Assembly: GCA_965371445.1 (NCBI GenBank)
Contig: CBDUYN010000012.1
Location: 10,878 to 74,877, forward strand
Reading direction: 5' to 3'
DNA: 64,000 bases
DNA from: an uncultured bacterium
GTDB taxonomy: Bacteria; Acidobacteriota; Thermoanaerobaculia; Multivoradales; J023
The position numbers were made by a program, and so were the translations under genes. The notes under the pieces were generated by a model. It saw only the letters and a program-made list of their open reading frames with translations. It was not told the origin of the DNA and ran no database searches. Shown here one piece after another: positions 1-64,000 of this stretch. Numbering within the stretch: position 1 is the first letter of the stretch; each line of letters begins with the position of its first letter.

Positions 1-123
1 CTGACCCTACCGGTCATCCAGGGGCGCATCGTCAAGGCGAAGCCGATCCTTCCGGACGTCTGTGTCGCCGAGGGTGAGCCCGAGGTCCGCGGCGACGCCC
101 TGAAGGCGATCAGGACGTGGACC

Positions 124-2049
124 ATGGCCTGCGATCCGGCGCAGCTGGTGGGCGCGCCGGTCGGCGTCCACGGCCTCCTCGGCACGACGCTGGGTGTGCT
201 CCTGACCGTCGAGACGTTGGATGGCCGGCGGCACGTTCAGCAACTCCGGGCGACCCAGGCGTTCTTCGTCATTCCGGCGCCGCCGACCCTCGTCGAGCTC
301 GCCTTGAGCGCCGGCCGTCACGGGGCCGAGCGATTGCTGCGTCGGCCGGAGCTGGCGCTCCTGCTGCTGGTGTCGTTGCTCCTGGGTATTCGTCGGCGGA
401 CGCTCCTGGCCGCGCTGGTCGCCTTCGCCGCCGCCCAGGGGCTGGGCCAGTGGCTGGCCGGGCAGGGCTGGATGGTGATGTCCGTCTTCCTGCCCCAGGT
501 CGCTGCCGCGGCCACGGCCTGGTTGGTCGGGGTGGAGCTCATGGAGCGCTCCGTGCTGCGGCCGGGCTGGTTGCGGCCAGGTTGGTTGAAGCCGCTGTCG
601 GTGCCGATGCTCGGGCTCGGGGTGCTCTACGGTGCCGCTCAACCGGAGACCGTGCCGACCCTGGGGCTCTCCACCGGAGAGCAGCGCCTGTCGTTGGTGC
701 TCTTTGCGGCCGGCGCGCTGGCGGGTCTGCTGCTGTTGACGCTCTGGGCGCGCCAGCTGCGGATGGTGCTCGTGGGCCTTTCTGACGACGCGCGGGAGCG
801 TTGGACCTTTCGTGTGGCGTACGTGTCCGTGGTGCTGGCGGGTGGTGTGTTTTTCTATCGGATGAGCGCGCCGTACTTCAGCGGCGCCGTCACCCCGGCC
901 GTGCCGATGGTCACTTTGGTCACCGCTGCGGCGCTCGGCCTCTGGTGTCGCCGCGACAGTGACATCCGCGACGGTGGCGCCACGGGTCTCGTCCTGGCGA
1001 TGGTCGCGGGCGCCTTCTGCGCCGCCGGGTTGACCGGGAGCTTTCACGTCGCCCTGCCTCTGGCCTCGCTGGCCGTTTACGGTCTGCTGGCGCTGCTCGG
1101 CGCCCGGCTGCTGGTCAAGAAGCGCTGGCCGCTGTGGCTCGCTCTCTTGTTCGTGGTGCTCACCGCGCTCTACCAGGGCTATCACGCCGGACAGATCCTG
1201 CGCCACGACACGACGCTGCCGGTCGCCAACGCCGCCGGCATGGGCGTGCTGCTCCTTGCCGTCTTTTTTGTCTGCTACCGGGCCATCCCGGCCAGCGACC
1301 TTGCCGGGCGGCCTTCGCTCAGGGTGCCCGGGCTTCTGGCGATGGCTCTCGCCGGGCTCTGGCAGCTGGCGGAGTATCGAGAGTGGGCGAGCGGGCCGGT
1401 GTCCGCGGACCTGGCGATGGGCCTGGCCCGCCTGCCGGTGCTAGCCATGATCCTGCTGCTCGGTGCCTGGCTGGCCTGGCCTCGTCGGCGGCGCTTCGTC
1501 GCGCCAGAGGCGCAGGCCGGGGCCGGCGCACCTGGAACCCACTGGGCCCTGCTCGGGCTGGCCTTTTTCGTGCTCCCCTTGGGCACCCTGCGCCTGGACA
1601 TCCCCTTCCATGCGCCGGGCGCGCCGAGCGCCGCCGAGGCCGGCCGGGTGATGGACACCCTGCTGACCGATACCTACCTGGCGTTCAACCTGGACGACGA
1701 GGACGCCGCCTTCGACCGCCTCGCCCAGAACCTCTCCCAGGACCTGGTGGCCGACGTCTACCTCGACAGCCGGCGGCGGCTGAGAGCGGGCACCCGGGAG
1801 GGAGCCGAGGTGACAGTCCGCGACGTCCGCGTCCTGGAGGTCGACGCCGCCGTCGCCACGGCCGACAATGCCTTCACCTACCCCTGTCAGTGGGTCGTCA
1901 CGGCACGGGTCAGGCACTTGCAGCACATCCACAACCGTCAGAACGTGTATGTCGGTGAGTTGACCATCCAGGTCGAGGACGACCGCTGGAAGATCGCCGG
2001 CCTCGACCTGTTGAGCGAAGAGCGCGTCGTGTTGTCGTGGAGGAGCTGA
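124..2049 (+). CDS. Polytopic inner-membrane protein of unknown function with a C-terminal soluble domain; the reading frame is open to the window start, so the true 5' end may lie upstream
   Basis: 641-aa ORF with at least 12 hydrophobic helical segments, followed by a ~150-aa hydrophilic C-terminal domain (DTLLTDTYLAFNLDDEDAAFDRLAQNL...). No stop codon in frame between nt 1 and 124. Its stop overlaps the start of the downstream ABC ATPase (ATGA at 2047-2051). Confidence 0.55.
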   Translation: MACDPAQLVGAPVGVHGLLGTTLGVLLTVETLDGRRHVQQLRATQAFFVIPAPPTLVELALSAGRHGAERLLRRPELALLLLVSLLLGIRRRTLLAALVAFAAAQGLGQWLAGQGWMVMSVFLPQVAAAATAWLVGVELMERSVLRPGWLRPGWLKPLSVPMLGLGVLYGAAQPETVPTLGLSTGEQRLSLVLFAAGALAGLLLLTLWARQLRMVLVGLSDDARERWTFRVAYVSVVLAGGVFFYRMSAPYFSGAVTPAVPMVTLVTAAALGLWCRRDSDIRDGGATGLVLAMVAGAFCAAGLTGSFHVALPLASLAVYGLLALLGARLLVKKRWPLWLALLFVVLTALYQGYHAGQILRHDTTLPVANAAGMGVLLLAVFFVCYRAIPASDLAGRPSLRVPGLLAMALAGLWQLAEYREWASGPVSADLAMGLARLPVLAMILLLGAWLAWPRRRRFVAPEAQAGAGAPGTHWALLGLAFFVLPLGTLRLDIPFHAPGAPSAAEAGRVMDTLLTDTYLAFNLDDEDAAFDRLAQNLSQDLVADVYLDSRRRLRAGTREGAEVTVRDVRVLEVDAAVATADNAFTYPCQWVVTARVRHLQHIHNRQNVYVGELTIQVEDDRWKIAGLDLLSEERVVLSWRS

Positions 2050-2760
2050 TGATCGCGGTTCGTGAGCTCGTCTTCGGCTATCCCTTCTCTTGTCCCCCTT
2101 CGAGGCTATTCCTCTCTTGTCCCCCTTCGGGGGAACCTGCACGACGGCTTCGCGCTGTCCGTAGGTGAGCTCAGGGTGTCCCGGGACGAGAGCGTCGCCG
2201 TGGTCGGTCCGAGTGGTTGCGGCAAGACCACGCTGTTGCACCTGCTGGCCGGCATCCTGTCTCCGGCGTCGGGCTCCGTGGTGGTCGACGGCGTCGAAGT
2301 TTCCAAGCTTGGGCGCGAGGACCGCCAGGACTTTCGAGCGCTCACCGTGGGCCTGGTCTTCCAGGAATTCGAGCTGCTCGACTACCTCGACGTCAACGAC
2401 AACGTTCTGCTGCCCTATCGAGTCAGCCCCGCGCTCCATCTGAACGGGGAAGCCCGGCAGCGCGCCGTGGAGCTGGTCGAGCAGGTGGGTCTCGCCGACA
2501 AGAAGAGCTCGTTTCCCCGGCAGCTGTCGCAGGGAGAGCGCCAGCGCGTGGCCGTGTGCCGTTCGCTGGTGACTCAGCCCAAGGTGCTGTTGGGCGACGA
2601 GCCGACCGCCAACCTCGACGCGGACAACCGCGACCTCGTCATGGACACCCTGCTGCGGTATTCCGAAGAGCAGCAGGCGCCGCTCTTGGTCGTCACCCAC
2701 GATCACGAGCTTCGTCGTCGTTTCGACACCGTGGTCGACGTGCGGGAGCTGGCGCCGTGA
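2049..2760 (+). pseudogene. ABC transporter ATP-binding protein (MacB/LolD-like), reading frame disrupted near its 5' end
   Basis: ATG at 2049 gives MIAVRELVFGYP, a typical ABC ATPase N-terminus. The frame then shifts, and the Walker A (VVGPSGCGKTT), ABC signature (LSQGERQRVAV) and Walker B (LLGDEPTANLD) motifs continue in the 2062..2760 frame. The shift coincides with a tandem duplication of ~21 bp with a 28-bp period (ctcttgtcccccttcg[a/g]gg twice) at about 2085-2136. Confidence 0.75.
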
Positions 2761-3444
2761 AGCACGTGATCTTCATGGCCTGGCGCTACCTGGCTTTCTA
2801 CTGGGGCAAGACCGCGGTGCTGGTGGCCTCCATCAGCCTGATCCTCTTCGTGCCGGCCGGGCTGCACGTGCTGGTCGAGCAGGGCGCCGACGTGCTGACG
2901 GCACGGGCCGAAGCGACCCCGCTTTTAATCGGCGCCAAGGGGAGCGCGGTCGACCTGACCTTGAGCGCTCTTTACTTTCGCCCGCCCACGTCGAGCCCAT
3001 GCCCTATCGCGAGGTGGCGCGGGTCGACGGCAGCTCCCTGGCGCGCGGCATCCCGCTCCACCTGCGCTTCGCGGTCGGCCGGCGGCGCATCGTCGGCACG
3101 ACGCTCGACTACGCCGAATTCCGCGCCCTTACGGTGGAGCGCGGCCGGTGGCTGGCCATGCTCGGTGAGTGCGTGCTGGGGAGCGAGGCATGTGCTGTCG
3201 TCGGCGGGCAGCGCCTTCGACGTCGCCGGCCATGACCACGGCGCTGGTCTTTGCCCTCTCCATCCGGGTGCGGCACCGCGAGATCGAGACGATCCAGAAG
3301 ATCGGTGGCGGTCGGCAGCGCCTGGCCACGATCCTCGGCGCCGAGATCCTTGTCGTGATTGTGGCCGCGGTCACGATCGCGGGAGTGCTCACCGCGATCG
3401 TGAGCCGGTTCGGAGAGCTGGCGGTGCGCCTTGTCGGCGGCTGA
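2757..3444 (+). pseudogene. FtsX-like ABC transporter permease, split over three reading frames and apparently truncated
   Basis: GTG or ATG start at 2757/2775 overlaps the ATPase stop. TM1 is MAWRYLAFYWGKTAVLVASISLILFVPAGL. The FtsX-domain segment (REIETIQKIGGGRQRLATILGAEILVVIVAAVTIAGVL) is found in the third frame (3169..3444). Frame changes occur near 2990 and 3230, and there is no fourth TM helix. Confidence 0.5.
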
Positions 3445-3453
3445 GGTGGAGGC

Positions 3454-4391
3454 ATGGAAATGAAGAAGCTGTTGGCACTTACCGCGATGTTGATGACGGC
3501 CGCAGGCTGCGCTGACGGGAAGAACGAAGCGACGGGGCCGGCGTCAGACGGCACCGAGAGACCTCTGGTCGTCACGACGAGCTACCCACTCAAGTACTTC
3601 GTCGAGCGCATCGCGGCCCCCATGGTCGATGTACGGTTCCTCGTGCCCGCGGACGAAGATCCTGCCTACTGGAGACCGGGCCCCGAAGACGTGCTGGCGA
3701 TGCAGAAGGCGGACCTCATCGTGACGAACGGCGCCTCCTACGAAGGATGGCTCAAGAACGTCTCCCTACCGCCGTCGCGGCTGGTGGACACCACCGACGG
3801 TCTTCGGGACTGGCTGATACCCCTGGAGAAGGAAACCACCCACAGTCACGGCCTGGAGGGTGAGCACGAGCACTCGGGGACGGCGTTCACCACCTGGCTC
3901 GACCTGACGCTGGCCGCCACCCAGGCCGGCGCCGTCAAGGATGCGCTGGCGGCGCGCTGGCCCCAGCACTCGAATCAGTTCCAGGCGCGTCTCTTCGAGC
4001 TCGCCCAGGAGCTGACGGCGCTGGATGCCGCGGCGCAGGAGGCTGTGGTCGGCCGTCTGAGCTGCCGCTGCTTTTCTCGCACCCGGTCTACCAGTACCTC
4101 GTCCACCGCTATCGCCTCAACGCCCGCAGCGTTCACTGGGAGCCTGACCGGATGCCGGATGAAGCAGAGTGGCAGGAGTTGCTCACGATCCTCGAAGATT
4201 TCCCGGCCGCGTGGATGATCTGGGAGAACACGCCGCTGCCGCAGGTCAGCGAGCGTCTCGAGTCCGTCGGCATCCGCTCCGTGGTCTTCGATCCCTGCGC
4301 CAACACCCCTGCGAGCGGAGACTTTCTGTCGATGATGGAAAAGAACGTGCAGGCGCTGCGCCAGGTCTTCGCGGCGGAGCCACCGCAATGA
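3454..4391 (+). pseudogene. Metal (Zn/Mn) ABC transporter substrate-binding lipoprotein, ZnuA/TroA family, single frameshift near nt 4050
   Basis: Lipoprotein signal (LALTAMLMTAAGC), the LIVTNGASYEGWL motif, and a His-rich metal loop (HSHGLEGEHEHSG). The native continuation (PLLFSHPVYQYLVHRYRLNARSVHWEPDRMPDEAEW...) is in the +1 frame and ends at 4391. Confidence 0.7.
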
Positions 4392-4447
4392 AAACCGATC
4401 GCCCCGTTTCAACTCAACCCCAAAATGAGTCACAAGGAGTCCCTACC

Positions 4448-5214
4448 ATGACGACACGCACTCTGTATCGATCCATCGTTTTTGCCTTCGCCCTGCTGGC
4501 GGTTCCGGCGTCGGTGACCGCGAGCGACTGGAGCTGGACGTTCACGCTCTATGGCTGGGCGAGCGACATCACCGTCGACGCCGAGGTCAACGACCAGGAG
4601 GTCATCGGCGGCGAGATCGACTTCTCGGACCTGATCGACGACCTCGACTTCGCCGCCATGATCCACCTCGAGGGCAAGCGGGACAAAATCGGCCTGTTCG
4701 CCGATCTCATCGTGACCGACTTCGGGGACGAGCCCCGCATCTTCGACCGCGACGGGCTGACGATCCAGGCCCAGTCGGACCTCGAGATGACGATCCTCGA
4801 GCTCGGTGGCGTCTGGTACCCGGGGGGCGGCGGCACCGGGTTCGGCGTGCACTACGGCGCGAGGCTGCTCGACGTCGACCAGGAGATCGACATCGTGGAG
4901 ATCGGCCCGTTCTCGCCCGATCGCCGGGTCGTCGACGTCAGCACGACCCTGGTCGACGGCCTCGTGGGCTTGCGCTACCTCTCGTCGTTCTCGGGCAACT
5001 GGTCGTTCGCGATCTGGGGCGACGTGGCGGCACCGAGCTCGGCTGGAGCTCGGCGGCCGTATTCGGCTACCACTTCGGCGCCCGGGACCAATTCGCCCTT
5101 CGCTTCGGTTACCGGCACCTGGCGATCGAGCTCGACGAGGAGGACGACCTTGCCGAGGTCGAGACCGAGGTCGCGATGACCGGCCCGGTGGTCGGCTTCT
5201 CCATCGGTTTCTGA
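4448..5214 (+). pseudogene. Outer-membrane beta-barrel protein, frameshift near nt 5035
   Basis: Signal peptide (MTTRTLYRSIVFAFALLAVPASVTA) and alternating amphipathic strands. The authentic C-terminus (YHFGARDQFALRFGYRHLAIELDEEDDLAEVETEVAMTGPVVGFSIGF-stop, terminal aromatic) is only read after a one-base frame change at about 5030-5040. Confidence 0.55.
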
Positions 5215-5230
5215 ACTTGAGGAGGTTGTC

Positions 5231-5569
5231 ATGAGTGGACTCGACATCTTTACCTGGATCGTGGTGCTGATCCTGGTGGCGACCGTGGGCATCGTCTTCG
5301 CCGTCCTGGGGATGATGCCTGGAAAGGTCGCCCGCCAGCGCCGGCACCCGCAGGTCGAGGCGATCCAAATCGCTTCCTGGCTTGCCCTGATCTTCGGATT
5401 CGCCCTTTGGCCGGTGGTCATGGTTTGGGCCTACGTGAAGCCGCTCGCCCGTCCGGTGGCGGCCGAAGTCAACGGCTCCGATGCGTCGGCCGCCGACGCA
5501 CGGATTACAGAGCTCGAAGCGCGAATCGCCGAGCTCGAGGCGGCGGCGGAAGGAGGGGCGGCATCATGA
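5231..5569 (+). CDS. DUF3302-like small membrane protein (YibI-like); this family is commonly paired with a HlyD protein
   Basis: 112 aa with two TM helices (IFTWIVVLILVATVGIVFAVL; IASWLALIFGFALWPVVMVWAYV). The stop overlaps the start of the downstream HlyD-like gene (ATGA). Confidence 0.55.
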   Translation: MSGLDIFTWIVVLILVATVGIVFAVLGMMPGKVARQRRHPQVEAIQIASWLALIFGFALWPVVMVWAYVKPLARPVAAEVNGSDASAADARITELEARIAELEAAAEGGAAS

Positions 5570-6125
5570 TCCTCGTCCTCACCCTCCTCTACATCGCCCC
5601 GCTGCTCCTCGCCTTCAAGCTCGGGATCTTGAAGCCGACCCTTTTCTGGAAGCTGTCGCCCTTGATCTGGATGGTGTTTCTGCTGATCACGCTCTTCATC
5701 CCGATGCAGTTCTGGGCGCCGTCGGGGCCGCTGATCGTCAGCCAGTACGGCGTGCAGATCGTGCCCAACGTCGCCGGCCAGGTGACCGAGGTCCCGGTCG
5801 AGCCCAACGTGCCGTTGGATGAAGGGGACGTGCTCTTTCGGATCGACCCCACGCCCTACCAGGCGGCCGTCGATCAGCTGTCGGCGCAGCTCAAGCTCAC
5901 CCGCACCCGGCTCGACCAGGCCCGGAGGCTGGCCGAACGCGGCGCCGGCTCGGGGTACGACGTCGAGCAGTACACCTCCCAGGTCGAGCAGCTCGAGGCG
6001 CAGCTCGATAACGCCGAGTACAACTTGGCGGAGACCACGGTGCGCGCGCCCGCCGCCGGTTTCGTGACCAATGTCGCGCTTCGACCCGGAGCGCGGGCGG
6101 TGAACTTCCCCTTCGCCCCGTCCGG
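5566..6125 (+). pseudogene. HlyD-family membrane-fusion protein, N-terminal ~185 aa only
   Basis: TM anchor (LLYIAPLLLAFKLGILKP), a lipoyl-like motif (QYGVQIVPNVAGQVTEVPVEPNVPLDEGDVLFRIDP) and a coiled coil (QLSAQLKLTRTRLDQARRLAERGAGSGYDVEQY...TTVRAPAAGFVTNV). The frame runs into nonsense after about nt 6110, and the beta-barrel / C-terminal half is absent. Confidence 0.6.
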
Positions 6126-7079
6126 GTGCGGGCCGGAGCACAGGCCGGCGAGGCGGCGCTCGAAGCCAGCGTCGCCGACTACGAGTACGCCCGCCAGTCG
6201 CTGGTGGCGACGATTGCCAAGACCTGGTTCCTGGCCACCGAAGCCCGGCTGCAGCGCGCCCTGATCGAGGAGGCGGTGGAGACCTTCCGCGAGATCCTCG
6301 AGGTCGTTGAGATCAAGCAGGAAGTCGGCCAGGTGACCCTCAAAGACGTCTCCCTGGCGCGCGCCGACCTGGCCTCGGCCGAGGAGGCCCTGCGTCAGGC
6401 GCAGAGCGCCTACGAGCAGGTCCAGCGCGGCCTCGAGGTGCTGCTCGGCCGCTATCCGGGCGCCGACCTCGAGGCGGCCGACGACCTCGCGGCGGTGCCG
6501 CCGCCGGTTCCCGTCGGTCTGCCGTCGGACATCGTCGCCCGGCGCCCCGACCTGCAGGCCGCCGAGCGCCGGGTGGCCGCCGCCTTTCTCCTGCAACAGC
6601 AGGCCGAGCTCGCCCGCCTGCCGAGCTTCAACCTCAACGCCGCCGGCGGCGTCGACTCGGGGCTCGACGACGCCATCGGCTCGCTCGCCGCCGGCGTCGT
6701 CGCCCCGATCTTCACCGGCGGCGCGCTGAAAGCCCAGATCGAGACCGCCACCGCCGACCAGCAAGCGGCCATCGCCGCCTACGGCCAGACCCTGCTCGTC
6801 GCCTTCCAAGAGGTCGAGACCGCACTCTCCAACGAAGGGTCCTTCGAGGAGCGCCAGCGCTTCCTCGAGCGCGTGGTCGCCGAGAACGAGAAGGCGCTCG
6901 AGATGGCGCGAGTGCAGTACGAGGTCGGCCAGATCGATCTCTTGAGCGTGCTCCAGCTCCAGCTCCAGGCCCGGGTGATCGGGGCCAGGACGTCGCTGAT
7001 CCGGGTGCGCAACGAGCGCCTGGCGCAGCGGGTCGATCTCCATCTGGCGCTGGGCGGGAGCTTCGAGGAGGGCGGATGA
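6126..7079 (+). pseudogene. TolC/OprM-family outer-membrane efflux protein, C-terminal half only (second repeat)
   Basis: 317 aa with typical OMF helical repeat motifs (ASVADYEYARQSLVATIAKTWF, DLASAEEALRQAQSAYEQ, LPSFNLNAAGG, YEVGQIDLLSVLQLQ). It begins abruptly where the HlyD fragment ends. No N-terminal signal peptide or first repeat is present. Confidence 0.6.
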
Positions 7080-7112
7080 TCCAACTGGCAAGAGCAACGA
7101 AGGAATCACGAA

Positions 7113-7491
7113 ATGAGATCAGATCACCAGGATGCAGCGCTCCGATCACGGCCAAGAGGCATGAGTCGGGTCCTTGCGGGTTTTTTGCTGCTCGCCCTGG
7201 CCACCGCCCCTGGATCAGGATGTCGACGGTCGGCAGCTCGAGCGACCTGCGCGGCTACACCCAGGGCCGCTTCCGCGACCTCGCGGCCGCGTGGGCCCTG
7301 GTCGAATACCGGCACATGACGGGCAAGAAGCTGTGGAAGCTCGGTCGGCAGGGGGTCGCGGTCTGGGGCGGCCTCGGCTTCATCGGCGAGGATTTCGGCG
7401 ATTTCAGCGGCCCCGGCGCAACCTGCGGTTGGACCTGGGTTGGGGCTACGACGAGATCGGCTTCTATCTCAACTTCACCGAGGCGTTTTGA
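7113..7491 (+). pseudogene. Remnant of an Omp85/ShlB-type outer-membrane transporter (signal peptide plus last beta-strands)
   Basis: ATG 7113 gives a signal peptide (MSRVLAGFLLLALATAPGSG). A second frame gives DLRGYTQGRFRDLAAAWALVEYRH...WGGLGFIGEDFGDFSG. A third frame gives RNLRLDLGWGYDEIGFYLNFTEAF-stop, the canonical terminal-Phe beta-barrel end. Three frames within 380 bp. Confidence 0.4.
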
Positions 7492-7567
7492 GGCCATGGA
7501 CGCGAGCGCCCGCACCCTCCATCACCTTGCCGATCCGCTCGTGGCTGGTGATCACGAACTTCGAACC

Positions 7568-7906
7568 TCACTCGTCGTCGATCATGGCCCGCAGCCGGAC
7601 CAGCAGCTCAGGGAGCTCGTCATTCGCGGTCTTCCAGACGATGTCGTGATTGACGTCGAAGTAGGCGTGAATCAGACGGTTGCGCATCGACACGATGAGC
7701 GGCCACGGAATGTCCGGCGCCTCGTTTCGCGCCCCCTCGGAAAGCTGGCCCGCCGCCTCGCCGATGACCTCGATCGCGCGCACCAGTGCGAAGAGGAGCA
7801 TTCGGTCGGAGTCCAGATCCGCGCGCTGGCGGCCCGAAACGAACTCCAGCGCCGTCTCTGCCGCCTCGATCATGTGCAGCAGCCGGACTCGGTCCTCAGG
7901 CTGCAT
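7568..7906 (-). CDS. hepT: HepT-like toxin (DUF86, HEPN-fold) of a HepT/MntA toxin-antitoxin pair
   Basis: 112 aa with an R-x4-HAY-type HEPN motif ([16 protein letters not shown]). Its ATG overlaps the last codons of the upstream mntA gene. Confidence 0.8.
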
Positions 7907-8195
7907 ACTGCACCTCGGCCGAGCGAACCACCTCGGCTCGGAAGTGGCGGCTCAGATCTTGAGCGGTACGCAGGTCTACCTGGCGGCCGCCCAGCAAAGC
8001 CGTTAGCTCCGCCTCAATGGCCGCCAGTCCCAGCAGCCCGGGCGCCGCGCCAGGCTCAAACTCCACCAGCAGATCGACGTCACTGTCCGGCCGATCCTCG
8101 CCCTTCAGCACCGAGCCGAAGAGTGACAGCCGGCGGATCTGATGGCGCCGGCACAACTCAGCCAGGGCCTTCTGATCCACAGGGATTCTTTTCAT
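7896..8195 (-). CDS. mntA: MntA-like minimal nucleotidyltransferase antitoxin
   Basis: 99 aa with the pol-beta NTase motif [22 protein letters not shown]. Lies immediately upstream of hepT and overlaps it. Confidence 0.8.
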
Positions 8196-8351
8196 ATCGT
8201 CGACCTCTCGTCACAGCAGATCTGATGGCGCCGCCCGCGGCGTCTCGGTACTTTCCCGCGCCAGCCGGGAGACCTCCGGCCAACTCACCAGGCCATTGTA
8301 GGACAGCGTTTCCTGCGCGCAAACTCTCGATCGCTTAGAAGAGAGACGAAG

Positions 8352-9233
8352 ATGAAGACGAAGATGGAGACCGCGGGGAGCGCCCGCACCCTGGAGCTCG
8401 AGAGCGCCGACGGCACGCGGCTCCACGCCTCGCTGTTCGAGGCCGCGGAGCCGGTGGCGGGTCTGGTGATGATGCACGGCATGCAGAGCCATGCCGGCTG
8501 GTTCGAGGCCGCGGGGACGGCGAACTCGCTGGCGGCGGCTGGGATCACCTGCCTGGCCTATGACCGCCGCGGCTCGGGGCGGAGCGGCGGGGCGGCCGGC
8601 CACGCCGCCCGCCCCGACGACATGCTCGCCGACCTCGACGCCGCCCGCTCGGGGCTGCGGCGCGAGCTCGAGCAGGCCGGGGTGGCCGAGGCGCCGATGC
8701 ACGCGCTCGCCAACTGCTTCGGCACCCGCATCGTGCTGCCCTATCTCGATCGCGAGCCGCGCGCCTTCGCCTCTCTGACCCTGACCGCGCCAGCGACCCA
8801 CATGAGCTCGCGGGCGGATTACGGCCTCGGCGAGCGCCTCAAGATCCTGCTCGCCCGCGGCGAGCGCACCTTCGCCACGCCGCTCCAGGACGAGTATTTC
8901 ATCTCCGAGGGACGGTGGCTGGAGTGGATCCGGAGCGACGCCCACTCCCTTCGGCAGGTGACCGCCGCTTTCCTCAAGAGCGCCGCGGTCCTCACCGCCC
9001 GCATGAAGACCGCCGCGCGCCGGCTGGAGGTGCCGCTCCTGGTGGTGCTGGGCACTCGCGACCTGATGGTCAGGAACGACGCCATCCGGCGGCAGCTCGT
9101 CGCCCGCTACCGTGGGACGGTGCGGGTGGTCGAGGTCGACGCCGAGCACTACGTCGACTTCACCGAGCACCAGCCCACCCTGGCGGCGGAGGTGCAGGCA
9201 TGGGTCCTGGCCTACTCCGGAGATCGACGATGA
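8352..9233 (+). CDS. Alpha/beta-hydrolase (lysophospholipase / monoacylglycerol-lipase-like, Hydrolase_4 type)
   Basis: 293 aa with LVMMHGMQSHAGWFE, ITCLAYDRRGSGRSGG, and a catalytic-His region near the C-terminus. The stop overlaps the next gene's ATG. Confidence 0.7.
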   Translation: MKTKMETAGSARTLELESADGTRLHASLFEAAEPVAGLVMMHGMQSHAGWFEAAGTANSLAAAGITCLAYDRRGSGRSGGAAGHAARPDDMLADLDAARSGLRRELEQAGVAEAPMHALANCFGTRIVLPYLDREPRAFASLTLTAPATHMSSRADYGLGERLKILLARGERTFATPLQDEYFISEGRWLEWIRSDAHSLRQVTAAFLKSAAVLTARMKTAARRLEVPLLVVLGTRDLMVRNDAIRRQLVARYRGTVRVVEVDAEHYVDFTEHQPTLAAEVQAWVLAYSGDRR

Positions 9234-11242
9234 CCGCCTCCGTCGAACGCTTCGAGCTGTCGGCGGTCGACCTGCCGTTCCGGGTGTCGTTCAAGCACTC
9301 CGCCGCCGAGCGACGGCGCTCGGAGAGTCTTTTCCTCAAGTGCGTCACCGACGGCGGCCCCTTCGGGGGGACGGGTTTCGGCGAGAGCCTGCCGCGGGAA
9401 TACGTCACCGGCGAGAGCCGCGACGGCGCCTTCGAGCTGCTTGCCGAACGCGTCCTGCCGCGGCTCGCCGGCCGCTCCTTCGCCGGCCTCGCCGAGGTCG
9501 AGACCTTCCTCGGCGAGTGCGACGGCCGCGCGCCGGCGGATTGGGTCGACCCCTCGACCCCCCAGGGCGCCCGCATGAGCGCCGCTCCCTTCGAGAAAGC
9601 GACCCGCGACCCGACGGCCGCCCAGGAGGCCCTGCTGCGGCGGATGATGGCGAACAACCGCGACACCGAGTACGGCCGCGAGCACGGCTTCGCCGCGGTC
9701 CGCTCCCTCGACGACTACCGGTCGCGGGTGCCGGTGGTCGACTACGAGGACATCCGCGGGCACATCGACAGGATGACCCGGGGCGAGAAGGGGGTGCTGA
9801 CCGACGAGGACCCTGTGCTCTTTGCCCAGACCTCGGGCACCACCGGGACGCCGAAGTACATCCCGGTCACCCCCACTTGCCAGCTAGGCGGCGGCATGAC
9901 CACCTGGCTGCACTACGCCCGCCGCGATCATCCGGGCATGTTCCGCGACAAGATCGTCACCATCGTCTCGCCGGCGATCGAGGGCCATACCGAGGGCGGG
10001 CTGCCCTTCGGCTCGACCAGCGGCATGGTGGTCAAGGAGATGCCGAAGATCGTGCAGTCGGCCTACGCCGTGCCCTACGACGTCTACGAGATCCACGACT
10101 ACGAGGCCAAGTACTATGCCCTGCTGCGGCTCGGCCTCGGTCGCAGCGTCAGCTTCATCGGCACCGCCAACCCGTCCTCGATCCTCAAGCTGGCGGAGAT
10201 GGCCGACGCGAATGGCGAGCGCTTGATCCGCGACCTGCGCGACGGCACCCTGAGCGACGAGGTCGAGATCCAGTCCGAGGTGCGGCGGGTGATCGAGGGA
10301 ATGATCCGCCCCGATCCTGGGCGCGCTGGCGAGCTTGAGGCGATGCGCGGGCGCCGCGACGGCAAGCTGCTGCCCGCCGACTACTGGCCGCACATGGCGC
10401 TGCTCGGCTGCTGGAAGGGCGGCACGGTCGGCGCCTACGTCGACAAGCTGGGCGCCTGGTACGACCCGAACCAGCAGGGCATGGTGCCGGTGCGCGACAT
10501 GGGCTACCTGGCGTCCGAGGCGCGGATGTCGATTCCGGTGTCGGACGACGGCGCCGGCGGGGTGCTGACCATCCACCTCAACGTCTTCGAGTTCGTGCCG
10601 GTGGAAGAGGTCGACGACCGGCCCGACGAGCCCGGGAGCTGGAGCTTCCTGGGCGCCACCGAGCTCGAGATCGGCCGCGACTATTACGTTTTCGTCACCA
10701 CCACCGGCGGTCTCTACCGCTACGACATGAACGACGTCGTCGAGAGGGTCGACACCTACAACGCCACCCCGGTGATCGTCTTCCGCCGCAAGGGCCGGGG
10801 AATGACCAACCTCACCGGCGAGAAGCTGTCGGTCAACCAGGTGATCGCGGCGATGGGAAAGGCCGGCGAGGCAGTGGGTGTGGGCGTCGGCCACTTCCGC
10901 GCCGAGCCCGATGTTTCCCGCTCGCTCTACGTCTTCAAGGTGGAATTCGAGAGCGCGCTACCGGCGGAGAAGCGCTTCGACTTCCTGGGCCGGCTCGACG
11001 AGTCCCTTGGCGAGCTCAACATCGAGTACCAGGCCAAGCGCGCCAGCGGCCGGCTCGGACCGCCGGTCCTGCAGGTGATGCGGAGCGGCTGGTACGAGCG
11101 CGGCAAGCAGAGCCTGGTCGCCGAGGGCAAGCGCCTGTTCCAGGCCAAGACCGTGCTCCTCGACGCCAAGAGCGGCTACCGCCCGGAGCCGGACGAGCTC
11201 GAGGCGGAGGTAGGCCTGGTGAAAGGTCGTGGAGTACAATGA
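9230..11242 (+). CDS. GH3-family acyl-acid amido synthetase / adenylating enzyme with an N-terminal ~110-aa enolase-superfamily (MR/MLE N-terminal capping domain)-like extension
   Basis: GH3 core starts around residue 115 (NNRDTEYGREHGF...VPVVDYEDIRGHIDRMTRGE...FAQTSGTTGTPKYIPVT...). The N-terminal 110 aa (FELSAVDLPFRVSFKHSAAERRRSESLFLKCVTDGGPFGGTGFGESLPREYVTGES...LPRLAGRSF) matches the MR_MLE_N pattern (PL..PF, tDgG..G.GE, tGEs, P.L.G). No stop separates the two parts. Confidence 0.7.
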   Translation: MTASVERFELSAVDLPFRVSFKHSAAERRRSESLFLKCVTDGGPFGGTGFGESLPREYVTGESRDGAFELLAERVLPRLAGRSFAGLAEVETFLGECDGRAPADWVDPSTPQGARMSAAPFEKATRDPTAAQEALLRRMMANNRDTEYGREHGFAAVRSLDDYRSRVPVVDYEDIRGHIDRMTRGEKGVLTDEDPVLFAQTSGTTGTPKYIPVTPTCQLGGGMTTWLHYARRDHPGMFRDKIVTIVSPAIEGHTEGGLPFGSTSGMVVKEMPKIVQSAYAVPYDVYEIHDYEAKYYALLRLGLGRSVSFIGTANPSSILKLAEMADANGERLIRDLRDGTLSDEVEIQSEVRRVIEGMIRPDPGRAGELEAMRGRRDGKLLPADYWPHMALLGCWKGGTVGAYVDKLGAWYDPNQQGMVPVRDMGYLASEARMSIPVSDDGAGGVLTIHLNVFEFVPVEEVDDRPDEPGSWSFLGATELEIGRDYYVFVTTTGGLYRYDMNDVVERVDTYNATPVIVFRRKGRGMTNLTGEKLSVNQVIAAMGKAGEAVGVGVGHFRAEPDVSRSLYVFKVEFESALPAEKRFDFLGRLDESLGELNIEYQAKRASGRLGPPVLQVMRSGWYERGKQSLVAEGKRLFQAKTVLLDAKSGYRPEPDELEAEVGLVKGRGVQ

Positions 11243-11346
11243 CGAACGTCACGCCTTGCCAGGCCCCCTTGACCATCGCTTCCGCACTCCTCTTCGAGCG
11301 CATCGTTGCGCTCGGCACCTCTCAACCTCCAAGAAGGAGAAAAGAA

Positions 11347-11874
11347 ATGAAGAAAACGACATGCTTGTTCCTCCTCCTCGCCCTGCTGTGTGTGGCGAGC
11401 TCGTTTGCCGGGATCTCAGTGGATCACGACAAGAACGCCGACTTCTCGAAGTACAAGACCTTCACCATCAGGGAAGCGACGCCGGCGATCAATCCGCTGA
11501 TGCGCGAGCGGCTCGTCAAGGCGATCGAGGAGGGCCTCACGGCGGAGGGTCTCACGAAGGCCGACGACGGAGCGCACCTCGAGGTCGTCATCCACACCTC
11601 GCTCGAAAAGGAGATGCACATCACGGCCGACGACTGGGGCTACGGCGGCTATCGCGGCTGGCGCGGTTGGGGCGGCTGGGGTACGACGACCGTCGACGTC
11701 CAGAACGTCGCCGTGGGCACCCTGATGCTCGACATGGTCGAAACCGCTTCGGACAAGCTGGTGTGGCGCGGCATCGCGACCGACTCGATCCCCAAGAAGA
11801 GCGAGAAGCTCGAGAAGAAGGTCTACAAGGCCGTCGACAAGCTCTTCCGGCATTTTCCGCCGGAGGCGGAATGA
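11347..11874 (+). CDS. DUF4136-family secreted lipoprotein, copy 1 of 3
   Basis: Signal/lipobox (MKKTTCLFLLLALLCVASSFAG), family N-terminal signature (VDHDKNADFSKYKTFTI), RBS aaggag upstream. Paralogues at 53743..54222 (-) and 56107..56670 (+). Confidence 0.6.
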   Translation: MKKTTCLFLLLALLCVASSFAGISVDHDKNADFSKYKTFTIREATPAINPLMRERLVKAIEEGLTAEGLTKADDGAHLEVVIHTSLEKEMHITADDWGYGGYRGWRGWGGWGTTTVDVQNVAVGTLMLDMVETASDKLVWRGIATDSIPKKSEKLEKKVYKAVDKLFRHFPPEAE

Positions 11875-11950
11875 AGAGACACTGCCGCCGGAGGCGGAAT
11901 GAAGAGACACTGCCGCCGGAGGCGGAATGAAGAGACACTGCCGCCGGAGG
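11857..11950. repeat. Tandem direct repeat, 28-bp unit, 3 perfect copies plus one degenerate copy
   Basis: ccgccggaggcggaatgaagagacactg at 11857-11884, 11885-11912 and 11913-11940. A truncated fourth copy (ccgccggagg-aatgacgag) follows. Copy 1 contains the stop codon of the DUF4136 gene (PPEAE-stop), so the repeat reiterates the gene's 3' end into the intergenic region before the RBS of the next gene. Confidence 0.9.
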
Positions 11951-11980
11951 AATGACGAGAAATCCGGAAAGGAGAAAGTG

Positions 11981-12403
11981 ATGAAGAAGAAAGCAGCCTT
12001 CGTGGCCATCCTGGCCTCCCTGGCGCTCGGCGCGGCCGGCGTCTCGGCCCAGGAAGACGTGATCGACAAAACGATCGACGCTTGTAAAGTCGAGATCGAG
12101 AAGTACTGCAGCCAGGTCACGCCGGGCGAAGGACGCCTGCTGGCCTGCTTCTATGCCCACGGCGACAAGCTCTCGGGGCGCTGTGAGTACGCCCTCTACA
12201 CCGCGGCGGCCGAGCTCGAGCAGTTCGTGGCGGCCGTGACCCACCTGGCGACACAGTGCCTGGACGACCTGGAGAAGCACTGCGCCGAGGTCGAGATGGG
12301 TGAGGGGCGCGTGGCGTCCTGCCTCCTGGAGCACAAGAAGGAGGTCACCGAGGGCTGCAGGAAGGCCATCGACGACACGGGGCTCGAAGTCGCCGACGAC
12401 TAG
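11981..12403 (+). CDS. Small secreted cysteine-rich protein with two ~55-aa Cys-rich repeats
   Basis: Signal peptide (MKKKAAFVAILASLALGAAGVSA), RBS ggagaaag. Repeat 1: C-KVEIEKYC-SQVTPGEGRLLACFYAHGDKLSGRC. Repeat 2: C-LDDLEKHC-AEVEMGEGRVASCLLEHKKEVTEGC. Confidence 0.55.
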   Translation: MKKKAAFVAILASLALGAAGVSAQEDVIDKTIDACKVEIEKYCSQVTPGEGRLLACFYAHGDKLSGRCEYALYTAAAELEQFVAAVTHLATQCLDDLEKHCAEVEMGEGRVASCLLEHKKEVTEGCRKAIDDTGLEVADD

Positions 12404-12455
12404 CTCGAGACCGGCAATCGATACGAAAAAACCCTGAGAACACGGAGGTGTGAAC

Positions 12456-13025
12456 ATGAAAAGGACGCTCCTGATCACCGTCTCGCTCTCTCTCGCCTGG
12501 GCGTCGCTCGCCTCGGCCCAGGCCCCTCCCGTCGCCGCACCGACGCAGCAAAAGACCCTGGCGGCGACGATGAACGTCTACGTCTTCCCGGCCGACGGGC
12601 AGACCCCCGAGCAGCAGAACCGGCACGAAGCCGAGTGCTACGCCTGGTCGGTGAACAACACCAAGACCGATCCGTTCGACCTCGCCAAACAGGCGGAGCA
12701 GGCGGCGATGACGGCGGAGCAGCAGAAGGCGAAAGTCGAGCAAAAGACCGAGGGCGCGGGCGCCAAGGGCGCGCTGGCCGGCGCCGCCGCCGGCGCTCTG
12801 ATCGGGGAGATCGCCAGCAACGACGCCGGCGGGGGAGCGGCGTGGGGCGCCGCCGCCGGCGCGATCGCCGGGCGCCGCAGGGCGCGCCAGGCCAAGCAGG
12901 AGGCAGACCAGCAGATCGACCAGCAGACTCGGCAGGTGCAGCAGGCGTCGGCGGAGCAGATCGAGGGCTTCAAGAAAGCCTTCAGCATTTGCATGGAAGC
13001 CAAGGAGTATCTCGTGAAGTTCTGA
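12456..13025 (+). CDS. Module gene A: secreted glycine-zipper protein
   Basis: Signal peptide, RBS ggagg. Gly-zipper (GAGAKGALAGAAAGALIGEIASNDAGGGAAWGAAAGAIAG), then a Q-rich helix (QQIDQQTRQVQQASAEQIEGFKKAF). Close paralogue at 54787..55356 with ~80% nucleotide identity in places. Confidence 0.65.
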   Translation: MKRTLLITVSLSLAWASLASAQAPPVAAPTQQKTLAATMNVYVFPADGQTPEQQNRHEAECYAWSVNNTKTDPFDLAKQAEQAAMTAEQQKAKVEQKTEGAGAKGALAGAAAGALIGEIASNDAGGGAAWGAAAGAIAGRRRARQAKQEADQQIDQQTRQVQQASAEQIEGFKKAFSICMEAKEYLVKF

Positions 13026-13083
13026 ACATTCGAATCCATCGGCTACCCATGGCCGGCACCCATTTGCTCAAGGAGTCAAAGCC

Positions 13084-13527
13084 ATGACCCAAGTCATGAA
13101 ACGAGTCAACGTCATCGTCATTTCACTCACGCTTCTACTGGCGGCGAAATCGCTTTGGGCCGACGACGTCCGCGGAGCGGACCACCTGCTCTGCTCGGCG
13201 GCGCAGGTCACCGTGTGTTACGCCGACGGTGAGTGCCTCATCTCACCGCCGTGGGAGCTCAACGTGCCTCTGTTCATCGTGGTGGACCTCGAGAACAAGA
13301 GGCTCAGAACCACCGAGGCCAGTGGCGAGAACCGGACCACACCGATCAAGAATCTCGAACGCGACGGCGGCCTGATCTTCCTGCAGGGCGTCGAAAACGG
13401 CCGCGCTTTCAGCTTCGTGATCGCCGAGGAGACCGGTATGGCGTCGATCGCCGTGGCCAGGGACGGCCTGGCGGTGACGGTCTTCGGCGCCTGCACGCCG
13501 AGGCCGTCAACCAGCGGCGAGGAGTGA
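13084..13527 (+). CDS. Module gene B: small secreted 4-Cys protein of unknown function
   Basis: Signal peptide (MKRVNVIVISLTLLLAAKSLWA). Conserved block LLCSAAQVTVCYADGEC...PPWELNVP...GRAFSFVIAEETGMASIAVARDGLAVTVFGACTP. Paralogue at 54350..54766 (...AFSFVITEKSGMATIAVARDGLTVTVFGPCTP). Confidence 0.6.
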   Translation: MTQVMKRVNVIVISLTLLLAAKSLWADDVRGADHLLCSAAQVTVCYADGECLISPPWELNVPLFIVVDLENKRLRTTEASGENRTTPIKNLERDGGLIFLQGVENGRAFSFVIAEETGMASIAVARDGLAVTVFGACTPRPSTSGEE

Positions 13528-13532
13528 CCGTC

Positions 13533-16010
13533 ATGAAGCTCCTACCTTTCCTGCTCCTGCTTCCGGCGCTCGTAGCCTGCTCCCCGGCAGAAAGGGCCGG
13601 CGCTCCCGACGAGCTGCCGACCACTCTCACCGCTCAAGACGCCGGCTGGCCACGCTATTTCGCGGCCGACGGCGAGGCGGTGACGATCTACCAGCCCCAG
13701 GTCGAGAGCTGGCACCGCTACAGCCGGATCACCTTCCGGGCGGCGGTGAGCTTCACGCCCGAGGGCGCTGAAAAGCCCGTCTTCGGAGCGCTTCGCGTGG
13801 AGGCGGACACCGACACCGATCTCGAGAACCGCGGCGTGCTGCTGGGCAACATGGAGATCACGGGGTCGAAGTTCGTCGGCCTCGGCGAGGCGGAGTCCGC
13901 CGAGTGGACGCGGCGCATCGGCGGCATCCTGCCGGCGGCGCCGGTGCCGGTCGACCTCGACCGGATCCTGGCCTATTTCGAGCACACCGAGGCCGAGGTG
14001 GTGGCCGACGATCTCGCCGGCAAGGCGCCCGCCACGCCCGGCGACGAGATCGCCCACGACGCTCCCCGGATCTTCGTCAGCCAGCGGCCGGCGATCCTCG
14101 TGGTGCTCGACGGCGAGCCGGTGCTCTTTCCCGTAGAGGGCACCGCTCTCATGTTCGCGGTCAACACCAACTGGGACCTCTTCTTCCACTCCAAGGAGGG
14201 GCGCTACTACCTGCTCGACCGCGGTCCGTCCGACGAGGAGGCGGCCGGCGGTGGGGGTCAAGGCTCCTGGCTCACGGCGGCGCGGCTCGACGGGCCGTGG
14301 ACCGTGGCCGGCGAGATGCCGGGCGACTTCCTGAAGCTCGGCGACGACTGGCAGGACGTCAAGGAGAACCTGCCGGGCGCTGCGATGGCTGAGGTGCCGA
14401 CGGTCTACGCCGTGACCCGGCCGGCGGAGCTCATCGTGATCGACGGCGCGGCGGCGTCGACGCCGATCGAGGGTACGCGGCTCTTGTGGGTGCAGAACAC
14501 CGATGCCGACCTCTTCCTCTACGGCGGCGACGGCCGCTACTACTACCTGGTCTCCGGCCGCTGGTACCGCACCCAGACCCTCGACGGTCCCTGGGAGCTT
14601 GCCAGCGCCGACCTGCCGGGGGATTTCGCGGCCATCCCGGCCGACCATCCCACCGCCGGCGTGCTGGCGTCGGTGCCGGGCACCGCCCAGGCCGAGGAGG
14701 CGGTGCGCCTCGCCAAGGTGCCGACCAAGGCCACGGTGAAGCGCAGCGAGGCGACGGCCGAGGTCGCCTACCAGGGCGATCCCGAGCTCGCGGCGATCGA
14801 GGGCACGTCATCGTCCCCTGGGGGGGACCGAGGGGGGGCACCGCTGGAGTACGCCACCAACACGGCGTCGGACGTGATCAAGGTCGGCGACGTCTACTAC
14901 CTGTGCCTGCAGGGCGTGTGGTTCGTCTCCACGAGCGCCACCGGCCCCTGGCAGGTGGCCGACTCGGTGGCCCAGGAGATCTACACCATCCCGCCCTCGA
15001 GCCCGGTACACCACACCACCTACGTCCAGGTCTACGACTCGGGTCCCGACTGGGTCACGGTGGGGTACACGGCGGCCTACCTCGGACTGATGATCGCCAT
15101 CTTCGACGACGCCGCAGTGGTGGTCTACGGCACCGGCTGGTACTACCCGCCCTACGTCTACTACGGGCCGCACCCGGTCTACTACCCGTACCACCACAGC
15201 TACGGCGTGTCGGCCTGGTACAACCCGACGACCGGCACCTACGGCCGCGGTGCTTCGGTCTACGGGCCCTACGGCGGTGCCGGCCGCGCCGCGGCCTACA
15301 ACCCCCGCACCGGCACCTACGCCCGCGGTGCCGCGGCCTACGGGCCGTACGGCGGCTCGGCGACGTTCCAGGCCTACAACCCGCGCACCTCCACCTACCG
15401 CGCCGGCTACCGCTCCTACAACACGTATGCGAGCTGGGGCGAGGGCGTGGTCGAGCGTGGCGACAAATGGGCCAAGGGCGGCTACTACAGCGACTCGCGA
15501 GGCACTGTCGCCGGGGTGCGGACCTCCGAGGGCACGGGCCGCGTGGCGGTGCGCACCGACGACGGCCGGACGTTCATCGGCGGCAGCGGCAACGATGTCT
15601 TCGTCGGCAAGGACGGCGACGTCTACCGGCGTGGCAACGACGGCTGGTCGAAATACGACCAAGGCGATTGGCAGAAGGCGGAGAGCAGCGGCCAGGCTCG
15701 CCTGAGCGAGAGCCAGCGCGCCGCGGCCCAAGATCGGGCGTCGGCGGCGCAGTCGCGCGGCGGCACGACGGCGGCGGGGGTGAGCGAGAGCCAGCGCGCC
15801 GCGGCGCGCGACCGGGCTTCGCAGACGGCGCGTCCGTCCTGGGATAGAGGGGCGAGCCAAAACGACGTCCTGAACCAACTCAATCGCGATTCCCAGGCGC
15901 GATCCGCGGGCGCCCAGCGCAGCCGGGACTTCAAGTCGTCGCGATCGTCAGGCGGCACCCGCAGCCGCACGCAGAGCGGTCGCAGCCGCGGCGGGAGGCG
16001 GGGCGGCTGA
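13533..16010 (+). CDS. Module gene C: ~825-aa secreted protein with three internal ~100-aa repeats, a Tyr/Pro/Gly-rich low-complexity region and an Arg/Gly/Ser-rich (RGG) C-terminal tail
   Basis: Signal peptide (MKLLPFLLLLPALVACSPA). Repeats contain NT..DLF....DGRYYYL..GRWY....L.GPW.......P.DF..IP. Low-complexity part: GWYYPPYVYYGPHPVYYPYHHSYGVSAWYNPTTGTYGRGASVYGPYGG...YNPRTGTYARG. Tail: ...SRSSGGTRSRTQSGRSRGGRRGG. Full-length paralogue at 37990..40353 (-). Confidence 0.7.
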   Translation: MKLLPFLLLLPALVACSPAERAGAPDELPTTLTAQDAGWPRYFAADGEAVTIYQPQVESWHRYSRITFRAAVSFTPEGAEKPVFGALRVEADTDTDLENRGVLLGNMEITGSKFVGLGEAESAEWTRRIGGILPAAPVPVDLDRILAYFEHTEAEVVADDLAGKAPATPGDEIAHDAPRIFVSQRPAILVVLDGEPVLFPVEGTALMFAVNTNWDLFFHSKEGRYYLLDRGPSDEEAAGGGGQGSWLTAARLDGPWTVAGEMPGDFLKLGDDWQDVKENLPGAAMAEVPTVYAVTRPAELIVIDGAAASTPIEGTRLLWVQNTDADLFLYGGDGRYYYLVSGRWYRTQTLDGPWELASADLPGDFAAIPADHPTAGVLASVPGTAQAEEAVRLAKVPTKATVKRSEATAEVAYQGDPELAAIEGTSSSPGGDRGGAPLEYATNTASDVIKVGDVYYLCLQGVWFVSTSATGPWQVADSVAQEIYTIPPSSPVHHTTYVQVYDSGPDWVTVGYTAAYLGLMIAIFDDAAVVVYGTGWYYPPYVYYGPHPVYYPYHHSYGVSAWYNPTTGTYGRGASVYGPYGGAGRAAAYNPRTGTYARGAAAYGPYGGSATFQAYNPRTSTYRAGYRSYNTYASWGEGVVERGDKWAKGGYYSDSRGTVAGVRTSEGTGRVAVRTDDGRTFIGGSGNDVFVGKDGDVYRRGNDGWSKYDQGDWQKAESSGQARLSESQRAAAQDRASAAQSRGGTTAAGVSESQRAAARDRASQTARPSWDRGASQNDVLNQLNRDSQARSAGAQRSRDFKSSRSSGGTRSRTQSGRSRGGRRGG

Positions 16011-16060
16011 GCCGAACGAAGGAGAAGAAGGAGCCCCTCGAGAAGTACCGCGCCCGGGCC

Positions 16061-16546
16061 ATGAGCCTGGACCGCGGGGCGTCGAGCAACCTCGACATCG
16101 TGATCTACGAATGGACCACTCCGGAGGAGCGCCAGGCGCTGCTCCAGACTTTCGTCGACGGCGGTAGCGACAAGCTCTACGACGCCCTCCAAGATCAGGA
16201 CGAAAAGGGCTACGTCAAGGCGCCGAGGACGCTGGCCTACGACATGAAGTACGCCTTCCAGTTCGAGGTCGAGGGCAAGCGCCGGATCGTGCTGGCCACC
16301 GATCGGCCACTGGGCTTCATCGAGCTCACCAGGGCGTCGCGCAGCCTCGACTACAACGTGAGTCTCATAGTCTTCGAGGTCGACGCGGAGACCGGTGAGG
16401 GCGAAGGCTTCGCGATGGGCGGCGTCGAGCTCTCGGTCGACAAGGAGACCGGCCGCATCACCATCGAGCATACCGGTACCCAGCCGACGAGGCTGACGTT
16501 GGTGAAGAGGACTTTTCCCAAGGGCAAACAAGGGAAGGAGAAGTGA
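16061..16546 (+). CDS. Module gene D: small protein with a Lys-rich C-terminal tail, unknown function
   Basis: 161 aa with no obvious signal peptide. Conserved with 55388..55978 (RIVLATDRPLGFIELTRASRSLDYNVSLIVFEV...GEGEG vs RVIRAVTDRPIQIYEVMRSLRTEDYPFGVIEIRLPADGKGEG). Tails are KGKQGKEK and KEKKKKKKD. Ends 7 bp from the convergent STAND gene. Confidence 0.5.
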   Translation: MSLDRGASSNLDIVIYEWTTPEERQALLQTFVDGGSDKLYDALQDQDEKGYVKAPRTLAYDMKYAFQFEVEGKRRIVLATDRPLGFIELTRASRSLDYNVSLIVFEVDAETGEGEGFAMGGVELSVDKETGRITIEHTGTQPTRLTLVKRTFPKGKQGKEK

Positions 16547-16553
16547 GGCGTTG

Positions 16554-19500
16554 CTACGGACGTCCTTCAGCCTGGATCATGCCATCGTGCTCAATGCGTC
16601 GTCGCCTCTGCTCCGCTCTGCGGATCTCGATCTGGGCACGTTCACGGCCGTGGCGAATCATTTCCTGCCAGCCAGGATCGGCGTCAGCCGGACAGTCGAG
16701 CGATGCGAAGGCTTCGTCCCATTGTCGCCAGTAATCCTCCCCGGTGCCTCTCCAGACATGGCCCTCGGAGTACGCAGCTCCCGCTACCTCCTGGGGTCTG
16801 AAGTCTCCACGAAGAGCGAGCTTCGCCAAGCCCGCCCAACTCGCTTCAGGGAGCCCCTGTAGCGGCGAGAGATGAAACTCTTTCAAATCCACTCGACGTA
16901 AGAGCCGGCGGTAAAGCTCCGCCTCGCGGCCGATCAATTGTGGCAAATAGCGGGTGAGCCTCGAGTTGGCCGCGAGGTCCGCAAGCAAGGTTTTCCTTCG
17001 CTCAGATCCGAGGAGTCCGATCACCAACTTAGCCGCCTGCCCGAGCTCTGGCGCCATCTGCGAGGTCTTGAGACCGAGTTGCGCAAGCCATTCGCAGGAG
17101 AGCTCCGGATCGGCACCCAGGAGCTCCATGAGCTGGTAAGAAGCTACGCGATTCGGTGACTCGATTTCCGTACTACGCAAAACGGCTTGCCGCCAAAGCT
17201 CTCCAAGCTCGGGACGGACCTCACCTTTGGGATCCGTCATCCATTCACCAAATGCCATGGCCAGAGCAAGCGCTGGGTCGGGATGAGCGAGAACCGCCTT
17301 CGCCACGGACATCGAGAGCTCACCACGAAGCCCCATTCCCTTGATGACGGAGGGATCGTCGGCGGCTCTCTTGAGAGCTGCTTTCAGCAGGTCTGGCGAG
17401 GGCTCTGGAAGGCGAAGAGCCGAACGTATCCCTACTTCAGCGTACGCTTCGTCGCGCAGGCAAAAGCGTACGCGATCGGCAAAGCTCGGCGACGTGCTGA
17501 GCCGGTCAAGGAACGGTGCAAGCCATAGGCTCGGTACGTTCTTTTCGGTCAGCACCTCGAACCAGAGATCCGGCTCCCGCGCTCTGACCGCCAGCATTCG
17601 ACAAACGTCAGAAACGTTGCTGAAATACCCGTCGGTGATACTCTTCGCCTCTTGGGTAAGATGGAGAAGAGTCTCGACGACCTCAGCAGGGCTCGCGTCA
17701 GCCCATTCGCCAGCCAGCGCCTCAAGCGCCGACGATTCACTCGTCAAGCACTCCGAAATTGGCGGAAAGAGGATCTCGAATCGTGGATCGGGATCCAGAG
17801 GGAGCTCGACGTCCAGTCGATCCGCCAGGCGTGCCAGAGCGGCCGAAAGGCCGATTCGGCCAGCGGCCAGCGGCGTCAGATCTCGCAACATCTCGATGAC
17901 GACCTGTTGAACGAATCGTCCCTCGTCTTCCGAGACTTTTCCCCGTGAATCGGAAAATTCGAGCCAATCCCAGAGCTCGTCACACAGTTCGGGAAATGAG
18001 ACGACTCCGGTGATTCTGAAGAGCTCGAGGGCGTCTTTCCAGACTCCACCCATTTGCTCCAGTTGAGCCTGTGGCAAGGGGCCGCGCCGGGTGGTCAGGC
18101 CGGTTCGCGTTGGATCGACGTAATCACCGTATACGCTCGGTGCCAGAGTGAGACACCCGAGGCGAAAAGCGATGGCGAAAGCTTCGGTGGATTCCGCAGC
18201 CTCCGCATGTCTGCGAGCCGCCCGAATCGCCGTATGTCGACGCTCGAGCGTCTCGCCCACAGGCTCGCAGATCCACCTCCGGAGGATATCCAGTTGAGGA
18301 CAAGCTTGGGTGGACTCCTGGCTTCGGGACGATTCAGCCTGTTCGAGCAACCTCTGAATCGTAGCTCCCGGTGTCGCGTGCAGACCCGATCGGGCGATGT
18401 CGACGAGCTCGCCCGGATAGTGCTTGAATGCCCAAAGAGCTTCCCGCTCCCCCAATCCCGCGAAGGTCCCCCAGGCCGCGCTCGCTTCCTTGCGGAGGGG
18501 GTACTTCGCCGGATCGAGCCGTCCGAGGAGCCGACACAACTCTTCGAACGGGATCCGAGCACCTCGCGCGGCGGCGGCGGCGATTTCACGGACAGCACAA
18601 TCGTAGCCGGGCGCCAAGTCCAGGTAATCGCGGTAACCCAAGCCGGTCCCCTTGTGACCGAAGAAAACCGAGGAGAGCAGGACCGAACGCAAGGCCCGAG
18701 GTTGGACCGCCAGGCAATCTCCGCCGGCTTCGGACAAGACGCCTGCCGCGGTCAGCGAAACGACGCGTTTCCGCGTCTCGAGCGGGCGGAGGTCGAGCTT
18801 CTTCCCGACTTCCTTCATCGGCATCCCACGTCGGCCACCGAGGCTGAAAACGGCGAGGAGCCCCTCTTCGTCGCGTCCTACCAGCCGACGGACGCTCCGC
18901 AAGGAGTCTCTTGTGAGAGCCTCGCCACGGAGCACCGAGAACCAGTCGCCCTCAAGCCACAACGCGGCCAGGGTCGCCGCCAGGCCCGGCTTGTTGGACG
19001 CCTGATCCACGAGCTCCAGGAGGTACTCGTCCGGTGCTTCGACACCGAGCTCCTCAAGGATCTGCTGAATCTTCCGACGAGGCAAAAGCTCAAGCGTACG
19101 AATCCTCGCTGTTGGCACGTTCAGAGCGCTGGCTACGTGGTCCCGGTGGCCTCTCCAGGTGGTTGCCACAATGGAGAACGTAGCGCCGATTCGCTGACGC
19201 AGCCCCGCCAGTCTCTCCAGCCGGGCCGGGTCGGCGTGGGCGTCATCGACAATGATCACCTCGGGCTTCTGGTCTCGGATCGCATTGGCGATCTCCTCCT
19301 CTTCCTCAGAGGCCAGGAAGAGCCCCCAACCGTCTAAAGCTAGCCGATAGAGGAGATAAGACTTGCCCGCGCCGGGCTCGCCGACCAGAATTCGGTCCTT
19401 CGAGGTGGAACGTAACCACTCGGCGTCCGCCTCCCGGCCCAGAAGCTCCGTCTCGACGAGCGGACGGCTCAGGCTTGGTGGCAAGACGGAAAGGGCCGCG

Positions 19501-19949
19501 GGTTTACCGGAAAGGTCGAGAAGATCCTGGCACCACCGGGAATTTCGATAGAGCAAAGCGGCCATCATCCGCTGCTCATAGATCTGAACGAGCGTGACCT
19601 CCAGCTCTCTGGCCCGTTCTCGGAGCTTTCGACGTTGCGGCGGTGTCAGAACGCGGCTGGTGGCTACGATGACCTTGCGGCACTCTCCTCCTGTTCGGCG
19701 GTGGCTTTCGAGGCTACGCGTCAGGTTGGCTTTGACTTGCTTCTGGGTGGTGCAGACCAAGAGTGTACCGTCGGCGACAACACCGTCCATGCCGCCGTCG
19801 TTTCCACCTGGCATCGAAACCAGGGTTGGGTAGAATTTCCGAAGAAGGTCGCCCGCACAGGCCTCAAAGAGATCGCCGTCGAGCTGGTCGCCGTCGAGCC
19901 TGGGGCTCAGCGCTTCGCGGATCTGACGGTAGAAGGGGTCTTTCACCAA
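16554..19949 (-). CDS. 1131-aa three-part protein: N-terminal Mrr-like PD-(D/E)xK nuclease domain, STAND/NB-ARC-like P-loop NTPase, and a long alpha-helical C-terminal region (Avs/NLR-like architecture)
   Basis: N-terminus SMPGGNDGGMDGVVADGTLLVCTTQKQVK fits the Mrr_cat D..D...Q.K pattern. Walker A ILVGEPGAGKSYLL, Walker B PEVIIVDDAHAD, sensor-1-like FSIVATTWRG (NB-ARC hhhTTR). About 750 aa of helical repeats follow. The region looks lower in GC than its flanks. Confidence 0.7.
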   Translation of the reverse strand: MVKDPFYRQIREALSPRLDGDQLDGDLFEACAGDLLRKFYPTLVSMPGGNDGGMDGVVADGTLLVCTTQKQVKANLTRSLESHRRTGGECRKVIVATSRVLTPPQRRKLRERARELEVTLVQIYEQRMMAALLYRNSRWCQDLLDLSGKPAALSVLPPSLSRPLVETELLGREADAEWLRSTSKDRILVGEPGAGKSYLLYRLALDGWGLFLASEEEEEIANAIRDQKPEVIIVDDAHADPARLERLAGLRQRIGATFSIVATTWRGHRDHVASALNVPTARIRTLELLPRRKIQQILEELGVEAPDEYLLELVDQASNKPGLAATLAALWLEGDWFSVLRGEALTRDSLRSVRRLVGRDEEGLLAVFSLGGRRGMPMKEVGKKLDLRPLETRKRVVSLTAAGVLSEAGGDCLAVQPRALRSVLLSSVFFGHKGTGLGYRDYLDLAPGYDCAVREIAAAAARGARIPFEELCRLLGRLDPAKYPLRKEASAAWGTFAGLGEREALWAFKHYPGELVDIARSGLHATPGATIQRLLEQAESSRSQESTQACPQLDILRRWICEPVGETLERRHTAIRAARRHAEAAESTEAFAIAFRLGCLTLAPSVYGDYVDPTRTGLTTRRGPLPQAQLEQMGGVWKDALELFRITGVVSFPELCDELWDWLEFSDSRGKVSEDEGRFVQQVVIEMLRDLTPLAAGRIGLSAALARLADRLDVELPLDPDPRFEILFPPISECLTSESSALEALAGEWADASPAEVVETLLHLTQEAKSITDGYFSNVSDVCRMLAVRAREPDLWFEVLTEKNVPSLWLAPFLDRLSTSPSFADRVRFCLRDEAYAEVGIRSALRLPEPSPDLLKAALKRAADDPSVIKGMGLRGELSMSVAKAVLAHPDPALALAMAFGEWMTDPKGEVRPELGELWRQAVLRSTEIESPNRVASYQLMELLGADPELSCEWLAQLGLKTSQMAPELGQAAKLVIGLLGSERRKTLLADLAANSRLTRYLPQLIGREAELYRRLLRRVDLKEFHLSPLQGLPEASWAGLAKLALRGDFRPQEVAGAAYSEGHVWRGTGEDYWRQWDEAFASLDCPADADPGWQEMIRHGRERAQIEIRRAEQRRRRIEHDGMIQAEGRP

Positions 19950-19970
19950 GGTAAGGGCGCTCCGTGTGGC

Positions 19971-20576
19971 TCAGAAATCCTCGTCGGCCAAGGCCAGGAG
20001 CCTGGCAAGCTCCCCTTGGAGGTCTTTGTCTCGGTCGAAGCCTCGCTGCGCGATCAGCTCCAGGGACTCTCGCGCGAGTTGAAGGTCTTCCGTCGGAGCG
20101 ACTCTCAGAAGCTGCCGAGCGTCTTCGAAGTCTCGCGGCCGGGTCTCCTTGGCCGCCAGGACCTTCAGCGCCAACAGGTGACCGACCCTCGCCACCGGGA
20201 CCACGAGTCCCGACACGAGCTCGAGCGGCTCGGCCAAGGCCGCGATTTCCGTCTCGATTCCCGAGGAGGAGAACAGGAGGTCGACGAGGATTCCCGGTCT
20301 CCCGGTCCCGGGAGCGAGCAGACGCACCGTCGAAATCCTACCGGCGGTGTGCTCCAGGACAGAGTGGATCTGGTAGCCCCTCGCCTGGAGGTCCAGAGTC
20401 GCTCTCTCGGCCTCCTGGTCCTCCGCGACGGAGAGCACGACATCGACGTCGCCGGTGGTCCTCGGCTCTGCGAGGGCCGAGACGGCCAGGCCGCCGATCA
20501 AGGCCCAGCGCAGCTTGAGCGCTTCCAGATGGGACGCCAACTGGATCAGCGCGCCTTCGACAGGGCCGATCTCCAT
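19971..20576 (-). CDS. Pol-beta-superfamily nucleotidyltransferase (~200 aa, NTase core plus C-terminal helical domain), 22 bp upstream of the STAND gene
   Basis: NTase motif WALIGGLAVSALAEPRTTGDVDVVL (G[GS]...DxD), followed by a second acidic strand, then a helical C-terminal half. A start at MEIGPVEGAL was chosen because the longer ORF start (20648) overlaps the upstream small gene. Confidence 0.6.
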   Translation of the reverse strand: MEIGPVEGALIQLASHLEALKLRWALIGGLAVSALAEPRTTGDVDVVLSVAEDQEAERATLDLQARGYQIHSVLEHTAGRISTVRLLAPGTGRPGILVDLLFSSSGIETEIAALAEPLELVSGLVVPVARVGHLLALKVLAAKETRPRDFEDARQLLRVAPTEDLQLARESLELIAQRGFDRDKDLQGELARLLALADEDF

Positions 20577-20797
20577 TGCTCCACTCTCCAGGGTGCCGGA
20601 CGGCCGGGTCCGTCCCCATGCTCCGCGCCGGGCCGTCTCAGCCGCCATTCGTGCATCAGCTTCTCGATCTCCTCGGCTCCGAGATCGGGATGGCGGCGAC
20701 GGAGGCTCTGGCGTTTCATGGCCTCGGCGGTCTGACAGAGGTCAAAGGTGAGACGCATTCGCTCGAGCACCTGGATATCTCGGTTCTTCGGTCGCAT
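20546..20797 (-). CDS. Small (83-aa) protein of unknown function; its 3' end overlaps the NTase start by ~31 nt
   Basis: ORF MRPKNRDIQVLERMRLTFDLCQTAEAMKRQSLRRRHPDLGAEEIEKLMHEWRL... Position and overlap are typical of an antitoxin / regulator partner. No recognisable domain, and the start codon is uncertain. Confidence 0.35.
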   Translation of the reverse strand: MRPKNRDIQVLERMRLTFDLCQTAEAMKRQSLRRRHPDLGAEEIEKLMHEWRLRRPGAEHGDGPGRPAPWRVEQWRSALSKAR

Positions 20798-20874
20798 GAC
20801 CCGATTCTATCGCGCTTGGGGCGATCTCTCCAGCGCCTCAAGCTTCCAGGTCGACTCAGTAGGACCCAGGTCGC

Positions 20875-23289
20875 ATGGCTCCCTTCTCCGCGACTGGGAT
20901 AGAGTCGCAGCGTCTGCTCACGAATGAACGCCCTCAGAACCCACGACCCGTGAAGGATCCTGCTTTGGACAGACCGATCTATGCCAGGACCGGAAGCCGC
21001 GCCGTCCTGTTCTTCCTCTGCGTCGTGCTGCTCGCCGGCGCCGCGGCGGCCCGGACCGTGACCGTCGCCGTCGTCCGCGACGGCCCAGCCCCCGGCCAGG
21101 ACCTTGTCGCCCGAATCCAGGAGGAGCTGCCACGGCACGTCCCGGCCGGGACCACCGTCGCCTGGAAGGAAGACCCGGCCTTCGACGCCGGCTGGGACGC
21201 GGACCGCGTCCGCGACGCCCTCAATGCCGCTCTCGCCGACCCGGACGTCGAGATTGTCCTCGCCGCCGGGGCGCTCGTCACCCTCGAAGCGGCGGGCGGC
21301 GGCGTCGAGCTGACCAAGCCCGTCGTCTCCGCCTTCGTGCAGCGCTCGAACGTCTTCCCGCTGCCCTATGCGGAAGGGGAGACACTACCCGAGAACCTGA
21401 GCTTCACCGTCCTCCCGCAGCGCTTCCGGCGCGAGGTCCGGACGTTTCAGTCCCTCGTCCCCTTCCGGAAGCTCCACGTCGTCGTCGATGCCGGCCGGCT
21501 CGCGGCTTTCGGCACGACCGAGACGGTCGCCGACTGGCTGCGCAGCGAGCTGGGGACCGAGCTCGTGACCGTCCCGGTCGCCACCGAGGGCGACCCCGAC
21601 GCCTTGGCCGGTGCCGAGGCGGTGGTGCTCGCCGCGACGCCCCGGCTGTCGCACGACGCGCGGCGCGCGCTGATCGCCGAGCTCACCCGACAAAAGGTCC
21701 CGACCTGGAGCATCGTCGGTCACGGCGACGTCGAAGACGGCGCCCTCGCGGCTTTGACCCCCGACACCACGGACCAGGTCGTCCGCCGGGTGGCCTTGAA
21801 CCTCAGCCGCCTGTTGCGCGGCGCCGCCACGACCGAGCTCCCCGTCGTCCTGACGGCCGAGTCCAAGCTGCTTTTGAACGCCCGCACCGCCCGGAAGGTG
21901 GGCTATCTGCCCGATCCGGAAACCCGCCTCTTCGCGTCGTACCTCCATCCCGAGGCCCTCGCCGAGCCGACCGAACCCCTCGAGCTGGCAACGGTCTTCG
22001 ACCTCGCCGAGAGCGGCAACAAGACCCTCCGGGTCGACGACGCGGCCTTGGAGAGCGTCCGCCAGGACGCCAAGATCGCCCGCAGCGTCCTCCTGCCGCA
22101 GCTCCGGGCCAACCTGGCGCACCTCGAGAGCGACGCCGCGATCGCCATCCCGCCCGACGGGACCCGTGGCGTCCTCTCGTTGCAGCAGCTGATCTACGAC
22201 GACCGGGCCCTCGGCAACCGCCGCGCCGCGGAACACCTGGTGAGCGGCGCCGAGCAGGACCGGGAGACGACGCGCCTAGACATCCTCGCTCAGGCCGGCC
22301 GCGCGTTCTTCCTCTTCGCCCAGGCCCAGGCGCTCTACCGGGTCGAGGCCGAGAACCTTCGCCTGACCGAGGACTTCCTGGAGCTGGCTCGGATGCGCGA
22401 GGAGGTGGGCTACTCCGGCCGCGCCGAGATCGTCCGCTGGGAAGCGACGCTCGCCCAGCAGCGCTCCGCCCTCTTTCTCGCCGTCGAGCAGGCCGAGGCG
22501 GCACGCATCGCCTTGAACCAGGTGCTCGGCATCGAGCTCGACCGGCGCTGGGAAACGCGGGACACCGACGTCGACACGGAGTCCTTCGGCTGGCTCGACG
22601 GCCGGCTGGCGGACATGGCGGAAGATTCCGCCAAGCACGCCGGTCTGCGCGAGTCCCTGGTACGCCGCGCCAAGGAACAGACGCCCGAGGCCACGGCCCT
22701 GCGCGAGGCGATCGCGGCCCAGGAGATCCGGCTCGGCGTCGCCAAGCGGCGCTTCTACGTGCCGAGCTTCCTCGCCGACGTCTCCTACACGGCGGACCTC
22801 GGCGGCGGCGACAGCGGCTTCATCGAGAGCGAGGACACCACCTCGATCTCGATCGTCGCTTCCTATCCCCTCTTCGAAGGCGGACGACGCAGCCACGACG
22901 TGACCAAGGCCGAAGCCGACCGCGACACCCTGGAGCGTCAGCTCGACCTCGTCCTTGAGCTCGTCGAAGGGCGCGCCCGCACGGCGCTCCGCCGAGTCGA
23001 GTCCTCGTTTCCACGCCTGAAGCTCAGCCGCCAGGCGGCGGCGAGCGCGGCGGAGAACCTGCGCCTCGTCCAGGACCAGTACGCCGAAGGACTGGTCAAC
23101 GTCACCGACCTCCTGTCGGCCCAGAACCAGAAGTTCGTCGCGGATCAGCTCACCACCCTGGCGCTCTACGAGTACCGCCTGAGCCTCGTCGACCTCGAAC
23201 GCGCCATCGCTTTCTTTTCCACCACCCGGACCGACGACGAACGCCGGGAGCTCGCTGAGTGGATTCACTCGGCGGCCACGAGCGAGTAA
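20875..23289 (+). CDS. TolC-family outer-membrane efflux factor with an N-terminal ~300-aa periplasmic-binding (ABC_sub_bind / PF04392-like) domain
   Basis: C-terminal half has OMF repeats (QAGRAFFLFAQAQALYRVEAENLRLTEDFLELAR..., NVTDLLSAQNQKFVADQLTTLALYEYRLSLVDLERA). N-terminal domain matches the ABC_sub_bind pattern (VTVAVVRDGP..., DVEIVLAAGALVTLEAA, KPVVSAFV, NLSFTVLP, KVPTWSIVGHGDVEDGALAALTPD, ARKVGYLPDPE). The start may be the internal GTG/TTG at 20950/20965, just before the signal-like segment RAVLFFLCVVLLAGAAAA. Confidence 0.7.
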   Translation: MAPFSATGIESQRLLTNERPQNPRPVKDPALDRPIYARTGSRAVLFFLCVVLLAGAAAARTVTVAVVRDGPAPGQDLVARIQEELPRHVPAGTTVAWKEDPAFDAGWDADRVRDALNAALADPDVEIVLAAGALVTLEAAGGGVELTKPVVSAFVQRSNVFPLPYAEGETLPENLSFTVLPQRFRREVRTFQSLVPFRKLHVVVDAGRLAAFGTTETVADWLRSELGTELVTVPVATEGDPDALAGAEAVVLAATPRLSHDARRALIAELTRQKVPTWSIVGHGDVEDGALAALTPDTTDQVVRRVALNLSRLLRGAATTELPVVLTAESKLLLNARTARKVGYLPDPETRLFASYLHPEALAEPTEPLELATVFDLAESGNKTLRVDDAALESVRQDAKIARSVLLPQLRANLAHLESDAAIAIPPDGTRGVLSLQQLIYDDRALGNRRAAEHLVSGAEQDRETTRLDILAQAGRAFFLFAQAQALYRVEAENLRLTEDFLELARMREEVGYSGRAEIVRWEATLAQQRSALFLAVEQAEAARIALNQVLGIELDRRWETRDTDVDTESFGWLDGRLADMAEDSAKHAGLRESLVRRAKEQTPEATALREAIAAQEIRLGVAKRRFYVPSFLADVSYTADLGGGDSGFIESEDTTSISIVASYPLFEGGRRSHDVTKAEADRDTLERQLDLVLELVEGRARTALRRVESSFPRLKLSRQAAASAAENLRLVQDQYAEGLVNVTDLLSAQNQKFVADQLTTLALYEYRLSLVDLERAIAFFSTTRTDDERRELAEWIHSAATSE

Positions 23290-23295
23290 GCAACC

Positions 23296-24390
23296 ATGAG
23301 AAAACGTACCCAAGACACCCACCACCTCCTCCGTCTCGCTCTCCTCGCCGCGGTGGGGCTCGTCCTCTTCGGCTGCGCCGAGGCCGAGGTCCCGACCGGA
23401 CCGGATCCCGTACGGCCGGTCAAGCTGATGACCGCCGGCGGCGGCAATAGCGCGGAGATCGCCCGCAGCTTCCCCGGCCGGGTCGAAGCGGCGAACCAGG
23501 TCGACCTTTCCTTTCGCGTCGGCGGACCTTTAGTCGAGCTGCCGGTCAAGGAGGGGCAGACGGTTGCGAAGGGCGAGCTTCTAGCCCGCATCGACCCGCG
23601 CGATTTCGAGATCCGGCTGCGCAGCGCCCGCGCCCAGGCCGAACGCGCTGACGCTGACCTCACCCGTTTCTCGGCCCTGTATGAAAAGGACGCGGTCTCC
23701 GGAGCCCAGCTCGACCAGGCCCAGGCGGCCCGAGACGTGGCCGGCGCCGCGCTCGAGGATGCCGAGGCCGACCTCGCCGACTCGCAGCTCAAAGCTCCGT
23801 TTGGCGGCAGCATCGGCAAGGTCATGGTCGAGAACTTCCAGGACGTACGTTCCAAGGAACCGATCCTGAGCCTGGTCGACTTCGGCCAGGTCGAAATCGT
23901 CGTCGACGTCCCGGAGGGCTTGATCGCCCGCCGCGACGACGAGGCGCCGCCCGGCGAGCTCGTGGCGCGCTTCGAAGCGGCGCCGGACCGCGAGTTCCCG
24001 CTGACGGTGGGCGAGGTCTCGGCCCAGGCCGACCCGCGCACCCAGACCTATCGGGCGACCCTCGTCATGGATCAGCCCCGGGGCTTGAACGTCCTGCCGG
24101 GGATGACGGCGACGGTCGTCTACAAGCCGACCGGCACGGAGCAGCAGGCGGCGGAGGTGCTGGTGCCGGCGTCGGCCGTCTTTGCCGACGAGTCGGGCGC
24201 CGCGCACGTCTGGGTGGTCGACACCGCGGCGATGACGGTGAGCCGCCGCGCCGTGGTGACCGGGGGGCTCGCCGGCAGCGACCAGGTCGAGATCCGCGAG
24301 GGCCTGGCGGCGGGCGAGACGATCGCCGCGAGCGCCACGAGCCGCCTGCGCGACGGCATGCAGATCCGACCGCTAGAGCCACAAGGATAG
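23296..24390 (+). CDS. RND efflux membrane-fusion protein (periplasmic adaptor subunit)
   Basis: 364 aa with lipoprotein-like signal (LALLAAVGLVLFGC), lipoyl motifs (GRVEAANQVDLSFRVGGPLVELPVKEGQTVAKGELLARID; LKAPFGGSIGKV) and a coiled coil. Sits between the OMF and RND genes. Confidence 0.85.
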   Translation: MRKRTQDTHHLLRLALLAAVGLVLFGCAEAEVPTGPDPVRPVKLMTAGGGNSAEIARSFPGRVEAANQVDLSFRVGGPLVELPVKEGQTVAKGELLARIDPRDFEIRLRSARAQAERADADLTRFSALYEKDAVSGAQLDQAQAARDVAGAALEDAEADLADSQLKAPFGGSIGKVMVENFQDVRSKEPILSLVDFGQVEIVVDVPEGLIARRDDEAPPGELVARFEAAPDREFPLTVGEVSAQADPRTQTYRATLVMDQPRGLNVLPGMTATVVYKPTGTEQQAAEVLVPASAVFADESGAAHVWVVDTAAMTVSRRAVVTGGLAGSDQVEIREGLAAGETIAASATSRLRDGMQIRPLEPQG

Positions 24391-24399
24391 GACGCGACG

Positions 24400-27300
24400 A
24401 TGAACATCGCCGAGCTTGCTATTCGAAAAAGCGTCATCACCTGGGTGATGACGATTCTCATGGTGGTTGTCGGCTGGATGTCGTTCAACAACCTGTCGCG
24501 ACTGGAGGACCCGGAGTTCACCATCAAGGAGGCGATCGTCCTGACTCCCTACCCCGGCGCCTCGGGGGCCGAGATCGAGGAAGAGGTCACGAACGTCCTT
24601 GAGAAAGCCGTCCAGCAGATGGGACAGCTCCTCTACGTCGAGTCGCGCTCCTCGCGCGGTTTCTCGCAGATCAAGGTCCGCATCAAGGACCAGTACACCA
24701 AGGCCCGGCTGCCGCAGGTCTGGGACGAGCTGCGCCGCAAGATCGGCGACGCCCAGCGCCAGCTGCCGCCGGGCGCCGGGCCGTCGCTCGTCAATGACGA
24801 CTTCGGCGACGTCTACGGCGTTTACTACGCCCTGACCGGCGAAGGCTACACATACCGGGAGCTCTACGACGTCGCGAAGCTCCTCCAGCGGGAGCTCCTC
24901 CAGGCCCAGGACGTCAAGCGGATCACCTTCTACGGCGTGCAGCCCGAGGTGATCTACGTCGAGATGCGGCGCGAGAAGATGGCCGAGCTCGGCGTCTCGC
25001 AGCAGGAAATCTACGGCGCCCTGGCTGCCAAGAACCTTCCCGTCACCGCCGGCAACATCAACCTGGGGCCCGAGTACCTGGCGGTGAATCCGACCGGCGA
25101 GTTCGAATCGGAGCAGGAGTTCGGCGAGCTCCTGATCGCCGGTCGGGGGACGGACTCTCTAGTCTATCTACGTGACGTCGCCGACGTCCGGCGGGGCTAT
25201 CGCGAGCCGGCACGCGGTTACCTACGCTACGACAGGTCGCCGGCGATCGGTCTCGCCATCTCGACCATCGACGGCGGTAACGTCGTGACGATGGGCGATT
25301 CCATCAACGACAAGCTCGACGAGATCCGCGGCGAGATCCCCCTCGGCATGGAGCTACGTCCGATCTCGCTCCAGAACGAGGCGGTGAAGGTGGCGATCAG
25401 CGGCTTCATCGTCAACCTCGGCGAGGCGGTGTTGATCGTCGTGGTCGTCCTACTCCTTTTCATGGGCCTTAGAAGCGGTGTGATCATCGGCTTCATCCTT
25501 CTCCTCACCATCATGGGGACGTTCATCTTCATGGACATGAAGGGCGTCGTCCTGGAACGTATCTCCCTCGGTGCTCTGGTGATCGCCCTCGGCATGCTGG
25601 TCGACAACGCCATCGTCGTCGTCGACGGCATGCGGATGAAGATGGAGCAGGGAATCGACGCCGTGAAAGCGGCCCGCGACGTCGTCGGCCAGACCTCGAT
25701 TCCGCTCTTGGGGGCGACTTTTGTCGCGGTCGCCGCGTTCGCCTCGATCGGTACGTCGCAGGACTCGACTGGAGAATACTGCCGATCGCTTTTTATCGTG
25801 ATCTTAATCTCGCTGACGCTGTCGTGGCTCACCGCGGTGACGGCGACGCCTCTTTTGTGCAAGACCTTCCTCAAGGTGAAAAGCGGCGACGGCGAGGCAA
25901 AAGATCCCTACGGTGCCATACACTTCCGGATCTACAAGCGCTTCTTGAGCGCCTCGATCCGCATGCGCTGGGTGACGGTGACGGTGGTCGTCCTCCTCTT
26001 CGCGCTGTCGATCGTCGGTTTCGGCGGCGTCAAGAAGAGCTTTTTTCCCGACTCGACGCGGCCGCAGTTCTTTGTCGACTTCTGGTTCCCGGAGGGAACG
26101 CACATCGACGAGACGTCGCGTCTTCTCGAGCGCGCCGAGGGCTTCCTGGCCGAGCAGGACGGCGTGATGCACGCGACCACCATGGTCGGCGGTGGACAGA
26201 TCCGTTTCCTCCTGACCTATTCCCCCGAAAGCGCCTACCCGAGCTTTGGCCAGATCTTAATCGACGTCGAGGATTACAAGACGATTCCCGCGATGACGAA
26301 AAGCCTGCAGACCGACCTGGAGGAGCTCTTTCCGGAGGCGAACGTCAACGTCCGCATGTTCGTCAACGGTCCTTCGACGGGCGGCAAGATCCAGCTGCGG
26401 CTCTACGGTCCCGACGGCAGCGAGCTGCGTCGTATGGCAACGGTAGTCGAGGAGATCTTCGCGGCCGATCCGGTGACCAAGGCGTTTCGTAACGAGTGGC
26501 GGGACATGGTGAAGGTGCTGCGTCCGCAGATGGCGGAGACGCAGGCGCGCCAGGCGGGGATCACCCGTCCGATGCTGGGCCAGGCGGTGCAAGCGGCGGT
26601 CGAGGGTACACCGGCCGGCGTCTACCGGGAAGGCGACGAGCTCCTACCGATCATCGCCCGCTCGCCGGAATACGAACGCGTCGACTTCACAAATCTCGCG
26701 AGTATCCAGATCTGGAGCCCGGGGGCGCAGCGCATGATTCCCCTCGGCCAGGTAGTGACGGGCTTCGAGGTCGAGTACGAAGATCCCCACGTCTGGCGCC
26801 GCGACCGGATGAAGATGCTCAAACTCCACGCCGATCCACGCTACGGGCTGCCCAGCGACTTGCTCGCCCGGGTCAAGCCCAAGATCGAGCAGGCGTTGGG
26901 GGTCGACGCCCGGCAGAAAATCGGCCGTGACGTCGCGCCCGAGGACTGGACCGTGGCGACGATTCCGGTCAGCGACAGCGACCGAATTCCGCTGACGAAG
27001 CCGGGTTATTCGATGGCCTGGGGCGGCGAGATCGAGGATTCGGCCCGTTCGCAAGGCGGCCTCGCGAAGTCGCTGCCGATCTTTTTCGGCCTGATGGTCC
27101 TGATCGTCATCTGGCTCTTCAACAGCTTGAAGCGGACGGCGATCATCTGGCTCTGCGTGCCGCTGGCGTTGATCGGCGTCACCGCGGGGCTCCTGATGTT
27201 TCGTCAGCCGTTCGGCTTCATGTCGCTTCTCGGCTTGATGAGCCTGGCGGGTATGTTGATCAAGAACGCCATCGTCCTGATCGATCAGATCGACCTGGAG

Positions 27301-27540
27301 ATGGGGAGCGGCAAGGTGCCGTTCGACGCGGTGGTCGACTCGGGCGTCAGCCGTCTGATCCCGGTGGCGATGGCGGCGGCGACGACGATCCTCGGCATGA
27401 TTCCGCTTCTAAAAGACGCGTTTTTCGTCGCCATGGCGGTGACGATCATGTTCGGCCTCGGCTTCGCCACGGTCCTGACCTTGATCGTCGTGCCGGTGCT
27501 CTACGCGATTTTCTTCAAGGTTCCCAACGTAGCGAGATGA
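24400..27540 (+). CDS. RND-family multidrug efflux permease (AcrB/AcrD/AcrF family)
   Basis: 1046 aa with the AcrB-like N-terminus (MNIAELAIRKSVITWVMTILMVVVGWMSFNNLSRLEDPEFTIKEA), 12-TM topology with two large periplasmic loops, and a conserved C-terminus (VLTLIVVPVLYAIFFKV). Confidence 0.9.
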   Translation: MNIAELAIRKSVITWVMTILMVVVGWMSFNNLSRLEDPEFTIKEAIVLTPYPGASGAEIEEEVTNVLEKAVQQMGQLLYVESRSSRGFSQIKVRIKDQYTKARLPQVWDELRRKIGDAQRQLPPGAGPSLVNDDFGDVYGVYYALTGEGYTYRELYDVAKLLQRELLQAQDVKRITFYGVQPEVIYVEMRREKMAELGVSQQEIYGALAAKNLPVTAGNINLGPEYLAVNPTGEFESEQEFGELLIAGRGTDSLVYLRDVADVRRGYREPARGYLRYDRSPAIGLAISTIDGGNVVTMGDSINDKLDEIRGEIPLGMELRPISLQNEAVKVAISGFIVNLGEAVLIVVVVLLLFMGLRSGVIIGFILLLTIMGTFIFMDMKGVVLERISLGALVIALGMLVDNAIVVVDGMRMKMEQGIDAVKAARDVVGQTSIPLLGATFVAVAAFASIGTSQDSTGEYCRSLFIVILISLTLSWLTAVTATPLLCKTFLKVKSGDGEAKDPYGAIHFRIYKRFLSASIRMRWVTVTVVVLLFALSIVGFGGVKKSFFPDSTRPQFFVDFWFPEGTHIDETSRLLERAEGFLAEQDGVMHATTMVGGGQIRFLLTYSPESAYPSFGQILIDVEDYKTIPAMTKSLQTDLEELFPEANVNVRMFVNGPSTGGKIQLRLYGPDGSELRRMATVVEEIFAADPVTKAFRNEWRDMVKVLRPQMAETQARQAGITRPMLGQAVQAAVEGTPAGVYREGDELLPIIARSPEYERVDFTNLASIQIWSPGAQRMIPLGQVVTGFEVEYEDPHVWRRDRMKMLKLHADPRYGLPSDLLARVKPKIEQALGVDARQKIGRDVAPEDWTVATIPVSDSDRIPLTKPGYSMAWGGEIEDSARSQGGLAKSLPIFFGLMVLIVIWLFNSLKRTAIIWLCVPLALIGVTAGLLMFRQPFGFMSLLGLMSLAGMLIKNAIVLIDQIDLEMGSGKVPFDAVVDSGVSRLIPVAMAAATTILGMIPLLKDAFFVAMAVTIMFGLGFATVLTLIVVPVLYAIFFKVPNVAR

Positions 27541-28247
27541 AGATGAAAACAAAGGCAACTATCCTCCTCTCCATAGTCCTCCTACTCCCGCTGGCGGCGA
27601 CGGCTCAACCGCCGAACGACCTCACGGCCGAGTCGCAAGAGCTCGCGGAGAAGATCGAGCAGTACTTCAACGCCCGCGAGCGTGAGAACGACGCGCTCGC
27701 CGAGTTCTCGCGGCTGAGCCGGCTCCTCGACGAGACCCTGGGCGACCCCCACAGCGGCCGCTCGGAGCTGATCAACCTCGACACCCAGGTGAAGGTGGCA
27801 CGTGAGAGGGCCTGCGCCTACACCGAGGAGACGGCCGAGCGGCGCCGGAGCATGTTCGAGAGCATGAAACGAGTCGCCGCCATGGTCCAAGAGCTCGAGC
27901 GGTTGGGGCTCGCGACCGACGGCTCTACCGTCGACGTCGGCGGGTGGTGGCAGGTGGAGGCCCAGCCGAGCGACGTCTGGGGCTTCCTCGAGCTGGCGCA
28001 GGACGGGATGCTCGTGACCGGCTCCTACCGTCTTTCAAACGGTTCCGAAGGCTCGATGAAGGGCACCTTCAGCGGCGGCCACCTGAAGCTGGAGATGGTC
28101 GACTCCGAACGCGGGACGGTGGGCGACGTCGAAGGCGAGATCGACGCGGAGTCCGGCGAGATCCACGGCACCTGGAGCACCCGCGAGGTCGGTTCCGGCC
28201 GTCCCGCGGCCGGCGAGTGGACGGCCCGCCGGGTGTCGATGGGTTAG
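27537..28247 (+). CDS. Secreted hypothetical protein; its start overlaps the RND stop
   Basis: Signal peptide (MKTKATILLSIVLLLPLAATAQ), then a ~210-aa soluble domain with no recognisable motifs. Confidence 0.45.
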   Translation: MKMKTKATILLSIVLLLPLAATAQPPNDLTAESQELAEKIEQYFNARERENDALAEFSRLSRLLDETLGDPHSGRSELINLDTQVKVARERACAYTEETAERRRSMFESMKRVAAMVQELERLGLATDGSTVDVGGWWQVEAQPSDVWGFLELAQDGMLVTGSYRLSNGSEGSMKGTFSGGHLKLEMVDSERGTVGDVEGEIDAESGEIHGTWSTREVGSGRPAAGEWTARRVSMG

Positions 28248-28431
28248 ACGGAGAAACAGTCACCCACCACCACGGAGCAAGAGCCATGAGCAGCACGAAC
28301 GGCGCATGCAGGCGACCCGCATGCAGAACGCTTTGGAGCTCGTCGAGAAGATGACCGAGCAAAGCGTCCCCGAGGAGCTCGTGGTAGACTAGACGAACCG
28401 TATCGTCAGACGGCATCCTCCAGGAGAAGTC

Positions 28432-28776
28432 ATGATCGAGTCACCGACACCCAAAACAGCCCCCGAAGGTGTCCCTCTGTCGTCGGATCTCGACGATCCC
28501 GAAGCCTTTCCGTGCTTCCTTTGTGACGATCCGATGACCAACCGCGGGCTTCGAGAGCGGCTGCGGACAGCCTCGCCTCCCGAGAGGACCCGCCTCCTGG
28601 CCAAGATCCTGCGCGAGGCGCGCGACACCGACGTCTGGAAGTACACCACTCCTGATGCGGTCGCAGAGGCCTGGTTGGCTCTCTCGCTCCATCTGGGCCG
28701 CCGGCGTGCGTTCTGGGAGTTCCTGCTGAGCTCCTGGGCCAGTCAAGGACGGATCCACTTTGAACCGGCTCGATAG
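28432..28776 (+). CDS. Hypothetical 114-aa protein upstream of, and overlapping, the AbiEii-like NTase fragment (possible antitoxin-like partner)
   Basis: ORF only. Stop at 28774-28776 overlaps the TTG/ATG of the next ORF. No motif recognised. Confidence 0.3.
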   Translation: MIESPTPKTAPEGVPLSSDLDDPEAFPCFLCDDPMTNRGLRERLRTASPPERTRLLAKILREARDTDVWKYTTPDAVAEAWLALSLHLGRRRAFWEFLLSSWASQGRIHFEPAR

Positions 28777-29182
28777 CCTCCAACAGGAGGTGCTCCGCGC
28801 TTTTTTCGAGTACGAAAGCCGCTTCTTCCTGACCGGTGGCGCCGCTCTGGCCGGTTTCCACCTTCAGCACCGGACGACCAAAGACCTGGAGCTCTTCACG
28901 GTCGAAGACCGGATCGATGAGGGCGCTGCCGCGTTAGCCGCCATCGCGCAGGATCTCGGCGGGTCCCTTGAGAGCCTGGTCGTCTACGTGGATTTTCGCC
29001 GCTATCTCTTACGGCGAGGCTCAAGCTCGGTGGTCGTTGAGCGCGCTTCATCGCCCTTCCTGGCTTACCCTGAGGGCGGACCCGCCTGGGGAGCCGGCGC
29101 GCCGCGCTCGCCTGTGCGCCCCCCGCGCTGGTGGGGATCTCGACCAGCGGGTACACTGGATCCGTATACTCCGTCGAAGTAG
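28760..29182 (+). pseudogene. AbiEii/AbiGii-family (DUF1814-like) nucleotidyltransferase, N-terminal fragment only
   Basis: N-terminus SLQQEVLRAFFEYESRFFLTGGAALAGFHLQHRTTKDLELF matches the family hallmark (F.LkGGTAL....R.S.DlDf). After ~90 aa the sequence degenerates, and the next gene (ankyrin protein) begins at 29217. The expected full length would be ~250-300 aa. Confidence 0.45.
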
Positions 29183-29216
29183 CCGAAACTGGGAAAAACC
29201 GCAGACTCCGAAGACT

Positions 29217-29834
29217 ATGACACGACTCTTTCACTCGTTCGCCCTCCTGGCCCTCCTGGCCGGCTGCTCGGCCGAGACCGAAGGAACCGCAACCGCCGTC
29301 GAGGAACCGGCCGCGAAGGCGCCTCCGGCGGTCGCTTTGTCCGCCGCCGAGGCCCTGTGGGCCGCCACCCTCGACGGCCCCACCGACGTGGTCCGAAAAG
29401 CGCTCGACGGCGGCGCCGATGTCAACGCGGCCGACCCGGACGAACGCACAGCCCTGATGCTGGCGGCCTTCAACGGCCGCACCGAGGTCGTCCGCCTGCT
29501 GCTCCAGCGCGGAGCACGGGTGGGCGACCGCGACCTCATGGGGCGCACGGCGCTGATGTACTCCTCGACCGGCGCCTTCGTCGACACCGTCGAGCTGCTC
29601 CTTCAAAACGGCTCCGACCCGAACGTGGCGGACAAGAGCGAAGTGTGGACAGCGCTGATGTTCGCCGCCGGCGAAGGTCAGATGGAGGTGGTCCGTATGC
29701 TATTGAGCTACGGCGCCGAACCCGGCGTGGTCGACAGCGACGGTGACACCGCCGCCGACCACGCGGTGACCAAGGGCCACAAGGAGGTGGCGCGGGCTCT
29801 GCGGCAGGCGGCCGGTGTGGACTCCGGAGCATGA
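29217..29834 (+). CDS. Ankyrin-repeat lipoprotein (4 ANK repeats)
   Basis: Lipobox (FALLALLAGCSA). Repeats: TALMLAAFNGRTEVVRLLLQRGA, TALMYSSTGAFVDTVELLLQNGSDPN, TALMFAAGEGQMEVVRMLLSYGA, TAADHAVTKGHKEVARAL. Confidence 0.75.
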   Translation: MTRLFHSFALLALLAGCSAETEGTATAVEEPAAKAPPAVALSAAEALWAATLDGPTDVVRKALDGGADVNAADPDERTALMLAAFNGRTEVVRLLLQRGARVGDRDLMGRTALMYSSTGAFVDTVELLLQNGSDPNVADKSEVWTALMFAAGEGQMEVVRMLLSYGAEPGVVDSDGDTAADHAVTKGHKEVARALRQAAGVDSGA

Positions 29835-29936
29835 ACAGACAAACCATGAGGGAGATCGCCTACACCCTGATCGGCTGGACGGTCCTGGCTCTCGCCGCCT
29901 GCGGGGCGCCCCGTCCCGAGGAGGAGACCCCGTGAG
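29832..29936 (+). CDS. Possible small lipoprotein (34 aa), not in the ORF track (below length cut-off)
   Basis: MNRQTMREIAYTLIGWTVLALAACGAPRPEEETP-stop. Lipobox-like LAAC. Start overlaps the ankyrin stop. Speculative. Confidence 0.15.
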
Positions 29937-30025
29937 TGTTTTGCGGGCGACTCTACCGGCGATGCCGAAGACCCAGGCGAGAAAGACCGAGAAGAAACCA
30001 TGAGAGGTCCCCGCAGGGACGCCTG

Positions 30026-30070
30026 GATGAACTACGCGAAACCGAATTGATGAACTGGATCAAACCGAAT
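30026..30070. promoter_or_regulatory. Two adjacent 22-bp direct repeats located 24-68 bp upstream of the first sulfatase gene (possible regulator binding site)
   Basis: GATGAACTACGCGAAACCGAAT (30026-30047), then T, then GATGAACTGGATCAAACCGAAT (30049-30070). 17 of 22 positions are identical. Confidence 0.3.
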
Positions 30071-30093
30071 CCCAACCAGACAGGAGAGCCCGA

Positions 30094-31539
30094 ATGATCA
30101 GAGGCGGAGTCTTGAAGATTGTCCTTGCATTGCTGCTATTCAGCTTCGGCGTGTTGCCGGGATCATCATTCGCCCAAGTTGAGAAGCCCAATGTCGTTGT
30201 GATGGTCATGGATAATCTCGGCTGGGGTGAAATTGGGGTTTATGGCGGTGGAATCCTCCGTGGGGCGGAGACCCCCCGGCTCGACAAACTTGCCGCCGAG
30301 GGCATGCGGTTTCTCAACTTCAACGTCGAGACTCAGTGCACTCCCAGTCGTTCTGCGCTGATGACGGGCCGTCACCCCATCCGATCGGGGACGACCAAAG
30401 TGGTCTGGGGTCAGCTCTACGGCATGACTCAGTGGGAAGTCACCATCGCCGAGCTGCTTTCTGAACAAGGGTACGCAACGGGTATGTTCGGCAAGTGGCA
30501 CCTCGGTGATACCAAGGGCCGCTTTCCGACAGATCAAGGGTTTGACCAGTGGTACGGGATCCCCAACACGACCGACGAGTCGCTCTATGTGGATGGCTTT
30601 CAGTTCGACCCCGAGACTCTCGAGGCGCCACACATCATGCAGAGCGTGAGGGGGAAGGCGCCCGATGAAGTGAAGGTCTACGACCGCGAGGCGCGGCGCA
30701 GAATCGACGCTGAACTAGCGCGACGCGCGATCGACTTCATGGAACGTAGCGTCGAGGCTGGTAAACCGTTCTTCGCATACGTCCCGTTCACGCTGGTGCA
30801 CGTGCCCGCAGTACCGCATCCAGACTTCGAGGGATCTACCGGGAACGGCCGCTGGGCCGATGTACTTGCCGAGTTGGATCACCGCGCTGGACAGATTCTG
30901 GACGCGATTGACGATCTCAAGGTTCGGGACAACACGGTCGTCATCTGGATGAGCGACAACGGTCCTGAGGAAATCTATCCTCACCACGGGACAGCAGGGC
31001 CCTGGCGAGGTACCTATTTCACCGCCCTCGAGGGTTCCTTGCGGGCGCCGTTCTTGATTCGTTGGCCGGGCCGGATCCCGGCAGGGTCGGTCCACAATGA
31101 GATCATGCACGTCACCGATCTCTATCCCACCATGGCGCGTATCTCAGGCGCGAAGGTTCCGACGGATCGGGTCATCGACGGTGTTGACCAATTCGAATTT
31201 CTGACAGGGCAGGCGGAGCACTCAGCTCGTGAGGGCTTCCCGGTCTACAACGGCGACAACCTGCAGGCATACAAGTGGCGGAACTGGAAATTGCACTTTT
31301 ACACACAAGAGACCATGCGCTCCGTCATCGAGCGGCCCGGTATGCCGAGGATGTACAACCTGCTGACCGACCCAAAGGAGCAATACGACTTGATCGAGAT
31401 GGGCGGAAGGGCCAGCGAGGACAACTTCTGGGTGATGCCGGTCATCAGTAAGCTCTTGGTCGATCATCAGCGCAGCCTCGCTCAGTCGCCACCGATTCCG
31501 CTCGGCACACCGGATCCGTATCTACCAGGGAAACGCTGA
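30094..31539 (+). CDS. Arylsulfatase-family (formylglycine-dependent) sulfatase
   Basis: Signal peptide, canonical CTPSRSALMTGR sulfatase signature, GKWHLG motif, RBS caggagag. Confidence 0.85.
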   Translation: MIRGGVLKIVLALLLFSFGVLPGSSFAQVEKPNVVVMVMDNLGWGEIGVYGGGILRGAETPRLDKLAAEGMRFLNFNVETQCTPSRSALMTGRHPIRSGTTKVVWGQLYGMTQWEVTIAELLSEQGYATGMFGKWHLGDTKGRFPTDQGFDQWYGIPNTTDESLYVDGFQFDPETLEAPHIMQSVRGKAPDEVKVYDREARRRIDAELARRAIDFMERSVEAGKPFFAYVPFTLVHVPAVPHPDFEGSTGNGRWADVLAELDHRAGQILDAIDDLKVRDNTVVIWMSDNGPEEIYPHHGTAGPWRGTYFTALEGSLRAPFLIRWPGRIPAGSVHNEIMHVTDLYPTMARISGAKVPTDRVIDGVDQFEFLTGQAEHSAREGFPVYNGDNLQAYKWRNWKLHFYTQETMRSVIERPGMPRMYNLLTDPKEQYDLIEMGGRASEDNFWVMPVISKLLVDHQRSLAQSPPIPLGTPDPYLPGKR

Positions 31540-31593
31540 CCGGGCATCCTGAACAGCTGTGAACCATCATCAACCAACCAACCGGAAAGAACC

Positions 31594-33105
31594 ATGAAAA
31601 GACTCACGATTCTCCTACTCCTCGTTCTTCTGACGGCCCTGCCGGCTGCGGCGCAAGACAAGCCCAACATTCTCGTCATCTTCGGCGATGATATCGGTAT
31701 GTACAACATCAGTGCTTACCACCGCGGCATGATGGGGGGCAGGACGCCCAACATCGATCGCATCGCCAACGAAGGGGCGCTTTTTACCGACTACTACGCT
31801 CAACAGAGCTGCACCGCTGGACGGGCGGCGTTCATCACCGGGCAGCATCCGTTCCGCACGGGCCTCTTGACCATCGGCATGCCGGGAGCCGACCAGGGGC
31901 TCCAGGACCAGGATCCGACCCTCGCCGAGCTGCTCAAGGAGCACGGCTACACCTCCGGCCAGTTCGGCAAGAACCACCTCGGCGACCGCGACAAGTTTCT
32001 GCCCACCAACCACGGCTTCGATGAATTCTACGGCAACCTCTACCACCTGAACGCCGAGGAGGAGCCGGAGACCTACCACTACCCGAAGGACCCCGAGTTC
32101 CACAAGAAGTTCGGCCCCCGGGGCGTGATCCACAGCTATGCCGACGGCCGCGTCGAGGACACCGGGCCGCTGACCCGTAAGCGAATGGAGAGCGCCGACG
32201 GGGAGTTTCTCGATGCTTCTCTCGACTTCATGGAGCGCGCGGTCAACGACCGCAAGCCCTTTTTCATCTGGCACAACGCGACTCGCATGCACGTCTGGAC
32301 CCGCCTCAGCCCGGAGTGGGACGGCAAGACCGGCCACGGCCTCTACGCCGACGGCATGGCCCAGCACGACCACGACATCGGCAAGCTCCTCGACAAGCTC
32401 GACGAGCTCGGCATCGCCGACAACACGATCGTGATCTACTCCACCGACAACGGTGCCCAGAAGTTCACCTGGCCCGACGGCGGTACGATCCCGTTCCGCG
32501 GCGAGAAGGGCACCACCTGGGAAGGCGGCTTCCGGGTGCCGGCGGCGGTACGCTGGCCCGGCCTGGTCAAGCCCGGCACGATCGTCAACGACATCTTCTC
32601 CCACGAAGACTGGGTGCCGACCCTGATGGCGGCGGCCGGCGATCCGGACATCAAGGAGAAGCTCAAGAAAGGCCACTCCGCCGCCGGCAAGACCTTCAAG
32701 ACCCACCTCGACGGCTACGACCAGCGGGCCGTGCTCTCCGGAGAGGGGCCCGGCGCACGCAACGAGATCTTTTATTTCGACGCGGGCGGTAACTTGAACG
32801 CCGTGCGCTATCGGGACTGGAAGGTGCACTTCACGATCATGGAGGGCGCGATCAACGAGGCGTACCGCAAGAGCCCGAGTTGGCCGCTGGTCGTCAACCT
32901 GCGTCAGGACCCGTTCGAGGTCACGCCCGACGCGGCGCTCTACACCCGCTGGCTCGGCGACCAGATGTGGCTCTTCGTGCCGGCTCAGGCCTTCGTCGGC
33001 CAGTTCCTGGCGACGTTCCAGGAGTTTCCGCCCAGCCAGGCGGTGGGTTCGCTGAGCGTCGAGAAGGTGCTCCAGCAACTGCAGACGCAGATCTCACGGC
33101 AATAG
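31594..33105 (+). CDS. Sulfatase-family protein with a non-canonical active-site signature (C-T-A-G-R instead of C-x-P-x-R)
   Basis: Signal peptide. QQSCTAGRAAFITGQHPFRTG at nt ~31810-31824. GKNHLGD, DNTIVIYSTDNG. Otherwise typical sulfatase length and motifs. Confidence 0.8.
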   Translation: MKRLTILLLLVLLTALPAAAQDKPNILVIFGDDIGMYNISAYHRGMMGGRTPNIDRIANEGALFTDYYAQQSCTAGRAAFITGQHPFRTGLLTIGMPGADQGLQDQDPTLAELLKEHGYTSGQFGKNHLGDRDKFLPTNHGFDEFYGNLYHLNAEEEPETYHYPKDPEFHKKFGPRGVIHSYADGRVEDTGPLTRKRMESADGEFLDASLDFMERAVNDRKPFFIWHNATRMHVWTRLSPEWDGKTGHGLYADGMAQHDHDIGKLLDKLDELGIADNTIVIYSTDNGAQKFTWPDGGTIPFRGEKGTTWEGGFRVPAAVRWPGLVKPGTIVNDIFSHEDWVPTLMAAAGDPDIKEKLKKGHSAAGKTFKTHLDGYDQRAVLSGEGPGARNEIFYFDAGGNLNAVRYRDWKVHFTIMEGAINEAYRKSPSWPLVVNLRQDPFEVTPDAALYTRWLGDQMWLFVPAQAFVGQFLATFQEFPPSQAVGSLSVEKVLQQLQTQISRQ

Positions 33106-33148
33106 GACGTCAAGGCAGCGATTGAACCTTGTTCAAAAAAAGGAAGAC

Positions 33149-34861
33149 ATGAGCCAAATCGATGACGACAAGCGGTGCGGCGTACGCCGCGCCGCGCTGC
33201 CACGACACCTCCGCACGTGGACCGCCCTGACGGCTTTCTTCGTCCTCGTGGGCCCCGCGGCCGCGGACGACGGCGTTGGCCGGCCGCGGCTGGTCCTTCA
33301 GATCACCGTCGACCAGTTGCGCGGCGACCTGCCGCGGCGCTTCGAGGAACGCCTCGGTCCCGGCGGTTTCCGCTATTTGCTCGAGCGCGGCCTCCATTAC
33401 GACAACGCGCATTACCAGCACGCCAACACCGAGACGGCGGTGGGACACGCCACCCTCTTCACCGGAGCGGACCCGTCGCGTCATGGTCTGGTGGCCAACG
33501 AGTGGTTCGACCAGGTGACCGGCGAGCAGGTCTACAACACCGAGGACGATCGTCATCATTTGATCGGCAAGGAACCGAAACCGCACACCGGCACCTCGCC
33601 GCGCCAGATTCTCTCCTCGACGATCGGCGACGAGCTCGTGGTGCACGGCGGAGGACGGTCGCGCGTTTACAGCGTCTCGGTCAAAGACCGCGGCGCGATC
33701 ATCCCGGGCGGCCACGCGGGGAAAGCGTTCTGGTTCTCCAAGAGCTCGGGCGAGTTCGTCACCAGCACCTACTACTACGACGCCTACCCCGAGTGGGTGA
33801 AGGCGTGGAACGCCGCCCGGCCGGCGGACGAGTATCGCGGCAAGTCCTGGACGCTGCTCCACGACCGTTCGACCTACGTCTTCGCCGATTCCGACGACCG
33901 GCCCTTCGAGGCGAGCGTCGACGCCCTCGGTCGGACCTTCCCGCACTCCCTGGGCGACGGCAGCTCGAAATACTTCTACGGCGTCCTGACCTTCACGCCG
34001 GTGGGCGACGAGCTCACCCTGAGCTTCGCCAAGGCGCTGATCGAAAACGAAAAGGTCGGCCAGGGCAAAGCCACCGACTTTCTGGCGATCAGCTTCTCGT
34101 CGACCGACTACGTCGGCCACGTCTTCGGGCCGTCGAGCCTGGAGAGCGAGGACAACGTCCTGCGCCTCGACCGGACCCTCGCCGAGCTCTTTGCCTACGT
34201 CGACGAGTGGGTGGGACTCGATAAGACCCTGATCGTCCTCTCGGCCGACCACGGGGCGCCGGAGGCACCCGAGCACATGGCCCGACTGGGGATGGAGACC
34301 GGCAGGTTTCCTCTTGACTGGTTCCAGTCCGTACCTCTGACCCAGGCGCTGGAGAAGCGCTTCGGACGCGGCGACCTGATCGCCGCCCACAGCCACCCTT
34401 ACCTCTACTTGAACCTCGAAGCGATTCGCCAGGACGCCCTCGACGTGGCGGAGGTGGAACGCTTCGTCGCCGACGAGGTCCAGAAGCTCCCTGGCATGGC
34501 CTACGCCCTGACGCGTTCGGACCTGCTCGCCGGCCGGATCGCCGACGCGCCCTTGCAGCACCAGATCCGGCGCAGCTTTCATCCCACGCGGTCCGGCAAC
34601 GTCCACCTGGTGCCGCGTCACTACTGGTACCTGCACTCGGCCAAGGAGGCCGCCACGATGGGGATCGCGGCGATCCACGGCTCGCCCTGGGCCTACGACA
34701 CTTACGTCCCGATCTTCTTTGCCGGGCCGGGCGTGCCGACAGGAACCGTCAGCCGGCGGGTCGGCCCGCACGACATCGCGGCGACGCTCGCCGCCTATCT
34801 CGGTGTCAAGCCGCCCTCGGGATCTGTCGGGACGCCTCTCGTGGAGGTTCTGAATCGCTGA
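33149..34861 (+). CDS. Alkaline-phosphatase-superfamily protein (type I phosphodiesterase / nucleotide pyrophosphatase-like)
   Basis: Signal peptide. LVLQITVDQLRGDLP (metal-binding Asp), HATLFTGADPSRHGLVAN (nucleophile region), LSADHG. RBS aaaggaag before ATG 33149. Confidence 0.75.
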   Translation: MSQIDDDKRCGVRRAALPRHLRTWTALTAFFVLVGPAAADDGVGRPRLVLQITVDQLRGDLPRRFEERLGPGGFRYLLERGLHYDNAHYQHANTETAVGHATLFTGADPSRHGLVANEWFDQVTGEQVYNTEDDRHHLIGKEPKPHTGTSPRQILSSTIGDELVVHGGGRSRVYSVSVKDRGAIIPGGHAGKAFWFSKSSGEFVTSTYYYDAYPEWVKAWNAARPADEYRGKSWTLLHDRSTYVFADSDDRPFEASVDALGRTFPHSLGDGSSKYFYGVLTFTPVGDELTLSFAKALIENEKVGQGKATDFLAISFSSTDYVGHVFGPSSLESEDNVLRLDRTLAELFAYVDEWVGLDKTLIVLSADHGAPEAPEHMARLGMETGRFPLDWFQSVPLTQALEKRFGRGDLIAAHSHPYLYLNLEAIRQDALDVAEVERFVADEVQKLPGMAYALTRSDLLAGRIADAPLQHQIRRSFHPTRSGNVHLVPRHYWYLHSAKEAATMGIAAIHGSPWAYDTYVPIFFAGPGVPTGTVSRRVGPHDIAATLAAYLGVKPPSGSVGTPLVEVLNR

Positions 34862-34934
34862 CTTCCCCGAATAGAGACCTCACCGCTCTGGTACGCTCGC
34901 TCAGAGCTTCTAACGGACCGCTACCTGGTGAGCT

Positions 34935-35333
34935 ATGAGTGACCCTCCTTCCCGCCTGCGCCGTGTGGCCCGCGGATTCTTGTGGACCGTCGCGCTCCTG
35001 GCGCTCGCCGCCGCCGGCTTGCTCCTCGCAAGCCGTCATCCCGCCGTCGGACGGCACCTCCTCCAGCGGGTCGCCAGGTTGCTTGAGGAGACGGCGGGGC
35101 TGCGGCTCACCGCCGAACGGCTCGACCTCCGTCTCGTCTCGCTGCGCGTGGAGCTCACCGGAGCCGCCCTCGCCGCCGACGAGGCGGCGCCGCCCTTCCT
35201 CACCGTGGATCGCTTGGCGGTCCGCGCCGACATGCGGCTGCTGCGCGGTCAAAGCGCCCTGCGCCGACTGGAGTCCTCTGCGGCTCGACTTCGCGGTACC
35301 TCTGGATCGGCGCGAGGGGGATCCGTCGAATAA
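34935..35333 (+). pseudogene. Possible N-terminal fragment of an AsmA/TamB-like protein
   Basis: 132 aa with a TM anchor (FLWTVALLALAAAGLLLA), then ...LRLTAERLDLRLVSLRVELTGAAL..., and then it ends. Followed immediately by a decayed sulfatase 3' remnant. Weak call. Confidence 0.3.
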
Positions 35334-35368
35334 GGTGTACTTCGGCTTCGGCAACGCTTTCTAGGCTT

Positions 35369-35450
35369 AGATCTTTTATTCCGACGCGGGCGGTCGTCGA
35401 GAAGGTGCTCCAGCAACTGCAGACGCAGATCTCACGGCAATAGGACGTCA
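35369..35450. repeat. Dispersed duplicate of the sulfatase 31594..33105 3' end carrying an internal deletion (gene remnant)
   Basis: 35369-35394 matches 32766-32791 (agatcttttatt[t/c]cgacgcgggcggt). 35395-35450 matches 33057-33112 exactly (cgtcgagaaggtgctccagcaactgcagacgcagatctcacggcaataggacgtca), and this includes the sulfatase stop codon. Confidence 0.8.
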
Positions 35451-35553
35451 GGGAAGCGGGAGCCATGATTTTCTTTCCCGTCACCGAGGAGCAGCAGGTG
35501 CGTTTCGAGTGGCCGCGGAGCGGGATAGAGGAGATGCCGCCGCGGTGCCGGCC

Positions 35554-37743
35554 TCAAAAACTGCGCCCGACGATCAGATAGAATTTGTCGCGGAAATCGC
35601 CGGCCGTCCCATAGGCCAGGTAGACGGGTCCGAGCCGTGTCCTGGCCCCCGCGAAGATCGTCGTCGAGTGGCGCAGGTCGCTCAGGTCGGCCTGCGAGAC
35701 GTCGTCCCACATGTTGCCGGCCTCGAGCCAGCCGCCGAAAAGCTTGTCGTGCCAGACCTCGCGGTAAAAGCCGAGCCGCGCCACCCCGTAGAAACGGCCG
35801 CGTAGAGAATCGTCGGGAAAGCCGCTCAAAGAGGTCAGGCCGCCGATCGCGAGCTCGGCCCAGAAGGGAGTGTCGTCCGACGCCCAGCCACCGCTTAAAC
35901 TGGCCATGATCGTGTTGCGTCCCCAGCTCCAGAACTCGAGCCAACGGGTTTCGACGGTTTCGTACTCGAAGTCCGCGCCCAAATCGTCGAGCGACGCGAA
36001 GGCTTCGAGGAACGCCGTCGCTCCGACCCGGGGAAATTCGACGTCGTCGAGCCGGTCGACCCGCGCCAGAAGCCGAATCCCCGCGAACTCGACGTCGGAA
36101 AGGTCCTCGAAGGGAAGGGACCCCGAAGTGACGTGGATCGATCCCCGTCCGCGTACGAGACCGAGCCGGACCTCCGCCGTACGACGGGCTTGCACGCCCA
36201 GCTCGAGCCGGAGCTGGCCCCGCTGGAGGTCGGTCTCCGCGATGGTCTGGTCGTCTTTGTAGAAGGTCGTGGGCGTTGTTCCGGCTTCCGCGGTCACCGA
36301 GGCGAACCACTTGCCGTCGAAGTCGAGCGGCTGGTAGTACTCGGAAGTGAGCTCTCGGGGCCGGCCGAGGAGGAGGTCGGTGCGGATTTCTCCCCCCCGG
36401 GAGTTGAGGCCGGTCGTGAGCAGGTTGATGAGAAACGAAGTTCGGAAGTCTCCGTCGAGATCCGAGGAGAGGTTCAAGCCGAAGCGGAGGTAGTTGGGCC
36501 CCCAGGGCTTCTCCTGGGTGTGGATGACCAGGGCGGTCTTGCCCTCGTGTCTCTCGAGGGCGAAGGAAACCTGTTCGAAGTGTCCGAGGCCGTAGATCCG
36601 GGCGAGGTCCTCGGAGAGCGCGTCGAAGTCGAGGACTTCGCCGGCTTGCATCCGGATCTGGTCTTCGATGATCCTGTCGTCGACTCGCTCGTTGCCTTCG
36701 AATCGAATCTCGTCGATGGTCGGCGGGGTCCTGCGGTGACGCCGGTGACGCGCTTGATACTCCCGGTACTCCTCTACCGAGACTCCGAGAGGACGCAGCA
36801 GCTCCGCTTTCGCCCGCGCCTCGACGATTCCGGCTTCGAAGATCTCCGGCAGGCCGCCGAATGCGAGCGTCCCGAACTGGCTGACTCTCGGGTGCAGCAC
36901 GATGTCCGCGGCCGCCAGCTGCGGCTCCATGTTCTTGCGGATCAGCATGCGGTTCGTCTGGTTCTGGATCTGCACCAGCGAGCTCACCTTGCGCGACGAG
37001 AGAGGTGCCCCGAGGTCGATGGCGATGACGATGTCGGCGCCCATGGCGCGCACCACGTCGACGGGGACGTTGTTGGTCACTCCGCCGTCGACCAAGAGGC
37101 GGCCGTCGAGCTCGACCGGAGAAAAGACGGTAGGGATGGCCATCGAGGCCCGCATCGCGGTGGCGAGGTTGCCTTTCGCCAGCACCGCGGGCTCGCCCAC
37201 CTGGATGTCGGTGGCCACCGCCCGGTAGGGGATCGGAAGCTGGTCGAAATCGCTGACGTCGGCCACCGGCAGGGTCAGGGACTGGAGGAGGAAGAAGAGC
37301 TTCTGACCCTCCAGGAGGCCGCTCGGCCATTGGAGCTTCCACTTCTTGACGCCCGCCTCGAAGTCGAGGAGGTAGCGCTGGGAGTCTTCCTTGCGCCGGA
37401 AGGAGAGGTCCTGCCGGGAGGTCTGGTCCTGCATGGCGTCGCTCCAGTCGACGGCGAAGAGGACCTCTTTCAGCTCCTCGGCGCTCATGCCCGAGGCGTA
37501 GAGCCCGCCCATGATGGAGCCCATGCTGGTCCCCGCGACGTAGTCGACCGGGATGCGCAGCTCCTCCAAGACCAGGAGCACCCCGATGTGGGCGCCGCCC
37601 TTGGCGCCGCCGCCGCCGAAAGCGATGCCGATCTTCGGGCGCTCACCGTCGTCTCCCGCGGCCGGATTCGGCACGAGGAGCAGCAAGAGCAGCAGCGGTA
37701 GGGTTCGCCTCCGGGAGGACGCCGTTCGTCGTCTTAAGGACAT
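35554..37743 (-). CDS. PlpD-like patatin phospholipase fused to POTRA / Omp85 beta-barrel (type Vd secretion architecture)
   Basis: 729 aa. Signal peptide. Patatin motifs GIAFGGGGAKGGAHIGVL and GTSMGSIMGG (GxSxG). A catalytic Asp region later. C-terminal beta-barrel ending ...FYLIVGRSF. Confidence 0.75.
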   Translation of the reverse strand: MSLRRRTASSRRRTLPLLLLLLLVPNPAAGDDGERPKIGIAFGGGGAKGGAHIGVLLVLEELRIPVDYVAGTSMGSIMGGLYASGMSAEELKEVLFAVDWSDAMQDQTSRQDLSFRRKEDSQRYLLDFEAGVKKWKLQWPSGLLEGQKLFFLLQSLTLPVADVSDFDQLPIPYRAVATDIQVGEPAVLAKGNLATAMRASMAIPTVFSPVELDGRLLVDGGVTNNVPVDVVRAMGADIVIAIDLGAPLSSRKVSSLVQIQNQTNRMLIRKNMEPQLAAADIVLHPRVSQFGTLAFGGLPEIFEAGIVEARAKAELLRPLGVSVEEYREYQARHRRHRRTPPTIDEIRFEGNERVDDRIIEDQIRMQAGEVLDFDALSEDLARIYGLGHFEQVSFALERHEGKTALVIHTQEKPWGPNYLRFGLNLSSDLDGDFRTSFLINLLTTGLNSRGGEIRTDLLLGRPRELTSEYYQPLDFDGKWFASVTAEAGTTPTTFYKDDQTIAETDLQRGQLRLELGVQARRTAEVRLGLVRGRGSIHVTSGSLPFEDLSDVEFAGIRLLARVDRLDDVEFPRVGATAFLEAFASLDDLGADFEYETVETRWLEFWSWGRNTIMASLSGGWASDDTPFWAELAIGGLTSLSGFPDDSLRGRFYGVARLGFYREVWHDKLFGGWLEAGNMWDDVSQADLSDLRHSTTIFAGARTRLGPVYLAYGTAGDFRDKFYLIVGRSF

Positions 37744-37989
37744 TGAGCTTCTCCGTGAGTGACCAGACGGCGGAAGTTGCTTGGCGCTCAGAGCTCCAGA
37801 CGTCCGGACATTACAGGACGGGACACCCGATGACCAGGGTTTCGGGGGTCTTCGAGCGTGTCGCCACCACAGCCGAGAAACGCGGAGACCTCGGCTCGAC
37901 GGTGGTCTTCGACGTCGAGGAGAAGCCGCGCTACCTGGTGGCCTACGGCGTCCGCAGGGAGGAGGCCGAAGGCCTGTTGCTGGGAGCGC

Positions 37990-40353
37990 TCAGCCGCCCC
38001 GGCGTCCGCCGAGGCGTCCGCCGCCCATGCGGCCACCGCCCATCGAGCGTCCGCGTGAGCCGCTCGAGTAGCCGCCCTGCGAGCGCCAGTTGTCGTAGCG
38101 TCCGCTGTTGACGTTGCCACGCTGGCGACCCGACTGGCTCCGGTTGAGGTCGCGGATGACATCGCTCGAGCCGCGCGAGCCGGCACGGTCGCGTACCGCG
38201 TCGCGCTGAGCGTCGCTGAGCCCCGAGCCGGCACGGTCCCGCACGGCGTCGCGTTGCTCCGGCGACAGCCCGTCGCTGACCTTGTCCCAGCCGCCACCCT
38301 TGCCGCCGTGCTTGTACCAGCCGTCGTCGCCGCGGCGATAGACGTCACCGTCACGGCCGACGTAGAGGTCGTCCTTGCCGCGCACGAATCCGGCCCGCCC
38401 GTCGCCCGTGTCGACGACCCCGCCGGCGCGTCCGCTCGAGTCGCGAAAGCCGCGGACGCTGCCCCGGGCGTCGCTGTAGTAGCCCGACTTGAGCCACTGG
38501 TCGCCGCGCGAGACGACACCCTGGCCCCAGCTCCCGTAGGCGTCGTAGGAACGGTAGCCCGCCGCTCCCACGCCGGTGCGCGGGTTGAAGGCGGCACCGT
38601 AGGCGGAACCGCCGCCCGCGCCGTAGGCGTAGCCGCCGCGGGCGTAGGTCCCGGTCGTCGGGTTGTAGGATGCGCCGAAGCCGGCGCCCCCGTAAGGACC
38701 GTAGTAGGCGTAGCCGCGGCCGTAGAACCCGGTCGACGGGTTGTACCAAGCACCGGCACCGTAGGTGTAGGGGTAGGAGTAGTAGATCGGATAGGGGTAG
38801 TAGAACGGATCGTAGTAGTAGTAGGGCGAGTAGTAATAACCCGTCCCCCAGACCACGCAGCCCCAGGAAACGTAGACGCCCATGTAGCCCGGCGTGTAGC
38901 CGTAGACCACCGTCTCAGGCGTCGAGTCGTAGGCGTAGACGTAGGTCGTGTGGTGGACCGGCGACTCCGACGGGATCGAGTAGATCTCCTTGGGGACTTC
39001 CGGGGCGACCGTCCACGGTCCCGTCGGGGCCGCGGCGAGGAACCACACACCCTTTTGACAGAGGTAGTAGGAGTCGTCGCCGACGCGGATGACGTCGGAG
39101 GCGGTGTTGATGGCGTAGGCGAGCTCCGTGCCCTCGATGTCCCGGAACTCGGGGTCGCCGACGTACTCGACCTTCACCTCCTTGGGCGCGTCCTCGCGGC
39201 TGACCACGGCGACGGTCGGGATCTGCGCCTGGAGGATCGCCTCCTCGGCCTGCGGCGTCCCCGGCACCGACGCCAGGACCGCTCCCTTGGCGTGGTCCTC
39301 GGGGATGTCGGCGAAGCCGTCGGGGAGCTTGCCGGTAGCCGCCGACCAGTCCCCTTCGAGGTCGTCGTTCTTGAACCAGCGGCCCGCCACCAGGTAGTAG
39401 TAGTGGCCGTCGTCGATGTGGCGGAAGAGATCCACCTCGGTGTTCTCGACGAAGAGGACCGGCGTGTCGGGGACCGGCACCAGCTTGGGCTCGCCTTCGA
39501 TCACGATGAGCTCGGCGGGCGCGGTGGAGACGAAGACCGCGGGGACGTTCTTCGGCGAGATCTTGGTGCCGGGGACGTGGATCCTCACCTGGCGGAAGTT
39601 GTCGTTCATAGGAAGCTTCTTGAACGCCTTGGGGAGCTTCTTGGCGGCGCTCCAGGGACCCTGGAGCGCCGGGGCGGTGAGCCAGCCCGTCTCCTTGCGG
39701 AGATAGAGGGTGGTCTTGCCCTTCTCGTACTGGAAGAGGTCCCAGTTGGTATTCGCGGCGTAGCTTAAGTCGTCGACGCCCGAGGGGATCCAGGCCGGGT
39801 CGCCGTTGACGTTGACCAAAACCGCCGGCTTCGTGCTCACGAAGATGGCCGGCGGCTTGTCGTTGAGCTCGACCTTGCGGCCCTGGACCTCCGACTTCGA
39901 GATCCCGGCGAGGACCCTGTCGAGCGACACGGCGATCGGTTTCTCAGGGAACGTCGAGCGGACAATTTCCCGGACTCGTTCCGGGGAGGTGCCGTCGATC
40001 TCCGGGATGCGGATCTCGGCGAGCTCGAGGTCGTGGATGAAGACGGTCCGGGTATCCATGTGGGTGTCGGTCTTCGCCACCAGCTTGACCGCTCCGGCGA
40101 CGCCCTCCTCGGCACCCGGCGCGGTGAGCATCACGGCCGCGTAGGCCTCCATCCTGAGGTAGTCGTCCCAGCTCCGGATCTGGGGCTGGTAGACGACGAG
40201 GCGGTAGTCCTCGCCGGTGAATTCCCGGGGCCAGCCGAGGTTGGGCCGGGCCTCGGCAGCGTCGGCCGGCGCGGTTTCTTCCTCGGAGAGGAGGGGAAAA
40301 GCTCCTGCCACGAGCAGGGCGAAGAGAAGAAGGGTGAGAGCTCTGCGGATCAT
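37990..40353 (-). CDS. Orphan paralogue of module gene C (787 aa, secreted, Tyr/Pro/Gly-rich region and RGG tail)
   Basis: Signal peptide (MIRRALTLLLFALLVAGAFPLLS). Collinear similarity to 13533..16010 throughout (NTNWDLFQYEKGKTTLYL; DLFRHIDDGHYYYLVAGRWF; YNPSTGFYGRGYAYYGPYGGAG...). Tail ...GGGRMGGGRLGGRRGG. Confidence 0.7.
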   Translation of the reverse strand: MIRRALTLLLFALLVAGAFPLLSEEETAPADAAEARPNLGWPREFTGEDYRLVVYQPQIRSWDDYLRMEAYAAVMLTAPGAEEGVAGAVKLVAKTDTHMDTRTVFIHDLELAEIRIPEIDGTSPERVREIVRSTFPEKPIAVSLDRVLAGISKSEVQGRKVELNDKPPAIFVSTKPAVLVNVNGDPAWIPSGVDDLSYAANTNWDLFQYEKGKTTLYLRKETGWLTAPALQGPWSAAKKLPKAFKKLPMNDNFRQVRIHVPGTKISPKNVPAVFVSTAPAELIVIEGEPKLVPVPDTPVLFVENTEVDLFRHIDDGHYYYLVAGRWFKNDDLEGDWSAATGKLPDGFADIPEDHAKGAVLASVPGTPQAEEAILQAQIPTVAVVSREDAPKEVKVEYVGDPEFRDIEGTELAYAINTASDVIRVGDDSYYLCQKGVWFLAAAPTGPWTVAPEVPKEIYSIPSESPVHHTTYVYAYDSTPETVVYGYTPGYMGVYVSWGCVVWGTGYYYSPYYYYDPFYYPYPIYYSYPYTYGAGAWYNPSTGFYGRGYAYYGPYGGAGFGASYNPTTGTYARGGYAYGAGGGSAYGAAFNPRTGVGAAGYRSYDAYGSWGQGVVSRGDQWLKSGYYSDARGSVRGFRDSSGRAGGVVDTGDGRAGFVRGKDDLYVGRDGDVYRRGDDGWYKHGGKGGGWDKVSDGLSPEQRDAVRDRAGSGLSDAQRDAVRDRAGSRGSSDVIRDLNRSQSGRQRGNVNSGRYDNWRSQGGYSSGSRGRSMGGGRMGGGRLGGRRGG

Positions 40354-40440
40354 TGCTGGTCTCCTGGGTGTAGGTCTTGAAGCTGGCCGGAGGGTCGAAG
40401 GGCCAGGGAAGAGAGTATTGCGGAATCACTGTAACGGAAA

Positions 40441-40463
40441 AATGAGACCTTGGTCCTATGGCG
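40441..40463. promoter_or_regulatory. Conserved 19-bp motif AATGAGACCTTGGTCCTAT with palindromic arms (GGACC/GGTCC-like), upstream of the orphan module gene C''
   Basis: Near-identical copy (AATGGGACCTTGGTCCTAC) at 51362-51380, upstream of the single-domain response-regulator gene. A degenerate relative (GACCAAAGTCCTATGG) at 54242-54257 in the divergent DUF4136 / module-2 promoter region. Confidence 0.3.
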
Positions 40464-43400
40464 GGCCCAATTCCTCGAACGACGCCTCGACAAGCGTCAG
40501 CCGTAGCCGCACGGGCATCCCGGCCGCCGCTTCGAGCCGCTGGCGGGCGGTTTCGAACCTCTCCGGATCGAGCTCTTCGTCAGTGTAGATCGTCCCCTCG
40601 ACCACCAGCTCGTCGCCCCAGCTTTGCACCGAGAGATTCTCGACTCGCAGCTCCTGGTCGGCACGTCGCAACTGCGAGAGGATCAACGCCTCCAGACGGT
40701 GGGTCTGGATCGAGGTTCGTGTCTGAAAGCCCAGGGGGATGGCGACGAGGACGATCGCCACGGCCGCCCACAGGATGGCGCGCCGCGCCGCCCGGTCGCG
40801 CCCCGTACGGGACGGACGGAAGCCGAGCAGCAAGAAGATGAGAGCGCCGACCAGGACGATGCCGGCGAAGTTGGTGAGGAAGAGCAGCAAGGCGCCGCCG
40901 CCCAGGCGGAAGTTGGACGAGCCCAGGCCCCAGCCGGCGACGCAGAGCGGCGGCACCAGGGCGACGCTGATCGCCACCCCGGGCAAGGCCGCCGCCACCG
41001 ACTTGCGGCTGACTCCGTAGGCCGCCGCCGCCCCGGCCATCACCGCCACCAGGAGGTCGAGGAGGCTCGGCTCGCCGCGCGCCAGCATCTCGTGCGTCGG
41101 TGGACGCGGCGGTAAGAGCAGCGCCGAGGCCGTCCCCACGGCGAGGGCCACCGCGACCCCCTTGAAGGCGGAGGAGGCACCGCGGCGGATCAGCCGTACG
41201 TTGCCCTGGACGATGCCTTGTCCCACGGCGAGGATCGGGCTCATGAGCGGCGCCACCAGCATCGCGCCGATGATGACCGCGCCGCTGTCCAAGATGAGCC
41301 CCAACGAGGCGATGGCCGAGGCCAGGAAGATCAGGACGTAGTAGTCGACGCCGGCCCGCGCCGACTGGCGCATCTGCGCGAAGACCTCGGAGCGCTCGCG
41401 GACCGAGAGCGTCGGCAGTGGGCTCGAGACGAGCTCCCAGAGCCGACGCAACCAGTATCCCGAGACCCGCTCCGCCCTCTTGACGACGACGGTCGCCGCT
41501 TCCCGTCCCGCGGCGACTTCGGCCGGCAATCCGCCGAGGACCGTGCGCTGGAGGAGCCGGTCGACCGAAGCGCCGAGGAGCAGGACGTCGGTCCCCGCGG
41601 CCGAGTGAAGGATGCCCTGGGCGGCGTCGACGGCATCGACGACGAGGGGTTCCGCGGGCCCCGGCCGTGCCGTGCGGGTCTTCGCCACCGCCTCCCGGGC
41701 TTCTCGCTCCGCGCCCCGGGCGTCGACTCCGAGCACCGTGAGCCGGGCGTCGTAGACGGCGGCGAGGGCCTCGCCGAGCTCGAGGGCGACCGGGGCGTGA
41801 GGTCCGCCGGCCGTCGCCACCATCACCTCTTCGGCGGTGTCCGGCAGCAGGGAGTGGAGCACTGCCACGCTACGATGCGTCGCCGGGAAGACCTCCTCGA
41901 CCACGGCCTCGTGCTCGCCCTCGACTCCCGCGGCCGGCCAGCCCAGGAGGAGGAAGTCGACCCGGTTCTCGGCCGCGGTGGCGAGAATGCCCGCGTTCGG
42001 CGACGGCGCGATGCGCACCAGCGGACGGACCGGCGTTTCGTCTTTCCGCGCGCTCCCGATCAGCTTCTCGAGGTCTTGCCACACCTCGGCGGCCGTTTCG
42101 CGGATCTCGTCGAGCGGTACTTTCTCGTCGAGCGGTACGACCTGCAGCACCAGGAGCTCACCGCCGCGCGAACGCGCCAGGGCCGTCCCGAGCCGGATCA
42201 GCGACGCGGTCGCCGCCGGCTCGCCGCCGACGCTCGCCAGGACCCGATAGACCTCCGGCTCGTCCGGGTCGACCTCGCCACGGCCGCCGCGGTCGACCAG
42301 GTACGTCCGCTGATGGAGCGCCACCACGCGATGGCGTGCGTAGGTCCAGAAGACGAGGCCGCCCAGAAGCCCCCAGCCGAGTCCCAGCGCGAGGCTCGTC
42401 CGGGGCAGGATGAGCGCGAAGAAAACGGCGCTCGCCGCCGCCAGCCCCGGCACTAGCGGATGGAGCGGCAACCGAGGACGCCGGCCGGACGACAGCTCCC
42501 CGGCCGGACGACGGAGATGGGGCCAGAGAACCAGGAAGCCTGTCAACAGGGCGAGGAAGCTGGCGACGCCGGCGAGGTCCAGCCGGGGCAAGGCCGTGCA
42601 AAGGGCCGCGAACAGAAAGAAGAAGAAGAGCGGTCGCCGCAACGCGCCAAGCCCCTCGAGCGAGACCAGCCACCGCGGCAGGAGGCCGTCGCGGGCCATG
42701 GCCCGCACGACCCGTACGCCGCGTTCCAGGGCGCGCTGGAGGCCGAGCCCGCAGAGCAGGACCGTGGTGACGTTCAGCAAGAGCACCAGGCGGTTTTCGT
42801 CCCACGAGACCTGGGAGAGGAAGCTTTCCCGGTCGGTCAGGATCTCCGAGTGGCGCAGGACGAGGAAAGCCGCCGGCGCTCCCAGCAGAGCGACCGGAAG
42901 CCAGGCCACCAGCAACGCCCGAGGGAGTGTCTTCGAGGGCTGCCGGAGCTGTCCGCGCAGATCGAGGATCAGCTCAAGACCCCAGAGCCCGGCCCCCAGG
43001 AGCGCGACGCTCGCCAGCCAGTGGCGTTGGGAGTCGACGTCGATCTCCATGCCGAGGTTCGACGCCGGGCGGGTGAACCCCCATGCCGTCATCGCGGCCA
43101 GCGCGACGAGCGCTCCCCAGAGGAGGATCGCCTGCCGGCGCCAGCTGCGGCGGAAGCTGAGGAGATTGTGGAGCGTGAAACCCCCCAGGACCGCGAGCGC
43201 CAGCACTCCGGTTTCGTACCGTGCCCCGAAGAGCAGCTGGAAACCGACTTCGAGACGGTAAGCGACGCCCCAGGCGAGAAGCGCCGTCACCGTCGAGTAG
43301 CCGCCGAGGAGCAACCAGCCGGCGAAGAAGAGCCCTTTCGCCGAGCCGCTGGCGCGAGCGACCTTGTAGACGCTGGCGCTGCCGTGTAGCTCGCAAGAGC

Positions 43401-43593
43401 GCTCGGCGTAGCCCAGGAGAAGCGGCAGGTAGAGGAGCCCGGCGAGGAGAAAGGCGAACGGCGCCTCGTCGCCGGAGAGGCGCAAGACCTCGCCGCTCAC
43501 CACCAGGACGCCCAGCGGGACGCTGACCGACAGGCCGGCCGCCGTCGCGGCCGGCAGGCCGAGAACCCGGCTGAAGTCGACAGCGGGTCTCAT
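40456..43593 (-). CDS. Multidomain membrane protein: APC-family amino-acid-permease-like N-terminal domain, tandem universal-stress-protein (UspA) domains, and a C-terminal DUF389 membrane domain
   Basis: Start taken at MRPAVDF (ATG at 43593). 12-TM permease-like N-terminal part. Two Usp-like alpha/beta segments (ATASLIRLGTALARSRGGELLVLQVV...; EVMVATAGGPHAPVALELGEALAAVYDARLTVLGV...). DUF389-like C-terminal part (VDYYVLIFLASAIASLGLILDSGAVIIGAMLVAPLMSPILAVGQGIVQG...). Confidence 0.6.
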   Translation of the reverse strand: MRPAVDFSRVLGLPAATAAGLSVSVPLGVLVVSGEVLRLSGDEAPFAFLLAGLLYLPLLLGYAERSCELHGSASVYKVARASGSAKGLFFAGWLLLGGYSTVTALLAWGVAYRLEVGFQLLFGARYETGVLALAVLGGFTLHNLLSFRRSWRRQAILLWGALVALAAMTAWGFTRPASNLGMEIDVDSQRHWLASVALLGAGLWGLELILDLRGQLRQPSKTLPRALLVAWLPVALLGAPAAFLVLRHSEILTDRESFLSQVSWDENRLVLLLNVTTVLLCGLGLQRALERGVRVVRAMARDGLLPRWLVSLEGLGALRRPLFFFFLFAALCTALPRLDLAGVASFLALLTGFLVLWPHLRRPAGELSSGRRPRLPLHPLVPGLAAASAVFFALILPRTSLALGLGWGLLGGLVFWTYARHRVVALHQRTYLVDRGGRGEVDPDEPEVYRVLASVGGEPAATASLIRLGTALARSRGGELLVLQVVPLDEKVPLDEIRETAAEVWQDLEKLIGSARKDETPVRPLVRIAPSPNAGILATAAENRVDFLLLGWPAAGVEGEHEAVVEEVFPATHRSVAVLHSLLPDTAEEVMVATAGGPHAPVALELGEALAAVYDARLTVLGVDARGAEREAREAVAKTRTARPGPAEPLVVDAVDAAQGILHSAAGTDVLLLGASVDRLLQRTVLGGLPAEVAAGREAATVVVKRAERVSGYWLRRLWELVSSPLPTLSVRERSEVFAQMRQSARAGVDYYVLIFLASAIASLGLILDSGAVIIGAMLVAPLMSPILAVGQGIVQGNVRLIRRGASSAFKGVAVALAVGTASALLLPPRPPTHEMLARGEPSLLDLLVAVMAGAAAAYGVSRKSVAAALPGVAISVALVPPLCVAGWGLGSSNFRLGGGALLLFLTNFAGIVLVGALIFLLLGFRPSRTGRDRAARRAILWAAVAIVLVAIPLGFQTRTSIQTHRLEALILSQLRRADQELRVENLSVQSWGDELVVEGTIYTDEELDPERFETARQRLEAAAGMPVRLRLTLVEASFEELGPP

Positions 43594-43612
43594 CCCGTCG
43601 GCCGCTTTCTCC

Positions 43613-44470
43613 CTAGAACGCGAGGCGGGCGTAGAGCTGGAAGCCGCTGATACCGTACTCGACGCTGCCCCGGAACCGCTTCTTGTCGGTGTCGACGTCG
43701 TACTGCAGCGAGCTAAAGGAGAAGCCAAACCCGAAATGCTCGGTCGTCCGGTGCTCCAGGGCCGCGTTCAAGTCGATGGTCTCGCCGGAGATGTCGTCGA
43801 CGGTCACCGCGGTGATGATCCGGGCTCCGGCTTTGAAGACGAACTTGTGCGGCATGGCGTAGCGCAACGCGATGCCCACGAGCGGCACCGGAGCGTCGAC
43901 GCTGGCGCCTTGCTCGATCAAGCCGATGTCGGTGTTGGCGGCTCTCAGCCTGGCGTCTATGGTCAGGAACGAGACCCCGCCGGCCGAGACCCCGAAGGCC
44001 AGCTTCTCTTTCAAGACCACCCACCAGATCCAGGAAAACTCGAAGACCTCGCTCTTGAACTCGCCTTCGACGTCGACGTTGATCGGGAAGGTCCGGTCGC
44101 CGAATTGGATCTCGCGCGTCAGGGTCGTTGACGCGGAGCGCGACAGCGAGAAATAGCCGAAGTTGAGCTGGTGACGGGGCCGGATGCGCCATTCGAGGCC
44201 CAGGCGGAAGAGGGTGTCGGAGTCCTTGAGGCCGATCTCGTTCTCGAAGTCGAAGCGGTCGCCGAGGCCGAGGTCGATCTTCGAGTCGACGCGGGCCTTG
44301 GTGTTGAGCGTCGTGTAGAAGCCCCCCAGGGTGATCGCGAAGCGGTCGAGGGTCGGGTGGTCGAGGTGCTCGTCACCGGCGAGGACCGGCTGGGCGCAGA
44401 GGCCGGCGAGCAAAGCGACGGCTGCCAGCCCGGCGAGACGTGGGAAGCGGTGTGCAGGCGTTCGGGACAT
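43613..44470 (-). CDS. Outer-membrane beta-barrel protein of unknown function
   Basis: Signal peptide (AGLAAVALLAGLCAQPVLA), alternating beta-strand pattern, C-terminal ...GISGFQLYARLAF. Confidence 0.55.
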   Translation of the reverse strand: MSRTPAHRFPRLAGLAAVALLAGLCAQPVLAGDEHLDHPTLDRFAITLGGFYTTLNTKARVDSKIDLGLGDRFDFENEIGLKDSDTLFRLGLEWRIRPRHQLNFGYFSLSRSASTTLTREIQFGDRTFPINVDVEGEFKSEVFEFSWIWWVVLKEKLAFGVSAGGVSFLTIDARLRAANTDIGLIEQGASVDAPVPLVGIALRYAMPHKFVFKAGARIITAVTVDDISGETIDLNAALEHRTTEHFGFGFSFSSLQYDVDTDKKRFRGSVEYGISGFQLYARLAF

Positions 44471-44550
44471 CGTCGTTCCTTTCTGGACGGACGGCGGCGA
44501 CCACTGGAGGATGAGCGGTCCCCGGGTAAGTCGGAGTAGCGGCTATCCTA

Positions 44551-46482
44551 TCAGCGCGGAGTCGGGATGTGATCCGGTGTGTACCAGATCGGTGACGTAT
44601 AGGCCCTTTCCTGGGTCGTCATCGGCACCTCCCGGCCCGTCTCGACACCGAAGCGCACCGCCTCGTAGGCCGTCCACCGCGGGGTCGGGATCTCGAGGAC
44701 CCGGGCGTAGTAGAAAGCCCGCCGGCCCGCGTCGAAGTCCGGATCCTGCCAGACCGTGATGAGCTCGGGATCGCCGATGGTGTTGGTCCAGGTGGCGTTC
44801 GCGACGTCGACCGTGTTGCCGACCGGCTCGCGGCAACGGCCGTCACTCCCGACGGTGCGGCCGTCCGAGACCGCGACGTCGTAGATTTTCTCCTGGAGCT
44901 TGCCGGCATCGTCGAGCCAGCCCTTGACGACCTGGATGCGGTCGAGGTTGGCTCCGAAGGGATCTTTCAACGCGGCGACGAGAAAGCTCGGTGCCGCCCC
45001 GTCGGGCGCCTTGGACAGGTCGCCGCCCATGGGGACGCCCCTCGTATAGCCGATCGCGCCCGGGTTCCTGGTCTTGGCGTCGGCGGCCTCGAACTCCCAG
45101 CCGCCGAAGAAGCGAACCATCATCCGCGAGCCGGTCGTGGCATAGGTTTCCCGGCGGGCCATGGCGTCGAAGAGGGCTTCGCGGGTGTTCTCGCGCGCCC
45201 AGACGGCGGCGTAGCCCGAAGCGGCCTGTTGCCAGCCCATGAGCTGCATCCCGTTGCTCGCCATGACCGGATGCTCCATTCGCTCGGGGCTCGGCTCCGA
45301 GCCCGAGTGCTTGCCGAAGAAGTTCTCTTCCTCGGCGCTCGCCAGACTGGTATGACTGTCGGTCGAACCGATCAACCCGAACTTGAAGGGGTTCGTGCCG
45401 AGCTCGTCTTCGAGCCGTAGGCCGAGCTTCAAGGCGGACCGGACGTACTCGTACTGCAACATGTCGTCCTCTTTCGGCTCGCTGAAGTTGAGGTTGGAGA
45501 CATCCCAGGTTTCGTAGTCGGCGAACTCGTCGTTCGGCGACAGGAAGGGATGGGCCTCGCCGTCGCCCTTGATCTGAGTCGCTTCGACCAGCGGCTCCCA
45601 GCGCTGACGGCGCTCGGCATAATCCTGGTCGAGCGGCTCTCCACCCAGGGTCTCGACGGAAAACATCATGCCGTTCGAGAGGTTGCCGTTGTGGGGAATG
45701 GCGAGGACCTGGCCGCCGGTCTTCTCTTCGTATTCAGCAAGGGCTGTCCATAGGTCTTCCGGATCGATGCTGTCCGTGGCGGTGTAGGGGATGATACGGG
45801 AGGCCTTGTCGCCGTCGTCGCGGAAGATGACGACGCGATGCATGTTGTTTCCCGGCGGCGCCAGCGACGTCCATTCGTAGCCGATGAACGCCGTGAACCG
45901 ACCGGGCTCGTTGTAGCGTTCGGCGGCATCGACGACGTTGTCCCAGACCGGCCGCATGATCTTCGGATCGTTCGGTGCCCAGGGGAACTCGCCGCGGGAG
46001 AAAAGATCGATCATCTCCAGAGCCGCCTTGACCGCGGACTGCCCACCTTCGTTGATCATCTTATTCCAGCGCCGTCCCTCCTCGGAGCCCAGGAGCAGGG
46101 GGTCGGCTCCCAGGAGCATAGGAAAAAACCCCATCGCGTCGGAGTGATCCGCGACCACGAGGAAATCCAGAGGTCGCGAAAGCTTGGCCCGTACTCCGGT
46201 TGAGGAGACGACTTCCTCACCGCGAGCGAAACGGTAAGCCTCGTTGAGACCGAGACGGTTCCCGAAGGCACCGGCGTCCATCGACAGCGCGGTGTGGAGA
46301 TGCGTGTCACCCCAGAAGACCTGTGTCGGGAACGATCGGCCGGCATAGGGCGAGAAGTTCTTCGAACCGAACGCGGCCTCGACGTCCTTGGGATCGGTGG
46401 GGAAGTCTTGAGCCCAGGCACTCAGGCTTATCGCGATTGTCAAGAGGCAGGTCAACGTAGCTTGGAAAGCGGTGCTTCTCAT
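44551..46482 (-). CDS. DUF3604-family secreted protein (putative metal-dependent hydrolase), paralogue 1
   Basis: 643 aa with signal peptide. The family-typical N-terminal motif (FWGDTHLHTALSMDAGAFG...RPLDFLVVADHSD) is recalled from memory, not checked. 60-65% identical to the adjacent paralogue. Confidence 0.55.
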   Translation of the reverse strand: MRSTAFQATLTCLLTIAISLSAWAQDFPTDPKDVEAAFGSKNFSPYAGRSFPTQVFWGDTHLHTALSMDAGAFGNRLGLNEAYRFARGEEVVSSTGVRAKLSRPLDFLVVADHSDAMGFFPMLLGADPLLLGSEEGRRWNKMINEGGQSAVKAALEMIDLFSRGEFPWAPNDPKIMRPVWDNVVDAAERYNEPGRFTAFIGYEWTSLAPPGNNMHRVVIFRDDGDKASRIIPYTATDSIDPEDLWTALAEYEEKTGGQVLAIPHNGNLSNGMMFSVETLGGEPLDQDYAERRQRWEPLVEATQIKGDGEAHPFLSPNDEFADYETWDVSNLNFSEPKEDDMLQYEYVRSALKLGLRLEDELGTNPFKFGLIGSTDSHTSLASAEEENFFGKHSGSEPSPERMEHPVMASNGMQLMGWQQAASGYAAVWARENTREALFDAMARRETYATTGSRMMVRFFGGWEFEAADAKTRNPGAIGYTRGVPMGGDLSKAPDGAAPSFLVAALKDPFGANLDRIQVVKGWLDDAGKLQEKIYDVAVSDGRTVGSDGRCREPVGNTVDVANATWTNTIGDPELITVWQDPDFDAGRRAFYYARVLEIPTPRWTAYEAVRFGVETGREVPMTTQERAYTSPIWYTPDHIPTPR

Positions 46483-46511
46483 GTGGAATTCTCCTTACGT
46501 TTACAGGCTCT

Positions 46512-48422
46512 TCAGTCGCCGGGGGAGTACCAGATCGGCGACGTATAAGCTCGCTCCTGGAGGCTCTTCTCGACTTTGGCATCGAGCTCCAGGCCGAAGT
46601 ACTTGGCGTCGTAGGCCGACCAATGCGGCGTCGGGATCTCGATCACCCGGGCGTAGTAGAAGGCGCGCTCGTCCGGGTCGAAGTCCGGATCGGCCCAGGC
46701 GGCGGCCAAGAGCACGTCGCCGATCGTGTTGGTGTAGGTCGCGTTGGCGACGTCGACGGTGTTGCCGACCGGTGGCAGCTTGCCGTCGCTGCCGGCCTTG
46801 CGCTCGTCCGACCAGGCGACGTCGTAGACTTTTTCCTTCAGGTTGCCGTCGCCGTCGCGCCAGCCCTTGACGATTTGGATGCGGTCGAGGTTGGCTCCTT
46901 CAGGATCCCGCAGGGCCCAGACCAGGAAGGTCGCGGCTTTGCCGTCCGGCGCGCCCCGGAGGTCGCCGCCCATGGGGACGCCCTTGTCGTATCCGACCTT
47001 GGCCGGGCTAGGCCGCTCGATGTCGCTCTGGCTGAAGTCCCAGCCGCCGAAGAAACGCACGCTGATCCGCGAGCCGGTGGTGGCATAGGTCTCCTTGCGC
47101 TCCATCGCCTCGAAGATCCCGGCGCGCGTGTTCTCTCTCGCCCACACCGCCGCCAACCCACCGGCCACCTGCTCCCAGCCCCAGGTCGTGAGCTCGGGGT
47201 CGTCGGCCGACTCGATGACCATGTGGTCCGTCGCCCGATGCGTGTCGGGCTCGAGGCCGGAGTGCTTGCCAAAGAAGTTGTCCTCCTTGGCGGTGGCGAG
47301 ACCGGTGTGGCTGTCGGTCGAGCCGATCATGCCGAACTTGAACGGGTTCGCTCCGAGCTTCTCCTCCATCTCAAGTCCGAGCTTCAGTGCCGAGCGTCCA
47401 TACTCGTGCTGGAGCATCGAGTGCTCTTTGGCCTGGGTGCCGGGGAGATTGCCTTTGTCCCAGGTTCCGAAGTCGGCGAATTCGTCGTTGGGCGAGAGGG
47501 CTGGATGGGCCTCGCCGTCGCCCTTGATCTGGGTGACCTCGTAGAGAGGCTCCCACTTCATCCGGGCTTCGGCGTACTCGCGGGTGAGCGGCTCCCCGCC
47601 CATGGTCTCGACCGCGAACATGATGCCGTTCGAGAGGTTGCCGTTGTGGGGAATCGCCAGGACGTTGCCACCGGTCTTCTCTTCGTAGCCGGCCATGTAG
47701 GTCCAGAGGTCTTCGGGGTCCTCACTGTCGAAGAGCGAGAAGGGGACGACCTGGGTGGCGCGTTCGGCGTCGTCTTTGAAGATCACCACCCGGTGGAGGT
47801 TGTTGCCGGACGGCATCGACGTCCACTCGTAGCCGATGAAGGCCGTGAACAGACCCGGACGGTTGAGGCGATCGGCGATCTCGGCGGTGCCCTCCCACAT
47901 CGACCGCTTGAAGTCCTCGTTCTTGATCACCTCGTCAGCGGCGGCGACGGCCCGTATCGCTTGCATCGCCGCCTGGTAGATCACCTCGAACTCGCCTGTC
48001 TTCATCATGTCGTGCCAACGCCGGCCGGCGTCGGTCTGGAGCAAGAGGGGGTCCGAGGCACGAAGCGCCGGGGTCAGGCCGAGGAACTCGGCATGATCGG
48101 AGACGACGAGGAAATCCAGTGGACGCACGAGCTTCACCGCCATGCCGTTGTTGGCCGTCACCTCCTCGCCGCGGGCGAAGCGAAAGGCTTCCTCCGGGCC
48201 TACTCGGTAATTGATGAAGCCGGCGTCGAAGGAGTTCGAGGTGTGCAGATGCGTGTCGCCCCAGTAGACGTTCTTCGGGTACGTCTCGCCGGCGAAGGGC
48301 GAGTAGGACTTGGGCGGCGGCTTGACGTCGTCCGGCTGTGGAACCGCGTCCTGAGCGCTGACGGCGCCGGCGAGGAGCGTCGTCGTCAGGGTCAGGGCGA
48401 GCAGTAGGTGTCGGGTCTTCAT
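46512..48422 (-). CDS. DUF3604-family secreted protein, paralogue 2
   Basis: 636 aa with signal peptide, YWGDTHLHTSNSFDAGFINYR, and a collinear match to 44551..46482. Confidence 0.55.
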   Translation of the reverse strand: MKTRHLLLALTLTTTLLAGAVSAQDAVPQPDDVKPPPKSYSPFAGETYPKNVYWGDTHLHTSNSFDAGFINYRVGPEEAFRFARGEEVTANNGMAVKLVRPLDFLVVSDHAEFLGLTPALRASDPLLLQTDAGRRWHDMMKTGEFEVIYQAAMQAIRAVAAADEVIKNEDFKRSMWEGTAEIADRLNRPGLFTAFIGYEWTSMPSGNNLHRVVIFKDDAERATQVVPFSLFDSEDPEDLWTYMAGYEEKTGGNVLAIPHNGNLSNGIMFAVETMGGEPLTREYAEARMKWEPLYEVTQIKGDGEAHPALSPNDEFADFGTWDKGNLPGTQAKEHSMLQHEYGRSALKLGLEMEEKLGANPFKFGMIGSTDSHTGLATAKEDNFFGKHSGLEPDTHRATDHMVIESADDPELTTWGWEQVAGGLAAVWARENTRAGIFEAMERKETYATTGSRISVRFFGGWDFSQSDIERPSPAKVGYDKGVPMGGDLRGAPDGKAATFLVWALRDPEGANLDRIQIVKGWRDGDGNLKEKVYDVAWSDERKAGSDGKLPPVGNTVDVANATYTNTIGDVLLAAAWADPDFDPDERAFYYARVIEIPTPHWSAYDAKYFGLELDAKVEKSLQERAYTSPIWYSPGD

Positions 48423-48504
48423 GGGGATTCTCCGTTCGGATCGTTGAAGGTATGCGGTGCTCTTGCTGTGAGGCGATGGTACTCGCGGTAGAAGGTAGGC
48501 GGCG

Positions 48505-49965
48505 TCATTCTCGGAAGTCTGTGATATTGGCGGGTCGAGGATTCGGGTGATCCTTGAGTGAAGCGTAGTATTGCACGATCAGCGGCATGTACTTGCCGAC
48601 GACCCAGCTCGCCTCCGGACCGATGTCGGCCTCCTCACGTGGGTCTTGTTCGATATTGTAGACGTTCGGGTAGCCGTTCTTGCGGATCCGGCTTGCCTGG
48701 GTCCCGCCCACCGTCGTGAAGCCGTTGCCCGACGCAACGACGTCCTGCAAGTAGACGCGGAAGTGCCGCCAACGCACGGCAATCAGCTCGCCGTTGATGA
48801 AGGTGAGCAGGTGCTCGCGGTTGGAGTGGTCCTGCTTGCCAAGCAGCCAGTCGGACTGGTCGATGCCGTCGAAGGGACGGTCGGTCGGGACCGTGGCGCC
48901 GGCGAAGCTCGCCAGGGTCGGCAGGAAGTCCATGGTGGAGAACATGCCGTTGGTTACACCCGGCTTGATGTGACCGGGCCACTTGATCATGCCCGCAGTG
49001 CGGATCGAGCCTTCCCAGGCGCTGCCGAGCTCGCCCCGGAACGGCCCGCTGCTGCCGCCGTCGGGCCAGACCATGGTCTTCCAGGGTCCGTTGTCGCTCA
49101 TCCACACGACGATGGTGTTCTCCTCCACTCCGGCAGCGTTCAGTGCGGCCAGTACCCGGCCGGTGTTGTGGTCGAGCTCCATGACGCTGTCGCCGTAGTC
49201 GCCGATGTGGGAACGGCCGGCGAAGTCCTTGCTGGGGAGATTGGGCCAGTGGGGCCGGGTCCAGGAGACGAAGAGGAAGAAGGGATCCTCGGCCTTCGCC
49301 TGATCTTCGATGTAGGCGACGGCCCGATCGGCGATCTCGACGTCGATCGTCCGCCGCACGTCGAGCGTGTACTCGCGCACTGCTTCGATGGGTTTTCCCA
49401 CCTCGCCGCTCCAGATGTAGGAACGTTCGCTCTCCGTCGGTTCGTAGCCCGCGCGCCTCATGCTGCTGTTGAAGACGGCTTCGTCGGTCGAGTTGAGGAT
49501 ACCGAAGTAACTGTCAAAGCCCTGGCTGTGGGGATGGCTTTGCGCCTCGGTGCCCAGATGCCACTTCCCGAGGTAGGCCGTCGAATAGCCGACGTCCTTC
49601 AACACCTCCGCCATCGTCACTTCCTCGGCGGCCAGGGTGTTCGACGTCCCGCGCAGCACGACGAGAGACAGGCCGCTCCGGGTCGAGTACCGGCCCGTCA
49701 TGGTGGCGGCACGAGACGGCGTGCAACCGGGCTCGACGAGGAATTGCGTGAAGCGCAAGCCTTCGGTAGCGAGCTCATCGATGCGCGGAGTGGGCATGCC
49801 GCGCACTTCGCCGCCGCCGTAGGCACCGAGATCCCCGTAGCCGAGGTTGTCGGCCATCATGAAGACGATGTTGGGTCGGTCCGTGTCCGACTTCTCCTGG
49901 GCGGGCACAGACGTCGAAAGTGCGAGTAGGACGACCGAGATCGCCCAGATTCTTGCGCAGCTCAT
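48505..49965 (-). CDS. Arylsulfatase-family sulfatase
   Basis: Start at MSCARIWAISVVLLALS (ATG complement at 49965). CTPSRAATMTGR signature. GKWHLG. Confidence 0.8.
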   Translation of the reverse strand: MSCARIWAISVVLLALSTSVPAQEKSDTDRPNIVFMMADNLGYGDLGAYGGGEVRGMPTPRIDELATEGLRFTQFLVEPGCTPSRAATMTGRYSTRSGLSLVVLRGTSNTLAAEEVTMAEVLKDVGYSTAYLGKWHLGTEAQSHPHSQGFDSYFGILNSTDEAVFNSSMRRAGYEPTESERSYIWSGEVGKPIEAVREYTLDVRRTIDVEIADRAVAYIEDQAKAEDPFFLFVSWTRPHWPNLPSKDFAGRSHIGDYGDSVMELDHNTGRVLAALNAAGVEENTIVVWMSDNGPWKTMVWPDGGSSGPFRGELGSAWEGSIRTAGMIKWPGHIKPGVTNGMFSTMDFLPTLASFAGATVPTDRPFDGIDQSDWLLGKQDHSNREHLLTFINGELIAVRWRHFRVYLQDVVASGNGFTTVGGTQASRIRKNGYPNVYNIEQDPREEADIGPEASWVVGKYMPLIVQYYASLKDHPNPRPANITDFRE

Positions 49966-50008
49966 TGCTGAATCCTCTGGTTGGTTAGAGACGTTCCACC
50001 AGCTCTGG

Positions 50009-50920
50009 CTACCGGTTGGAAGGTTCGTAGGGGTCCGGCGTGCCTGGACGGATCGGTGGCTCCTTCTTGAAAGAAGCAACGTGCCGGACCAAATGCTCCC
50101 CTGCCGGCCAGCGGATCCACCCGCTGTAGTACCACCTCGAGTTGAGCGGATACTCCTCTCTCGGGTCGGTGTGCAGGTCGTAGATGAGCGGCACACCGTA
50201 GGACCTCGTCGGATCGGCGAACGCCCGGTCGGCCTCGACCTGCCGCTTCATGAAGTCGATCGAGCGTGAGGTGAACTCGCCGTCGATCAGGGCGCGCTCC
50301 TCCGTGTTGTAGACGCGGAGCTTCTTCGGCTGCTCCCCTTTTCGTCCCTCCATGATGTGCTCGGGCTGCGCGAAGGGGTGAGAGTCGGGCCGGTAGCGGG
50401 TGTCGTCGGGCCAGGCGCTCTCGTCGGAGGAGTTGGGGATGCCGTACCACTCGTCGAAACCCTGGTCGGTGGGATAGCGTCCCTCGGTGTGCCCCAGGTG
50501 CCATTTACCGAACATGCCGGTGGCGTAGCCGACGTCGGAGAACATCTCGGCCAGCGTGTATTCCCACTGGGTGAGCCCGTAGACCGGCGTCTCGATGGGG
50601 ATCGGCGCGTTGCCGGTCCGGATGGCGTAGCGGCCGGTCAGGATGGCGGCGCGGCTGGGCGTGCACTGCGCCTCGACGTTGAAGTTGAGCAGCCGCATGC
50701 CTTCGGCGGCGAGGGTGTCGATACGCGGCGTCGGCGCGCCGCGCAGGACGCCGCCACCGTAGACGCCGAGCTCGCCCCAGCCGAAGTTGTCCATGAAGAC
50801 GAGGACGACGTTGGGCTTCTCCTGTGCCGCGGCCGGGCTGTGCTTGTCTTGTGCCGCCGCCGGCAACGCGAGCGTCGCCAGCAAGGCAAGGAGGAGCAGA
50901 GGTGTGAAGGCTCTTCTCAT
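50009..50920 (-). pseudogene. Sulfatase with an in-frame internal deletion of roughly 180 aa
   Basis: N-terminal 230 aa are intact (CTPSRAAILTGR; GKWHLGHTEG). The sequence then jumps directly to the extreme C-terminal block (IYDLHTDPREEYPL...PIRPGTPDPYEPSNR). Compared with the 481-aa paralogue at 30094..31539, the central catalytic / metal-binding part is missing. Confidence 0.55.
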
Positions 50921-50930
50921 GATGGGGCTC

Positions 50931-51308
50931 CTAAATGGACCGGCGGACGGACGCGGGTAGCGCTTCCAGCAGGTCGGTTTCTTCGAAGGGCTTGGCGAGG
51001 AGAGCCAGCGCTCCCAGAGCCTTCGCCCGTTGCCGCGTCGTTTCTTCCAGGTGGGCGGTGATGAAGACGACGGGCGCCTTCGTCCCCTCCGCCGCCAGCC
51101 GCTCCGCGAGCTCGAAGCCGCTGGTCCGCGGGAGCTGGACGTCGAGCAGGAAGCACGAGGCGCCGTGCCGTCGATCGTCCTTCATCAGCTCTCCCGCCGA
51201 TCCGAAGGCCAGCGAGCTCACGCCGTGGGAACGCAGCAGCCGGCCGAGGGCGCGGCAGACGGAAGAGTCGTCGTCGACGATGCAGACGATGGATGCGGTG
51301 GAGGTCAT
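50931..51308 (-). CDS. Single-domain response regulator (CheY-like receiver)
   Basis: 125 aa with IVCIVDDDSSVCRALGRLL, phospho-acceptor D in CFLLDVQLP, and T/K motifs (VVFITAH; LAKPF). Confidence 0.75.
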   Translation of the reverse strand: MTSTASIVCIVDDDSSVCRALGRLLRSHGVSSLAFGSAGELMKDDRRHGASCFLLDVQLPRTSGFELAERLAAEGTKAPVVFITAHLEETTRQRAKALGALALLAKPFEETDLLEALPASVRRSI

Positions 51309-51361
51309 GGGGTTCGTGCTCTGCCAGGTACGCCCGGCAGTATTGAGCCCTCTTGGGAGGA

Positions 51362-51385
51362 GGGCAATGGGACCTTGGTCCTACT
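51362..51385. promoter_or_regulatory. Second copy of the AATGrGACCTTGGTCCTA motif
   Basis: aatgggaccttggtcctacttttgg. Lies in the 200-bp gap between the PAS kinase (ends 51508) and the receiver gene (starts 51308). Confidence 0.3.
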
Positions 51386-51507
51386 TTTGGAGAGCTTTAC
51401 GTCTCTACGCGATGGCATAGCCCTCCGGAAACCACGGGTTGACACCCGAGGTCCGACGACGCGAAGCGTCGTCACGAGACGTCCACTGGGGTTGTTCCTT
51501 CGAAGAG

Positions 51508-53082
51508 CTACCGTCCGACGGACGAATCTGCCGGCAACGTGAAGTGGAACGTGGCGCCTCGGTCGTCGTTCTCGTAGGCCCGGATCCGGCCCTGGTGCAC
51601 CTCGAGGATCGAGCGGACGATCGCGAGCCCCATCCCCATGCCGTCCGCCTTCGTGGTGTGGAACGGTTCAAAGAGCCGCTCCGGCTCCTGGCCGCCGAAG
51701 CCGGCCCCGAAGTCACGCACCGAGACACCGACTCCCTCCCCGGGCTCGTTCTCCGTGCGGAGGACGAGCCTCCGTTCCTCGGCCGGCAGGTCGGCCATGG
51801 CGTCGAAGCCATTCAAGATCAGGTTGAGAAGCACTTGCTGGAGCTGGACCCGGTCGCCGCATACCGGCGGCAGTCCCTCGTCGAGCTCGAGCTCCAAGTC
51901 GACCCCCTTCAAGAGGGCGTCACTGCGCAGCAAAGGCAGTACCTGACGGATCACCTCGTTCATTTCCAGAGGCTCCAGCTGCGGCTCGTGTTTCTGGAGC
52001 AAAGCGCGCAGCCGGCGAATGACCTCGGCCGCCCGCCGGTTGTCGGCGACGATGTCTCCGAGGATCTCGCCGATCTCCCCGAGGTCCGTTTCGCCGCTTT
52101 CCAGGAAGCGCTGGGCGGCGCGGGCGTTCGATCCGATGGCGGCGAGGGGCTGGTTGAGCTCGTGGGCGATGGCCGCGGTGAGCTCGCCCAGTGTGGCCTG
52201 GCGTCCGACGTGCGTCAGCTCGTCCCGGAGATGGCGCAGCTCCTCGTTCTTGCGCTTTCGCTCCGTGACGTCGGTTTGGATCCCGACGTAGTGGGTGACG
52301 GTGCCGTCGGCACTTCGTATCGGCGAGATCCGCAGCAGGTTCCAGAAGGGGGTCCCGTCTTTGCGGTAGTTGAGGATCTCGTCCTGAAACGTCTCGCCGT
52401 GGGCTATGGTGGCGCGGATCGCGGCCAGGGTCTCCGGATCGGTGTCGGGGCCCTGCAAGAACCGGCTGTTCTGTCCCAGGACCTCCGATGCCTCATAGCC
52501 GGTCAACCGGGTGAAGCTTTCGTTGACATAGCTGATGTACATGCCCTCGACTCGCGCGTCCGTGATGACGCAACCGGAATAGAGCGCCTCGATCGCCGCC
52601 GACTTCAGACGGATCTGCTCCTGCGTCCGCCGCAGGTCGGTCACGTCGCGTGCGGTTCCCCAGACTCGCAGAACCTTGCCGTCCTGGATCGTGCCTACGA
52701 AGTTGTTCAGAAAGATCCTTTCCGTTCCGTCCGCGGCCCGCTCGACGGTCTCCTCATCAGTCATCCGGTAACCCGAGCGAATGGTCTCGAGCAGGAAGGG
52801 AACGCTGGTGGGCAGGGACCGGGGGAAGAAGGTCTCCAGCCGCCATCCGAGGACGTCCTCGCGGGTCGTGGCGTAGGCGACGGCAAAGGTCTCGTTGGCC
52901 TCGACGATCCGGGCATGCTGGTAGAGGAGATCGACCTGCTCCATCTCCGGCAAGTCGATCGGGACGCCCTCCTCCATCTCGATGCACCAGATGGCCTCGG
53001 TGCTGTTGGCGACGAAGCTGCGGTAGCGCTCGTGGTTGATCGCGAGCAGCTCTTCGGCGGCGTCTGTGGATTCTCGACCCAT
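51508..53082 (-). CDS. Cytoplasmic multi-PAS sensor histidine kinase
   Basis: 524 aa with at least two PAS/PAC segments. HisKA H-box (HELNQPLAAIGSNARAAQRFL). HATPase N, G1 and G2 boxes (NLILNGFDAM...; VRDFGAGFG). Confidence 0.8.
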   Translation of the reverse strand: MGRESTDAAEELLAINHERYRSFVANSTEAIWCIEMEEGVPIDLPEMEQVDLLYQHARIVEANETFAVAYATTREDVLGWRLETFFPRSLPTSVPFLLETIRSGYRMTDEETVERAADGTERIFLNNFVGTIQDGKVLRVWGTARDVTDLRRTQEQIRLKSAAIEALYSGCVITDARVEGMYISYVNESFTRLTGYEASEVLGQNSRFLQGPDTDPETLAAIRATIAHGETFQDEILNYRKDGTPFWNLLRISPIRSADGTVTHYVGIQTDVTERKRKNEELRHLRDELTHVGRQATLGELTAAIAHELNQPLAAIGSNARAAQRFLESGETDLGEIGEILGDIVADNRRAAEVIRRLRALLQKHEPQLEPLEMNEVIRQVLPLLRSDALLKGVDLELELDEGLPPVCGDRVQLQQVLLNLILNGFDAMADLPAEERRLVLRTENEPGEGVGVSVRDFGAGFGGQEPERLFEPFHTTKADGMGMGLAIVRSILEVHQGRIRAYENDDRGATFHFTLPADSSVGR

Positions 53083-53089
53083 GATCCGG

Positions 53090-53737
53090 TCATTCGGAGT
53101 CGAGCCCGAGCTTCCCGGCCATGCGGACGAGCTCGGCCAGCGAGCCGGCCTGCATCTTCTCCATGAGCCGTCCGCGGTGGACTTTGACGGTTTTCTCGCT
53201 CACCCCCAGCCGGGCGCCGACCTGCTTGTTCAGGAGGCCGGTGACGACGAGCTCGAAGACCTGCCGCTCGCGGGTGGTCAGGGTGTCGAGGCGCTCGTCG
53301 AGAGCTTCGCGCTCGACGCGTTCGGCCCGGGTCCTGCGGCCGCGTTCGAGCGCCTCGCCGACGGCGGCGAGGAAGCGTTCGTCATCGACGGGCTTCTCCA
53401 GGAACTCGGTGGCGCCGGCCTTCATCGCGGCGACCGTCGAGGGCACGTCGCCGTAGCCGGTAAGGAAGATGACGGGGAGGTCGCGACCTCTCCGGCGAAG
53501 CTCATGCTGGAGCTCCAGGCCGTTCGTCGACGGCATCCGAAGGTCGAGCACCAGGCACCCGGAGCGTCCGGCCGCCGGTGTGTCTAGGAAGGCCTCGGCC
53601 GACGGGTAGGTCTCGACGGCGAGCCCGGCGGAACGGACGAGCCGTGACAGGGCGCGCCTCACCGAGGCGTCGTCGTCGACGACGACGACGACGTCGTCAG
53701 CGGCCAGGGGCTCTCTCTCCGGTACGGCTTCCATCAA
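53090..53737 (-). CDS. NarL/FixJ-family response regulator (receiver plus LuxR-type HTH)
   Basis: VVVVDDDASVRRAL..., phospho-acceptor D in CLVLDLRMP, and HTH LTTRERQVFELVVTGLLNKQVGARLGVSEKTVKVHR. Confidence 0.85.
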   Translation of the reverse strand: MMEAVPEREPLAADDVVVVVDDDASVRRALSRLVRSAGLAVETYPSAEAFLDTPAAGRSGCLVLDLRMPSTNGLELQHELRRRGRDLPVIFLTGYGDVPSTVAAMKAGATEFLEKPVDDERFLAAVGEALERGRRTRAERVEREALDERLDTLTTRERQVFELVVTGLLNKQVGARLGVSEKTVKVHRGRLMEKMQAGSLAELVRMAGKLGLDSE

Positions 53738-53742
53738 GGTCC

Positions 53743-54222
53743 TTACGGCGCTTTCACCTCGGGGAAGCTCTTGAACATCTTCTTGACGACCTTGCGGACG
53801 ATGCTCTTGGCTTTGCGCGCCTTCTCGGGCTGCACGTCAGTCGCCTGGCCGCGCCAGACGAGCTGGCCCATCGACGCTTCGTAGACCTCGACGACCAGGG
53901 CGACGTAGAGGAAGGTCGGGTTCTTGCCGGCATGGGTGCGGACGTAGAGGTCGGCGGCGCCGTCGGAGCGCTGCCAGCCGCCCGCGGCGAAGTGGGCGTC
54001 GACCGTCGCGCGGATCTCCTTCTCGATCTCGTGGTTGGCGGCCGGCGTGCCCTTCTGCCAGGCGTAGGTGCGAAGGGGCGAGAAGTCGAGGCTGCCGTAG
54101 TATTTGACCTCGACGGTGAGCGCGGCGGCGGAGCCGGCCGCGAGGAGAGCGAGGGTGAGGAGGAGAAGCGTCTTCGTCTTCATGGCGTCGTAGAGTCTGG
54201 CTGGAATCGGCGCCCGGGTCAA
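53743..54222 (-). CDS. DUF4136-family lipoprotein, copy 2. Lies 5 bp upstream of the FixJ-type regulator gene on the same strand.
   Basis: Signal peptide (MKTKTLLLLTLALLAAGSAAA), YYGSLDFSPLRTYAW motif, C-terminal VRKVVKKMFKSFP. Confidence 0.6.
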   Translation of the reverse strand: MTRAPIPARLYDAMKTKTLLLLTLALLAAGSAAALTVEVKYYGSLDFSPLRTYAWQKGTPAANHEIEKEIRATVDAHFAAGGWQRSDGAADLYVRTHAGKNPTFLYVALVVEVYEASMGQLVWRGQATDVQPEKARKAKSIVRKVVKKMFKSFPEVKAP

Positions 54223-54349
54223 ATGGGGGGGAAGGCTACGACCAAAGTCCTATGGCACCGTCTCTTGCCGCACGGCATGATCGCCTTGCGATGTCTGCGA
54301 AGAAGGCGCAGAATGGACCGAACGAACTCAGACCTCGGAGGACGAGACC

Positions 54350-54766
54350 ATGAGACAACTACGCGGCCTTCTTGCCGTGCTGCTGATTCTGGCCCCCGGG
54401 CCGCTCCTGGCCGACGACCTGACCGGCGCGGAGAAGATCCTCTGCACGTCGGCGCAGGCGACGCTCTGCACCGCGGACGGGGAGTGCACCAGCGCGCCGC
54501 CCTGGGAGCTGAACATCCCCAACTTCATCTTGATCGACTTCGCCGCGAAAGAGCTCGGCACCACCGAAGCGAGCGGCGAGGCGCGCAAGACCGAGATCCG
54601 GAACGTGACCCGGGAGCACGGCCTGATCGTGCTCCAGGGCTACCAGGACGGCCGCGCCTTCAGCTTCGTCATCACCGAGAAGTCCGGCATGGCGACGATC
54701 GCCGTGGCCCGCGACGGGCTCACCGTCACGGTCTTCGGTCCCTGCACGCCGTCCCCCTCGAAGTAA
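54350..54766 (+). CDS. Module gene B', paralogue of 13084..13527
   Basis: See 13084..13527. Signal peptide, ILCTSAQATLCTADGECTSAPPWELNIP...GRAFSFVITEKSGMATIAVARDGLTVTVFGPCTP. Confidence 0.6.
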   Translation: MRQLRGLLAVLLILAPGPLLADDLTGAEKILCTSAQATLCTADGECTSAPPWELNIPNFILIDFAAKELGTTEASGEARKTEIRNVTREHGLIVLQGYQDGRAFSFVITEKSGMATIAVARDGLTVTVFGPCTPSPSK

Positions 54767-54786
54767 CGACAACCGGAGAGAACGCC

Positions 54787-55356
54787 ATGAAGAAGAACCT
54801 TTGGATCGCCTTGACGATCGCCGCCCTCTGCGTCTTCCCCAGCCTGGCGCAAGGCCAGGCCGTCGAGGAGCCTACGGGCCAGAAGACGCTTGCCGCCACG
54901 ATGAACGTCTACGTCTTCCCGACGGAAGGCCAGGGCACCGAGCAGCAGTCGAAAGACGAGGCCGAGTGCTACAGCTGGGCGGTGAAGAACACCGGCTCCG
55001 ATCCCTTCGAGCTCGGCAAGCGGGCCGAGCAGGCGCAGCAAGCCGCTGCGCAGCAAAAAGAGCAGGTCGCTGCGGCCGGACAAGGCGCGGGTGCCCAAGG
55101 CGCGGTGAAAGGCGCCGTGGTCGGCGCCCTGATCGGCGAGATCGCCAGCAACGACGCCGGCGAAGGCGCCGCCTGGGGCGCCGCCGCGGGGATGGTCGGG
55201 GCGCGGCGTAGGACCCGCAGGGCCAAGAGCCAGGCCAACCAGCAGATCGACCAGCAGGCCCAGCAGGTCCAGCAGGCGACGGCCGAGGACCTCGAGAACT
55301 TCAAGAAGGCCTTCAGCGTCTGCCTCGAAGCCAAGAAGTTCCTCGTCAAATTCTGA
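54787..55356 (+). CDS. Module gene A', glycine-zipper protein, paralogue of 12456..13025
   Basis: Signal peptide. KTLAATMNVYVFP...EAECYSWAV. GAVVGALIGEIASNDAGEGAAWGAAAGMVGARRR. QQIDQQAQQVQQATAEDLENFKKAFSVCLEAKKFLVKF. Confidence 0.65.
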   Translation: MKKNLWIALTIAALCVFPSLAQGQAVEEPTGQKTLAATMNVYVFPTEGQGTEQQSKDEAECYSWAVKNTGSDPFELGKRAEQAQQAAAQQKEQVAAAGQGAGAQGAVKGAVVGALIGEIASNDAGEGAAWGAAAGMVGARRRTRRAKSQANQQIDQQAQQVQQATAEDLENFKKAFSVCLEAKKFLVKF

Positions 55357-55387
55357 GCCCTGAACAAGTGAGAGGAAGGAGAAGCCC

Positions 55388-55978
55388 ATGAGGCTGAAAC
55401 CGGCTCTTTTTGCCGTCGTTTGTGTCCTGGTGGCCCTGGCGCCGCCGCTCGCCGCCCAAGCCCCGGAGAGGATCAAAGGGCGTGTGATCGACGCCGGTTC
55501 CTCGGTGCCGGGTCCGAACAGCGCCTTCTTCACCCTACACGTCGACGAGTACTCGACGGCCGCCGACGTCCAGGAGCTTGCCGCGCTCCTGGCCAAGGAA
55601 GGATCCAACGCGCTGCTCAAGAAGCTGCGCAAGATGGACCACGGGTACATCCGCATCGGCCGGAGCCTCGGCTATCCCGTCGCCGTCATCCGTTCGATCG
55701 AGACGCCGGAAGGACGCGTAATCCGCGCCGTCACCGACCGTCCGATCCAGATCTACGAGGTGATGCGGAGCCTGCGCACGGAGGATTACCCCTTCGGCGT
55801 GATCGAGATCCGGCTGCCCGCCGACGGCAAAGGCGAGGGGACGCTCATCGCCGCCGCACAGGTCGAGTACAACAAGGACGGAGTCATCGAGATCGAAAGC
55901 TTCGGGATCCAGCCTTTCCGGCTGATGAACGTCGAGGCGGAGAAGGTCAAGGAGAAGAAGAAGAAAAAGAAGGACTAG
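55388..55978 (+). CDS. Module gene D', paralogue of 16061..16546. This copy has a signal peptide and a poly-Lys tail.
   Basis: MRLKPALFAVVCVLVALAPPLAAQA. Conserved core with D. Ends KVKEKKKKKKD. Confidence 0.55.
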   Translation: MRLKPALFAVVCVLVALAPPLAAQAPERIKGRVIDAGSSVPGPNSAFFTLHVDEYSTAADVQELAALLAKEGSNALLKKLRKMDHGYIRIGRSLGYPVAVIRSIETPEGRVIRAVTDRPIQIYEVMRSLRTEDYPFGVIEIRLPADGKGEGTLIAAAQVEYNKDGVIEIESFGIQPFRLMNVEAEKVKEKKKKKKD

Positions 55979-56106
55979 CGACGCGGACGCCTCCGACCGA
56001 CGATGCCGGATCTGCTCCCGCCGACGCACCATCCACTCATAGCCGCGCAAGCTTGCTATGGGCTTCCATGTTTCCACACGCGAAAACCCAAGGAGCCCCC
56101 TCGACC

Positions 56107-56670
56107 ATGCACTTCTTCACCGACCGCCGTCCCTTTCCCGTCCTTGCCCTCGTCCTTACGACGCTCCTCCTGGCGACTCCGGCCGTGGCCAAAGATCTGG
56201 GGACGAAGTACGACAAGAACGCCGATTTTTCGACCTACAAGACGTTCAAGTGGGACCAGGAGTCACAGAAGCCCCGCGGGCCTCGCGTCTCGCCGGGAGG
56301 CGACGTCGATCTCATGATCCGCGAGCACGCGACGGCGGCGCTTCAAGCGAGCGGCTTGACGGCGTCCGAGGAGGAGGCGGATCTCCTCGTCGGCTACGAC
56401 GCCGCGGCCATCGAGGTCATGAACGTCGAGTCGGTCACCAACTACGAGGCGCGCCGCCAGCAACCCATGGGAGGGATCGACTGGGTGATGGACGGCACGA
56501 TGAGCTCCTACGTCGACGGGACCCTGGTGATCACCTTGACCGACGCCAAGACCGGCAAAACGGTGTGGACCGGCTGGACCACCGAGAAAATCAAGAACGT
56601 CAGCAATCCTCACAAGCAGGTGCGCAAGATGGTCCGCAAGCTGCTGGGAAGGTTTCCGCCGAAGAAGTAG
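56107..56670 (+). CDS. DUF4136-family lipoprotein, copy 3
   Basis: Signal peptide (VLALVLTTLLLATPAVA). KYDKNADFSTYKTFKW. C-terminal VRKMVRKLLGRFPPKK. Confidence 0.6.
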   Translation: MHFFTDRRPFPVLALVLTTLLLATPAVAKDLGTKYDKNADFSTYKTFKWDQESQKPRGPRVSPGGDVDLMIREHATAALQASGLTASEEEADLLVGYDAAAIEVMNVESVTNYEARRQQPMGGIDWVMDGTMSSYVDGTLVITLTDAKTGKTVWTGWTTEKIKNVSNPHKQVRKMVRKLLGRFPPKK

Positions 56671-56984
56671 TCCGAAGCTGCCGAAAGGGCACGCAGGGCG
56701 AGCTCGAAAAGGTCGCGTCCCGTCACCTAGCGCTCCTGGAGGAGGCACGTCCGGAGGCAGGCAACTTTGAGGCAACGGTGGCGACAACCTGGTCGTTGAG
56801 CTTTCGGGAGATTGAGGAGACCTCACCAGCGTCGGCCAACGTCCGTCGGGAGACAGGTCGTAGATGCGTCTTCGTCTCGTCCCAACTCGTCTACGCAGAG
56901 GCGGCTGCACGGGTAGAATCCAGCCGAGGAAGGGCCGTCCGGGTTCCTCCCGGAGGCCCACCCCCTGGAAGGAGAGGAGTCCCC

Positions 56985-58637
56985 ATGCAGAAAAAGACCA
57001 AGCGGCCTCGTCCCGTCGTCCTCGTCGTCCGCGACGGCTGGGGCCGCAATCCCCACCGCGAGCACGACTCCTGGAACGCGATCCACCTCGCCTCGACCCC
57101 GTGCTGCGACGCGCTGCTGCGCGACTACCCCTGGACGCTCGTCAAGACGAGCGGCGAGGACGTGGGCCTGCCCGAGGGCACCATGGGCAACAGCGAGGTG
57201 GGCCATCAGAACCTCGGCGCCGGACGCATCGTCAACCAGGACTCGGTGCGCGTCACCAAGGCGATCCGTGACGGCTCGTTTTACGACAACGAGGCGCTGG
57301 GCCGCGGTGTCGACCGCTCCCTGAAGCGCGGCGGCGCCGTTCATCTCCTGGGCCTCGCGTCCGACGCCGGGGTCCATGGGCTTTTGACCCACCTCTACGC
57401 CTGCCTGGAGCTTTGCCGGCGGAAGGGACAGGAGAAAGTCTACCTCCACCTCTTCACCGACGGACGCGACACGGGTCCCTTCACCGGCAAGGGCTTTGTG
57501 GCCCAGGTCGAGGAGAAGTGCACCGAGATCGGCGTCGGCCGGGTGGCCTCGCTCTCGGGCCGTTACTACGCCATGGACCGCGACAATCGCTGGGAACGGG
57601 TCGCGCGGGCCTACGACTGCCTGAGCGGCCGCGGCGCGGACGTCCCCAACTTCGCGGCGGCGGCGGAGGCCATGGACGACTATTACGAGAATCCGACGAC
57701 CGGAAGCCAGGAGGGCGACGAGTTCCTCACGCCCCGCACCCTCGGCGAAGATTGGCGGGAGACACGGATCCGAGCCGGCGACACGGTCGTTTTTTACAAC
57801 TACCGCGGCGACCGTCCGCGGGAGATCACACGCGCCTTTGTTTTCGAAGACTTCTACGGCCACGTCGCGCCGTCGCCCGACAGCGGCGAAAAAGGTTTCG
57901 ACCGGGGAGAGAAGCTCGACCTGGCCTACGTCACCATGACAGCCTACGAGAAGAAATTGAACGCCTGGGTCGACGTCGCCTTTCCCAAGCCGCCGCGAAT
58001 GGAAAACATCGGCGCGGCTTGTCTTTCGTCCCTGGGCCTGACGCAATTCCGCTGCGCCGAGACGGAGAAGTTTCCGCATGTGACGTTTTTCTTCAACGAC
58101 TACCGCGACGAGCCGTTCCCCGGCGAGACGCGCCACATGCCGCAGTCGCCAAGAGTGGCGACCTACGACCTGAAGCCCGAAATGAGCGCCCACGAGGTCT
58201 GCGCGGCGGTCCTCGCGAGAGTCCGTGCCGAGGAGAGTCCCGACTTCATCCTCGTCAACCTTGCGAACACCGACATGGTGGGTCACACGGGCAAGCTCGA
58301 CGCGGCGATCCGCGCCGCCGAGACGGTCGACGGCCTGGTGGGCCGGATCGTCGAGGCGGTCCTCGGACGCGGCGGCAAGCTCGTCGTCACGGCCGACCAC
58401 GGCAACTCGGAGCAGATGTACGATCCGGAGACCGATGCGCCGCACACGGCGCACACGACCTACGACGTCGAGCTGATCGTCGTCGACCCGGAGCGGCGCG
58501 AAGCGGCGACGGGCAACGCCGAGGAACCGTCTCCGGCCCTGGCGAGCGGCGGCCGGTTGGCCGACGTCTTTCCGACGTTGCTCGAGCTGATGGGGCTACC
58601 TGTGCCCGTCGAGATGAGCGGCCGTTCGTTGCTCTAA
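56985..58637 (+). CDS. gpmI: 2,3-bisphosphoglycerate-independent phosphoglycerate mutase
   Basis: VVLVVRDGWG, MGNSEVGHQNLGAGR, ADHGN, and typical iPGM length (~550 aa). Confidence 0.85.
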   Translation: MQKKTKRPRPVVLVVRDGWGRNPHREHDSWNAIHLASTPCCDALLRDYPWTLVKTSGEDVGLPEGTMGNSEVGHQNLGAGRIVNQDSVRVTKAIRDGSFYDNEALGRGVDRSLKRGGAVHLLGLASDAGVHGLLTHLYACLELCRRKGQEKVYLHLFTDGRDTGPFTGKGFVAQVEEKCTEIGVGRVASLSGRYYAMDRDNRWERVARAYDCLSGRGADVPNFAAAAEAMDDYYENPTTGSQEGDEFLTPRTLGEDWRETRIRAGDTVVFYNYRGDRPREITRAFVFEDFYGHVAPSPDSGEKGFDRGEKLDLAYVTMTAYEKKLNAWVDVAFPKPPRMENIGAACLSSLGLTQFRCAETEKFPHVTFFFNDYRDEPFPGETRHMPQSPRVATYDLKPEMSAHEVCAAVLARVRAEESPDFILVNLANTDMVGHTGKLDAAIRAAETVDGLVGRIVEAVLGRGGKLVVTADHGNSEQMYDPETDAPHTAHTTYDVELIVVDPERREAATGNAEEPSPALASGGRLADVFPTLLELMGLPVPVEMSGRSLL

Positions 58638-58674
58638 CCGTCCCCTTGGGGGGAACGAGGGGGGAGATGACTGG

Positions 58675-59859
58675 CTAGAGCTCCCGCGCCGCCGCCTCGG
58701 CCGCGGCGACGGCAAGCTCCAGGGCCTCCGCCATCGTGGCCAGGTCGAGGTACTCGGCCCGGTCGTGCGCCGAATGGATGGCCAACGTGGCGCGGCCGAG
58801 CGATCCGGAGGAGATCGACAGGCACTCCACGCCGCGGTGGGCGAAGGGGATCGAGTCGATCCCCATGCCCGGCGGCATCGTGACGTTGCGGATCCGGATG
58901 CCGGCCGCCACCGCCGCGCGGCGTACCACCGCCGCGAGCCGCGGCGCGAAGGCCTTGCCGAAGCCGTAACGGTGGAGCAGCACCATACGGCCCGGCGAGC
59001 CGGCGCCGTCGAAGTTCAAAGCGTAGAGCGGACGTCCCCGCAGCTCCTCCAGGTGAGCGTCGAGCCAGCGCATGGCGCCCACCATGTGGTCCTCTTCGGC
59101 ACCCGGAGAGAGGAAGATCAGCTCGACGTCGTCGCCGAGGCGTTCGGGGAGGAGATGGGCGAGCTCCAGGACGATCCCCACCGAGCCCGCGTTGTCGACG
59201 CCGCCCGGCGAGAGGTTGCCGCTGCGCAGGGTCGAGAGGGTGACGAGCGCCAGGGTGGCGACGGCGCCGCTTGCGAGCACCAGGCCGGCCGGCGCGGCCG
59301 CTCCCCGCCAGGCCGCCACGGCCAGGGTGGCGGCGAGGCCAAGGGCGCCGAAGATGGCGGCGAGCGTCGCGCCCATGCGCATCGGAAAGGTCAGGTTCTG
59401 CGACTTCGAGTCGTGGTGGGCGAGCAAGACGAGCCTCAGGCGCGGCTCGCCGCGGCTCGGCCGGCGACCGCTGACGTTGGCGGTCCGGGTGGGCCCTTCG
59501 CGTTCGTAGAGCCGTTCGGCGCCCGGAGCCCAGACGAGCAGCACCGTGCCGACGAGGGCGCCGGCGGCAAGGAGCGCCAGGGCCAGGAGCGTCTCCCGCG
59601 GCCCTGCCGCGCGCCACCCCACGAGCGTCGCCGCCGCGACACCGGCCGCGGCGGCGAGGAGCACCGTCGTCAAGGCGCGAAACGCCGGCCGGACGTCGTA
59701 GGTGAATCCCTCGAGGGCGACCTCGAGGTCCGCCTCGCGCATCCAGCCGGCGACGAGGTCGATCGCCCGTCGGTCGCCCTCCGTCCCCGGATAGCGCGGG
59801 AAGGCAAGCTGGGTGGCGCGGTCGAGGGCACGTTCGGCGTGTCGAGCTTCGAGAGTCAT
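58675..59859 (-). CDS. M28-family metallopeptidase with membrane-spanning insert
   Basis: Metal-ligand motifs in order (HHDS, DNAGSVG, EEDHMVG, H near the C-terminus). Several hydrophobic helices between the first and second motif. Confidence 0.55.
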   Translation of the reverse strand: MTLEARHAERALDRATQLAFPRYPGTEGDRRAIDLVAGWMREADLEVALEGFTYDVRPAFRALTTVLLAAAAGVAAATLVGWRAAGPRETLLALALLAAGALVGTVLLVWAPGAERLYEREGPTRTANVSGRRPSRGEPRLRLVLLAHHDSKSQNLTFPMRMGATLAAIFGALGLAATLAVAAWRGAAAPAGLVLASGAVATLALVTLSTLRSGNLSPGGVDNAGSVGIVLELAHLLPERLGDDVELIFLSPGAEEDHMVGAMRWLDAHLEELRGRPLYALNFDGAGSPGRMVLLHRYGFGKAFAPRLAAVVRRAAVAAGIRIRNVTMPPGMGIDSIPFAHRGVECLSISSGSLGRATLAIHSAHDRAEYLDLATMAEALELAVAAAEAAAREL

Positions 59860-59877
59860 CCGCGGATCCTCAACGGC

Positions 59878-61707
59878 TCAGGCGCGAAATTCCTTCGGAC
59901 CGTTGCCTCCGTCTTCCCCCGGCAGCGTGAAGCAAAAAGTGGCGCCTTCGCCGGGGCCGGGAGACTCGGCCCAGATCCGGCCGCCGTGGATCTCGACGAT
60001 CCGCCGGACGAGCGCGAGGCCAATCCCCGTGCCTTCGCCGCTCGCGCTCAGCTTCTGGAAGAGGCCGAAGATCTGCTTGAGATACTTCTCCTCGAGCCCG
60101 ACGCCGTTGTCACGGACGAAAAAGACCGTTTCGCCGCCCTCGTAGCGCAGGGAGACTTCGATCCGCGGCTTCTCCTGATCGCCCATGAACTTGATGGAGT
60201 TCTCCAGCAGGTTTTGGAGGAGTTGGACGAGACGGACGCGGTCGACCCGGATGACCGGGAGGTCCTCGGCGACTTCGACCTTGACGCCGCGCTTCGAGAG
60301 CCGGCCTTCGACCAGCTCCACGGCCTCCTGAGCCATCTCGCCGAGGGCGGCGTTCTGCGGTGGATTGACGAAGCGGCCGATGCGTGAGAGCTCCAGGAGC
60401 TCGTCGAGGAGTTGCTTCATCTTGTCGGCAGCGGCGTGGATCCGGTCGAGGTCGGAGCGCGAGCGCTCCTCGTCTCCGGCCGCGAGGTCTTTTTCGAGGA
60501 AACCGAGGAAGCCCTTGATGGTGATGAGGGGGGCTTTCAGGTCGTGCGACACGGTGTAGGTGAAGCTTTCGAGCTCCTTGTTCTTGTCCTCCAGCTGGCG
60601 GATCACCGCCTCGCGCTCGGCCTCGGCGCGTTTCACGTCGGTCACGTCGACGAGTGTCGCCTGGGCTTTCAGGACATTGCCGGCCTTGTCGCGCTCCAGG
60701 GTGGCCGAGAGGAGGACCTTCAAGACCCTGCCGTCCCGGGTGACGAAATCGTATGGGACCTCGTGGCAGTGTCCCTGCTTGAAAAAGCGCGGCATGCCCA
60801 CCTTCTCGGACCAGTGCCGGGATTCGGGGGTCAGGAAATCGGTCGGCATGCGGCCCAGGACCTTGTCGCGGCGGTAGCCGAGGGTCTTCAACCAGTGGTT
60901 GTTGACCTTGACGATACGGCCCTCACCGTCGACGGAGTGCATCATGACCGGGGTCTTGTTGTAGAGGTCGCGGTAACGGACCTCGCTCTGGCGGCGGACG
61001 GTGGAAGCGGCGAGCGACGCCTGCTGGGCCACCCGGTAGCCGCGGTAGAGGGAATGGAGCGCGAGAGGCACCAGGAGGCCCGCGATCACGAGCACCCCCA
61101 GCCCCCAGGGCAAGGCCGTCGTCACGAGGTTGCGCTCGATCTGGCGCACTTCGGCCTGGACGGCCACGTAGGCGTCGAGGCCCTCCATGTAGACGCCGCT
61201 CATCAAGAGCGGCGTGCCCTCGACGCGGAGCTGACCGATCCAGTCCTCCCGCAGGTCGAAAAGCTCCTCCCACGTCGACGCTGCAGCGAATGCGCTCGGC
61301 CGAAGCCGAACGTCCGTCAAGTCGCGGCCCACGAGCTCCGGTTGCCGTGAGTGGTAGATCACCGTACCCGGAGCCTTGACGAGCAGGAGCCCTCCACTGG
61401 GCTCGAAGCCCTGCCAGAGCTGCTCGGCGCTTTGGTAGAGCCCATCGCTCGACGTGAAGCGGCCGGCGAGGGTCCGTTCGAGGTGGTTGCGAACCGTCCC
61501 CGCCAGCGCGCGGTTGAGCTCGCCGACGTTCGTGAGGACGTTGTGACGGCTCGCCCGGTAGGCCAGGTAGGCGATGGCGCAGCTGCCGAGGACGGTCACC
61601 ATGCCGATCATGACGGCCGTGCGGATCAGGCGCCGGGTGGCGACGGCGGTCAGCGCCTCGAAAGTCCCCGCGCCGAGCTCGGTCGTGGTGGCGTCGGTCG
61701 ACGTCAT
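59878..61707 (-). CDS. Membrane-anchored PAS-domain sensor histidine kinase
   Basis: Two TM helices flanking a periplasmic domain. PAS. H-box (FTYTVSHDLKAPLITIKGFLGFL). N box (LLQNLLENSIKF). G boxes (VRDNGVGLE; GTGIGLALV). Confidence 0.8.
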   Translation of the reverse strand: MTSTDATTTELGAGTFEALTAVATRRLIRTAVMIGMVTVLGSCAIAYLAYRASRHNVLTNVGELNRALAGTVRNHLERTLAGRFTSSDGLYQSAEQLWQGFEPSGGLLLVKAPGTVIYHSRQPELVGRDLTDVRLRPSAFAAASTWEELFDLREDWIGQLRVEGTPLLMSGVYMEGLDAYVAVQAEVRQIERNLVTTALPWGLGVLVIAGLLVPLALHSLYRGYRVAQQASLAASTVRRQSEVRYRDLYNKTPVMMHSVDGEGRIVKVNNHWLKTLGYRRDKVLGRMPTDFLTPESRHWSEKVGMPRFFKQGHCHEVPYDFVTRDGRVLKVLLSATLERDKAGNVLKAQATLVDVTDVKRAEAEREAVIRQLEDKNKELESFTYTVSHDLKAPLITIKGFLGFLEKDLAAGDEERSRSDLDRIHAAADKMKQLLDELLELSRIGRFVNPPQNAALGEMAQEAVELVEGRLSKRGVKVEVAEDLPVIRVDRVRLVQLLQNLLENSIKFMGDQEKPRIEVSLRYEGGETVFFVRDNGVGLEEKYLKQIFGLFQKLSASGEGTGIGLALVRRIVEIHGGRIWAESPGPGEGATFCFTLPGEDGGNGPKEFRA

Positions 61708-61785
61708 CGGTCGTCCTTCATAGCCCGTCGATCATAGTGCAGTCGGGCGCGGATCCCAGGGTCTTGGACGACGCAGCCCCCCGGC

Positions 61786-62439
61786 TCACCGGCAAGCGTT
61801 GACCAGGGGACGCAGCTTGGTGAGGGACCGATCGAGGTCCAGGAGCTCGACGCCGGCACCGGCGAGGAGGTTGCTTCCCGTGCCGTGGGGCATTGAGGGA
61901 TCCAGGCGGTGGACCACCCTGGCCTGGACGGCCACCGGGGCACACTCGAGGCCGGTAACCAACAGCTCGACGCAGATCACCTCGCCCAACTGCGGCGGAT
62001 CGGCGAGCGGAATGAACAGCCCGCCGGTCGAGAGGTCGCGCTCATAGGCTTCCAGGAAACGCTTCGGGTCGGGGAACTCCAGGCGGTAGGCCACCTGGGG
62101 CGCGTACTCGCCGCTCTCGTCGCCCGGCGAATCGATGTCCGGAAGGAGCTCCGCGACGAGCTCCGAGACGTTCAGGAAACGCACCGCCATGCCCGAGGGC
62201 TTCATGCTGTGCATCGTCCGGGTGACCCGCACGACCACTCCCTCGAGCATGACGCTGTCGCCGTTCGAGGAGAGCTGCGTGCGCACCCGCGTCCCCTTGG
62301 ACATCAGGTGCCCGGTGACGATGAAGACCCCCGTGGCCGAGATGTTGACGGTGTAGCCCAGGTGAGATTTCGTGGCGCCGCGTTCCTGGAATTGAATCTT
62401 CAGACGGCGCGGATGACGCTCCGTGTCTCGACGTTCCAT
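61786..62439 (-). CDS. PilZ-domain (c-di-GMP-binding) protein
   Basis: MERRDTERHPRRLKIQF (RxxxR) plus TVNISATGVFI (D/NxSxxG), followed by a second beta-barrel-like half. Confidence 0.65.
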   Translation of the reverse strand: MERRDTERHPRRLKIQFQERGATKSHLGYTVNISATGVFIVTGHLMSKGTRVRTQLSSNGDSVMLEGVVVRVTRTMHSMKPSGMAVRFLNVSELVAELLPDIDSPGDESGEYAPQVAYRLEFPDPKRFLEAYERDLSTGGLFIPLADPPQLGEVICVELLVTGLECAPVAVQARVVHRLDPSMPHGTGSNLLAGAGVELLDLDRSLTKLRPLVNACR

Positions 62440-62522
62440 AACCTTGATTCTCCCTTTCTGTTTGACGTCCCCATGAGCCCGCGTCCGGGGCGGTGCTCCC
62501 CCTCTCTCGCCGGCACCGGTCC

Positions 62523-64000
62523 TCAAGGACAGGTGGCGAAGGCGTCCGCGTCGGTGATCGCCGCCGCCGAGACGCCCAGCGGATTGAAGTATTGCTTCAC
62601 CTCGTTGTTGTCGGTGTCGGTCACCGTCAAGGTGTATTCCACGTTGGTGGTGGCGGCGGCGAAGACCCAGTAGCGGTTGTTGACGCCGCAACCGCGCAAA
62701 ACCTTGACCACCATCTCCCAGTTGTCCTCGTCGAAAAAGTAGAAAAGCCCCGAGTCGTCGACCTCGAAAGGTATCGGCACCATGTTCCCGGAGCCTTGAT
62801 TCCCCTTGAAGTCCTTCCAGGCCACTTCGACCTGGAAGCGACGCTTGTTGAGGCAGAGCTGGGTGTCGGTCTCGGTGCAGCCGCCGGCCTTGGTCTCGGC
62901 CTCGGTCCAGCCGACCGCGCTCCAGGACGGCTCCTCCTCTTCCCAGACGGTTTCGCCACCTACCGCCTGGAAGTCGCAAACCGCCAGGGCGTCGGTGTCG
63001 GTGATCGCCGGAGACGGGTTGCCGAGCGGGTTGAAATAGCTCTTTGCGGCGCCCGAGACGGTGTCGACGACGACCACGTCGTACTCGACGTTGGTGGTGG
63101 CGGCGGCGAAGACCCAGTAGCGGTCGTTGAGGCCGCAGCCCCGGAGGCTCTTGACCAGCATCTCCCAGTTGTCCTCGGCGAAGAAGTAGAAGAGCCCTGA
63201 GTCTTTTGAGCCGAAGGGGACCGCCAGAGCGTCGCCGTTCTGGTCCTTGAAATCACGCCAGGTGGCGGTGACGAGGAAGCGTCCGTCGTCGAGGCACAGC
63301 GCCGAGTCGGGGCAGCCGTCCACCTCGCCGATCGAGTCCGAGCCGACGGTCTGGGAGCAGGCCACCAGATTGCGCGGACCGCGGCTCGTCACCTCGAGGA
63401 CTCCGCCGCTCGCCAGCAGCGTCGTCGCTCCGATCCGGGCGGTCGAGGCCCCGGCGAAGGCATAGCCGAGGTAGGCCGGCGATCCGCCGTCCTGGCCCAC
63501 CGAACCGCTCGTCACCAGGGCGGCCGGGGCCGCGACGAGCCGTCCGAGGCAGGGCGCGGAAGTGCGGCGCGTGTTCCCGCCGTCGCTCTTGTCGGTCGAC
63601 GAGCCGTCGTTGCGCTGGATGACGAGCGAATTCAGCGTCGACGCGCTCATTCCGGAAAAGCCCACCGCCCGGTTCTTGTAGACCGTGTTGCCGAAGTGCA
63701 CGTTGTGGATCTCGTTGCGCGAATACTTGACCTCGTTGAACGGAGCCGTGAGGCTGTCGACGTCGACGATCGCCAGCCCCGTGTTGCCGGTGAACGTCGA
63801 GTCGACGACGAAGCCCGTGATGTCGCGTCCGCCCGCGGGGCGCAAGGTCAGCGCCGAGCCCGGCGAATTCGCCACCGTCTCCGTGGGGGGATTCGTGCCC
63901 GGGGAGACGTCGTTGGCGATGAATTCGACCTTGGAGATCTCGACGCGGCCGCTGTCGATCAGGAGCGCGCCGCCGCTTTCTTCAGCGCTGTTGGCGACAA
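62523..64000 (-). CDS. Secreted protein, partial (N-terminus lies beyond the window): beta-helix-like region followed by two tandem ~110-aa Cys-containing C-terminal domains of unknown family
   Basis: ORF is open to the window end. Two repeats of C-L..[GR]RF.V...W+DFK...G......PF...DSGLFYFF.EDNWEM.VK.LRGCG.N.RYWVFAAATTNVEY....DT.......YFNPLG.....ITD.DA.A.C. The DNA-level repeat is ~460 bp apart (62621-62750 vs 63081-63210). Confidence 0.5.
   Translation of the reverse strand, partial: VANSAEESGGALLIDSGRVEISKVEFIANDVSPGTNPPTETVANSPGSALTLRPAGGRDITGFVVDSTFTGNTGLAIVDVDSLTAPFNEVKYSRNEIHNVHFGNTVYKNRAVGFSGMSASTLNSLVIQRNDGSSTDKSDGGNTRRTSAPCLGRLVAAPAALVTSGSVGQDGGSPAYLGYAFAGASTARIGATTLLASGGVLEVTSRGPRNLVACSQTVGSDSIGEVDGCPDSALCLDDGRFLVTATWRDFKDQNGDALAVPFGSKDSGLFYFFAEDNWEMLVKSLRGCGLNDRYWVFAAATTNVEYDVVVVDTVSGAAKSYFNPLGNPSPAITDTDALAVCDFQAVGGETVWEEEEPSWSAVGWTEAETKAGGCTETDTQLCLNKRRFQVEVAWKDFKGNQGSGNMVPIPFEVDDSGLFYFFDEDNWEMVVKVLRGCGVNNRYWVFAAATTNVEYTLTVTDTDNNEVKQYFNPLGVSAAAITDADAFATCP

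Follow-up and report, generated by a model that had tools for sequence, protein, structure and literature searches.

Organization of the locus

The window (the whole stretch of 64,000 nucleotides of DNA analysed here) contains a single gene that encodes a signal peptide, a periplasmic-binding-protein (PBP) domain, a short linker and a complete outer-membrane factor (OMF), and is directly followed by genes for a periplasmic adaptor (MFP) and an RND permease (Table 1), an order that is repeated in related loci. An OMF-MFP-RND operon had been proposed in the initial annotation and is borne out here, as is the size of the OMF, described there as about 800 aa rather than about 450: the listed frame has 804 codons (about 774 with the TTG start discussed below), and the full OMF occupies only their C-terminal part. 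Taken jointly, the fusion architecture, its location and the operon partnership are in our judgement nearly certain.

Table 1. Features of the PBP-OMF fusion gene and its neighbours in the window (residues are numbered in the 804-aa product as listed)
Feature	Position	Strand	Basis
Whole ORF, PBP-OMF fusion protein, 804 aa as listed	20875-23289	+	ORF list; GC3 profile
Probable translation start: AAGGA 20953-20957 (Shine-Dalgarno-like) and in-frame TTG 20965-20967	20953-20967	+	Sequence, GC3, model disorder, leader length
Predicted signal peptide, residues ~31-59: basic n-region, hydrophobic AVLFFLCVVLLAGAAAA, AAA/RT cleavage-type site, no lipobox	20965-21051	+	Translation; helix at residues 39-54, inside the signal peptide, in the AlphaFold model
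Predicted class-I PBP (Venus-flytrap) domain, PF04392/ABC_sub_bind-like, residues 60-357	21052-21945	+	Pfam, profile against PDB, AlphaFold, Foldseek
Inter-domain linker, residues 358-366, EALAEPTEP	21946-21972	+	Linker distance and conservation
Complete TolC-type OMF protomer, two OEP repeats, residues 367-804	21973-23286	+	Pfam, NCBIfam, AlphaFold, Foldseek
Periplasmic adaptor (MFP), 364 aa	23296-24390	+	TIGR01730, 228.8 bits (cut-off 94.9); Pfam HlyD_3, HlyD_D23
RND permease, 1046 aa, TriC/MexK-like branch of multidrug (HAE-1-type) RND pumps	24400-27540	+	PF00873, E 2.5e-144
Possible genome-specific fourth gene, 236 aa, signal peptide, no family	27537-28247	+	Start overlaps the RND stop codon

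The listed reading frame runs from ATG 20875 with zero internal stops, and its product is identical to entry P0001 of a public protein collection. From codon 51 onwards, every block of 50 codons has a GC3 of 0.82-0.98, and this uniformity across the domain junction indicates that a single frame is coding throughout. The listed ATG is probably not the real start: GC3 is only 0.60 in codons 1-30 (versus ~0.9 later), residues 1-36 are disordered in the AlphaFold model (pLDDT <50), the AAGGA sequence is located 7 nt upstream of the in-frame TTG 20965, and the leader counted from this TTG (~31 aa) equals the family median. On these grounds we regard TTG 20965 as the probable start, with the in-frame GTG 20950 as the alternative. 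The protein would thus be cut to ~774 aa, with the PBP domain still within the gene, and the earlier assignment of the N-terminal region to the OMF gene stands: even the likely later start retains the domain, no stop codon intervenes and GC3 is uniform. Lipoprotein anchoring of the fusion N-terminus can be ruled out, since the lipobox is missing in the window protein and a lipobox-like string is found in only 9 of 148 family members.

The RND permease is most similar to the solved chains of 6vej (which we take to be TriC of TriABC-OpmH) and MexK (E ~1e-177), with AcrB and MexB scoring only ~1e-50. In its permease the operon thus resembles the TriABC-OpmH and MexJK systems of Pseudomonas aeruginosa. 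These, however, rely on ordinary OMFs (OpmH and OprM) whose genes lie elsewhere, and TriABC has a pair of adaptor genes, whereas the present operon has a single adaptor and includes the gene of the OMF, which bears a flytrap. The 236-aa gene was considered as a conserved partner and dropped, as a tblastn search with its product gave zero matches in 37 related loci; a DUF4136 protein was discarded likewise, for it adjoins the fusion in only two loci. No ABC-transporter genes were found beside the fusion gene, either in the window or in four annotated related contexts.

The N-terminal domain

The alternating beta-alpha pattern ascribed to the N-terminal region in the initial annotation was recovered in the AlphaFold model (pLDDT 87.9, pTM 0.85), where residues 60-357 form two lobes; the limits of the domain, previously placed at 30-330, are accordingly revised to about 60-357. 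The assignment to a PF04392-type fold was upheld at the level of remote homology. Comparison of the window protein with PF04392 gave 17.7 bits (E 0.0022), which is under the gathering threshold of 25.9 bits, and the match spans only positions 187-278, i.e. the C-terminal third of the profile, so the window sequence is not a formal member of the Pfam family. PF04392 matches were found in 11 of 40 homologues by the Pfam search, and three of the ten homologues tested against the threshold passed it (P0027: 37.9 bits; P0038: 30.6 bits; P0036: 29.3 bits), with alignments to positions 42-277 of the 293 in the profile. Hence, the fusion family borders or overlaps PF04392.

Both profile and structure comparisons identified solved PF04392 members as the nearest fold. 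The family profile searched against the PDB reported 3LKV (E 3.1e-7), 3LFT (E 1.3e-5) and 6HNI (E 1.3e-3). The top five Foldseek matches of the domain model came from 3lft, 3lkv, 6hnj and 6hni (E 8e-13 to 2e-11, TM-score 0.54-0.71), while the next class-I PBPs appeared at E ~3e-6. We conclude that the prediction of a remote homologue of PF04392, with the two-lobe class-I (cluster B) PBP fold nearest to the solved members of that family, holds at the level of sequence profiles and structural models. The moderate TM-scores, as well as the subthreshold score confined to the C-terminal third of the profile, would also suit a different PBP family or some other Rossmann-like alpha/beta domain; we consider this very improbable, given that the profile and structure searches independently rank the same three PF04392 proteins first, that these lead other PBPs by six orders of magnitude, and that homologues cover 42-277 of the profile positions above threshold.

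The predicted domain shares with SP1069 (3LFT), VC_1101 (3LKV) and CD0873 (6HNI), which are TrpX-type binders of aromatic amino acids, the class-I two-lobe fold and the C-terminal blocks G..A, LkG...lPV and ..iN..tA..lG. Known PF04392 proteins, whether free or tethered by a lipid anchor, supply ABC importers, and their ligands are L-Trp, L-Tyr or L-Phe (PMC10443332, PMC6816091). In contrast, the domain described here is covalently joined to an outer-membrane channel, has no adjoining ABC importer genes and exhibits altered motifs in lobe 2.

The outer-membrane factor

The C-terminal 440 residues correspond to a complete protomer with two tandem OEP repeats (PF02321, E 5.9e-41, 140.8 bits, cut-off 22), as in the TolC family members E. 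coli TolC and P. aeruginosa OprM, OprN and OpmH. The alignment to TIGR01844 covers positions 3-396 of 414, but its score of 104.7 bits falls short of the 225.15 cut-off, which indicates a divergent OMF lineage rather than a TolC equivalog. TIGR01845, the family of NodT/OprM-type lipoprotein OMFs, scored 52.8 bits (cut-off 210), and the lipobox is absent. The AlphaFold model (pLDDT 85) displays the protomer fold, with a predicted four-strand part of the barrel, long coiled helices and an equatorial segment, and Foldseek aligned it to TolC, OprN, CmeC and OprM (E ~1e-18, target-normalised TM-score 0.70-0.78).

The predicted beta-barrel, the long alpha-helical tunnel and the operon with MFP and RND genes are thus shared with ordinary members of the TolC family. 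Unlike them, the fusion has a folded domain of ~300 aa placed after the signal peptide and ahead of the first OMF helix, and unlike OprM-type OMFs it has no lipid anchor. No solved OMF chain that spans both domains was found by Foldseek. A search with the OMF part only revealed that this lineage is well separated, with fused relatives at >=187 bits and ordinary OMFs at <=63 bits. Most short matches in this search begin inside the PBP domain, and only one unfused OMF of the same lineage (P0202) looks genuine.

Distribution of the fusion

All 40 homologues are 755-831 aa long, with coverage of at least 90%. Judged by the best matches of its RND and OMF genes, the window probably derives from an Acidobacteriota or Thermoanaerobaculia-like bacterium. 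A survey across genomes, already envisaged in the initial annotation, found the fusion in ~30 loci from at least five phyla and, with the domain profile, in clusters built at 50% identity, 1,021 representatives at E<=1e-30, of which the best 150 are fusions or fusion fragments. The related loci were gathered with the full-length fusion alignment as a query; ~30 loci from metagenome-assembled genomes (MAGs) of Acidobacteriota, Gemmatimonadota, Latescibacterota, Auribacterota and Zixibacteria encode the two domains in a single frame. The MFP gene follows the fusion in every locus that is long enough, and the RND gene in all such loci except one (L019), again in at least five phyla. Among the domain matches, 37 short sequences that could have been taken for standalone relatives of the N-terminal domain are truncated or frameshifted fragments of fusions. 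Database entries for this family bear no label other than "outer membrane protein TolC", which makes the fusion architecture currently invisible to annotation.

The linker is the least conserved segment of the protein family, while the distance between A354 and A378 is 24-25 residues in 139 of the 148 family representatives; such a constant length suggests a defined geometry between the two domains. The idea that a binding-protein gene and an ordinary OMF gene were joined by a sequencing error or a miscalled start, to which the probably too distant ATG 20875 and the many fragments among database relatives might lend some credit, can be rejected as extremely improbable, because no stop codon separates the domains, GC3 is uniform, the identical in-frame junction recurs in ~30 independent MAG loci of several phyla, and 148 full-length representatives keep this junction with a constant linker length.

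Conservation and the putative ligand pocket

In the 148 representatives the PBP domain is conserved as strongly as the channel (mean top-residue fraction 0.478 and 0.474, respectively), which argues that it is under selection. The near-invariant polar or small residues D69, G70, W107, G132, S170, N174, S279, G282 and D285 are placed by the model on loops after beta-strands, which are the ligand-binding positions in class-I PBPs. The profile-PDB alignment also shows that the pocket-wall segment can be aligned with ligand-binding PF04392 proteins. On the other hand, alignments to solved PF04392 proteins revealed unrelated residues in the fusion family in place of two lobe-2 motifs, E-x-N after beta6 and D-N after beta8, which we take to be conserved in PF04392. 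This replacement makes classical amino-acid binding doubtful, and the cleft may bind no small molecule at all. The conserved residues of the domain could instead form an interface in contact with the duct. In solved PF04392 proteins, two pocket residues determine the choice of the ligand (PMC6816091); these selectivity positions align to G282 (Gly in 144 of 148 representatives) and to the variable position 298.

Possible function of the fused flytrap

The first helix of the OMF fold leads from the equatorial belt of the periplasmic tunnel up to the barrel. A domain attached in front of this helix should therefore, by topology, be present in three copies around the waist of the presumably trimeric duct. 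Our preferred, though tentative, reading, to which we assign a probability of about 40%, is that the flytrap serves as a built-in periplasmic module for ligand sensing or docking that regulates the duct. The three flytraps would occupy the periplasmic space that separates the adaptor tips from the outer membrane, and the partners of the duct would be the co-transcribed MFP and the TriC/MexK-like RND pump. A small ligand entering the cleft would change the conformation of the domain, and this change would reach the equatorial domain through the short, rigid linker and there affect how the exit duct opens, assembles or is stabilised. Efflux would thereby become ligand-responsive at its outer-membrane end. 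As suggested in the initial annotation, the flytrap may bind a ligand and may have a role in gating or targeting efflux.

Domains of the substrate-binding-protein (SBP) family are frequently reused as sensor domains (PMC9602780), and an accessory protein, YbjP, is known to bind TolC at its equatorial belt, where it forms an extra periplasmic element outside the duct, lying between the equatorial domain and the outer membrane in three copies per trimer (PMC13082787). By topology, the flytrap is tethered to the same region of the duct as YbjP or the lipidated N-terminal arm of OprM-type OMFs. A small lipoprotein in its own right, YbjP has the DUF3828 fold (PMC13082787), unrelated to PBPs, whereas the flytrap is fused in cis, is not lipidated, and is four to five times the size of the lipid arm. 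The study of YbjP assigned no allosteric role to the protein bound at this site of TolC (PMC13082787), which weakens the sensing interpretation. Its strict form, in which the flytrap would be a genuine ligand sensor with allosteric control over the gating or licensing of the outer-membrane duct (a "ligand-gated TolC"), is in our opinion unlikely. If true, it would mean that post-translational regulation of a widespread pump family takes place at the OMF, from the periplasmic side. To our knowledge, ligand control at the OMF has not been described for any tripartite efflux system.

A serious rival, albeit a somewhat unlikely one, is that the domain retains the PBP fold without binding a ligand and acts as a structural collar, which would stabilise the trimer, aid its biogenesis or positioning in the envelope, or brace the duct. 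[quoted passage not shown] The attachment site is where both of these act, and the role of YbjP appears to be non-allosteric, in stability or expression (PMC13082787). In a family without a lipobox another element may replace the anchor, and the short linker of constant length suits rigid docking. The loss of the lobe-2 motifs of solved PF04392 binders and the absence of ABC-importer genes nearby point in the same direction. Nonetheless, a two-lobed flytrap of 300 aa is an elaborate brace, its canonical cleft loops carry conserved polar residues, and the pocket-wall segment can still be aligned with proteins that bind ligands.

We find it improbable that the flytrap captures an exported compound or a periplasmic toxin and delivers it to the pump or enriches it in the vicinity of the duct, much as binding proteins serve ABC importers. 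Delivering substrates is a classic task of PBPs, and the constant pairing of the fusion with a single RND/MFP lineage (TriC/MexK-like) would be in keeping with a common substrate. However, RND pumps load their substrates at the porter domain of the permease near the inner membrane, from which the equatorial belt is, by topology, far removed; we know of no lateral entrance at this belt in the structures of AcrAB-TolC and MexAB-OprM, and of no precedent for substrate capture by a flytrap fused to an OMF.

We found no description of a PBP-OMF fusion, or of a flytrap on an outer-membrane efflux duct, in the literature. OMFs are generally regarded as passive, substrate-blind ducts whose opening is set only by the adaptor, and a conserved domain of a ligand-binding type in the duct suggests that efflux may be sensed, regulated or anchored at its outer-membrane end. 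With its one gene and separable domains, the fusion offers a compact and tractable system for testing the transmission of signals via the equatorial belt of TolC-type channels. It resembles the SBP/Venus-flytrap sensors of bacterial sensor kinases and of glutamate and GABA-B receptors in that a PBP fold is joined to a controllable membrane protein. The outputs of those sensors (kinases, cyclases or ion channels) belong to the cytoplasmic or plasma membrane, whereas the flytrap described here is coupled to a duct in the outer membrane, which extends the list of outputs coupled to such modules. The ligand-binding domains of glutamate and GABA-B receptors were among the weaker Foldseek matches of the domain model.

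Reading frame and translation start

The initial annotation had taken the region as one gene rather than a separate gene with a mis-called start. This was borne out: the frame contains no stop codon, GC3 stays at 0.82-0.98 in all 50-codon blocks from codon 51 to the end without a dip at the domain junction, which argues for translation of a single frame throughout, and even a start at position 20965 keeps the N-terminal binding-protein-like domain ("flytrap") inside the protein. We think that the real start is probably the in-frame TTG at 20965 (alternatively GTG 20950), giving a protein of ~774 aa, because codons 1-30 of the listed ORF have a GC3 of only 0.60, residues 1-36 are disordered in the AlphaFold model, AAGGA lies upstream of the TTG at a spacing of 7 nt, and the leader ahead of the first β-strand would comprise 31 residues, the median of 148 full-length family representatives, versus 61 in the listed ORF. 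The finding of a flytrap-OMF fusion is unaffected by this revision. The leader of the window protein contains a signal peptide of the typical kind (basic n-region, AVLFFLCVVLLAGAAAA, AAA|RT) and no lipobox.

Genes of the pump operon (window coordinates) and conserved loop residues of the flytrap (numbering of the listed 804-aa ORF)
Feature	Position	Strand	Basis
Fusion OMF ORF, uninterrupted, 804 codons	ATG 20875 to stop 23289	+	sequence
MFP gene, directly 3' of fusion OMF	23296-24390	+	Pfam/NCBIfam matches
RND gene, directly 3' of MFP	24400-27540	+	Pfam match
First conserved loop pair	D69 (143/148), G70		148-sequence conservation
Conserved loop residues	W107 (134/148), G132		148-sequence conservation
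Conserved loop residues	S170 (135/148; Thr in window protein), N174 (140/148)		148-sequence conservation
Conserved loop residues	S279 (133/148), G282 (144/148)		148-sequence conservation
Conserved loop residue	285 (D or Glu)

Fold and family of the N-terminal domain

A ~300-aa N-terminal domain is present as claimed, although the model places it at residues 60-357 and not 30-330, with an alternating β/α pattern and two lobes. The proposed PF04392 (ABC_sub_bind) type proved right for the fold and the nearest family but not for formal membership, as the window sequence matches the profile only weakly and over its last third (E-value 0.0022, 17.7 bits; Pfam threshold: 25.9 bits). Among 40 homologues, 11 matched PF04392 at E <= 0.01 (best 1.5e-9), and three of ten tested passed the threshold (37.9, 30.6 and 29.3 bits; profile positions ~42-280 of 293). 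An N-domain profile of 18 sequences, searched against all PDB sequences, retrieved 3LKV (3.1e-7), 3LFT (1.3e-5) and 6HNI (1.3e-3), which are solved PF04392 proteins (PMC10443332; PMC6816091). With the AlphaFold model of the domain alone (pLDDT 87.9, pTM 0.85), the five best Foldseek matches were all to the same three proteins (E-value 8e-13 to 2e-11, TM 0.54-0.71); receptor flytrap domains and the remaining class-I binding proteins appeared only from E-value 3e-6. With both searches favoring PF04392 proteins, a wrong fold assignment is essentially excluded.

The OMF half and its partner pump

Residues ~367-804 make up a complete OMF, with the two OEP repeats of PF02321 (E-value 5.9e-41) and an alignment to positions 3-396 of 414 of TIGR01844, scoring under the cut-off of that subfamily. 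In the model of the whole protein (pLDDT 85) the C-terminal half superposes on TolC, OprN, CmeC, OprM and CusC (Foldseek, target-normalised TM 0.70-0.78). A search with the OMF moiety separated fused relatives, none scoring below 187 bits, from ordinary 450-aa OMFs, none scoring above 63 bits; its short close matches mostly start inside the binding-protein domain, and only one (P0202), where a signal peptide leads straight into the OMF, appears truly unfused. This drop in score and the single unfused case argue, at the sequence level, that the fusion OMFs are a distinct, old lineage in which fusion is the rule. The same search returned a 649-aa protein (P0215) with MarR-type (PF01047, PF12802) and OEP matches, which may represent a further unusual fusion of an OMF or else two genes merged in annotation.

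The closest solved chains of the window RND are 6vej (taken as TriC of TriABC-OpmH) and MexK, with E-values of ~1e-177 versus ~1e-50 for AcrB, which assigns it to the TriC/MexK type by similarity. The domain architecture of the fusion OMF and its partnership with this RND/MFP pair are either shown by the data or a direct consequence of OMF topology. The ATG of a further gene (27537-28247, +) overlaps the RND stop codon; its 236-aa secreted product has a signal peptide, a helical N-half and a Gly/Ser/Glu-rich C-half, with no Pfam/NCBIfam match and no counterpart in 37 related loci.

Distribution and conservation

A search with the full protein gave 40 homologues, each 755-831 aa long and covering at least 90% of the query. 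The order fusion OMF, MFP, RND is kept in the annotated contigs of four of these, even where identity falls to 26-31%. The suggested survey across genomes (one per GTDB species) yielded 31 loci, from MAGs of Acidobacteriota/Thermoanaerobaculia, Gemmatimonadota, Latescibacterota, Auribacterota, Zixibacteria and a "Deltaproteobacteria" bin. Wherever the locus is long enough for assessment, its N-domain and OMF matches share one reading frame, separated by a few codons, and the MFP follows 3'; the RND comes next in all such loci except L019 (Latescibacterota chromosome CP070763.1, 10306-14009), the sole departure from the three-gene pattern, where PhzF-like and HAD-hydrolase genes and no RND permease follow the MFP (459-aa ORF).

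Scored against 1.84 billion cluster representatives, the N-domain profile matched 1,021 at E <= 1e-30, a number that rises to 1,995 when the limit is relaxed to E <= 1e-10. About three quarters of the best 150 are 740-900 aa long; the 37 shorter ones end within the OMF or in frameshift junk, and thus are fragments of fusions. In a set of 148 representatives with no more than 50% identity to one another, sequence conservation of the flytrap equals that of the channel (mean top-residue fraction 0.478 versus 0.474; mean entropy 2.29 versus 2.26 bits). The linker varies in sequence but hardly in length, with 24-25 residues from A354 to A378 in 139 of the 148. An artefactual fusion is essentially excluded by the uninterrupted frame, the in-frame junction repeated across loci and the fixed linker length.

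In full-text searches of open-access papers and preprints, no account of a fusion between an OMF and a binding-protein domain turned up. The proteins are already in public databases as "outer membrane protein TolC", a few with both Pfam matches in precomputed annotation; the architecture is thus on record but, to our knowledge, undiscussed. An efflux specialist would not expect the exit duct to bear a conserved flytrap, and the family is large and phylogenetically broad.

Possible role of the flytrap

The N-terminus is periplasmic in every OMF, and it follows directly from this topology that the flytrap is periplasmic once the signal peptide is cleaved. In the 1EK9 structure of TolC, the N-terminal helix starts at the equatorial domain and extends upwards to the barrel. 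The same path has been described elsewhere (PMC13082787). In our model the segment LELATVFDLAESGN / KTLRV...SVLLPQL is the counterpart of the first TolC helices, and this segment starts only ~10 residues past the last flytrap strand; together with the TolC helix topology, this suggests that the trimer carries three flytraps, each tethered at its equatorial belt. On E. coli TolC, that belt surface is occupied by the lipoprotein YbjP (PMC13082787).

Near-invariant, family-specific residues sit on loops after β-strands (148 representatives and model; Table), and class-I binding proteins hold their ligands on such loops. The ligand-preference residues A246/Y262 of VC_1101 and A268/Q284 of SP1069 (PMC6816091) align to G282 and the variable position 298 in both HMMER alignments. 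This assignment depends on a 16-residue spacing, consistent with both chains. The lobe-2 motifs YNPGEAN/YSSSEDN and IDNT, which we take to be conserved in PF04392, are replaced by unrelated residues in the fusion family, which counts against classical amino-acid binding. No ABC importer genes lie near the fusion gene in the annotated contigs of four homologues.

We favor, with a probability of about 0.4, a ligand-sensing or docking module that would modulate opening, stability or assembly of the duct via its short tether, since the cleft loops are conserved, the geometry is fixed and SBP folds routinely serve as sensors (PMC9602780). The carriers are uncultured organisms, and this mechanism is one that we infer. 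A structural collar without ligand binding, replacing a lipid anchor or a YbjP-like partner, seems somewhat less probable; the YbjP study saw no allosteric role at the belt site of TolC (PMC13082787), in line with a collar. Substrate capture by the flytrap is improbable given its awkward geometry.

Other features of the window and related loci

Just upstream of the pump operon, a stretch of lower GC content (16554-20800, -; 0.60-0.65 versus ~0.70 in the operon) encodes a protein of 1131 aa that matches nSTAND3/AAA weakly, and also an AbiEii-type nucleotidyltransferase toxin (19971-20648, -), whose antitoxin may be the product of the short ORF 20546-20797 (-). The stretch resembles a small island devoted to defence or to a toxin-antitoxin pair. 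In two related loci, L004 (7456-7947) and L006 (1592-2170), the fusion OMF has a DUF4136 lipoprotein-like gene immediately 5' of it, and in the window such a gene lies 9 kb upstream (11239-11874, +); its absence near the fusion gene in the remaining related loci makes the adjacency probably coincidental.

The region 2062-8338 (+) is possibly a second, damaged efflux/transport cluster, to judge from its ORFs: an ABC ATPase (2062-2760), a ZnuA-like ORF covering half of the profile (3454-4218, +), and a weak MFP-like ORF (5407-6264, +) overlapping in a different frame a 317-aa OEP ORF (6126-7079), which suggests frameshifts or pseudogenes. Two full-length tandem DUF3604 paralogues (643 and 636 aa; 44551-48422, -; each E-value ~1e-248) adjoin sulfatase-family genes (30094-33105, 48505-50196) and a phosphodiesterase-family gene (33122-34861). 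A 1090-aa ORF (40456-43728, -) with weak AA_permease, Usp and DUF389 matches encodes an unusual multi-domain membrane protein, and the patatin phospholipase encoded at 35554-37743 (-) also contains a POTRA domain. A GH3-family (acyl-acid amido synthetase-like) protein (listed ORF 8915-11242, +) carries ~225 unmatched residues ahead of its GH3 N-terminal domain.

Follow-up and report, generated by a model that had tools for sequence, protein, structure and literature searches.

A predicted exported orphan paralogue behind a DosR-type promoter box and beside a PlpD-like lipase gene in an uncultured acidobacterium

The locus described here raises the question of what a large protein, encoded apart from the module that holds its paralogue, contributes to the cell, and whether a patatin-Omp85 gene on one side and a palindromic motif on the other indicate with which genes it acts. 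The protein, C'', is encoded within a window of 64,000 nucleotides, i.e., the whole stretch of DNA that was analyzed (contig CBDUYN010000012.1, positions 10,878 to 74,877), and the initial annotation had presented it as an orphan paralogue of the module protein C. The features of both genes are as follows:

37990..40353, minus strand: coding sequence of C'' (787 aa, stop included), a predicted exported member of an unannotated family
40361..40365, minus strand: Shine-Dalgarno sequence AGGAG of C'', 8–12 nt 5' of the start
40285..40353, minus strand: predicted Sec-type signal peptide of C'', MIRRALTLLLFALLVAGAF, residues 1–23
13533..16010, plus strand: paralogue C, a predicted lipoprotein (LVAC lipobox), within envelope module 1
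11.2–16.5 kb: envelope module 1, which contains paralogue C

The C'' open reading frame begins with ATG, is intact and specifies a product of ~83 kDa. Its GC content by codon position was 0.64/0.50/0.90, and it is therefore regarded as coding. Furthermore, all of the family-invariant columns (44/44; W, N, G, P and others) were retained in C'', the 120 listed homologues showed 42–68% identity to it at a coverage of over 90%, and orthologues of 765–791 aa were found intact in five relatives. C'' is best regarded as an intact envelope protein that is Sec-exported by means of its predicted signal peptide, from which the lipobox present in paralogue C is absent.

With regard to the relationship between both proteins, a tblastn search of the window with C'' returned a single paralogue (13638..15923, plus strand; 45.4% identity over 776 columns, E=4e-179) and no third copy. 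BLASTP placed C and C'' in one collinear alignment (residues 37–749) that included the Tyr/Pro-rich stretch, and the C-terminal end (...GGRRGG) was shared. The homology, the collinearity, the Tyr/Pro-rich region and the RGG tail that had been read from the sequence were thus confirmed, as was the orphan position of C'', whose usual partner genes were located elsewhere. Since C''-clade orthologues exist at 58–68% identity, the duplication appears to be old.

A word-indexed search for the C family gave 2,803 matches, and 7,326 representatives at 50% identity (2,454 at 1e-30) showed the full-length architecture. They were distributed over at least 580 species genomes of the Acidobacteriota, Verrucomicrobiota, Pseudomonadota, Myxococcota, Bacteroidota and Planctomycetota. 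C'' carries the hallmarks of the family, namely three internal repeats, a YNPxTGxY region, a predicted N-terminal export signal and an Arg-rich C-terminus, the latter being kept across the family, while a lipobox was found in 4 of 94 members. No sequence match was obtained in Pfam, NCBIfam or the PDB for C'', for C, for the family profile or for the small module proteins, and RefSeq labels the family 'hypothetical protein'. Among 86 C-family loci, no neighbor was universal; the recurrent ones were DUF4136 (16/86), P161-like (11/86) and DUF481 (10/86) genes, together with Gly-zipper and OMP-like genes, and members often stood alone, as in L005, L088 and L089 (Ensifer). Ensifer adhaerens and Terracidiphilus are among the bacteria with a C-family protein. 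The literature on DUF4136 describes its function only as unknown.

The architecture of C'' was taken from an AF2 model, in which four parts were distinguished:

39904..40242, minus strand: N-terminal YceB/TULIP-like domain, residues ~38–150
38998..39873, minus strand: three internal beta-rich repeats (G[DE]P..NT..D[LV]..YYL..W[FL]..GPW) and a helical linker, residues 161–452
38278..38853, minus strand: Tyr/Pro-rich stretch (43% Tyr), then a Gly/Tyr/Arg-rich beta-hairpin meander, residues 501–692
37993..38277, minus strand: basic helical region, then a disordered RGG tail, residues 693–787

The predicted N-domain showed fold similarity to solved YceB/TULIP members, and neither DUF1439 nor any other TULIP entry of Pfam or NCBIfam matched C'' at E≤0.01. 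When the whole model was compared with the PDB by Foldseek, no match was obtained at E≤0.001, and the repeats and the C-terminal sheet gave no informative structural match. The meander carries YNPxTGxY repeats and exposes one charged face and another of small or aromatic residues, and the element LSxxQRDAVRDRAG is duplicated within the basic helical region. A YD-repeat/Rhs shell was also considered and rejected, with no Pfam match and weak Foldseek hits to teneurin and TcB-TcC (E 4e-3 to 0.5, TM below 0.1).

The amphipathic C-terminal meander resembled barrel walls, with partial matches of 120–170 residues, which would fit an integral outer membrane protein of OmpA-like logic with a Tyr/Gly-rich C-terminal beta-barrel, a large periplasmic N-part and a basic tail that is periplasmic too. 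We consider this improbable. Long antiparallel meanders in general match barrel walls, and OspA, lipovitellin and the YD shells of teneurin and Tc toxins were matched by this region as well; the strands are low in aliphatic residues (15%) and high in Gly plus Tyr (43%), no Omp-type Pfam family matched C'', and pLDDT in the C-terminal region of the model ranged from 29 to 85.

The promoter of C'' was compared with the other box-bearing promoters in the window, which border two regulatory genes and a second module:

40441..40458, minus strand: DosR-type palindromic box TAGGACCAAGGTCTCATT, centered at about -42 from the inferred transcription start of C''
40414..40419, minus strand: -10-like hexamer AATACT of C'', 21 nt 3' of the box
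51366..51383, minus strand: second box TAGGACCAAGGTCCCATT, followed by 21 nt and AATACT, 5' of the CheY-sulfatase operon
50931..51308: single-domain response regulator of the CheY-sulfatase operon, behind the second box
51508..53082, minus strand: histidine kinase with a PAS domain, a LOV-like domain (GQNSRFLQG, Cys to Ser) and a FixL-type core
53090..53737, minus strand: FixJ/NarL-family response regulator (receiver and GerE HTH), the inferred binder of the box
54237..54254, plus strand: third, degenerate box TACGACCAAAGTCCTATG with a -10-like CATGAT, ~95 nt 5' of module 2
54350..56670, plus strand: module 2, without C; P138, Gly-zipper, P196 and DUF4136 genes

The palindrome in the C'' promoter reads TAGGACCAAGGTCTCA and is followed at a fixed spacing by the -10-like hexamer. 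The intergenic region 5' of C'' measures 102 nt (40354–40455), in agreement with the ~100 bp and the motif described initially, except that the motif is not confined to it: the 19-mer (40441–40459) runs into the TAG stop codon of the upstream DUF389 gene. At up to three mismatches, the motif occurred twice in the window against an expectation of zero, and six promoters from four genomes could be aligned over the box, ~21 nt and nATAcT. A literature search for the box sequence matched only primers.

The motif had been taken to link C'' to the module at 12–16 kb. This link was not borne out, the box being absent 5' of module 1 (11.2–13.1 kb searched, ≤4 mismatches). The promoter sequences instead support co-regulation of C'' with module 2, at 54 kb, whose proteins are paralogous to other module proteins (P138 61% to P147; Gly-zipper gene 62%; P196 32% to P161). 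C''-clade orthologues also adjoin module components: in the relative L087 the order is box, P161-like gene (70% identity) and C'' orthologue, and in L090 the C'' orthologue is followed by a DUF4136 gene (46% to DUF4136_2), an OMP285-like gene being present too. The best reading of C'' is thus that of the 'missing C' that supplies module 2 in trans, as part of a stress regulon under two-component control.

These data also bear on whether C'' is a redundant duplicate heading for loss, with the motif a coincidental REP-like or terminator-like repeat. The box is indeed an inverted repeat overlapping the stop of the DUF389 gene, and C'' lies apart from all module genes. Nevertheless, we hold this reading to be highly improbable in view of the intact frame with its strong codon-position bias and family invariants, the age of the duplication, and the fact that both the spacing to the -10-like hexamer and the gene content behind the box are conserved across genomes. 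Moreover, the palindrome arms are only 2 nt apart, which would not suffice for the loop of an RNA hairpin.

The genes for the regulator and the LOV-type kinase are flanked by the boxes of module 2 and of the CheY-sulfatase operon. Among 80 loci selected by the box (0.38 Mb), 12 carried FixJ-like RR-GerE genes (≥45% identity), compared with 3 among 80 loci selected by the C family (1.5 Mb), which corresponds to an enrichment of about 16-fold per Mb, and two of those three C-family-selected loci carried box-like sites. An RR-GerE regulator was also adjacent in L001 and L002. Going by this proximity and co-occurrence, and by analogy with the family, the regulator would pair with the box.

The box could instead be bound by another regulator, either of the NarL/LuxR family or a repressor, in which case the signal reaching C'' would be unrelated to the LOV-type kinase. 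The box-adjacent kinase in L001 and L002 is of a different type (Reg_prop/Y_Y_Y), the known rhizobial FixJ sites look different from the box (PMC4999443), and the single-domain response regulator, itself a regulon member, could rewire the signaling. We give this a quite low probability, given that a close RR-GerE homologue accompanies the box in three C''-clade genomes as well as in the box-selected contigs counted above, and that palindromes of this kind, including the DosR consensus TTSGGGACTWWAGTCCCSAA, are bound by LuxR/NarL-family proteins (PMC2275270).

The box was further followed in metagenomes, where, over 73 non-redundant instances, TAnnnT was most frequent at offset 21, TTGCC occupied the -35 position and the palindrome was extended; lineages of the Vicinamibacterales and Steroidobacteraceae are among those with the box. 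The raw count of 18-mer matches is not evidence alone, the loci being biased to lineages that use the exact box. The -10 element was assessed by positional profile, a pattern restricted to the ATACT type matching only 2 of 80. Behind the box, we found C-family genes (immediately 3' of it in L093, L112 and L164), P196-like genes (L111, L135), a DUF4136 gene (L148), a Gly-zipper gene (L114), sulfatases (L142, L157) and patatin genes (L151, L161, L167). C-family genes also lay elsewhere in the box locus in L135 and L166, and C-family and P196-like genes were divergent from each other in L093 and L135. Since most C-family loci of other phyla have no upstream box, membership in this regulon appears to be lineage-specific.

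We then turn to the neighbor of C'' on its 3' side:

35554..37743, minus strand: PlpD-like patatin-POTRA-Omp85 gene (GTSMG, DGG), possibly read through from the C'' promoter
37963..37975, minus strand: hairpin AGGCC-UUCG-GGCCU directly 3' of the C'' stop, without a U tract

The description of this neighbor as a type-Vd-like patatin-Omp85 protein on the same strand was corroborated by its match to the solved PlpD passenger (5fqu, 2e-80), and Pfam assigned it Patatin (1.7e-33) and POTRA (4.8e-08) domains along with a weak Omp85 match (18.6 bits, below the 24-bit cut-off); BamA matches were obtained in the PDB and NCBIfam. The gap between both genes, given initially as 247 bp, is real and measures 246 nt (37744–37989). 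No sigma-70-like promoter was detected in it, the sigma-70/terminator consensus scan being itself uninformative, and an Rfam scan of 35–45 kb gave no match. As the U tract is absent, the hairpin may or may not terminate transcription.

This arrangement might point to a functional pair, with C'' exposed at the surface and serving the lipase as partner, substrate or helper. In line with such a pair are the shared strand and the gap in which no promoter was detected, the relative L001, in which a patatin-Omp85 gene and a C'' orthologue stand in one tight gene string behind a box-like site, the recurrence of both patatin and C-family genes behind the box, and the predicted lipid-binding-type fold of the N-domain. 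Against it, a patatin-Omp85 gene was found near a C-family gene in only 2 of 86 loci (the close relative L001 and, at a distance of 10 kb, L046) and was missing beside the closest C'' orthologues (L087, L088, L090; 63–68% identity); a conserved C-family/patatin gene pair was rejected on this count. In addition, family members commonly stand alone, PlpD has its own passenger, and C'' has neither a passenger-type domain nor, by Pfam, a TPS (haemagglutination-activity) domain, the fold of its N-domain being different. To our knowledge, no partner protein like C'' has been described for PlpD. We therefore consider a pair unlikely, and shared regulation accounts better for the link between C'' and the lipase, given that in other bacteria the box is repeatedly followed directly by patatin genes.

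The initial annotation had seen in this adjacency a hint that C-family proteins are exposed at the surface or associated with the outer membrane. While the adjacency does not generalize, the association itself stands on other evidence, since it is supported by the signal peptide of C'', the lipobox of C, the DUF4136, Gly-zipper, DUF481 and OMP-like neighbors and the amphipathic beta-meander.

Taken together, we consider it reasonably probable that C'' is a Sec-exported old paralogue of C, that it serves as the 'missing C' of module 2, and that it is co-switched by the two-component system through the box. In the proposed mechanism, the regulator, once phosphorylated, would bind at about -42, on the box, act there as an activator of class-II type and jointly induce C'', module 2 and the sulfatases, and the PlpD-like lipase gene would be read through from the C'' promoter or be otherwise co-regulated with it. 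Because the same predicted regulator-binding site is involved, C'' is probably switched on with its partner genes and the lipase. With lower confidence, the YceB/TULIP-like N-domain may bind a lipid or another hydrophobic envelope ligand, and C'' may be held in the outer membrane, or on its inner face, by its Tyr/Gly-rich amphipathic beta-sheet and Arg-rich tail. Equally tentatively, C'' and the small module proteins might remodel or protect the envelope under a stress sensed by the kinase (light, redox or oxygen).

A bolder conjecture, to which we attach little probability, is that the C family constitutes an unrecognised class of TULIP-type lipid binders or shuttles at the outer membrane, with the Tyr/Gly beta-sheet and the poly-Arg tail as anchors. 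Here, in the present lineage, they would act with the PlpD-type lipase, a phosphodiesterase, sulfatases and DUF4136, Gly-zipper and P196 proteins in an outer membrane remodeling triggered by a flavin-based, Cys-less LOV light/redox system via the DosR-like box.

C'' offers an entry point to an exported family of ~780 aa that is spread over hundreds of species in at least six phyla and has no model, solved relative or name. The handles gained are a confident fold model that includes an N-domain of lipid-binding type, recurrent small partners, and a promoter box together with its candidate regulator and a candidate sensor. A DosR-like regulon is also outlined in uncultured soil and marine bacteria, with patatin lipases, sulfatases, PPK2, LEA-type proteins and cbb3 oxidase. 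If C'' does handle lipids, it would be a new TULIP-type player in bacterial outer membrane lipid homeostasis; the PlpD neighborhood is the least general part of these findings.

Among known systems, the predicted N-domain is most akin to the TULIP superfamily, i.e., YceB (DUF1439), BPI/CETP, Der p 7, JHBP/Takeout, SMP and botulinum P47/OrfX. Compared to OmpA-like barrels, C'' is Gly/Tyr/Arg-rich and has no OMP family match, and it ends in GGRLGGRRGG, a basic RGG tail, rather than in an aromatic C-terminal beta-signal, an internal beta-signal being possible. The neighbor shares with PlpD of Pseudomonas aeruginosa (type Vd) the signal peptide, the patatin GTSMG and DGG motifs, one POTRA and an Omp85-like C-terminus, the Omp85 match staying below the Pfam cut-off.

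The kinase aligned end to end with YF1 (4gcz, 2e-78), which combines a LOV domain with the FixL core, and, as in FixL/FixJ, its partner is a FixJ-like regulator. It differs from YF1 and other LOV kinases in that the adduct-forming Cys is replaced by Ser and an extra N-terminal PAS domain is present; for LOV-like proteins that naturally have no such Cys, sensing of flavin reduction has been proposed (PMC4682037).

As for DosR, the box GGGACCAAGGTCCC matched the DosR core GGGACTWWAGTCCC at 12 of 14 positions (PMC2275270), the positions flanking the central dinucleotide differing symmetrically (C/G instead of T/A), and it likewise overlaps the -35 region. As in DosR/DevR, a receiver-GerE regulator is encoded beside box-bearing promoters, and the box regulon has a stress-type content (PPK2, LEA_2, aquaporin, cbb3 oxidase and SpoIIAA-like genes). 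However, the host of the box is not an actinobacterium; the regulator is nearer to StyR and FixJ (5e-53 and 9e-45) than to DevR (5e-16), and the kinase is of the LOV/PAS-FixL-like type, in contrast to the GAF-haem kinases of DosR.

C'', an exported protein, is encoded by an intact gene and is a paralogue of C, the protein encoded at 13533-16010 (+) within the first envelope module (module 1, 11.2-16.5 kb). C'' and its downstream neighbour are as follows:

37990-40353, minus strand: C'' (787 aa), starting with ATG, preceded by AGGAG at 8-12 nt and carrying a Sec-type signal peptide
35554-37743, minus strand: PlpD-like gene, with matches to Patatin (1.7e-33), one POTRA domain (4.8e-08) and, weakly, Omp85

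The initial annotation had called a 787-aa minus-strand ORF, and its start, AGGAG, signal peptide and GC content by codon position (0.64, 0.50 and 0.90 at positions 1, 2 and 3) all fit. When the window was searched by tblastn with C'', exactly one place besides C'' itself was recovered, at 13638-15923 (+) (45.4% identity over 776 columns, E=4e-179), with no third family copy even at E<5. The proposed homology to C, including the Tyr/Pro-rich region, was borne out by BLASTP, in which a single collinear alignment of residues 37-749 spanned both that stretch and the region of YNPxTGxY; ...GGRRGG is the C-terminus of each. C truly begins with the ATG of position 13533 (MKLLPFLLLLPALVAC) and has a lipoprotein signal, in contrast to C'', which has no lipobox. 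Proteins orthologous to C'' itself share 58-68% identity with it (P0002, P0003, P0004, P0006 and P0007), and the best relatives of C are different ones (P0053, 60%). Since each protein has separate relatives, the duplication is old and C'' is not a decaying copy; pseudogenisation, named beforehand as a point that would count against C'', was not seen in five relatives, whose orthologues are intact.

The family to which C'' belongs is very large and unannotated. No Pfam or NCBIfam model matches C or C'', and no PDB sequence was matched by the C-family profile. A word-indexed search returned 2,803 matches, all full-length, of approximately 750-830 aa and labelled 'hypothetical', and searching 1.84 billion cluster representatives exhaustively with the profile yielded 7,326 matches at E<=1e-3 and 2,454 at <=1e-30. 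Scanning one genome per species, we found the family in at least 580 genomes, the majority from Acidobacteriota; among the matches listed, other hosts are Verrucomicrobiota, Alpha- and Gammaproteobacteria (Ensifer, Steroidobacteraceae), Myxococcota (Vitiosangium), Bacteroidota, Planctomycetota, Rokubacteria and Binatia. Chromid-borne members occur in Ensifer, Paraburkholderia, Rhizobium and Pseudoalteromonas, under the RefSeq name 'hypothetical protein'. An alignment of 94 members contains 44 invariant columns; a lipobox is present in only four of the 94, and nearly all members have Gly/Arg C-termini with a terminal Arg run. With the family alignment as input, AlphaFold2 modelled whole C'' at a mean pLDDT of 81.4 and a pTM of 0.75, and residues 37-460 alone at a pLDDT of 92.5. 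The model divides into four parts, the last being a basic helical region in which the element LSxxQRDAVRDRAG is duplicated, followed by a disordered RGG tail. What is out of the ordinary is the family itself, very widespread, nameless and with a confident fold model that includes a lipid-binding-type domain; the paralogy, orphan position and lipase neighbour of C'' are ordinary.

With regard to that neighbour, its assignment as a type-Vd-like patatin-Omp85 protein holds: it carries GTSMG and DGG catalytic motifs and matched the solved PlpD passenger at 2e-80. It does follow C'' on the same strand, after a gap of 246 nt rather than 247 bp. No sigma-70-like promoter was detected within this gap and no Rfam element around it; an AGGCC-UUCG-GGCCU hairpin lacking a U tract follows the C'' stop. 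The adjacency had been taken as a hint of surface or outer-membrane location, an inference that it cannot carry. Among 86 C-family loci surveyed, a patatin-Omp85 gene lay nearby in only two: L046, 10 kb away, and L001, where it forms one tightly spaced string with a C'' orthologue (57% identical) behind a box-like site. The closest orthologues have other neighbours, in the order 199-aa protein, C'', MltF-like in L087; HipA followed by C'' alone in L088; and OMP-like, C'', DUF4136 in L090. Stand-alone genes are also common (e.g., L005, L088 and L089 of Ensifer). The lipase adjacency is therefore lineage-specific, and a conserved C-family/patatin pair is rejected on these loci. No universal neighbour emerged across the 86 loci; those that recur are envelope proteins, namely DUF4136 lipoproteins (16 loci), relatives of the small protein encoded at 16061-16546 (11), DUF481 (10), and Gly-zipper and OMP-like proteins.

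Several further genes in these surroundings deserve mention. A type I phosphodiesterase/nucleotide pyrophosphatase gene (33122-34861, plus strand) lies 0.7 kb beyond the PlpD-like gene, and in L002 a sulfatase/phosphodiesterase gene holds the slot of the L001 patatin; within the gene string, ester hydrolases seem to be interchangeable. An MltF-like gene (SBP_bac_3 plus SLT lytic transglycosylase) recurs immediately downstream of C''-clade genes in L001 (10373-11905, overlapping the C'' stop by 4 nt) and L087 (12345-13946), and about 2.8 kb further on in L006 (13088-14614). In L003 (12097-17498), the C-family locus adjoins a phosphate-selective porin, PhoU_div, a PHO4 transporter and a metallophosphatase, a hint that phosphate limitation may be connected with it in this lineage. 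The product of 40456-43728 (minus strand, 1,090 aa) combines in one chain a membrane domain resembling amino-acid permeases, a universal-stress-protein domain and DUF389; a 1,068-aa homologue, 48% identical, adjoins the C'' orthologue of L002 on its other side. Finally, 43613-44470 (minus strand) encodes an OMP-like 285-aa protein without a Pfam match, ending in ...YARLAF, whose homologues (30-34% identity) adjoin C-family genes in L003 (7061-7945) and L090 (6253-7089).

The intergenic region upstream of C'', 102 nt and not 100 bp long, does contain the motif described, a DosR-type palindromic 19-mer (the box, 40441-40459) overlapping the TAG stop of the upstream gene. At up to three mismatches, copies were found at 40441 and 51366 (expected, 0), and at four mismatches a third at 54237 (+), a degenerate site (54237-54254). 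All three are upstream and correctly oriented, preceding C'', a single-domain response regulator (50931-51308) followed by sulfatases, and a second envelope-module copy (module 2), respectively. The motif gives no support for co-regulation with the 12-16 kb module, as no box lies upstream of module 1; C'' shares its box-plus-promoter architecture instead with module 2 and the CheY-sulfatase operon. Among relatives, the element precedes the pair of 199-aa protein and C'' genes in L087 and, in L002 and (as a degenerate copy) L001, the single-domain regulator at the head of the gene strings that contain C''; six aligned promoters have the common pattern TAsGACCAArGTCCyATkG, approximately 21 nt, nATAcT. 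ORF 20875-23289, whose TolC-family part begins only at residue ~369, has a first ATG that overlaps a further box-like site at 20860-20877 (+) (TAGGACCCAGGTCGCATG, 3 mismatches). As for the two sulfatase ORFs (50009-50920 and 48505-50196, both minus strand), the first (303 aa) spans no more than about half the sulfatase domain and may carry an internal deletion or be degenerate.

The genes following the regulator-sulfatase group are:

51508-53082, minus strand: histidine kinase, LOV domain plus FixL-type kinase core
53090-53737: response regulator, receiver plus GerE
53743-54222, minus strand: DUF4136 gene
54350-56670, plus strand: module 2, lacking C and the Cys-rich protein; encodes proteins of 138 aa (61% identical to 13084-13527) and 196 aa (P196; 32% to 16061-16546), a Gly-zipper protein (62% to 12450-13025) and a DUF4136 protein (+)

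Because module 2 lacks only the Cys-rich protein and C of the module 1 components, C'' appears to be its 'missing C', encoded 14 kb away. In relatives, genes of the C'' clade do adjoin module components. The L087 199-aa protein beside C'' is 70% identical to that of 16061-16546, and the L090 DUF4136 protein 46% identical to the window's DUF4136_2.

An exact-pattern scan of metagenome contigs for the box (TRGGACCAAGGTCYCATT) matched at least 120, chiefly soil ones, in which a -10-like hexamer follows at 21 nt; 80 were fetched (L091-L170). The match count for an 18-mer proves nothing alone. Beyond the searched pattern, 73 non-redundant instances showed an extra A that lengthens the palindrome (48 of 73), a -35-like TTGCC element formed by G/C-C following ...ATT, and a sharp TAnnnT peak exactly 21-22 nt after the box (n=12, vs 0-3 at other offsets). 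A 17-nt spacer would place the palindrome centre near -42, a class-II-type activator position. By BLAST and Pfam, we analyzed 63 non-redundant first genes downstream of the box. BLAST identified C-family genes directly behind it in three (L093, L112, L164), P196-like genes in L111 and L135, a Gly-zipper gene in L114, DUF4136 in L148 and sulfatases in L142 and L157. In L093 the box lies between a C-family and a P196-like gene, the latter followed by the regulator; in L135 a C-family gene diverges from the box-driven P196-like gene; and in L166 the order is box, receiver-GerE regulator, C. Pfam added SpoIIAA-like (7), Patatin (3: L151, L161 and L167, from two lineages and all cut by contig ends), single-domain response regulators (3), PPK2 (2), MIP (aquaporin; 2), and a cbb3-type oxidase subunit, LEA_2 and DUF308 (1 each); DcaP-like genes were also seen. 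For families present in single copy among several thousand genes per genome, chance would give far fewer such recurrences. Both C-family and patatin genes being repeat members of the box regulon, their adjacency in one lineage without conserved pairing is accounted for.

In other bacteria, the box thus recurs before genes of these families, and it is found together with a FixJ-like regulator. The regulator and kinase genes lie between box copies 2 and 3, and regulator homologues (>=45% identity) stand next to the box in L001 and L002; they occurred in 12 of the 80 metagenome loci selected by the box (0.38 Mb), compared with 3 of the 80 genome loci selected by the C family (1.5 Mb), and two of those three (L073, L078) have box-like sites as well. 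This supports, but does not prove, the 53090-53737 product as the candidate cognate binder. Its best PDB matches were StyR (5e-53) and FixJ (9e-45), with NarL (2e-16) and DevR (5e-16) further down. The alignment of the kinase with YF1, an engineered LOV-FixL kinase, ran end to end (2e-78, best PDB match), and many LOV domains matched too. Since its motif reads GQNSRFLQG, the adduct-forming Cys is replaced by Ser. Natural Cys-less LOV-like proteins exist and can signal via flavin reduction (PMC4682037); the kinase may represent a naturally occurring sensor of flavin redox or photoreduction, and apparently drives the regulon in this genome.

Taken together, the phosphorylated regulator would activate box promoters from about -42 on a kinase signal (light, redox or oxygen), C'' would supply the C function for module 2, and the lipase would be co-expressed with C''. 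Rather doubtfully, the YceB/TULIP-like N-domain might bind a lipid or some other hydrophobic ligand of the envelope, C'' might be held at or in the outer membrane by its Tyr/Gly sheet and Arg tail, and the module might remodel or protect the envelope under stress. We rate the kinds of system represented as a NarL/FixJ-type regulon and a TULIP-like envelope protein. Rhizobial FixJ sites are unlike the box (PMC4999443), and no published paper containing the box sequence itself was found. The box set looks like a DosR-like stress regulon outside actinobacteria, and it is unusual for a conserved regulon of this type to join the C family with patatin lipases, sulfatases and small envelope proteins.

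Follow-up and report, generated by a model that had tools for sequence, protein, structure and literature searches.

The motif shared between intergenic regions of the 64-kb stretch of DNA analyzed here (the window) is a real 16-bp palindromic site. Each of its four occurrences is closely followed by a putative weak promoter, and many bacterial phyla share the site together with the regulator and the gene set. Most likely, the neighboring two-component response regulator uses this site to switch on poorly understood envelope and hydrolase genes. We consider it likely that the FixJ/StyR-type protein encoded at 53090-53737 employs the motif as an activating operator for four operons. The original prediction had likewise suggested that the motif could be the operator of the FixJ-type regulator next to it, tying the module of unknown genes to its two-component system. 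Judged from sequence, this proposal is supported by five independent lines, namely the promoter register, co-occurrence with the regulator, reciprocal loci, the relatives of module gene C'', and the EL222-like HTH.

Dyad-symmetric sites in the window

The two copies of the motif first reported are indeed near-identical, agreeing at 17 of 18 positions and sharing an exact 13-mer (GACCTTGGTCCTA) that is present twice. Copy 1 (AATGAGACCTTGGTCCTA) starts at 40441, as described, and ends at 40458, whereas copy 2 (AATGGGACCTTGGTCCTA) lies at 51366-51383 rather than at 51362-51380. The inverted-repeat arms that had been noticed resolve into a 7-2-7 dyad, TAGGACC-NN-GGTCCTA, which falls within a range of 16-20 bp. 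A related third site is also present, but was read as GACCAAAGTCCTATGG at 54240-54255 and not at 54242-54257, and a fourth (TAGGACCCAGGTCGCA, 20860-20875), ahead of an RND efflux operon, had been overlooked.

When the 64 kb were scanned for the dyad (TAGGACCNNGGTCCTA) with at most two mismatches, exactly four matches were returned, starting at 20860, 40443, 51368, and 54237, against 0.07 expected by chance. The remaining candidate sites in the window all carried three or more mismatches, and 0 of 100 dinucleotide shuffles of the window reached four sites. All four sites are intergenic, as had been stated for the copies. Site 2 (51368..51383, minus strand), which reads TAGGACCAAGGTCCCA on the gene strand, is the best, with one mismatch from the perfect dyad, and is followed after 60 bp by the ATG at 51308. 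Site 1 (40443..40458, minus strand; TAGGACCAAGGTCTCA on the gene strand) contributes its first three bases as the TAG stop of the gene at 40456-43728, and copy 1 stands 85-90 bp upstream of the ATG at 40353, not ∼95 bp as first given. Site 3 (54237..54252, plus strand; TACGACCAAAGTCCTA) is degenerate and occupies a divergent intergenic region, and the new site 4 (20860..20875, plus strand) precedes an OEP-MFP-RND operon.

The idea that these copies are chance matches, or functionless relics of duplicated or mobile sequence, is effectively refuted. The window contains paralogous copies of the central module genes, and the count of the exact 17-mer in the public collection is near the naive expectation, both of which would fit such an origin. 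Set against this are the shuffles, the lack of relationship between the genes downstream of sites 1 and 4, and the conservation across phyla of both promoter register and regulator association. In addition, no flank similarity outside the motif was found between the copies, which are therefore not a duplicated segment or mobile repeat. Rfam families gave no matches across the whole window. Counting against the operator reading, the paralogous module 1 (11239-16546) was without a site in the window scan.

Promoter register and downstream genes

A position matrix was pooled from 107 non-redundant sites in other (GTDB) genomes that carry the exact 17-mer, with the flanks left unconstrained. In this matrix, a −35-like TTGC at positions 17-20 starts on the last T of the motif (G19, 60%; C20, 54%) and is followed, after a 17-nt spacer, by TAnnnT at positions 40-45 (A41, 54%, P=2e-13; T45, 51%, P=3e-14), and the upstream flank holds no comparable signal except a weak A/G preference at position 0. 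This register puts the dyad centre near −43.5, an activator position, so that the pooled sites abut or overlap a sigma-70 −35 at approximately −40; the window sites would be placed likewise.

AATACT stands exactly at positions 40-45 in window sites 1 and 2. For site 2, the putative core promoter (51339..51367, minus strand) would consist of the −35 TTGCCC (51362-51367), a 17-nt spacer, and the −10 AATACT (51339-51344), with transcription predicted to start near 51332, as read from the sequence and placed by the pooled matrix. With the same offsets, the putative promoter of site 1 (40414..40442, minus strand) would pair TTTTTC (40437-40442) with AATACT (40414-40419). That of site 4 (20876..20905, plus strand) would pair TGGCTC (20876-20881) with TAGAGT (20900-20905), where the −10 is one nucleotide more distant than at the other two sites. 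Candidate hexamers for site 3, TGGCAC (54253-54258) and CATGAT (54276-54281), were placed on the plus strand only (54253..54281), facing the gene at 54350. A strict sigma-70 consensus scan called no promoter at any of the four window sites and the window hexamers are weak, and the −35 and −10 assignments in the window thus rest on the pooled matrix. Site 3 had been described as lying between two operons. Promoter geometry was found there towards B'-A'-D' but not towards the two-component operon, and autoregulation of the latter is therefore unsupported here.

Because the motif stands directly at the −35, it might be taken for an extended −35 or upstream element of an alternative (ECF-type) sigma factor, or for the site of an unrelated family of transcription factors, and the HTH of the regulator does score against Sigma70_r4 models, showing the likeness of the folds. 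This is highly improbable, as every site keeps both halves of the dyad, a symmetry that sigma elements do not have, and separate TTGC and TAnnnT elements at a 17-nt spacing accompany the motif, the core of which agrees with the measured consensus of a LuxR-type HTH. Both half-sites are conserved in 41 unconstrained sites outside the window, and no sigma or anti-sigma genes were found in the window or as a recurrent feature of the motif loci. An ECF-sigma promoter with an asymmetric GGAAC-like −35, a CGT-type −10, and a nearby sigma/anti-sigma pair was rejected given the dyad element, the TAnnnT −10, and the absence of a sigma gene from the window.

It is also improbable that the regulator binds these sites to repress, or acts both ways. 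There are precedents for such behavior: some StyR-P sites mediate repression (PMC2442086), EL222 acts as a repressor from positions between or downstream of the hexamers (PMC5001607), and unphosphorylated FixJ has been reported as a repressor of nif promoters in R. palustris (PMC13327599). However, the dyad here is wholly upstream of the −35 in a fixed register, at a position corresponding to the activating STY2 and lux-box positions, and the weak core promoters have the look of activator dependence.

If the motif is an activating operator, a dimer of regulator 53090-53737, presumably phosphorylated by the adjacent kinase, would bind the 16-bp dyad T(A/G)GGACC-WW-GGTCC(C/T)A centred at approximately −43.5, directly against the weak −35 hexamer, and would recruit sigma-70 RNA polymerase in a class-II-type activation. 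From site 2, this would turn on the receiver-sulfatase-DUF3604-...-DUF389 unit, in which a single-domain receiver gene (50931..51308, minus strand) is followed on the same strand by cargo genes (40456..50920) for sulfatase ORFs, two DUF3604 proteins, a 285-aa unknown, and a permease-Usp-DUF389 fusion; these cargo families are also found beside the motif in other genomes. The first gene of the unit had been called a response-regulator gene, but encodes a receiver-only protein and not a DNA-binding regulator. In most related loci, the regulator gene has a receiver-only gene as a neighbor, and in L010, L011, L119, and L120 such a gene directly follows the site. Produced from the strongest site, the receiver-only protein would probably feed back on the phosphorelay.

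Site 1 would turn on module gene C'' (37990..40353, minus strand; 787 aa, no Pfam), and site 4 would turn on the efflux operon (20950..28247, plus strand), which comprises a 236-aa ORF along with genes for an OEP (TolC-like), an HlyD-type MFP, and an AcrB-type RND pump. Its first gene probably starts at GTG 20950, because ATG 20875 falls within the operator, and an RND operon recurs as the target in L126 (site 17160-17175). Site 3 would turn on a phosphatase-like unit (54350..58637, plus strand) of B' (138 aa), A' (136 aa), D' (196 aa), and an 859-aa protein of the iPGM/alkaline-phosphatase superfamily.

The regulator, its kinase, and their occurrence with the site

The proposed binder (53090..53737, minus strand) was assigned as a REC plus GerE HTH regulator by domain and structural-database matches, and no other GerE-type HTH was found in the 64-kb window. 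It belongs to a DUF4136-RR-HK operon, the first gene of which is DUF4136 lipoprotein-like (53743..54222, minus strand; likely ATG at 54183). Over its full length, the regulator is best matched by StyR (1yio, 5e-53), with FixJ (5xso) at 9e-45 and much weaker matches to DevR and NarL (5e-16 and 2e-16), and its HTH is best matched by EL222 (E=3e-15). The recognition helix, SEKTVKVHRG, is near-identical to that of EL222 (SEKTVKMHRG), and the form (S/A)EKTVKVHRG(R)VM is near-invariant across 25 regulators located beside the motif.

The kinase (51508..53082, minus strand) combines an N-terminal PAS, a LOV-type PAS (GQNSRFLQG), and a FixL-type core (4gcz, 2e-78). Its LOV-type PAS matches the LOV domains of YtvA/YF1, phototropin, aureochrome, and CagFbFP at 1e-25 to 1e-35, and in alignment with YF1 the pattern N-RFLQ...R...N...N...Q can be read, the residues of which we take to be flavin contacts. 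The domain thus appears to be a LOV-fold PAS with flavin-contact residues; the adduct-forming Cys of GXNCRFLQ is replaced by Ser. The input would then be a flavin-type LOV domain that lacks the adduct cysteine, and the signal may therefore be redox, or light via photoreduction. Among related kinases, the Cys is kept in P0242, P0243, and P0258 and gone in P0241 and P0245, and the sensor domains vary among the lineages that carry the motif.

At least 118 loci with the exact 17-mer were collected from other genomes, with up to 8 kb around the motif examined in each. This number is not above a naive chance estimate of ∼140, and some of the loci are clearly coding or chance matches (L005/L054/L094, L001/L020/L048, and L043). 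Full-length homologues of the regulator (46-58% identity) were present in 22 of the 118 motif loci listed, usually with a kinase and a single-domain receiver gene. A kinase core accompanied the homologue in ∼20 of the 22, and in at least 14, as read from coordinates, no more than ∼250 bp separated the site from the gene for the regulator or the kinase. Allowing two mismatches or fewer, 37 further sites were found in 874 kb of motif loci (∼3 expected), and nearly all of them have AA/TT at the centre although the search left these bases free. In the reciprocal direction, two loci picked by regulator similarity only, L126 and L127, both carry the motif, and one of their sites precedes an MFP-RND-OEP-receiver operon with a TATAGT −10; a cognate REC plus GerE regulator is associated with the site in these two loci as in the window and the 22 loci above. 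The three closest relatives of C'' (L119, L120, and L121; 57-65% identity) all have a site upstream of their operon. Counting against the operator reading, no site was found for C homologues at 43-48% identity. Across phyla, the motif co-occurs with regulator homologues and the same cargo families, including the Pfam-less 787-aa "C" protein.

These loci also bear on whether the sites belong to some other HTH protein of the EL222/FixJ type, with its gene beyond the window. Such a protein might be a response regulator paralogous to the neighbor or a one-component LOV-HTH, and the neighbor would then be just one of several with a shared specificity. The recognition helix is common to a very large family (7,734 matches at E<=1e-30), the Sorangium genomes hold several exact sites each with very diverse downstream genes, and the kinase sensor domains differ by lineage. 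We nevertheless regard this as unlikely, given that regulator and kinase genes abut the site in the window and at many other loci, that no second GerE-type HTH was found in the 64 kb, and that the motif is present in loci picked by the closest homologues of regulator 53090-53737.

A wider proposal can be made, although we hold it only tentatively and lean somewhat against it. The dyad may mark a previously undescribed regulon of many phyla, a natural two-component counterpart of EL222, in which a conserved REC-HTH output with EL222-like DNA specificity, always paired with a receiver-only protein, would take its input from exchangeable sensors (LOV with or without the Cys, GAF-PAS, or Y_Y_Y propellers) and would control a recurrent set of uncharacterized genes for envelope proteins and hydrolases (the Pfam-less C family, DUF4136, DUF3313, patatin-Omp85, DUF3604, sulfatases, and RND pumps). 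In this genome, a flavin sensor would signal through it without the canonical cysteine.

Likeness to known operators

The 12-bp consensus of EL222, the LOV-HTH protein of Erythrobacter litoralis, was derived experimentally as RGNCYWWRGNCY (PMC10521638). The motif core GGACCWWGGTCC fits it exactly, with GGACCTTGGTCC and AGACCTTGGTCC matching at 12/12 positions; by site, the match is 12/12 for sites 1 and 2, 11/12 for site 3, and 10/12 for site 4. In E. coli, sigma-70 transcription from the luxI promoter is activated through an EL222 site that overlaps its −35 (PMC5001607). Besides the helix, the two systems share a LOV-type sensor upstream in the signaling chain. EL222, for which the C120 operator is TAGGTAGCCTTTAGTCCATG, is a one-component LOV-HTH, whereas here the HTH is carried on a phospho-receiver regulator and the LOV-type domain, without the photoactive Cys, on a separate kinase; the natural site here is moreover a 16-bp dyad that is nearly perfect and has its outer bases defined (TA/TG...CA/TA). 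Orthology with EL222 was rejected, as the proposed binder is not a one-component LOV-HTH; the likeness is in how the system would act at the DNA.

In the StyS/StyR (and TodS/TodT) systems of Pseudomonas, to which the best full-length structural match belongs, the STY2 box (ATAAACCATGGTTTAT) has the 7-2-7 dyad layout and the central ACC-WW-GGT in common with the motif here. StyR-P dimers bind inverted repeats, and a high-affinity site at approximately −40 is essential for activation of PstyA (PMC2442086). StyR differs in the outer half-site bases and in its helix (AEVTVKVHRH), and it controls just one operon, for aromatic catabolism, where IHF and additional low-affinity sites take part, an arrangement that was not seen here.

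Rhizobial FixL/FixJ shares the regulator family and the FixL-type kinase core, and the FixJ site is likewise a 16-bp imperfect dyad with TA(A/G)G...C(T/C)TA ends near −35 to −60, given as TAAGTAATTTCCCTTA at fixK and as GTAGTTTCCC or GTAMGTAG by SELEX (PMC4999443). The putative small inhibitory partner of the system here is reminiscent of FixT. The motif was rejected as a rhizobial FixJ box, since it differs from all three sequences apart from the TA.G...C.TA ends. The FixJ helix (SPRTVEVHRA) also differs, the sensor here is not a haem PAS, and the targets here are not fixK or nifA.

The ACTU motif of CrbR (ErdR), a LuxR-type response regulator of Pseudomonas, is a dyad with a GAC(C/T)-WW(R)-GTC core (e.g. 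TACGACTAAAGTCTAAA) needed for activation (PMC5715377), and site 3 closely resembles it. Its consensus, unlike the motif here, is without GG/CC flanking GAC/GTC, and CrbS is an SLC5-STAC hybrid kinase with acetate utilization as the regulon. The DosR/DevR box of Mycobacterium and the 7-2-7 heptamer pairs of NarL have the GGAC-N4-GTCC core, equally spaced about the dyad axis, and the 7-2-7 layout in common with the motif here and differ from it in the outer bases. Both proteins are regulators of the NarL/LuxR HTH type that act beside the −35, and the DosS and DosT sensors are of the GAF-haem type.

Four copies of an inverted repeat in the window

Two near-identical copies of a motif had been reported from inspection of the sequence, and both were read directly in the window, as AATGAGACCTTGGTCCTA at 40441-40458 and as AATGGGACCTTGGTCCTA at 51366-51383, the latter lying 3-4 nt higher than originally placed. 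The degenerate relative described between the DUF4136-two-component operon and the B'-A'-D' operon was also present (GACCAAAGTCCTATGG), with its position corrected to 54240-54255. On the strand of the downstream gene, the copies read TAGGACC-AA-GGTC(T/C)CA, a 16-bp dyad whose 7-bp arms flank a 2-bp centre, in agreement with the inverted-repeat arms of the original prediction. A search of the window with TAGGACCNNGGTCCTA, allowing up to 2 mismatches, returned exactly four sites, at 40443 (site 1), 51368 (site 2), 54237 (site 3) and 20860 (site 4), versus 0.07 expected, and 0 of 100 shuffles gave four. Site 4 (20860-20875, plus strand) is a new copy that had been overlooked. All four sites are intergenic; the next-best candidates in the window carry 3-4 mismatches, nearly all within predicted coding ORFs.

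A repeat search around the sites showed the flanks of the four to be mutually unrelated; its sole hits were a GGTCGCATG repeat at 20790, attributable to chance, and a weak inverted repeat at 51359/51416. Shared upstream sequence through paralogy of the 787-aa and 804-aa downstream genes was rejected because these genes are not related. Since neither the flanks nor the genes that follow sites 1 and 4 are related, the motif is not a duplicated segment. An Rfam search gave no family match.

Site 2 precedes a 125-aa receiver-only gene (50931-51308, minus strand); the response-regulator gene first described downstream of this copy is thus not a DNA-binding regulator. Next on this strand come sulfatase ORFs, a pair of DUF3604 genes, one unknown of 285 aa and, ending at 40456, a permease-Usp-DUF389 fusion of 1090 aa. 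Site 1 begins with the stop codon of this fusion and precedes the 787-aa gene C'' (37990-40353, minus strand), which has no Pfam match and is 45% identical to a 925-aa gene at 13233-16010 (plus strand). Site 4 stands ahead of an OEP-MFP-RND efflux operon (20950-28247, plus strand), and site 3 separates the minus-strand DUF4136-regulator-kinase operon from a plus-strand operon (54350-58637) of B', A', D' and an 859-aa alkaline-phosphatase-superfamily gene. Because the annotated-looking ATG at 20875 falls within the site 4 operator, the real start of the first gene is probably GTG 20950, just ahead of a signal-peptide-like stretch. Two overlapping sulfatase ORFs (48505-50196 and 50009-50920, minus strand) share 41% identity across 201 aa; in the 303-aa sulfatase ORF, the Pfam model is matched over its N-terminal half only, which may reflect truncation of a paralogue or a frameshift.

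Distribution and promoter register of the motif

An exact-match scan with ATGRGACCTTGGTCCTA was carried out over 185,579 species genomes and returned at least 118 stretches. This raw count is uninformative, since the naive chance expectation for the whole collection is ~140 exact matches, and some matches are clearly coding or chance (L005/L054/L094, L001/L020/L048 and L043). Among the matches listed, clustering by lineage was seen, with 2-4 per Sorangium genome, seven in Rokubacteria/Methylomirabilota, five in Thermoanaerobaculia and additional ones in Syntrophales, Verrucomicrobia, Steroidobacteraceae, Burkholderiales and Solirubrobacterales. The 118 listed loci contained 37 extra sites with up to 2 mismatches, versus ~3 expected; nearly all of these have a central AA/TT that the search did not demand, and a T follows the dyad in 38 of 41 unconstrained sites. 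Several exact 17-mer copies occur per Sorangium genome (L019, L040, L050, L056, L068, L071, L073, L074, L077, L106, L107 and L111, Sorangium where named), and some downstream flanks of these loci are near-identical between species, which suggests a large conserved regulon in Myxococcota. No description of the dyad or its regulon was found in the literature searched, coverage of which was incomplete. A link with the Burkholderia lxa low-oxygen motif, initially suspected, was discarded, as the motif in that paper is of the Anr/FNR type (TGA-N6-TCA) and unrelated.

Across 107 non-redundant sites, a strong signal was found outside the fixed 17-mer on one side only, with G19 at 60% (binomial P = 7e-11), C20 at 54% (2e-7), A41 at 54% (2e-13) and T45 at 51% (3e-14). 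The pooled pattern comprises a -35 hexamer TTGCnn beginning with the last T of the motif, a 17-nt spacer and a TAnnnT -10, and from this register we infer that the dyad is centred near -43.5 and covers about -51 to -36. Sites 1 and 2 carry AATACT exactly at positions 40-45 and site 4 carries TAGAGT one nt further out; at site 3, the geometry (TGGCAC ... CATGAT) is found solely in the direction of the plus-strand operon. Strict consensus sigma-70 and terminator scans made no calls at any of the four sites. The weakness of the window hexamers fits activator-dependent promoters, the -35/-10 assignment being drawn from the pooled data. Directly after site 3, TGGCAC-N6-TTGC (54253-54268, plus strand) resembles a sigma-54 -24/-12 element with spacing one nt too long.

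Association of the motif with two-component genes and cargo families

The window proteins were searched by tblastn against the 118 listed loci, each of at most 8 kb. Full-length homologues (46-58% identity, E <= 1e-47) of the FixJ/StyR-type regulator (53090-53737, minus strand) were found in 22 of the 118 (P ~3e-15 under an assumed, generous 2% background that is our own estimate), with the kinase core in ~20 of these 22 and the receiver-only gene in many. Coordinates read by eye put a site no more than ~250 bp from the gene for the regulator or the kinase in at least 14 of the 22 loci. It is often directly 3' of the two-component genes (L011, L012, L016, L063, L113 and L010), and in L010 and L011 a receiver-only gene comes next, as at window site 2. 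The site precedes the regulator operon in L032, L044 and L086; autoregulation of the two-component operon is unsupported in the window. In a reciprocal test, two loci chosen solely for their regulator homologues (L126 and L127) both carried the motif, one site in L126 (TGGGACCATGGTCCTA, with a TATAGT -10) standing ahead of an MFP-RND-OEP-receiver operon that mirrors window site 4.

The families beside the motif in the 118 listed loci overlap those of the window and include sulfatases (7 loci), DUF3604 (L027 and L022), patatin-POTRA/Omp85 (L081 and L058), DUF4136, D' (196 aa in the window; L003 and L070), B' (138 aa; L086, between the site and the regulator gene) and C (L025). The C family (787-925 aa) lacks a Pfam model and numbers at least 2,800 homologues; Pfam searches at E <= 1 gave no match for C, B', the 136-aa A' or D'. 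The motif was found upstream of the C-containing operon in all three of the closest retrievable C relatives: as TGGGACCAAGGTCCCA ahead of receiver-sulfatase-292 aa-C-DUF389 genes in L120, as TACGACCAAAGTCCAA between kinase and receiver in L119, and as TAGGACCAAAGTCCTA ahead of a 199-aa gene and C in L121. L119 and L120 also carry a FixJ-type regulator, but their kinase is of the Reg_prop/Y_Y_Y type. No motif was found with distant C homologues (43-48% identity; L122, L124 and L125), nor any site with the paralogous module 1 of the window (11239-16546), and the wiring is therefore lineage- and copy-specific. Recurrent neighbours of C genes in the window and across L119-L125 are DUF4136, DUF3313, patatin-Omp85, DUF3604, sulfatases and SBP_bac_3-SLT, and those in L122 are phosphate-porin, PHO4 and PhoU-like genes.

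Candidate regulator, its sensor and other window features

The full-length regulator (REC + GerE) is closest to StyR (1yio, 5e-53) and then FixJ (5xso, 9e-45), and far from NarL and DevR (~1e-16). Taken by itself, its HTH most resembles that of EL222 (3e-15), the one-component LOV-HTH protein of Erythrobacter litoralis, and the recognition helices are near-identical (LGVSEKTVKVHRGRLMEKM in the window, LGLSEKTVKMHRGLVMEKL in EL222), whereas the helix start differs in StyR (AEVTVKVHRH) and FixJ (SPRTVEVHRA). The experimentally derived EL222 consensus is RGNCYWWRGNCY (PMC10521638), which sites 1 and 2 fit at 12/12 positions, site 3 at 11/12 and site 4 at 10/12. EL222 activates a sigma-70 promoter in E. 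coli from a lux-box position overlapping -35 (PMC5001607), and StyR-P activates from a high-affinity inverted repeat at about -40 (PMC2442086). By its sequence, the dyad satisfies the EL222 consensus and would act as class-II activator sites of the EL222, StyR or LuxR type do; being two-component rather than one-component, the window system is not an EL222 orthologue. At equal length and with similar ends, the rhizobial FixJ site (TAAGTAATTTCCCTTA; PMC4999443) differs from the dyad in sequence, which matches the difference in the FixJ helix, and identity with the FixJ box was rejected on this ground. The CrbR ACTU motif is another relative of the dyad (PMC5715377).

The (S/A)EKTVKVHRG helix is almost invariant in 25 motif-adjacent regulators with an overall identity of only ~50%. 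The main residual doubt is that a paralogue with an identical helix, and not the neighbouring regulator, might be the binder; in the 64-kb window, the regulator has the sole detectable GerE-type HTH, and no sigma factor or further DNA-binding regulator could be recognised among the predicted proteins. With the neighbouring regulator as binder, the kinase (51508-53082, minus strand) would phosphorylate it, and its dimer would bind the dyad centred near -43.5 and recruit RNA polymerase at four weak promoters; the strongest site would drive the receiver-only protein. By analogy with LovR- and FixT-type proteins, this product is likely to serve as a phosphate sink or kinase inhibitor, and would so provide negative feedback.

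The kinase core is of the FixL type (YF1 4gcz, 2e-78), and residues ~158-280 form a LOV-type PAS domain matching YtvA, phototropin, aureochrome and CagFbFP at 1e-25 to 1e-35. What we take to be the flavin-contact residues are all present, and the adduct-forming cysteine is replaced by serine (GQNSRFLQG). Among the closest kinases of the same architecture, the cysteine is kept in P0242, P0243 and P0258 and lost in P0241 and P0245; nothing was found on the contig of P0242 (L128), which is short, low in GC and gapped. Cys-less LOV domains remain able to signal by photoreduction of the flavin (PMC4682037), which makes redox, or light acting on a flavin, the probable signal. A LOV-type domain as a conserved feature of motif-adjacent kinases elsewhere was rejected, as those of other lineages have different sensors and only the kinase core is conserved, making the sensor lineage-specific. 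A conserved output module is paired with interchangeable input. A second PAS histidine kinase (59878-61707, minus strand) is 28% identical to the first; the ORFs examined include no response-regulator gene next to it.

These data offer a regulatory handle on the function-unknown C, B/A/D, DUF4136 and DUF3604 families, which appear to be induced by one two-component system along with secreted hydrolases and an RND pump. The EL222 specificity, measured on an optogenetic tool, appears native to a widespread response-regulator class, which would allow regulons of uncultured phyla to be predicted from nothing more than sequence. The kinase is a natural one with a Cys-less LOV domain and a candidate for the adduct-independent signalling shown in vitro (PMC4682037). 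The added value lies in a site identical across phyla in a fixed promoter register, in several function-unknown families tied to one regulator, and in a cysteine-less LOV kinase as the sensor.

Elsewhere in the window, a ~1.8-kb stretch of lower G+C (about 0.59; 29834-31594) holds no ORF that passes the codon-bias filter of the rough gene map. Proteins unusual in bacteria are encoded on the plus strand at 8915-11242 (GH3 family, acyl-acid amido synthetase type), 11927-12403 (Cys_rich_FGFR repeats, inside module 1) and 28968-29834 (ankyrin repeats). Two minus-strand regions are defence/toxin-antitoxin-like: 16554-20648, with an AbiEii nucleotidyltransferase toxin beside a 1131-aa protein with a weak nSTAND3 NTPase match, and 7255-7906, with a HepT-like RNase and a small upstream ORF.
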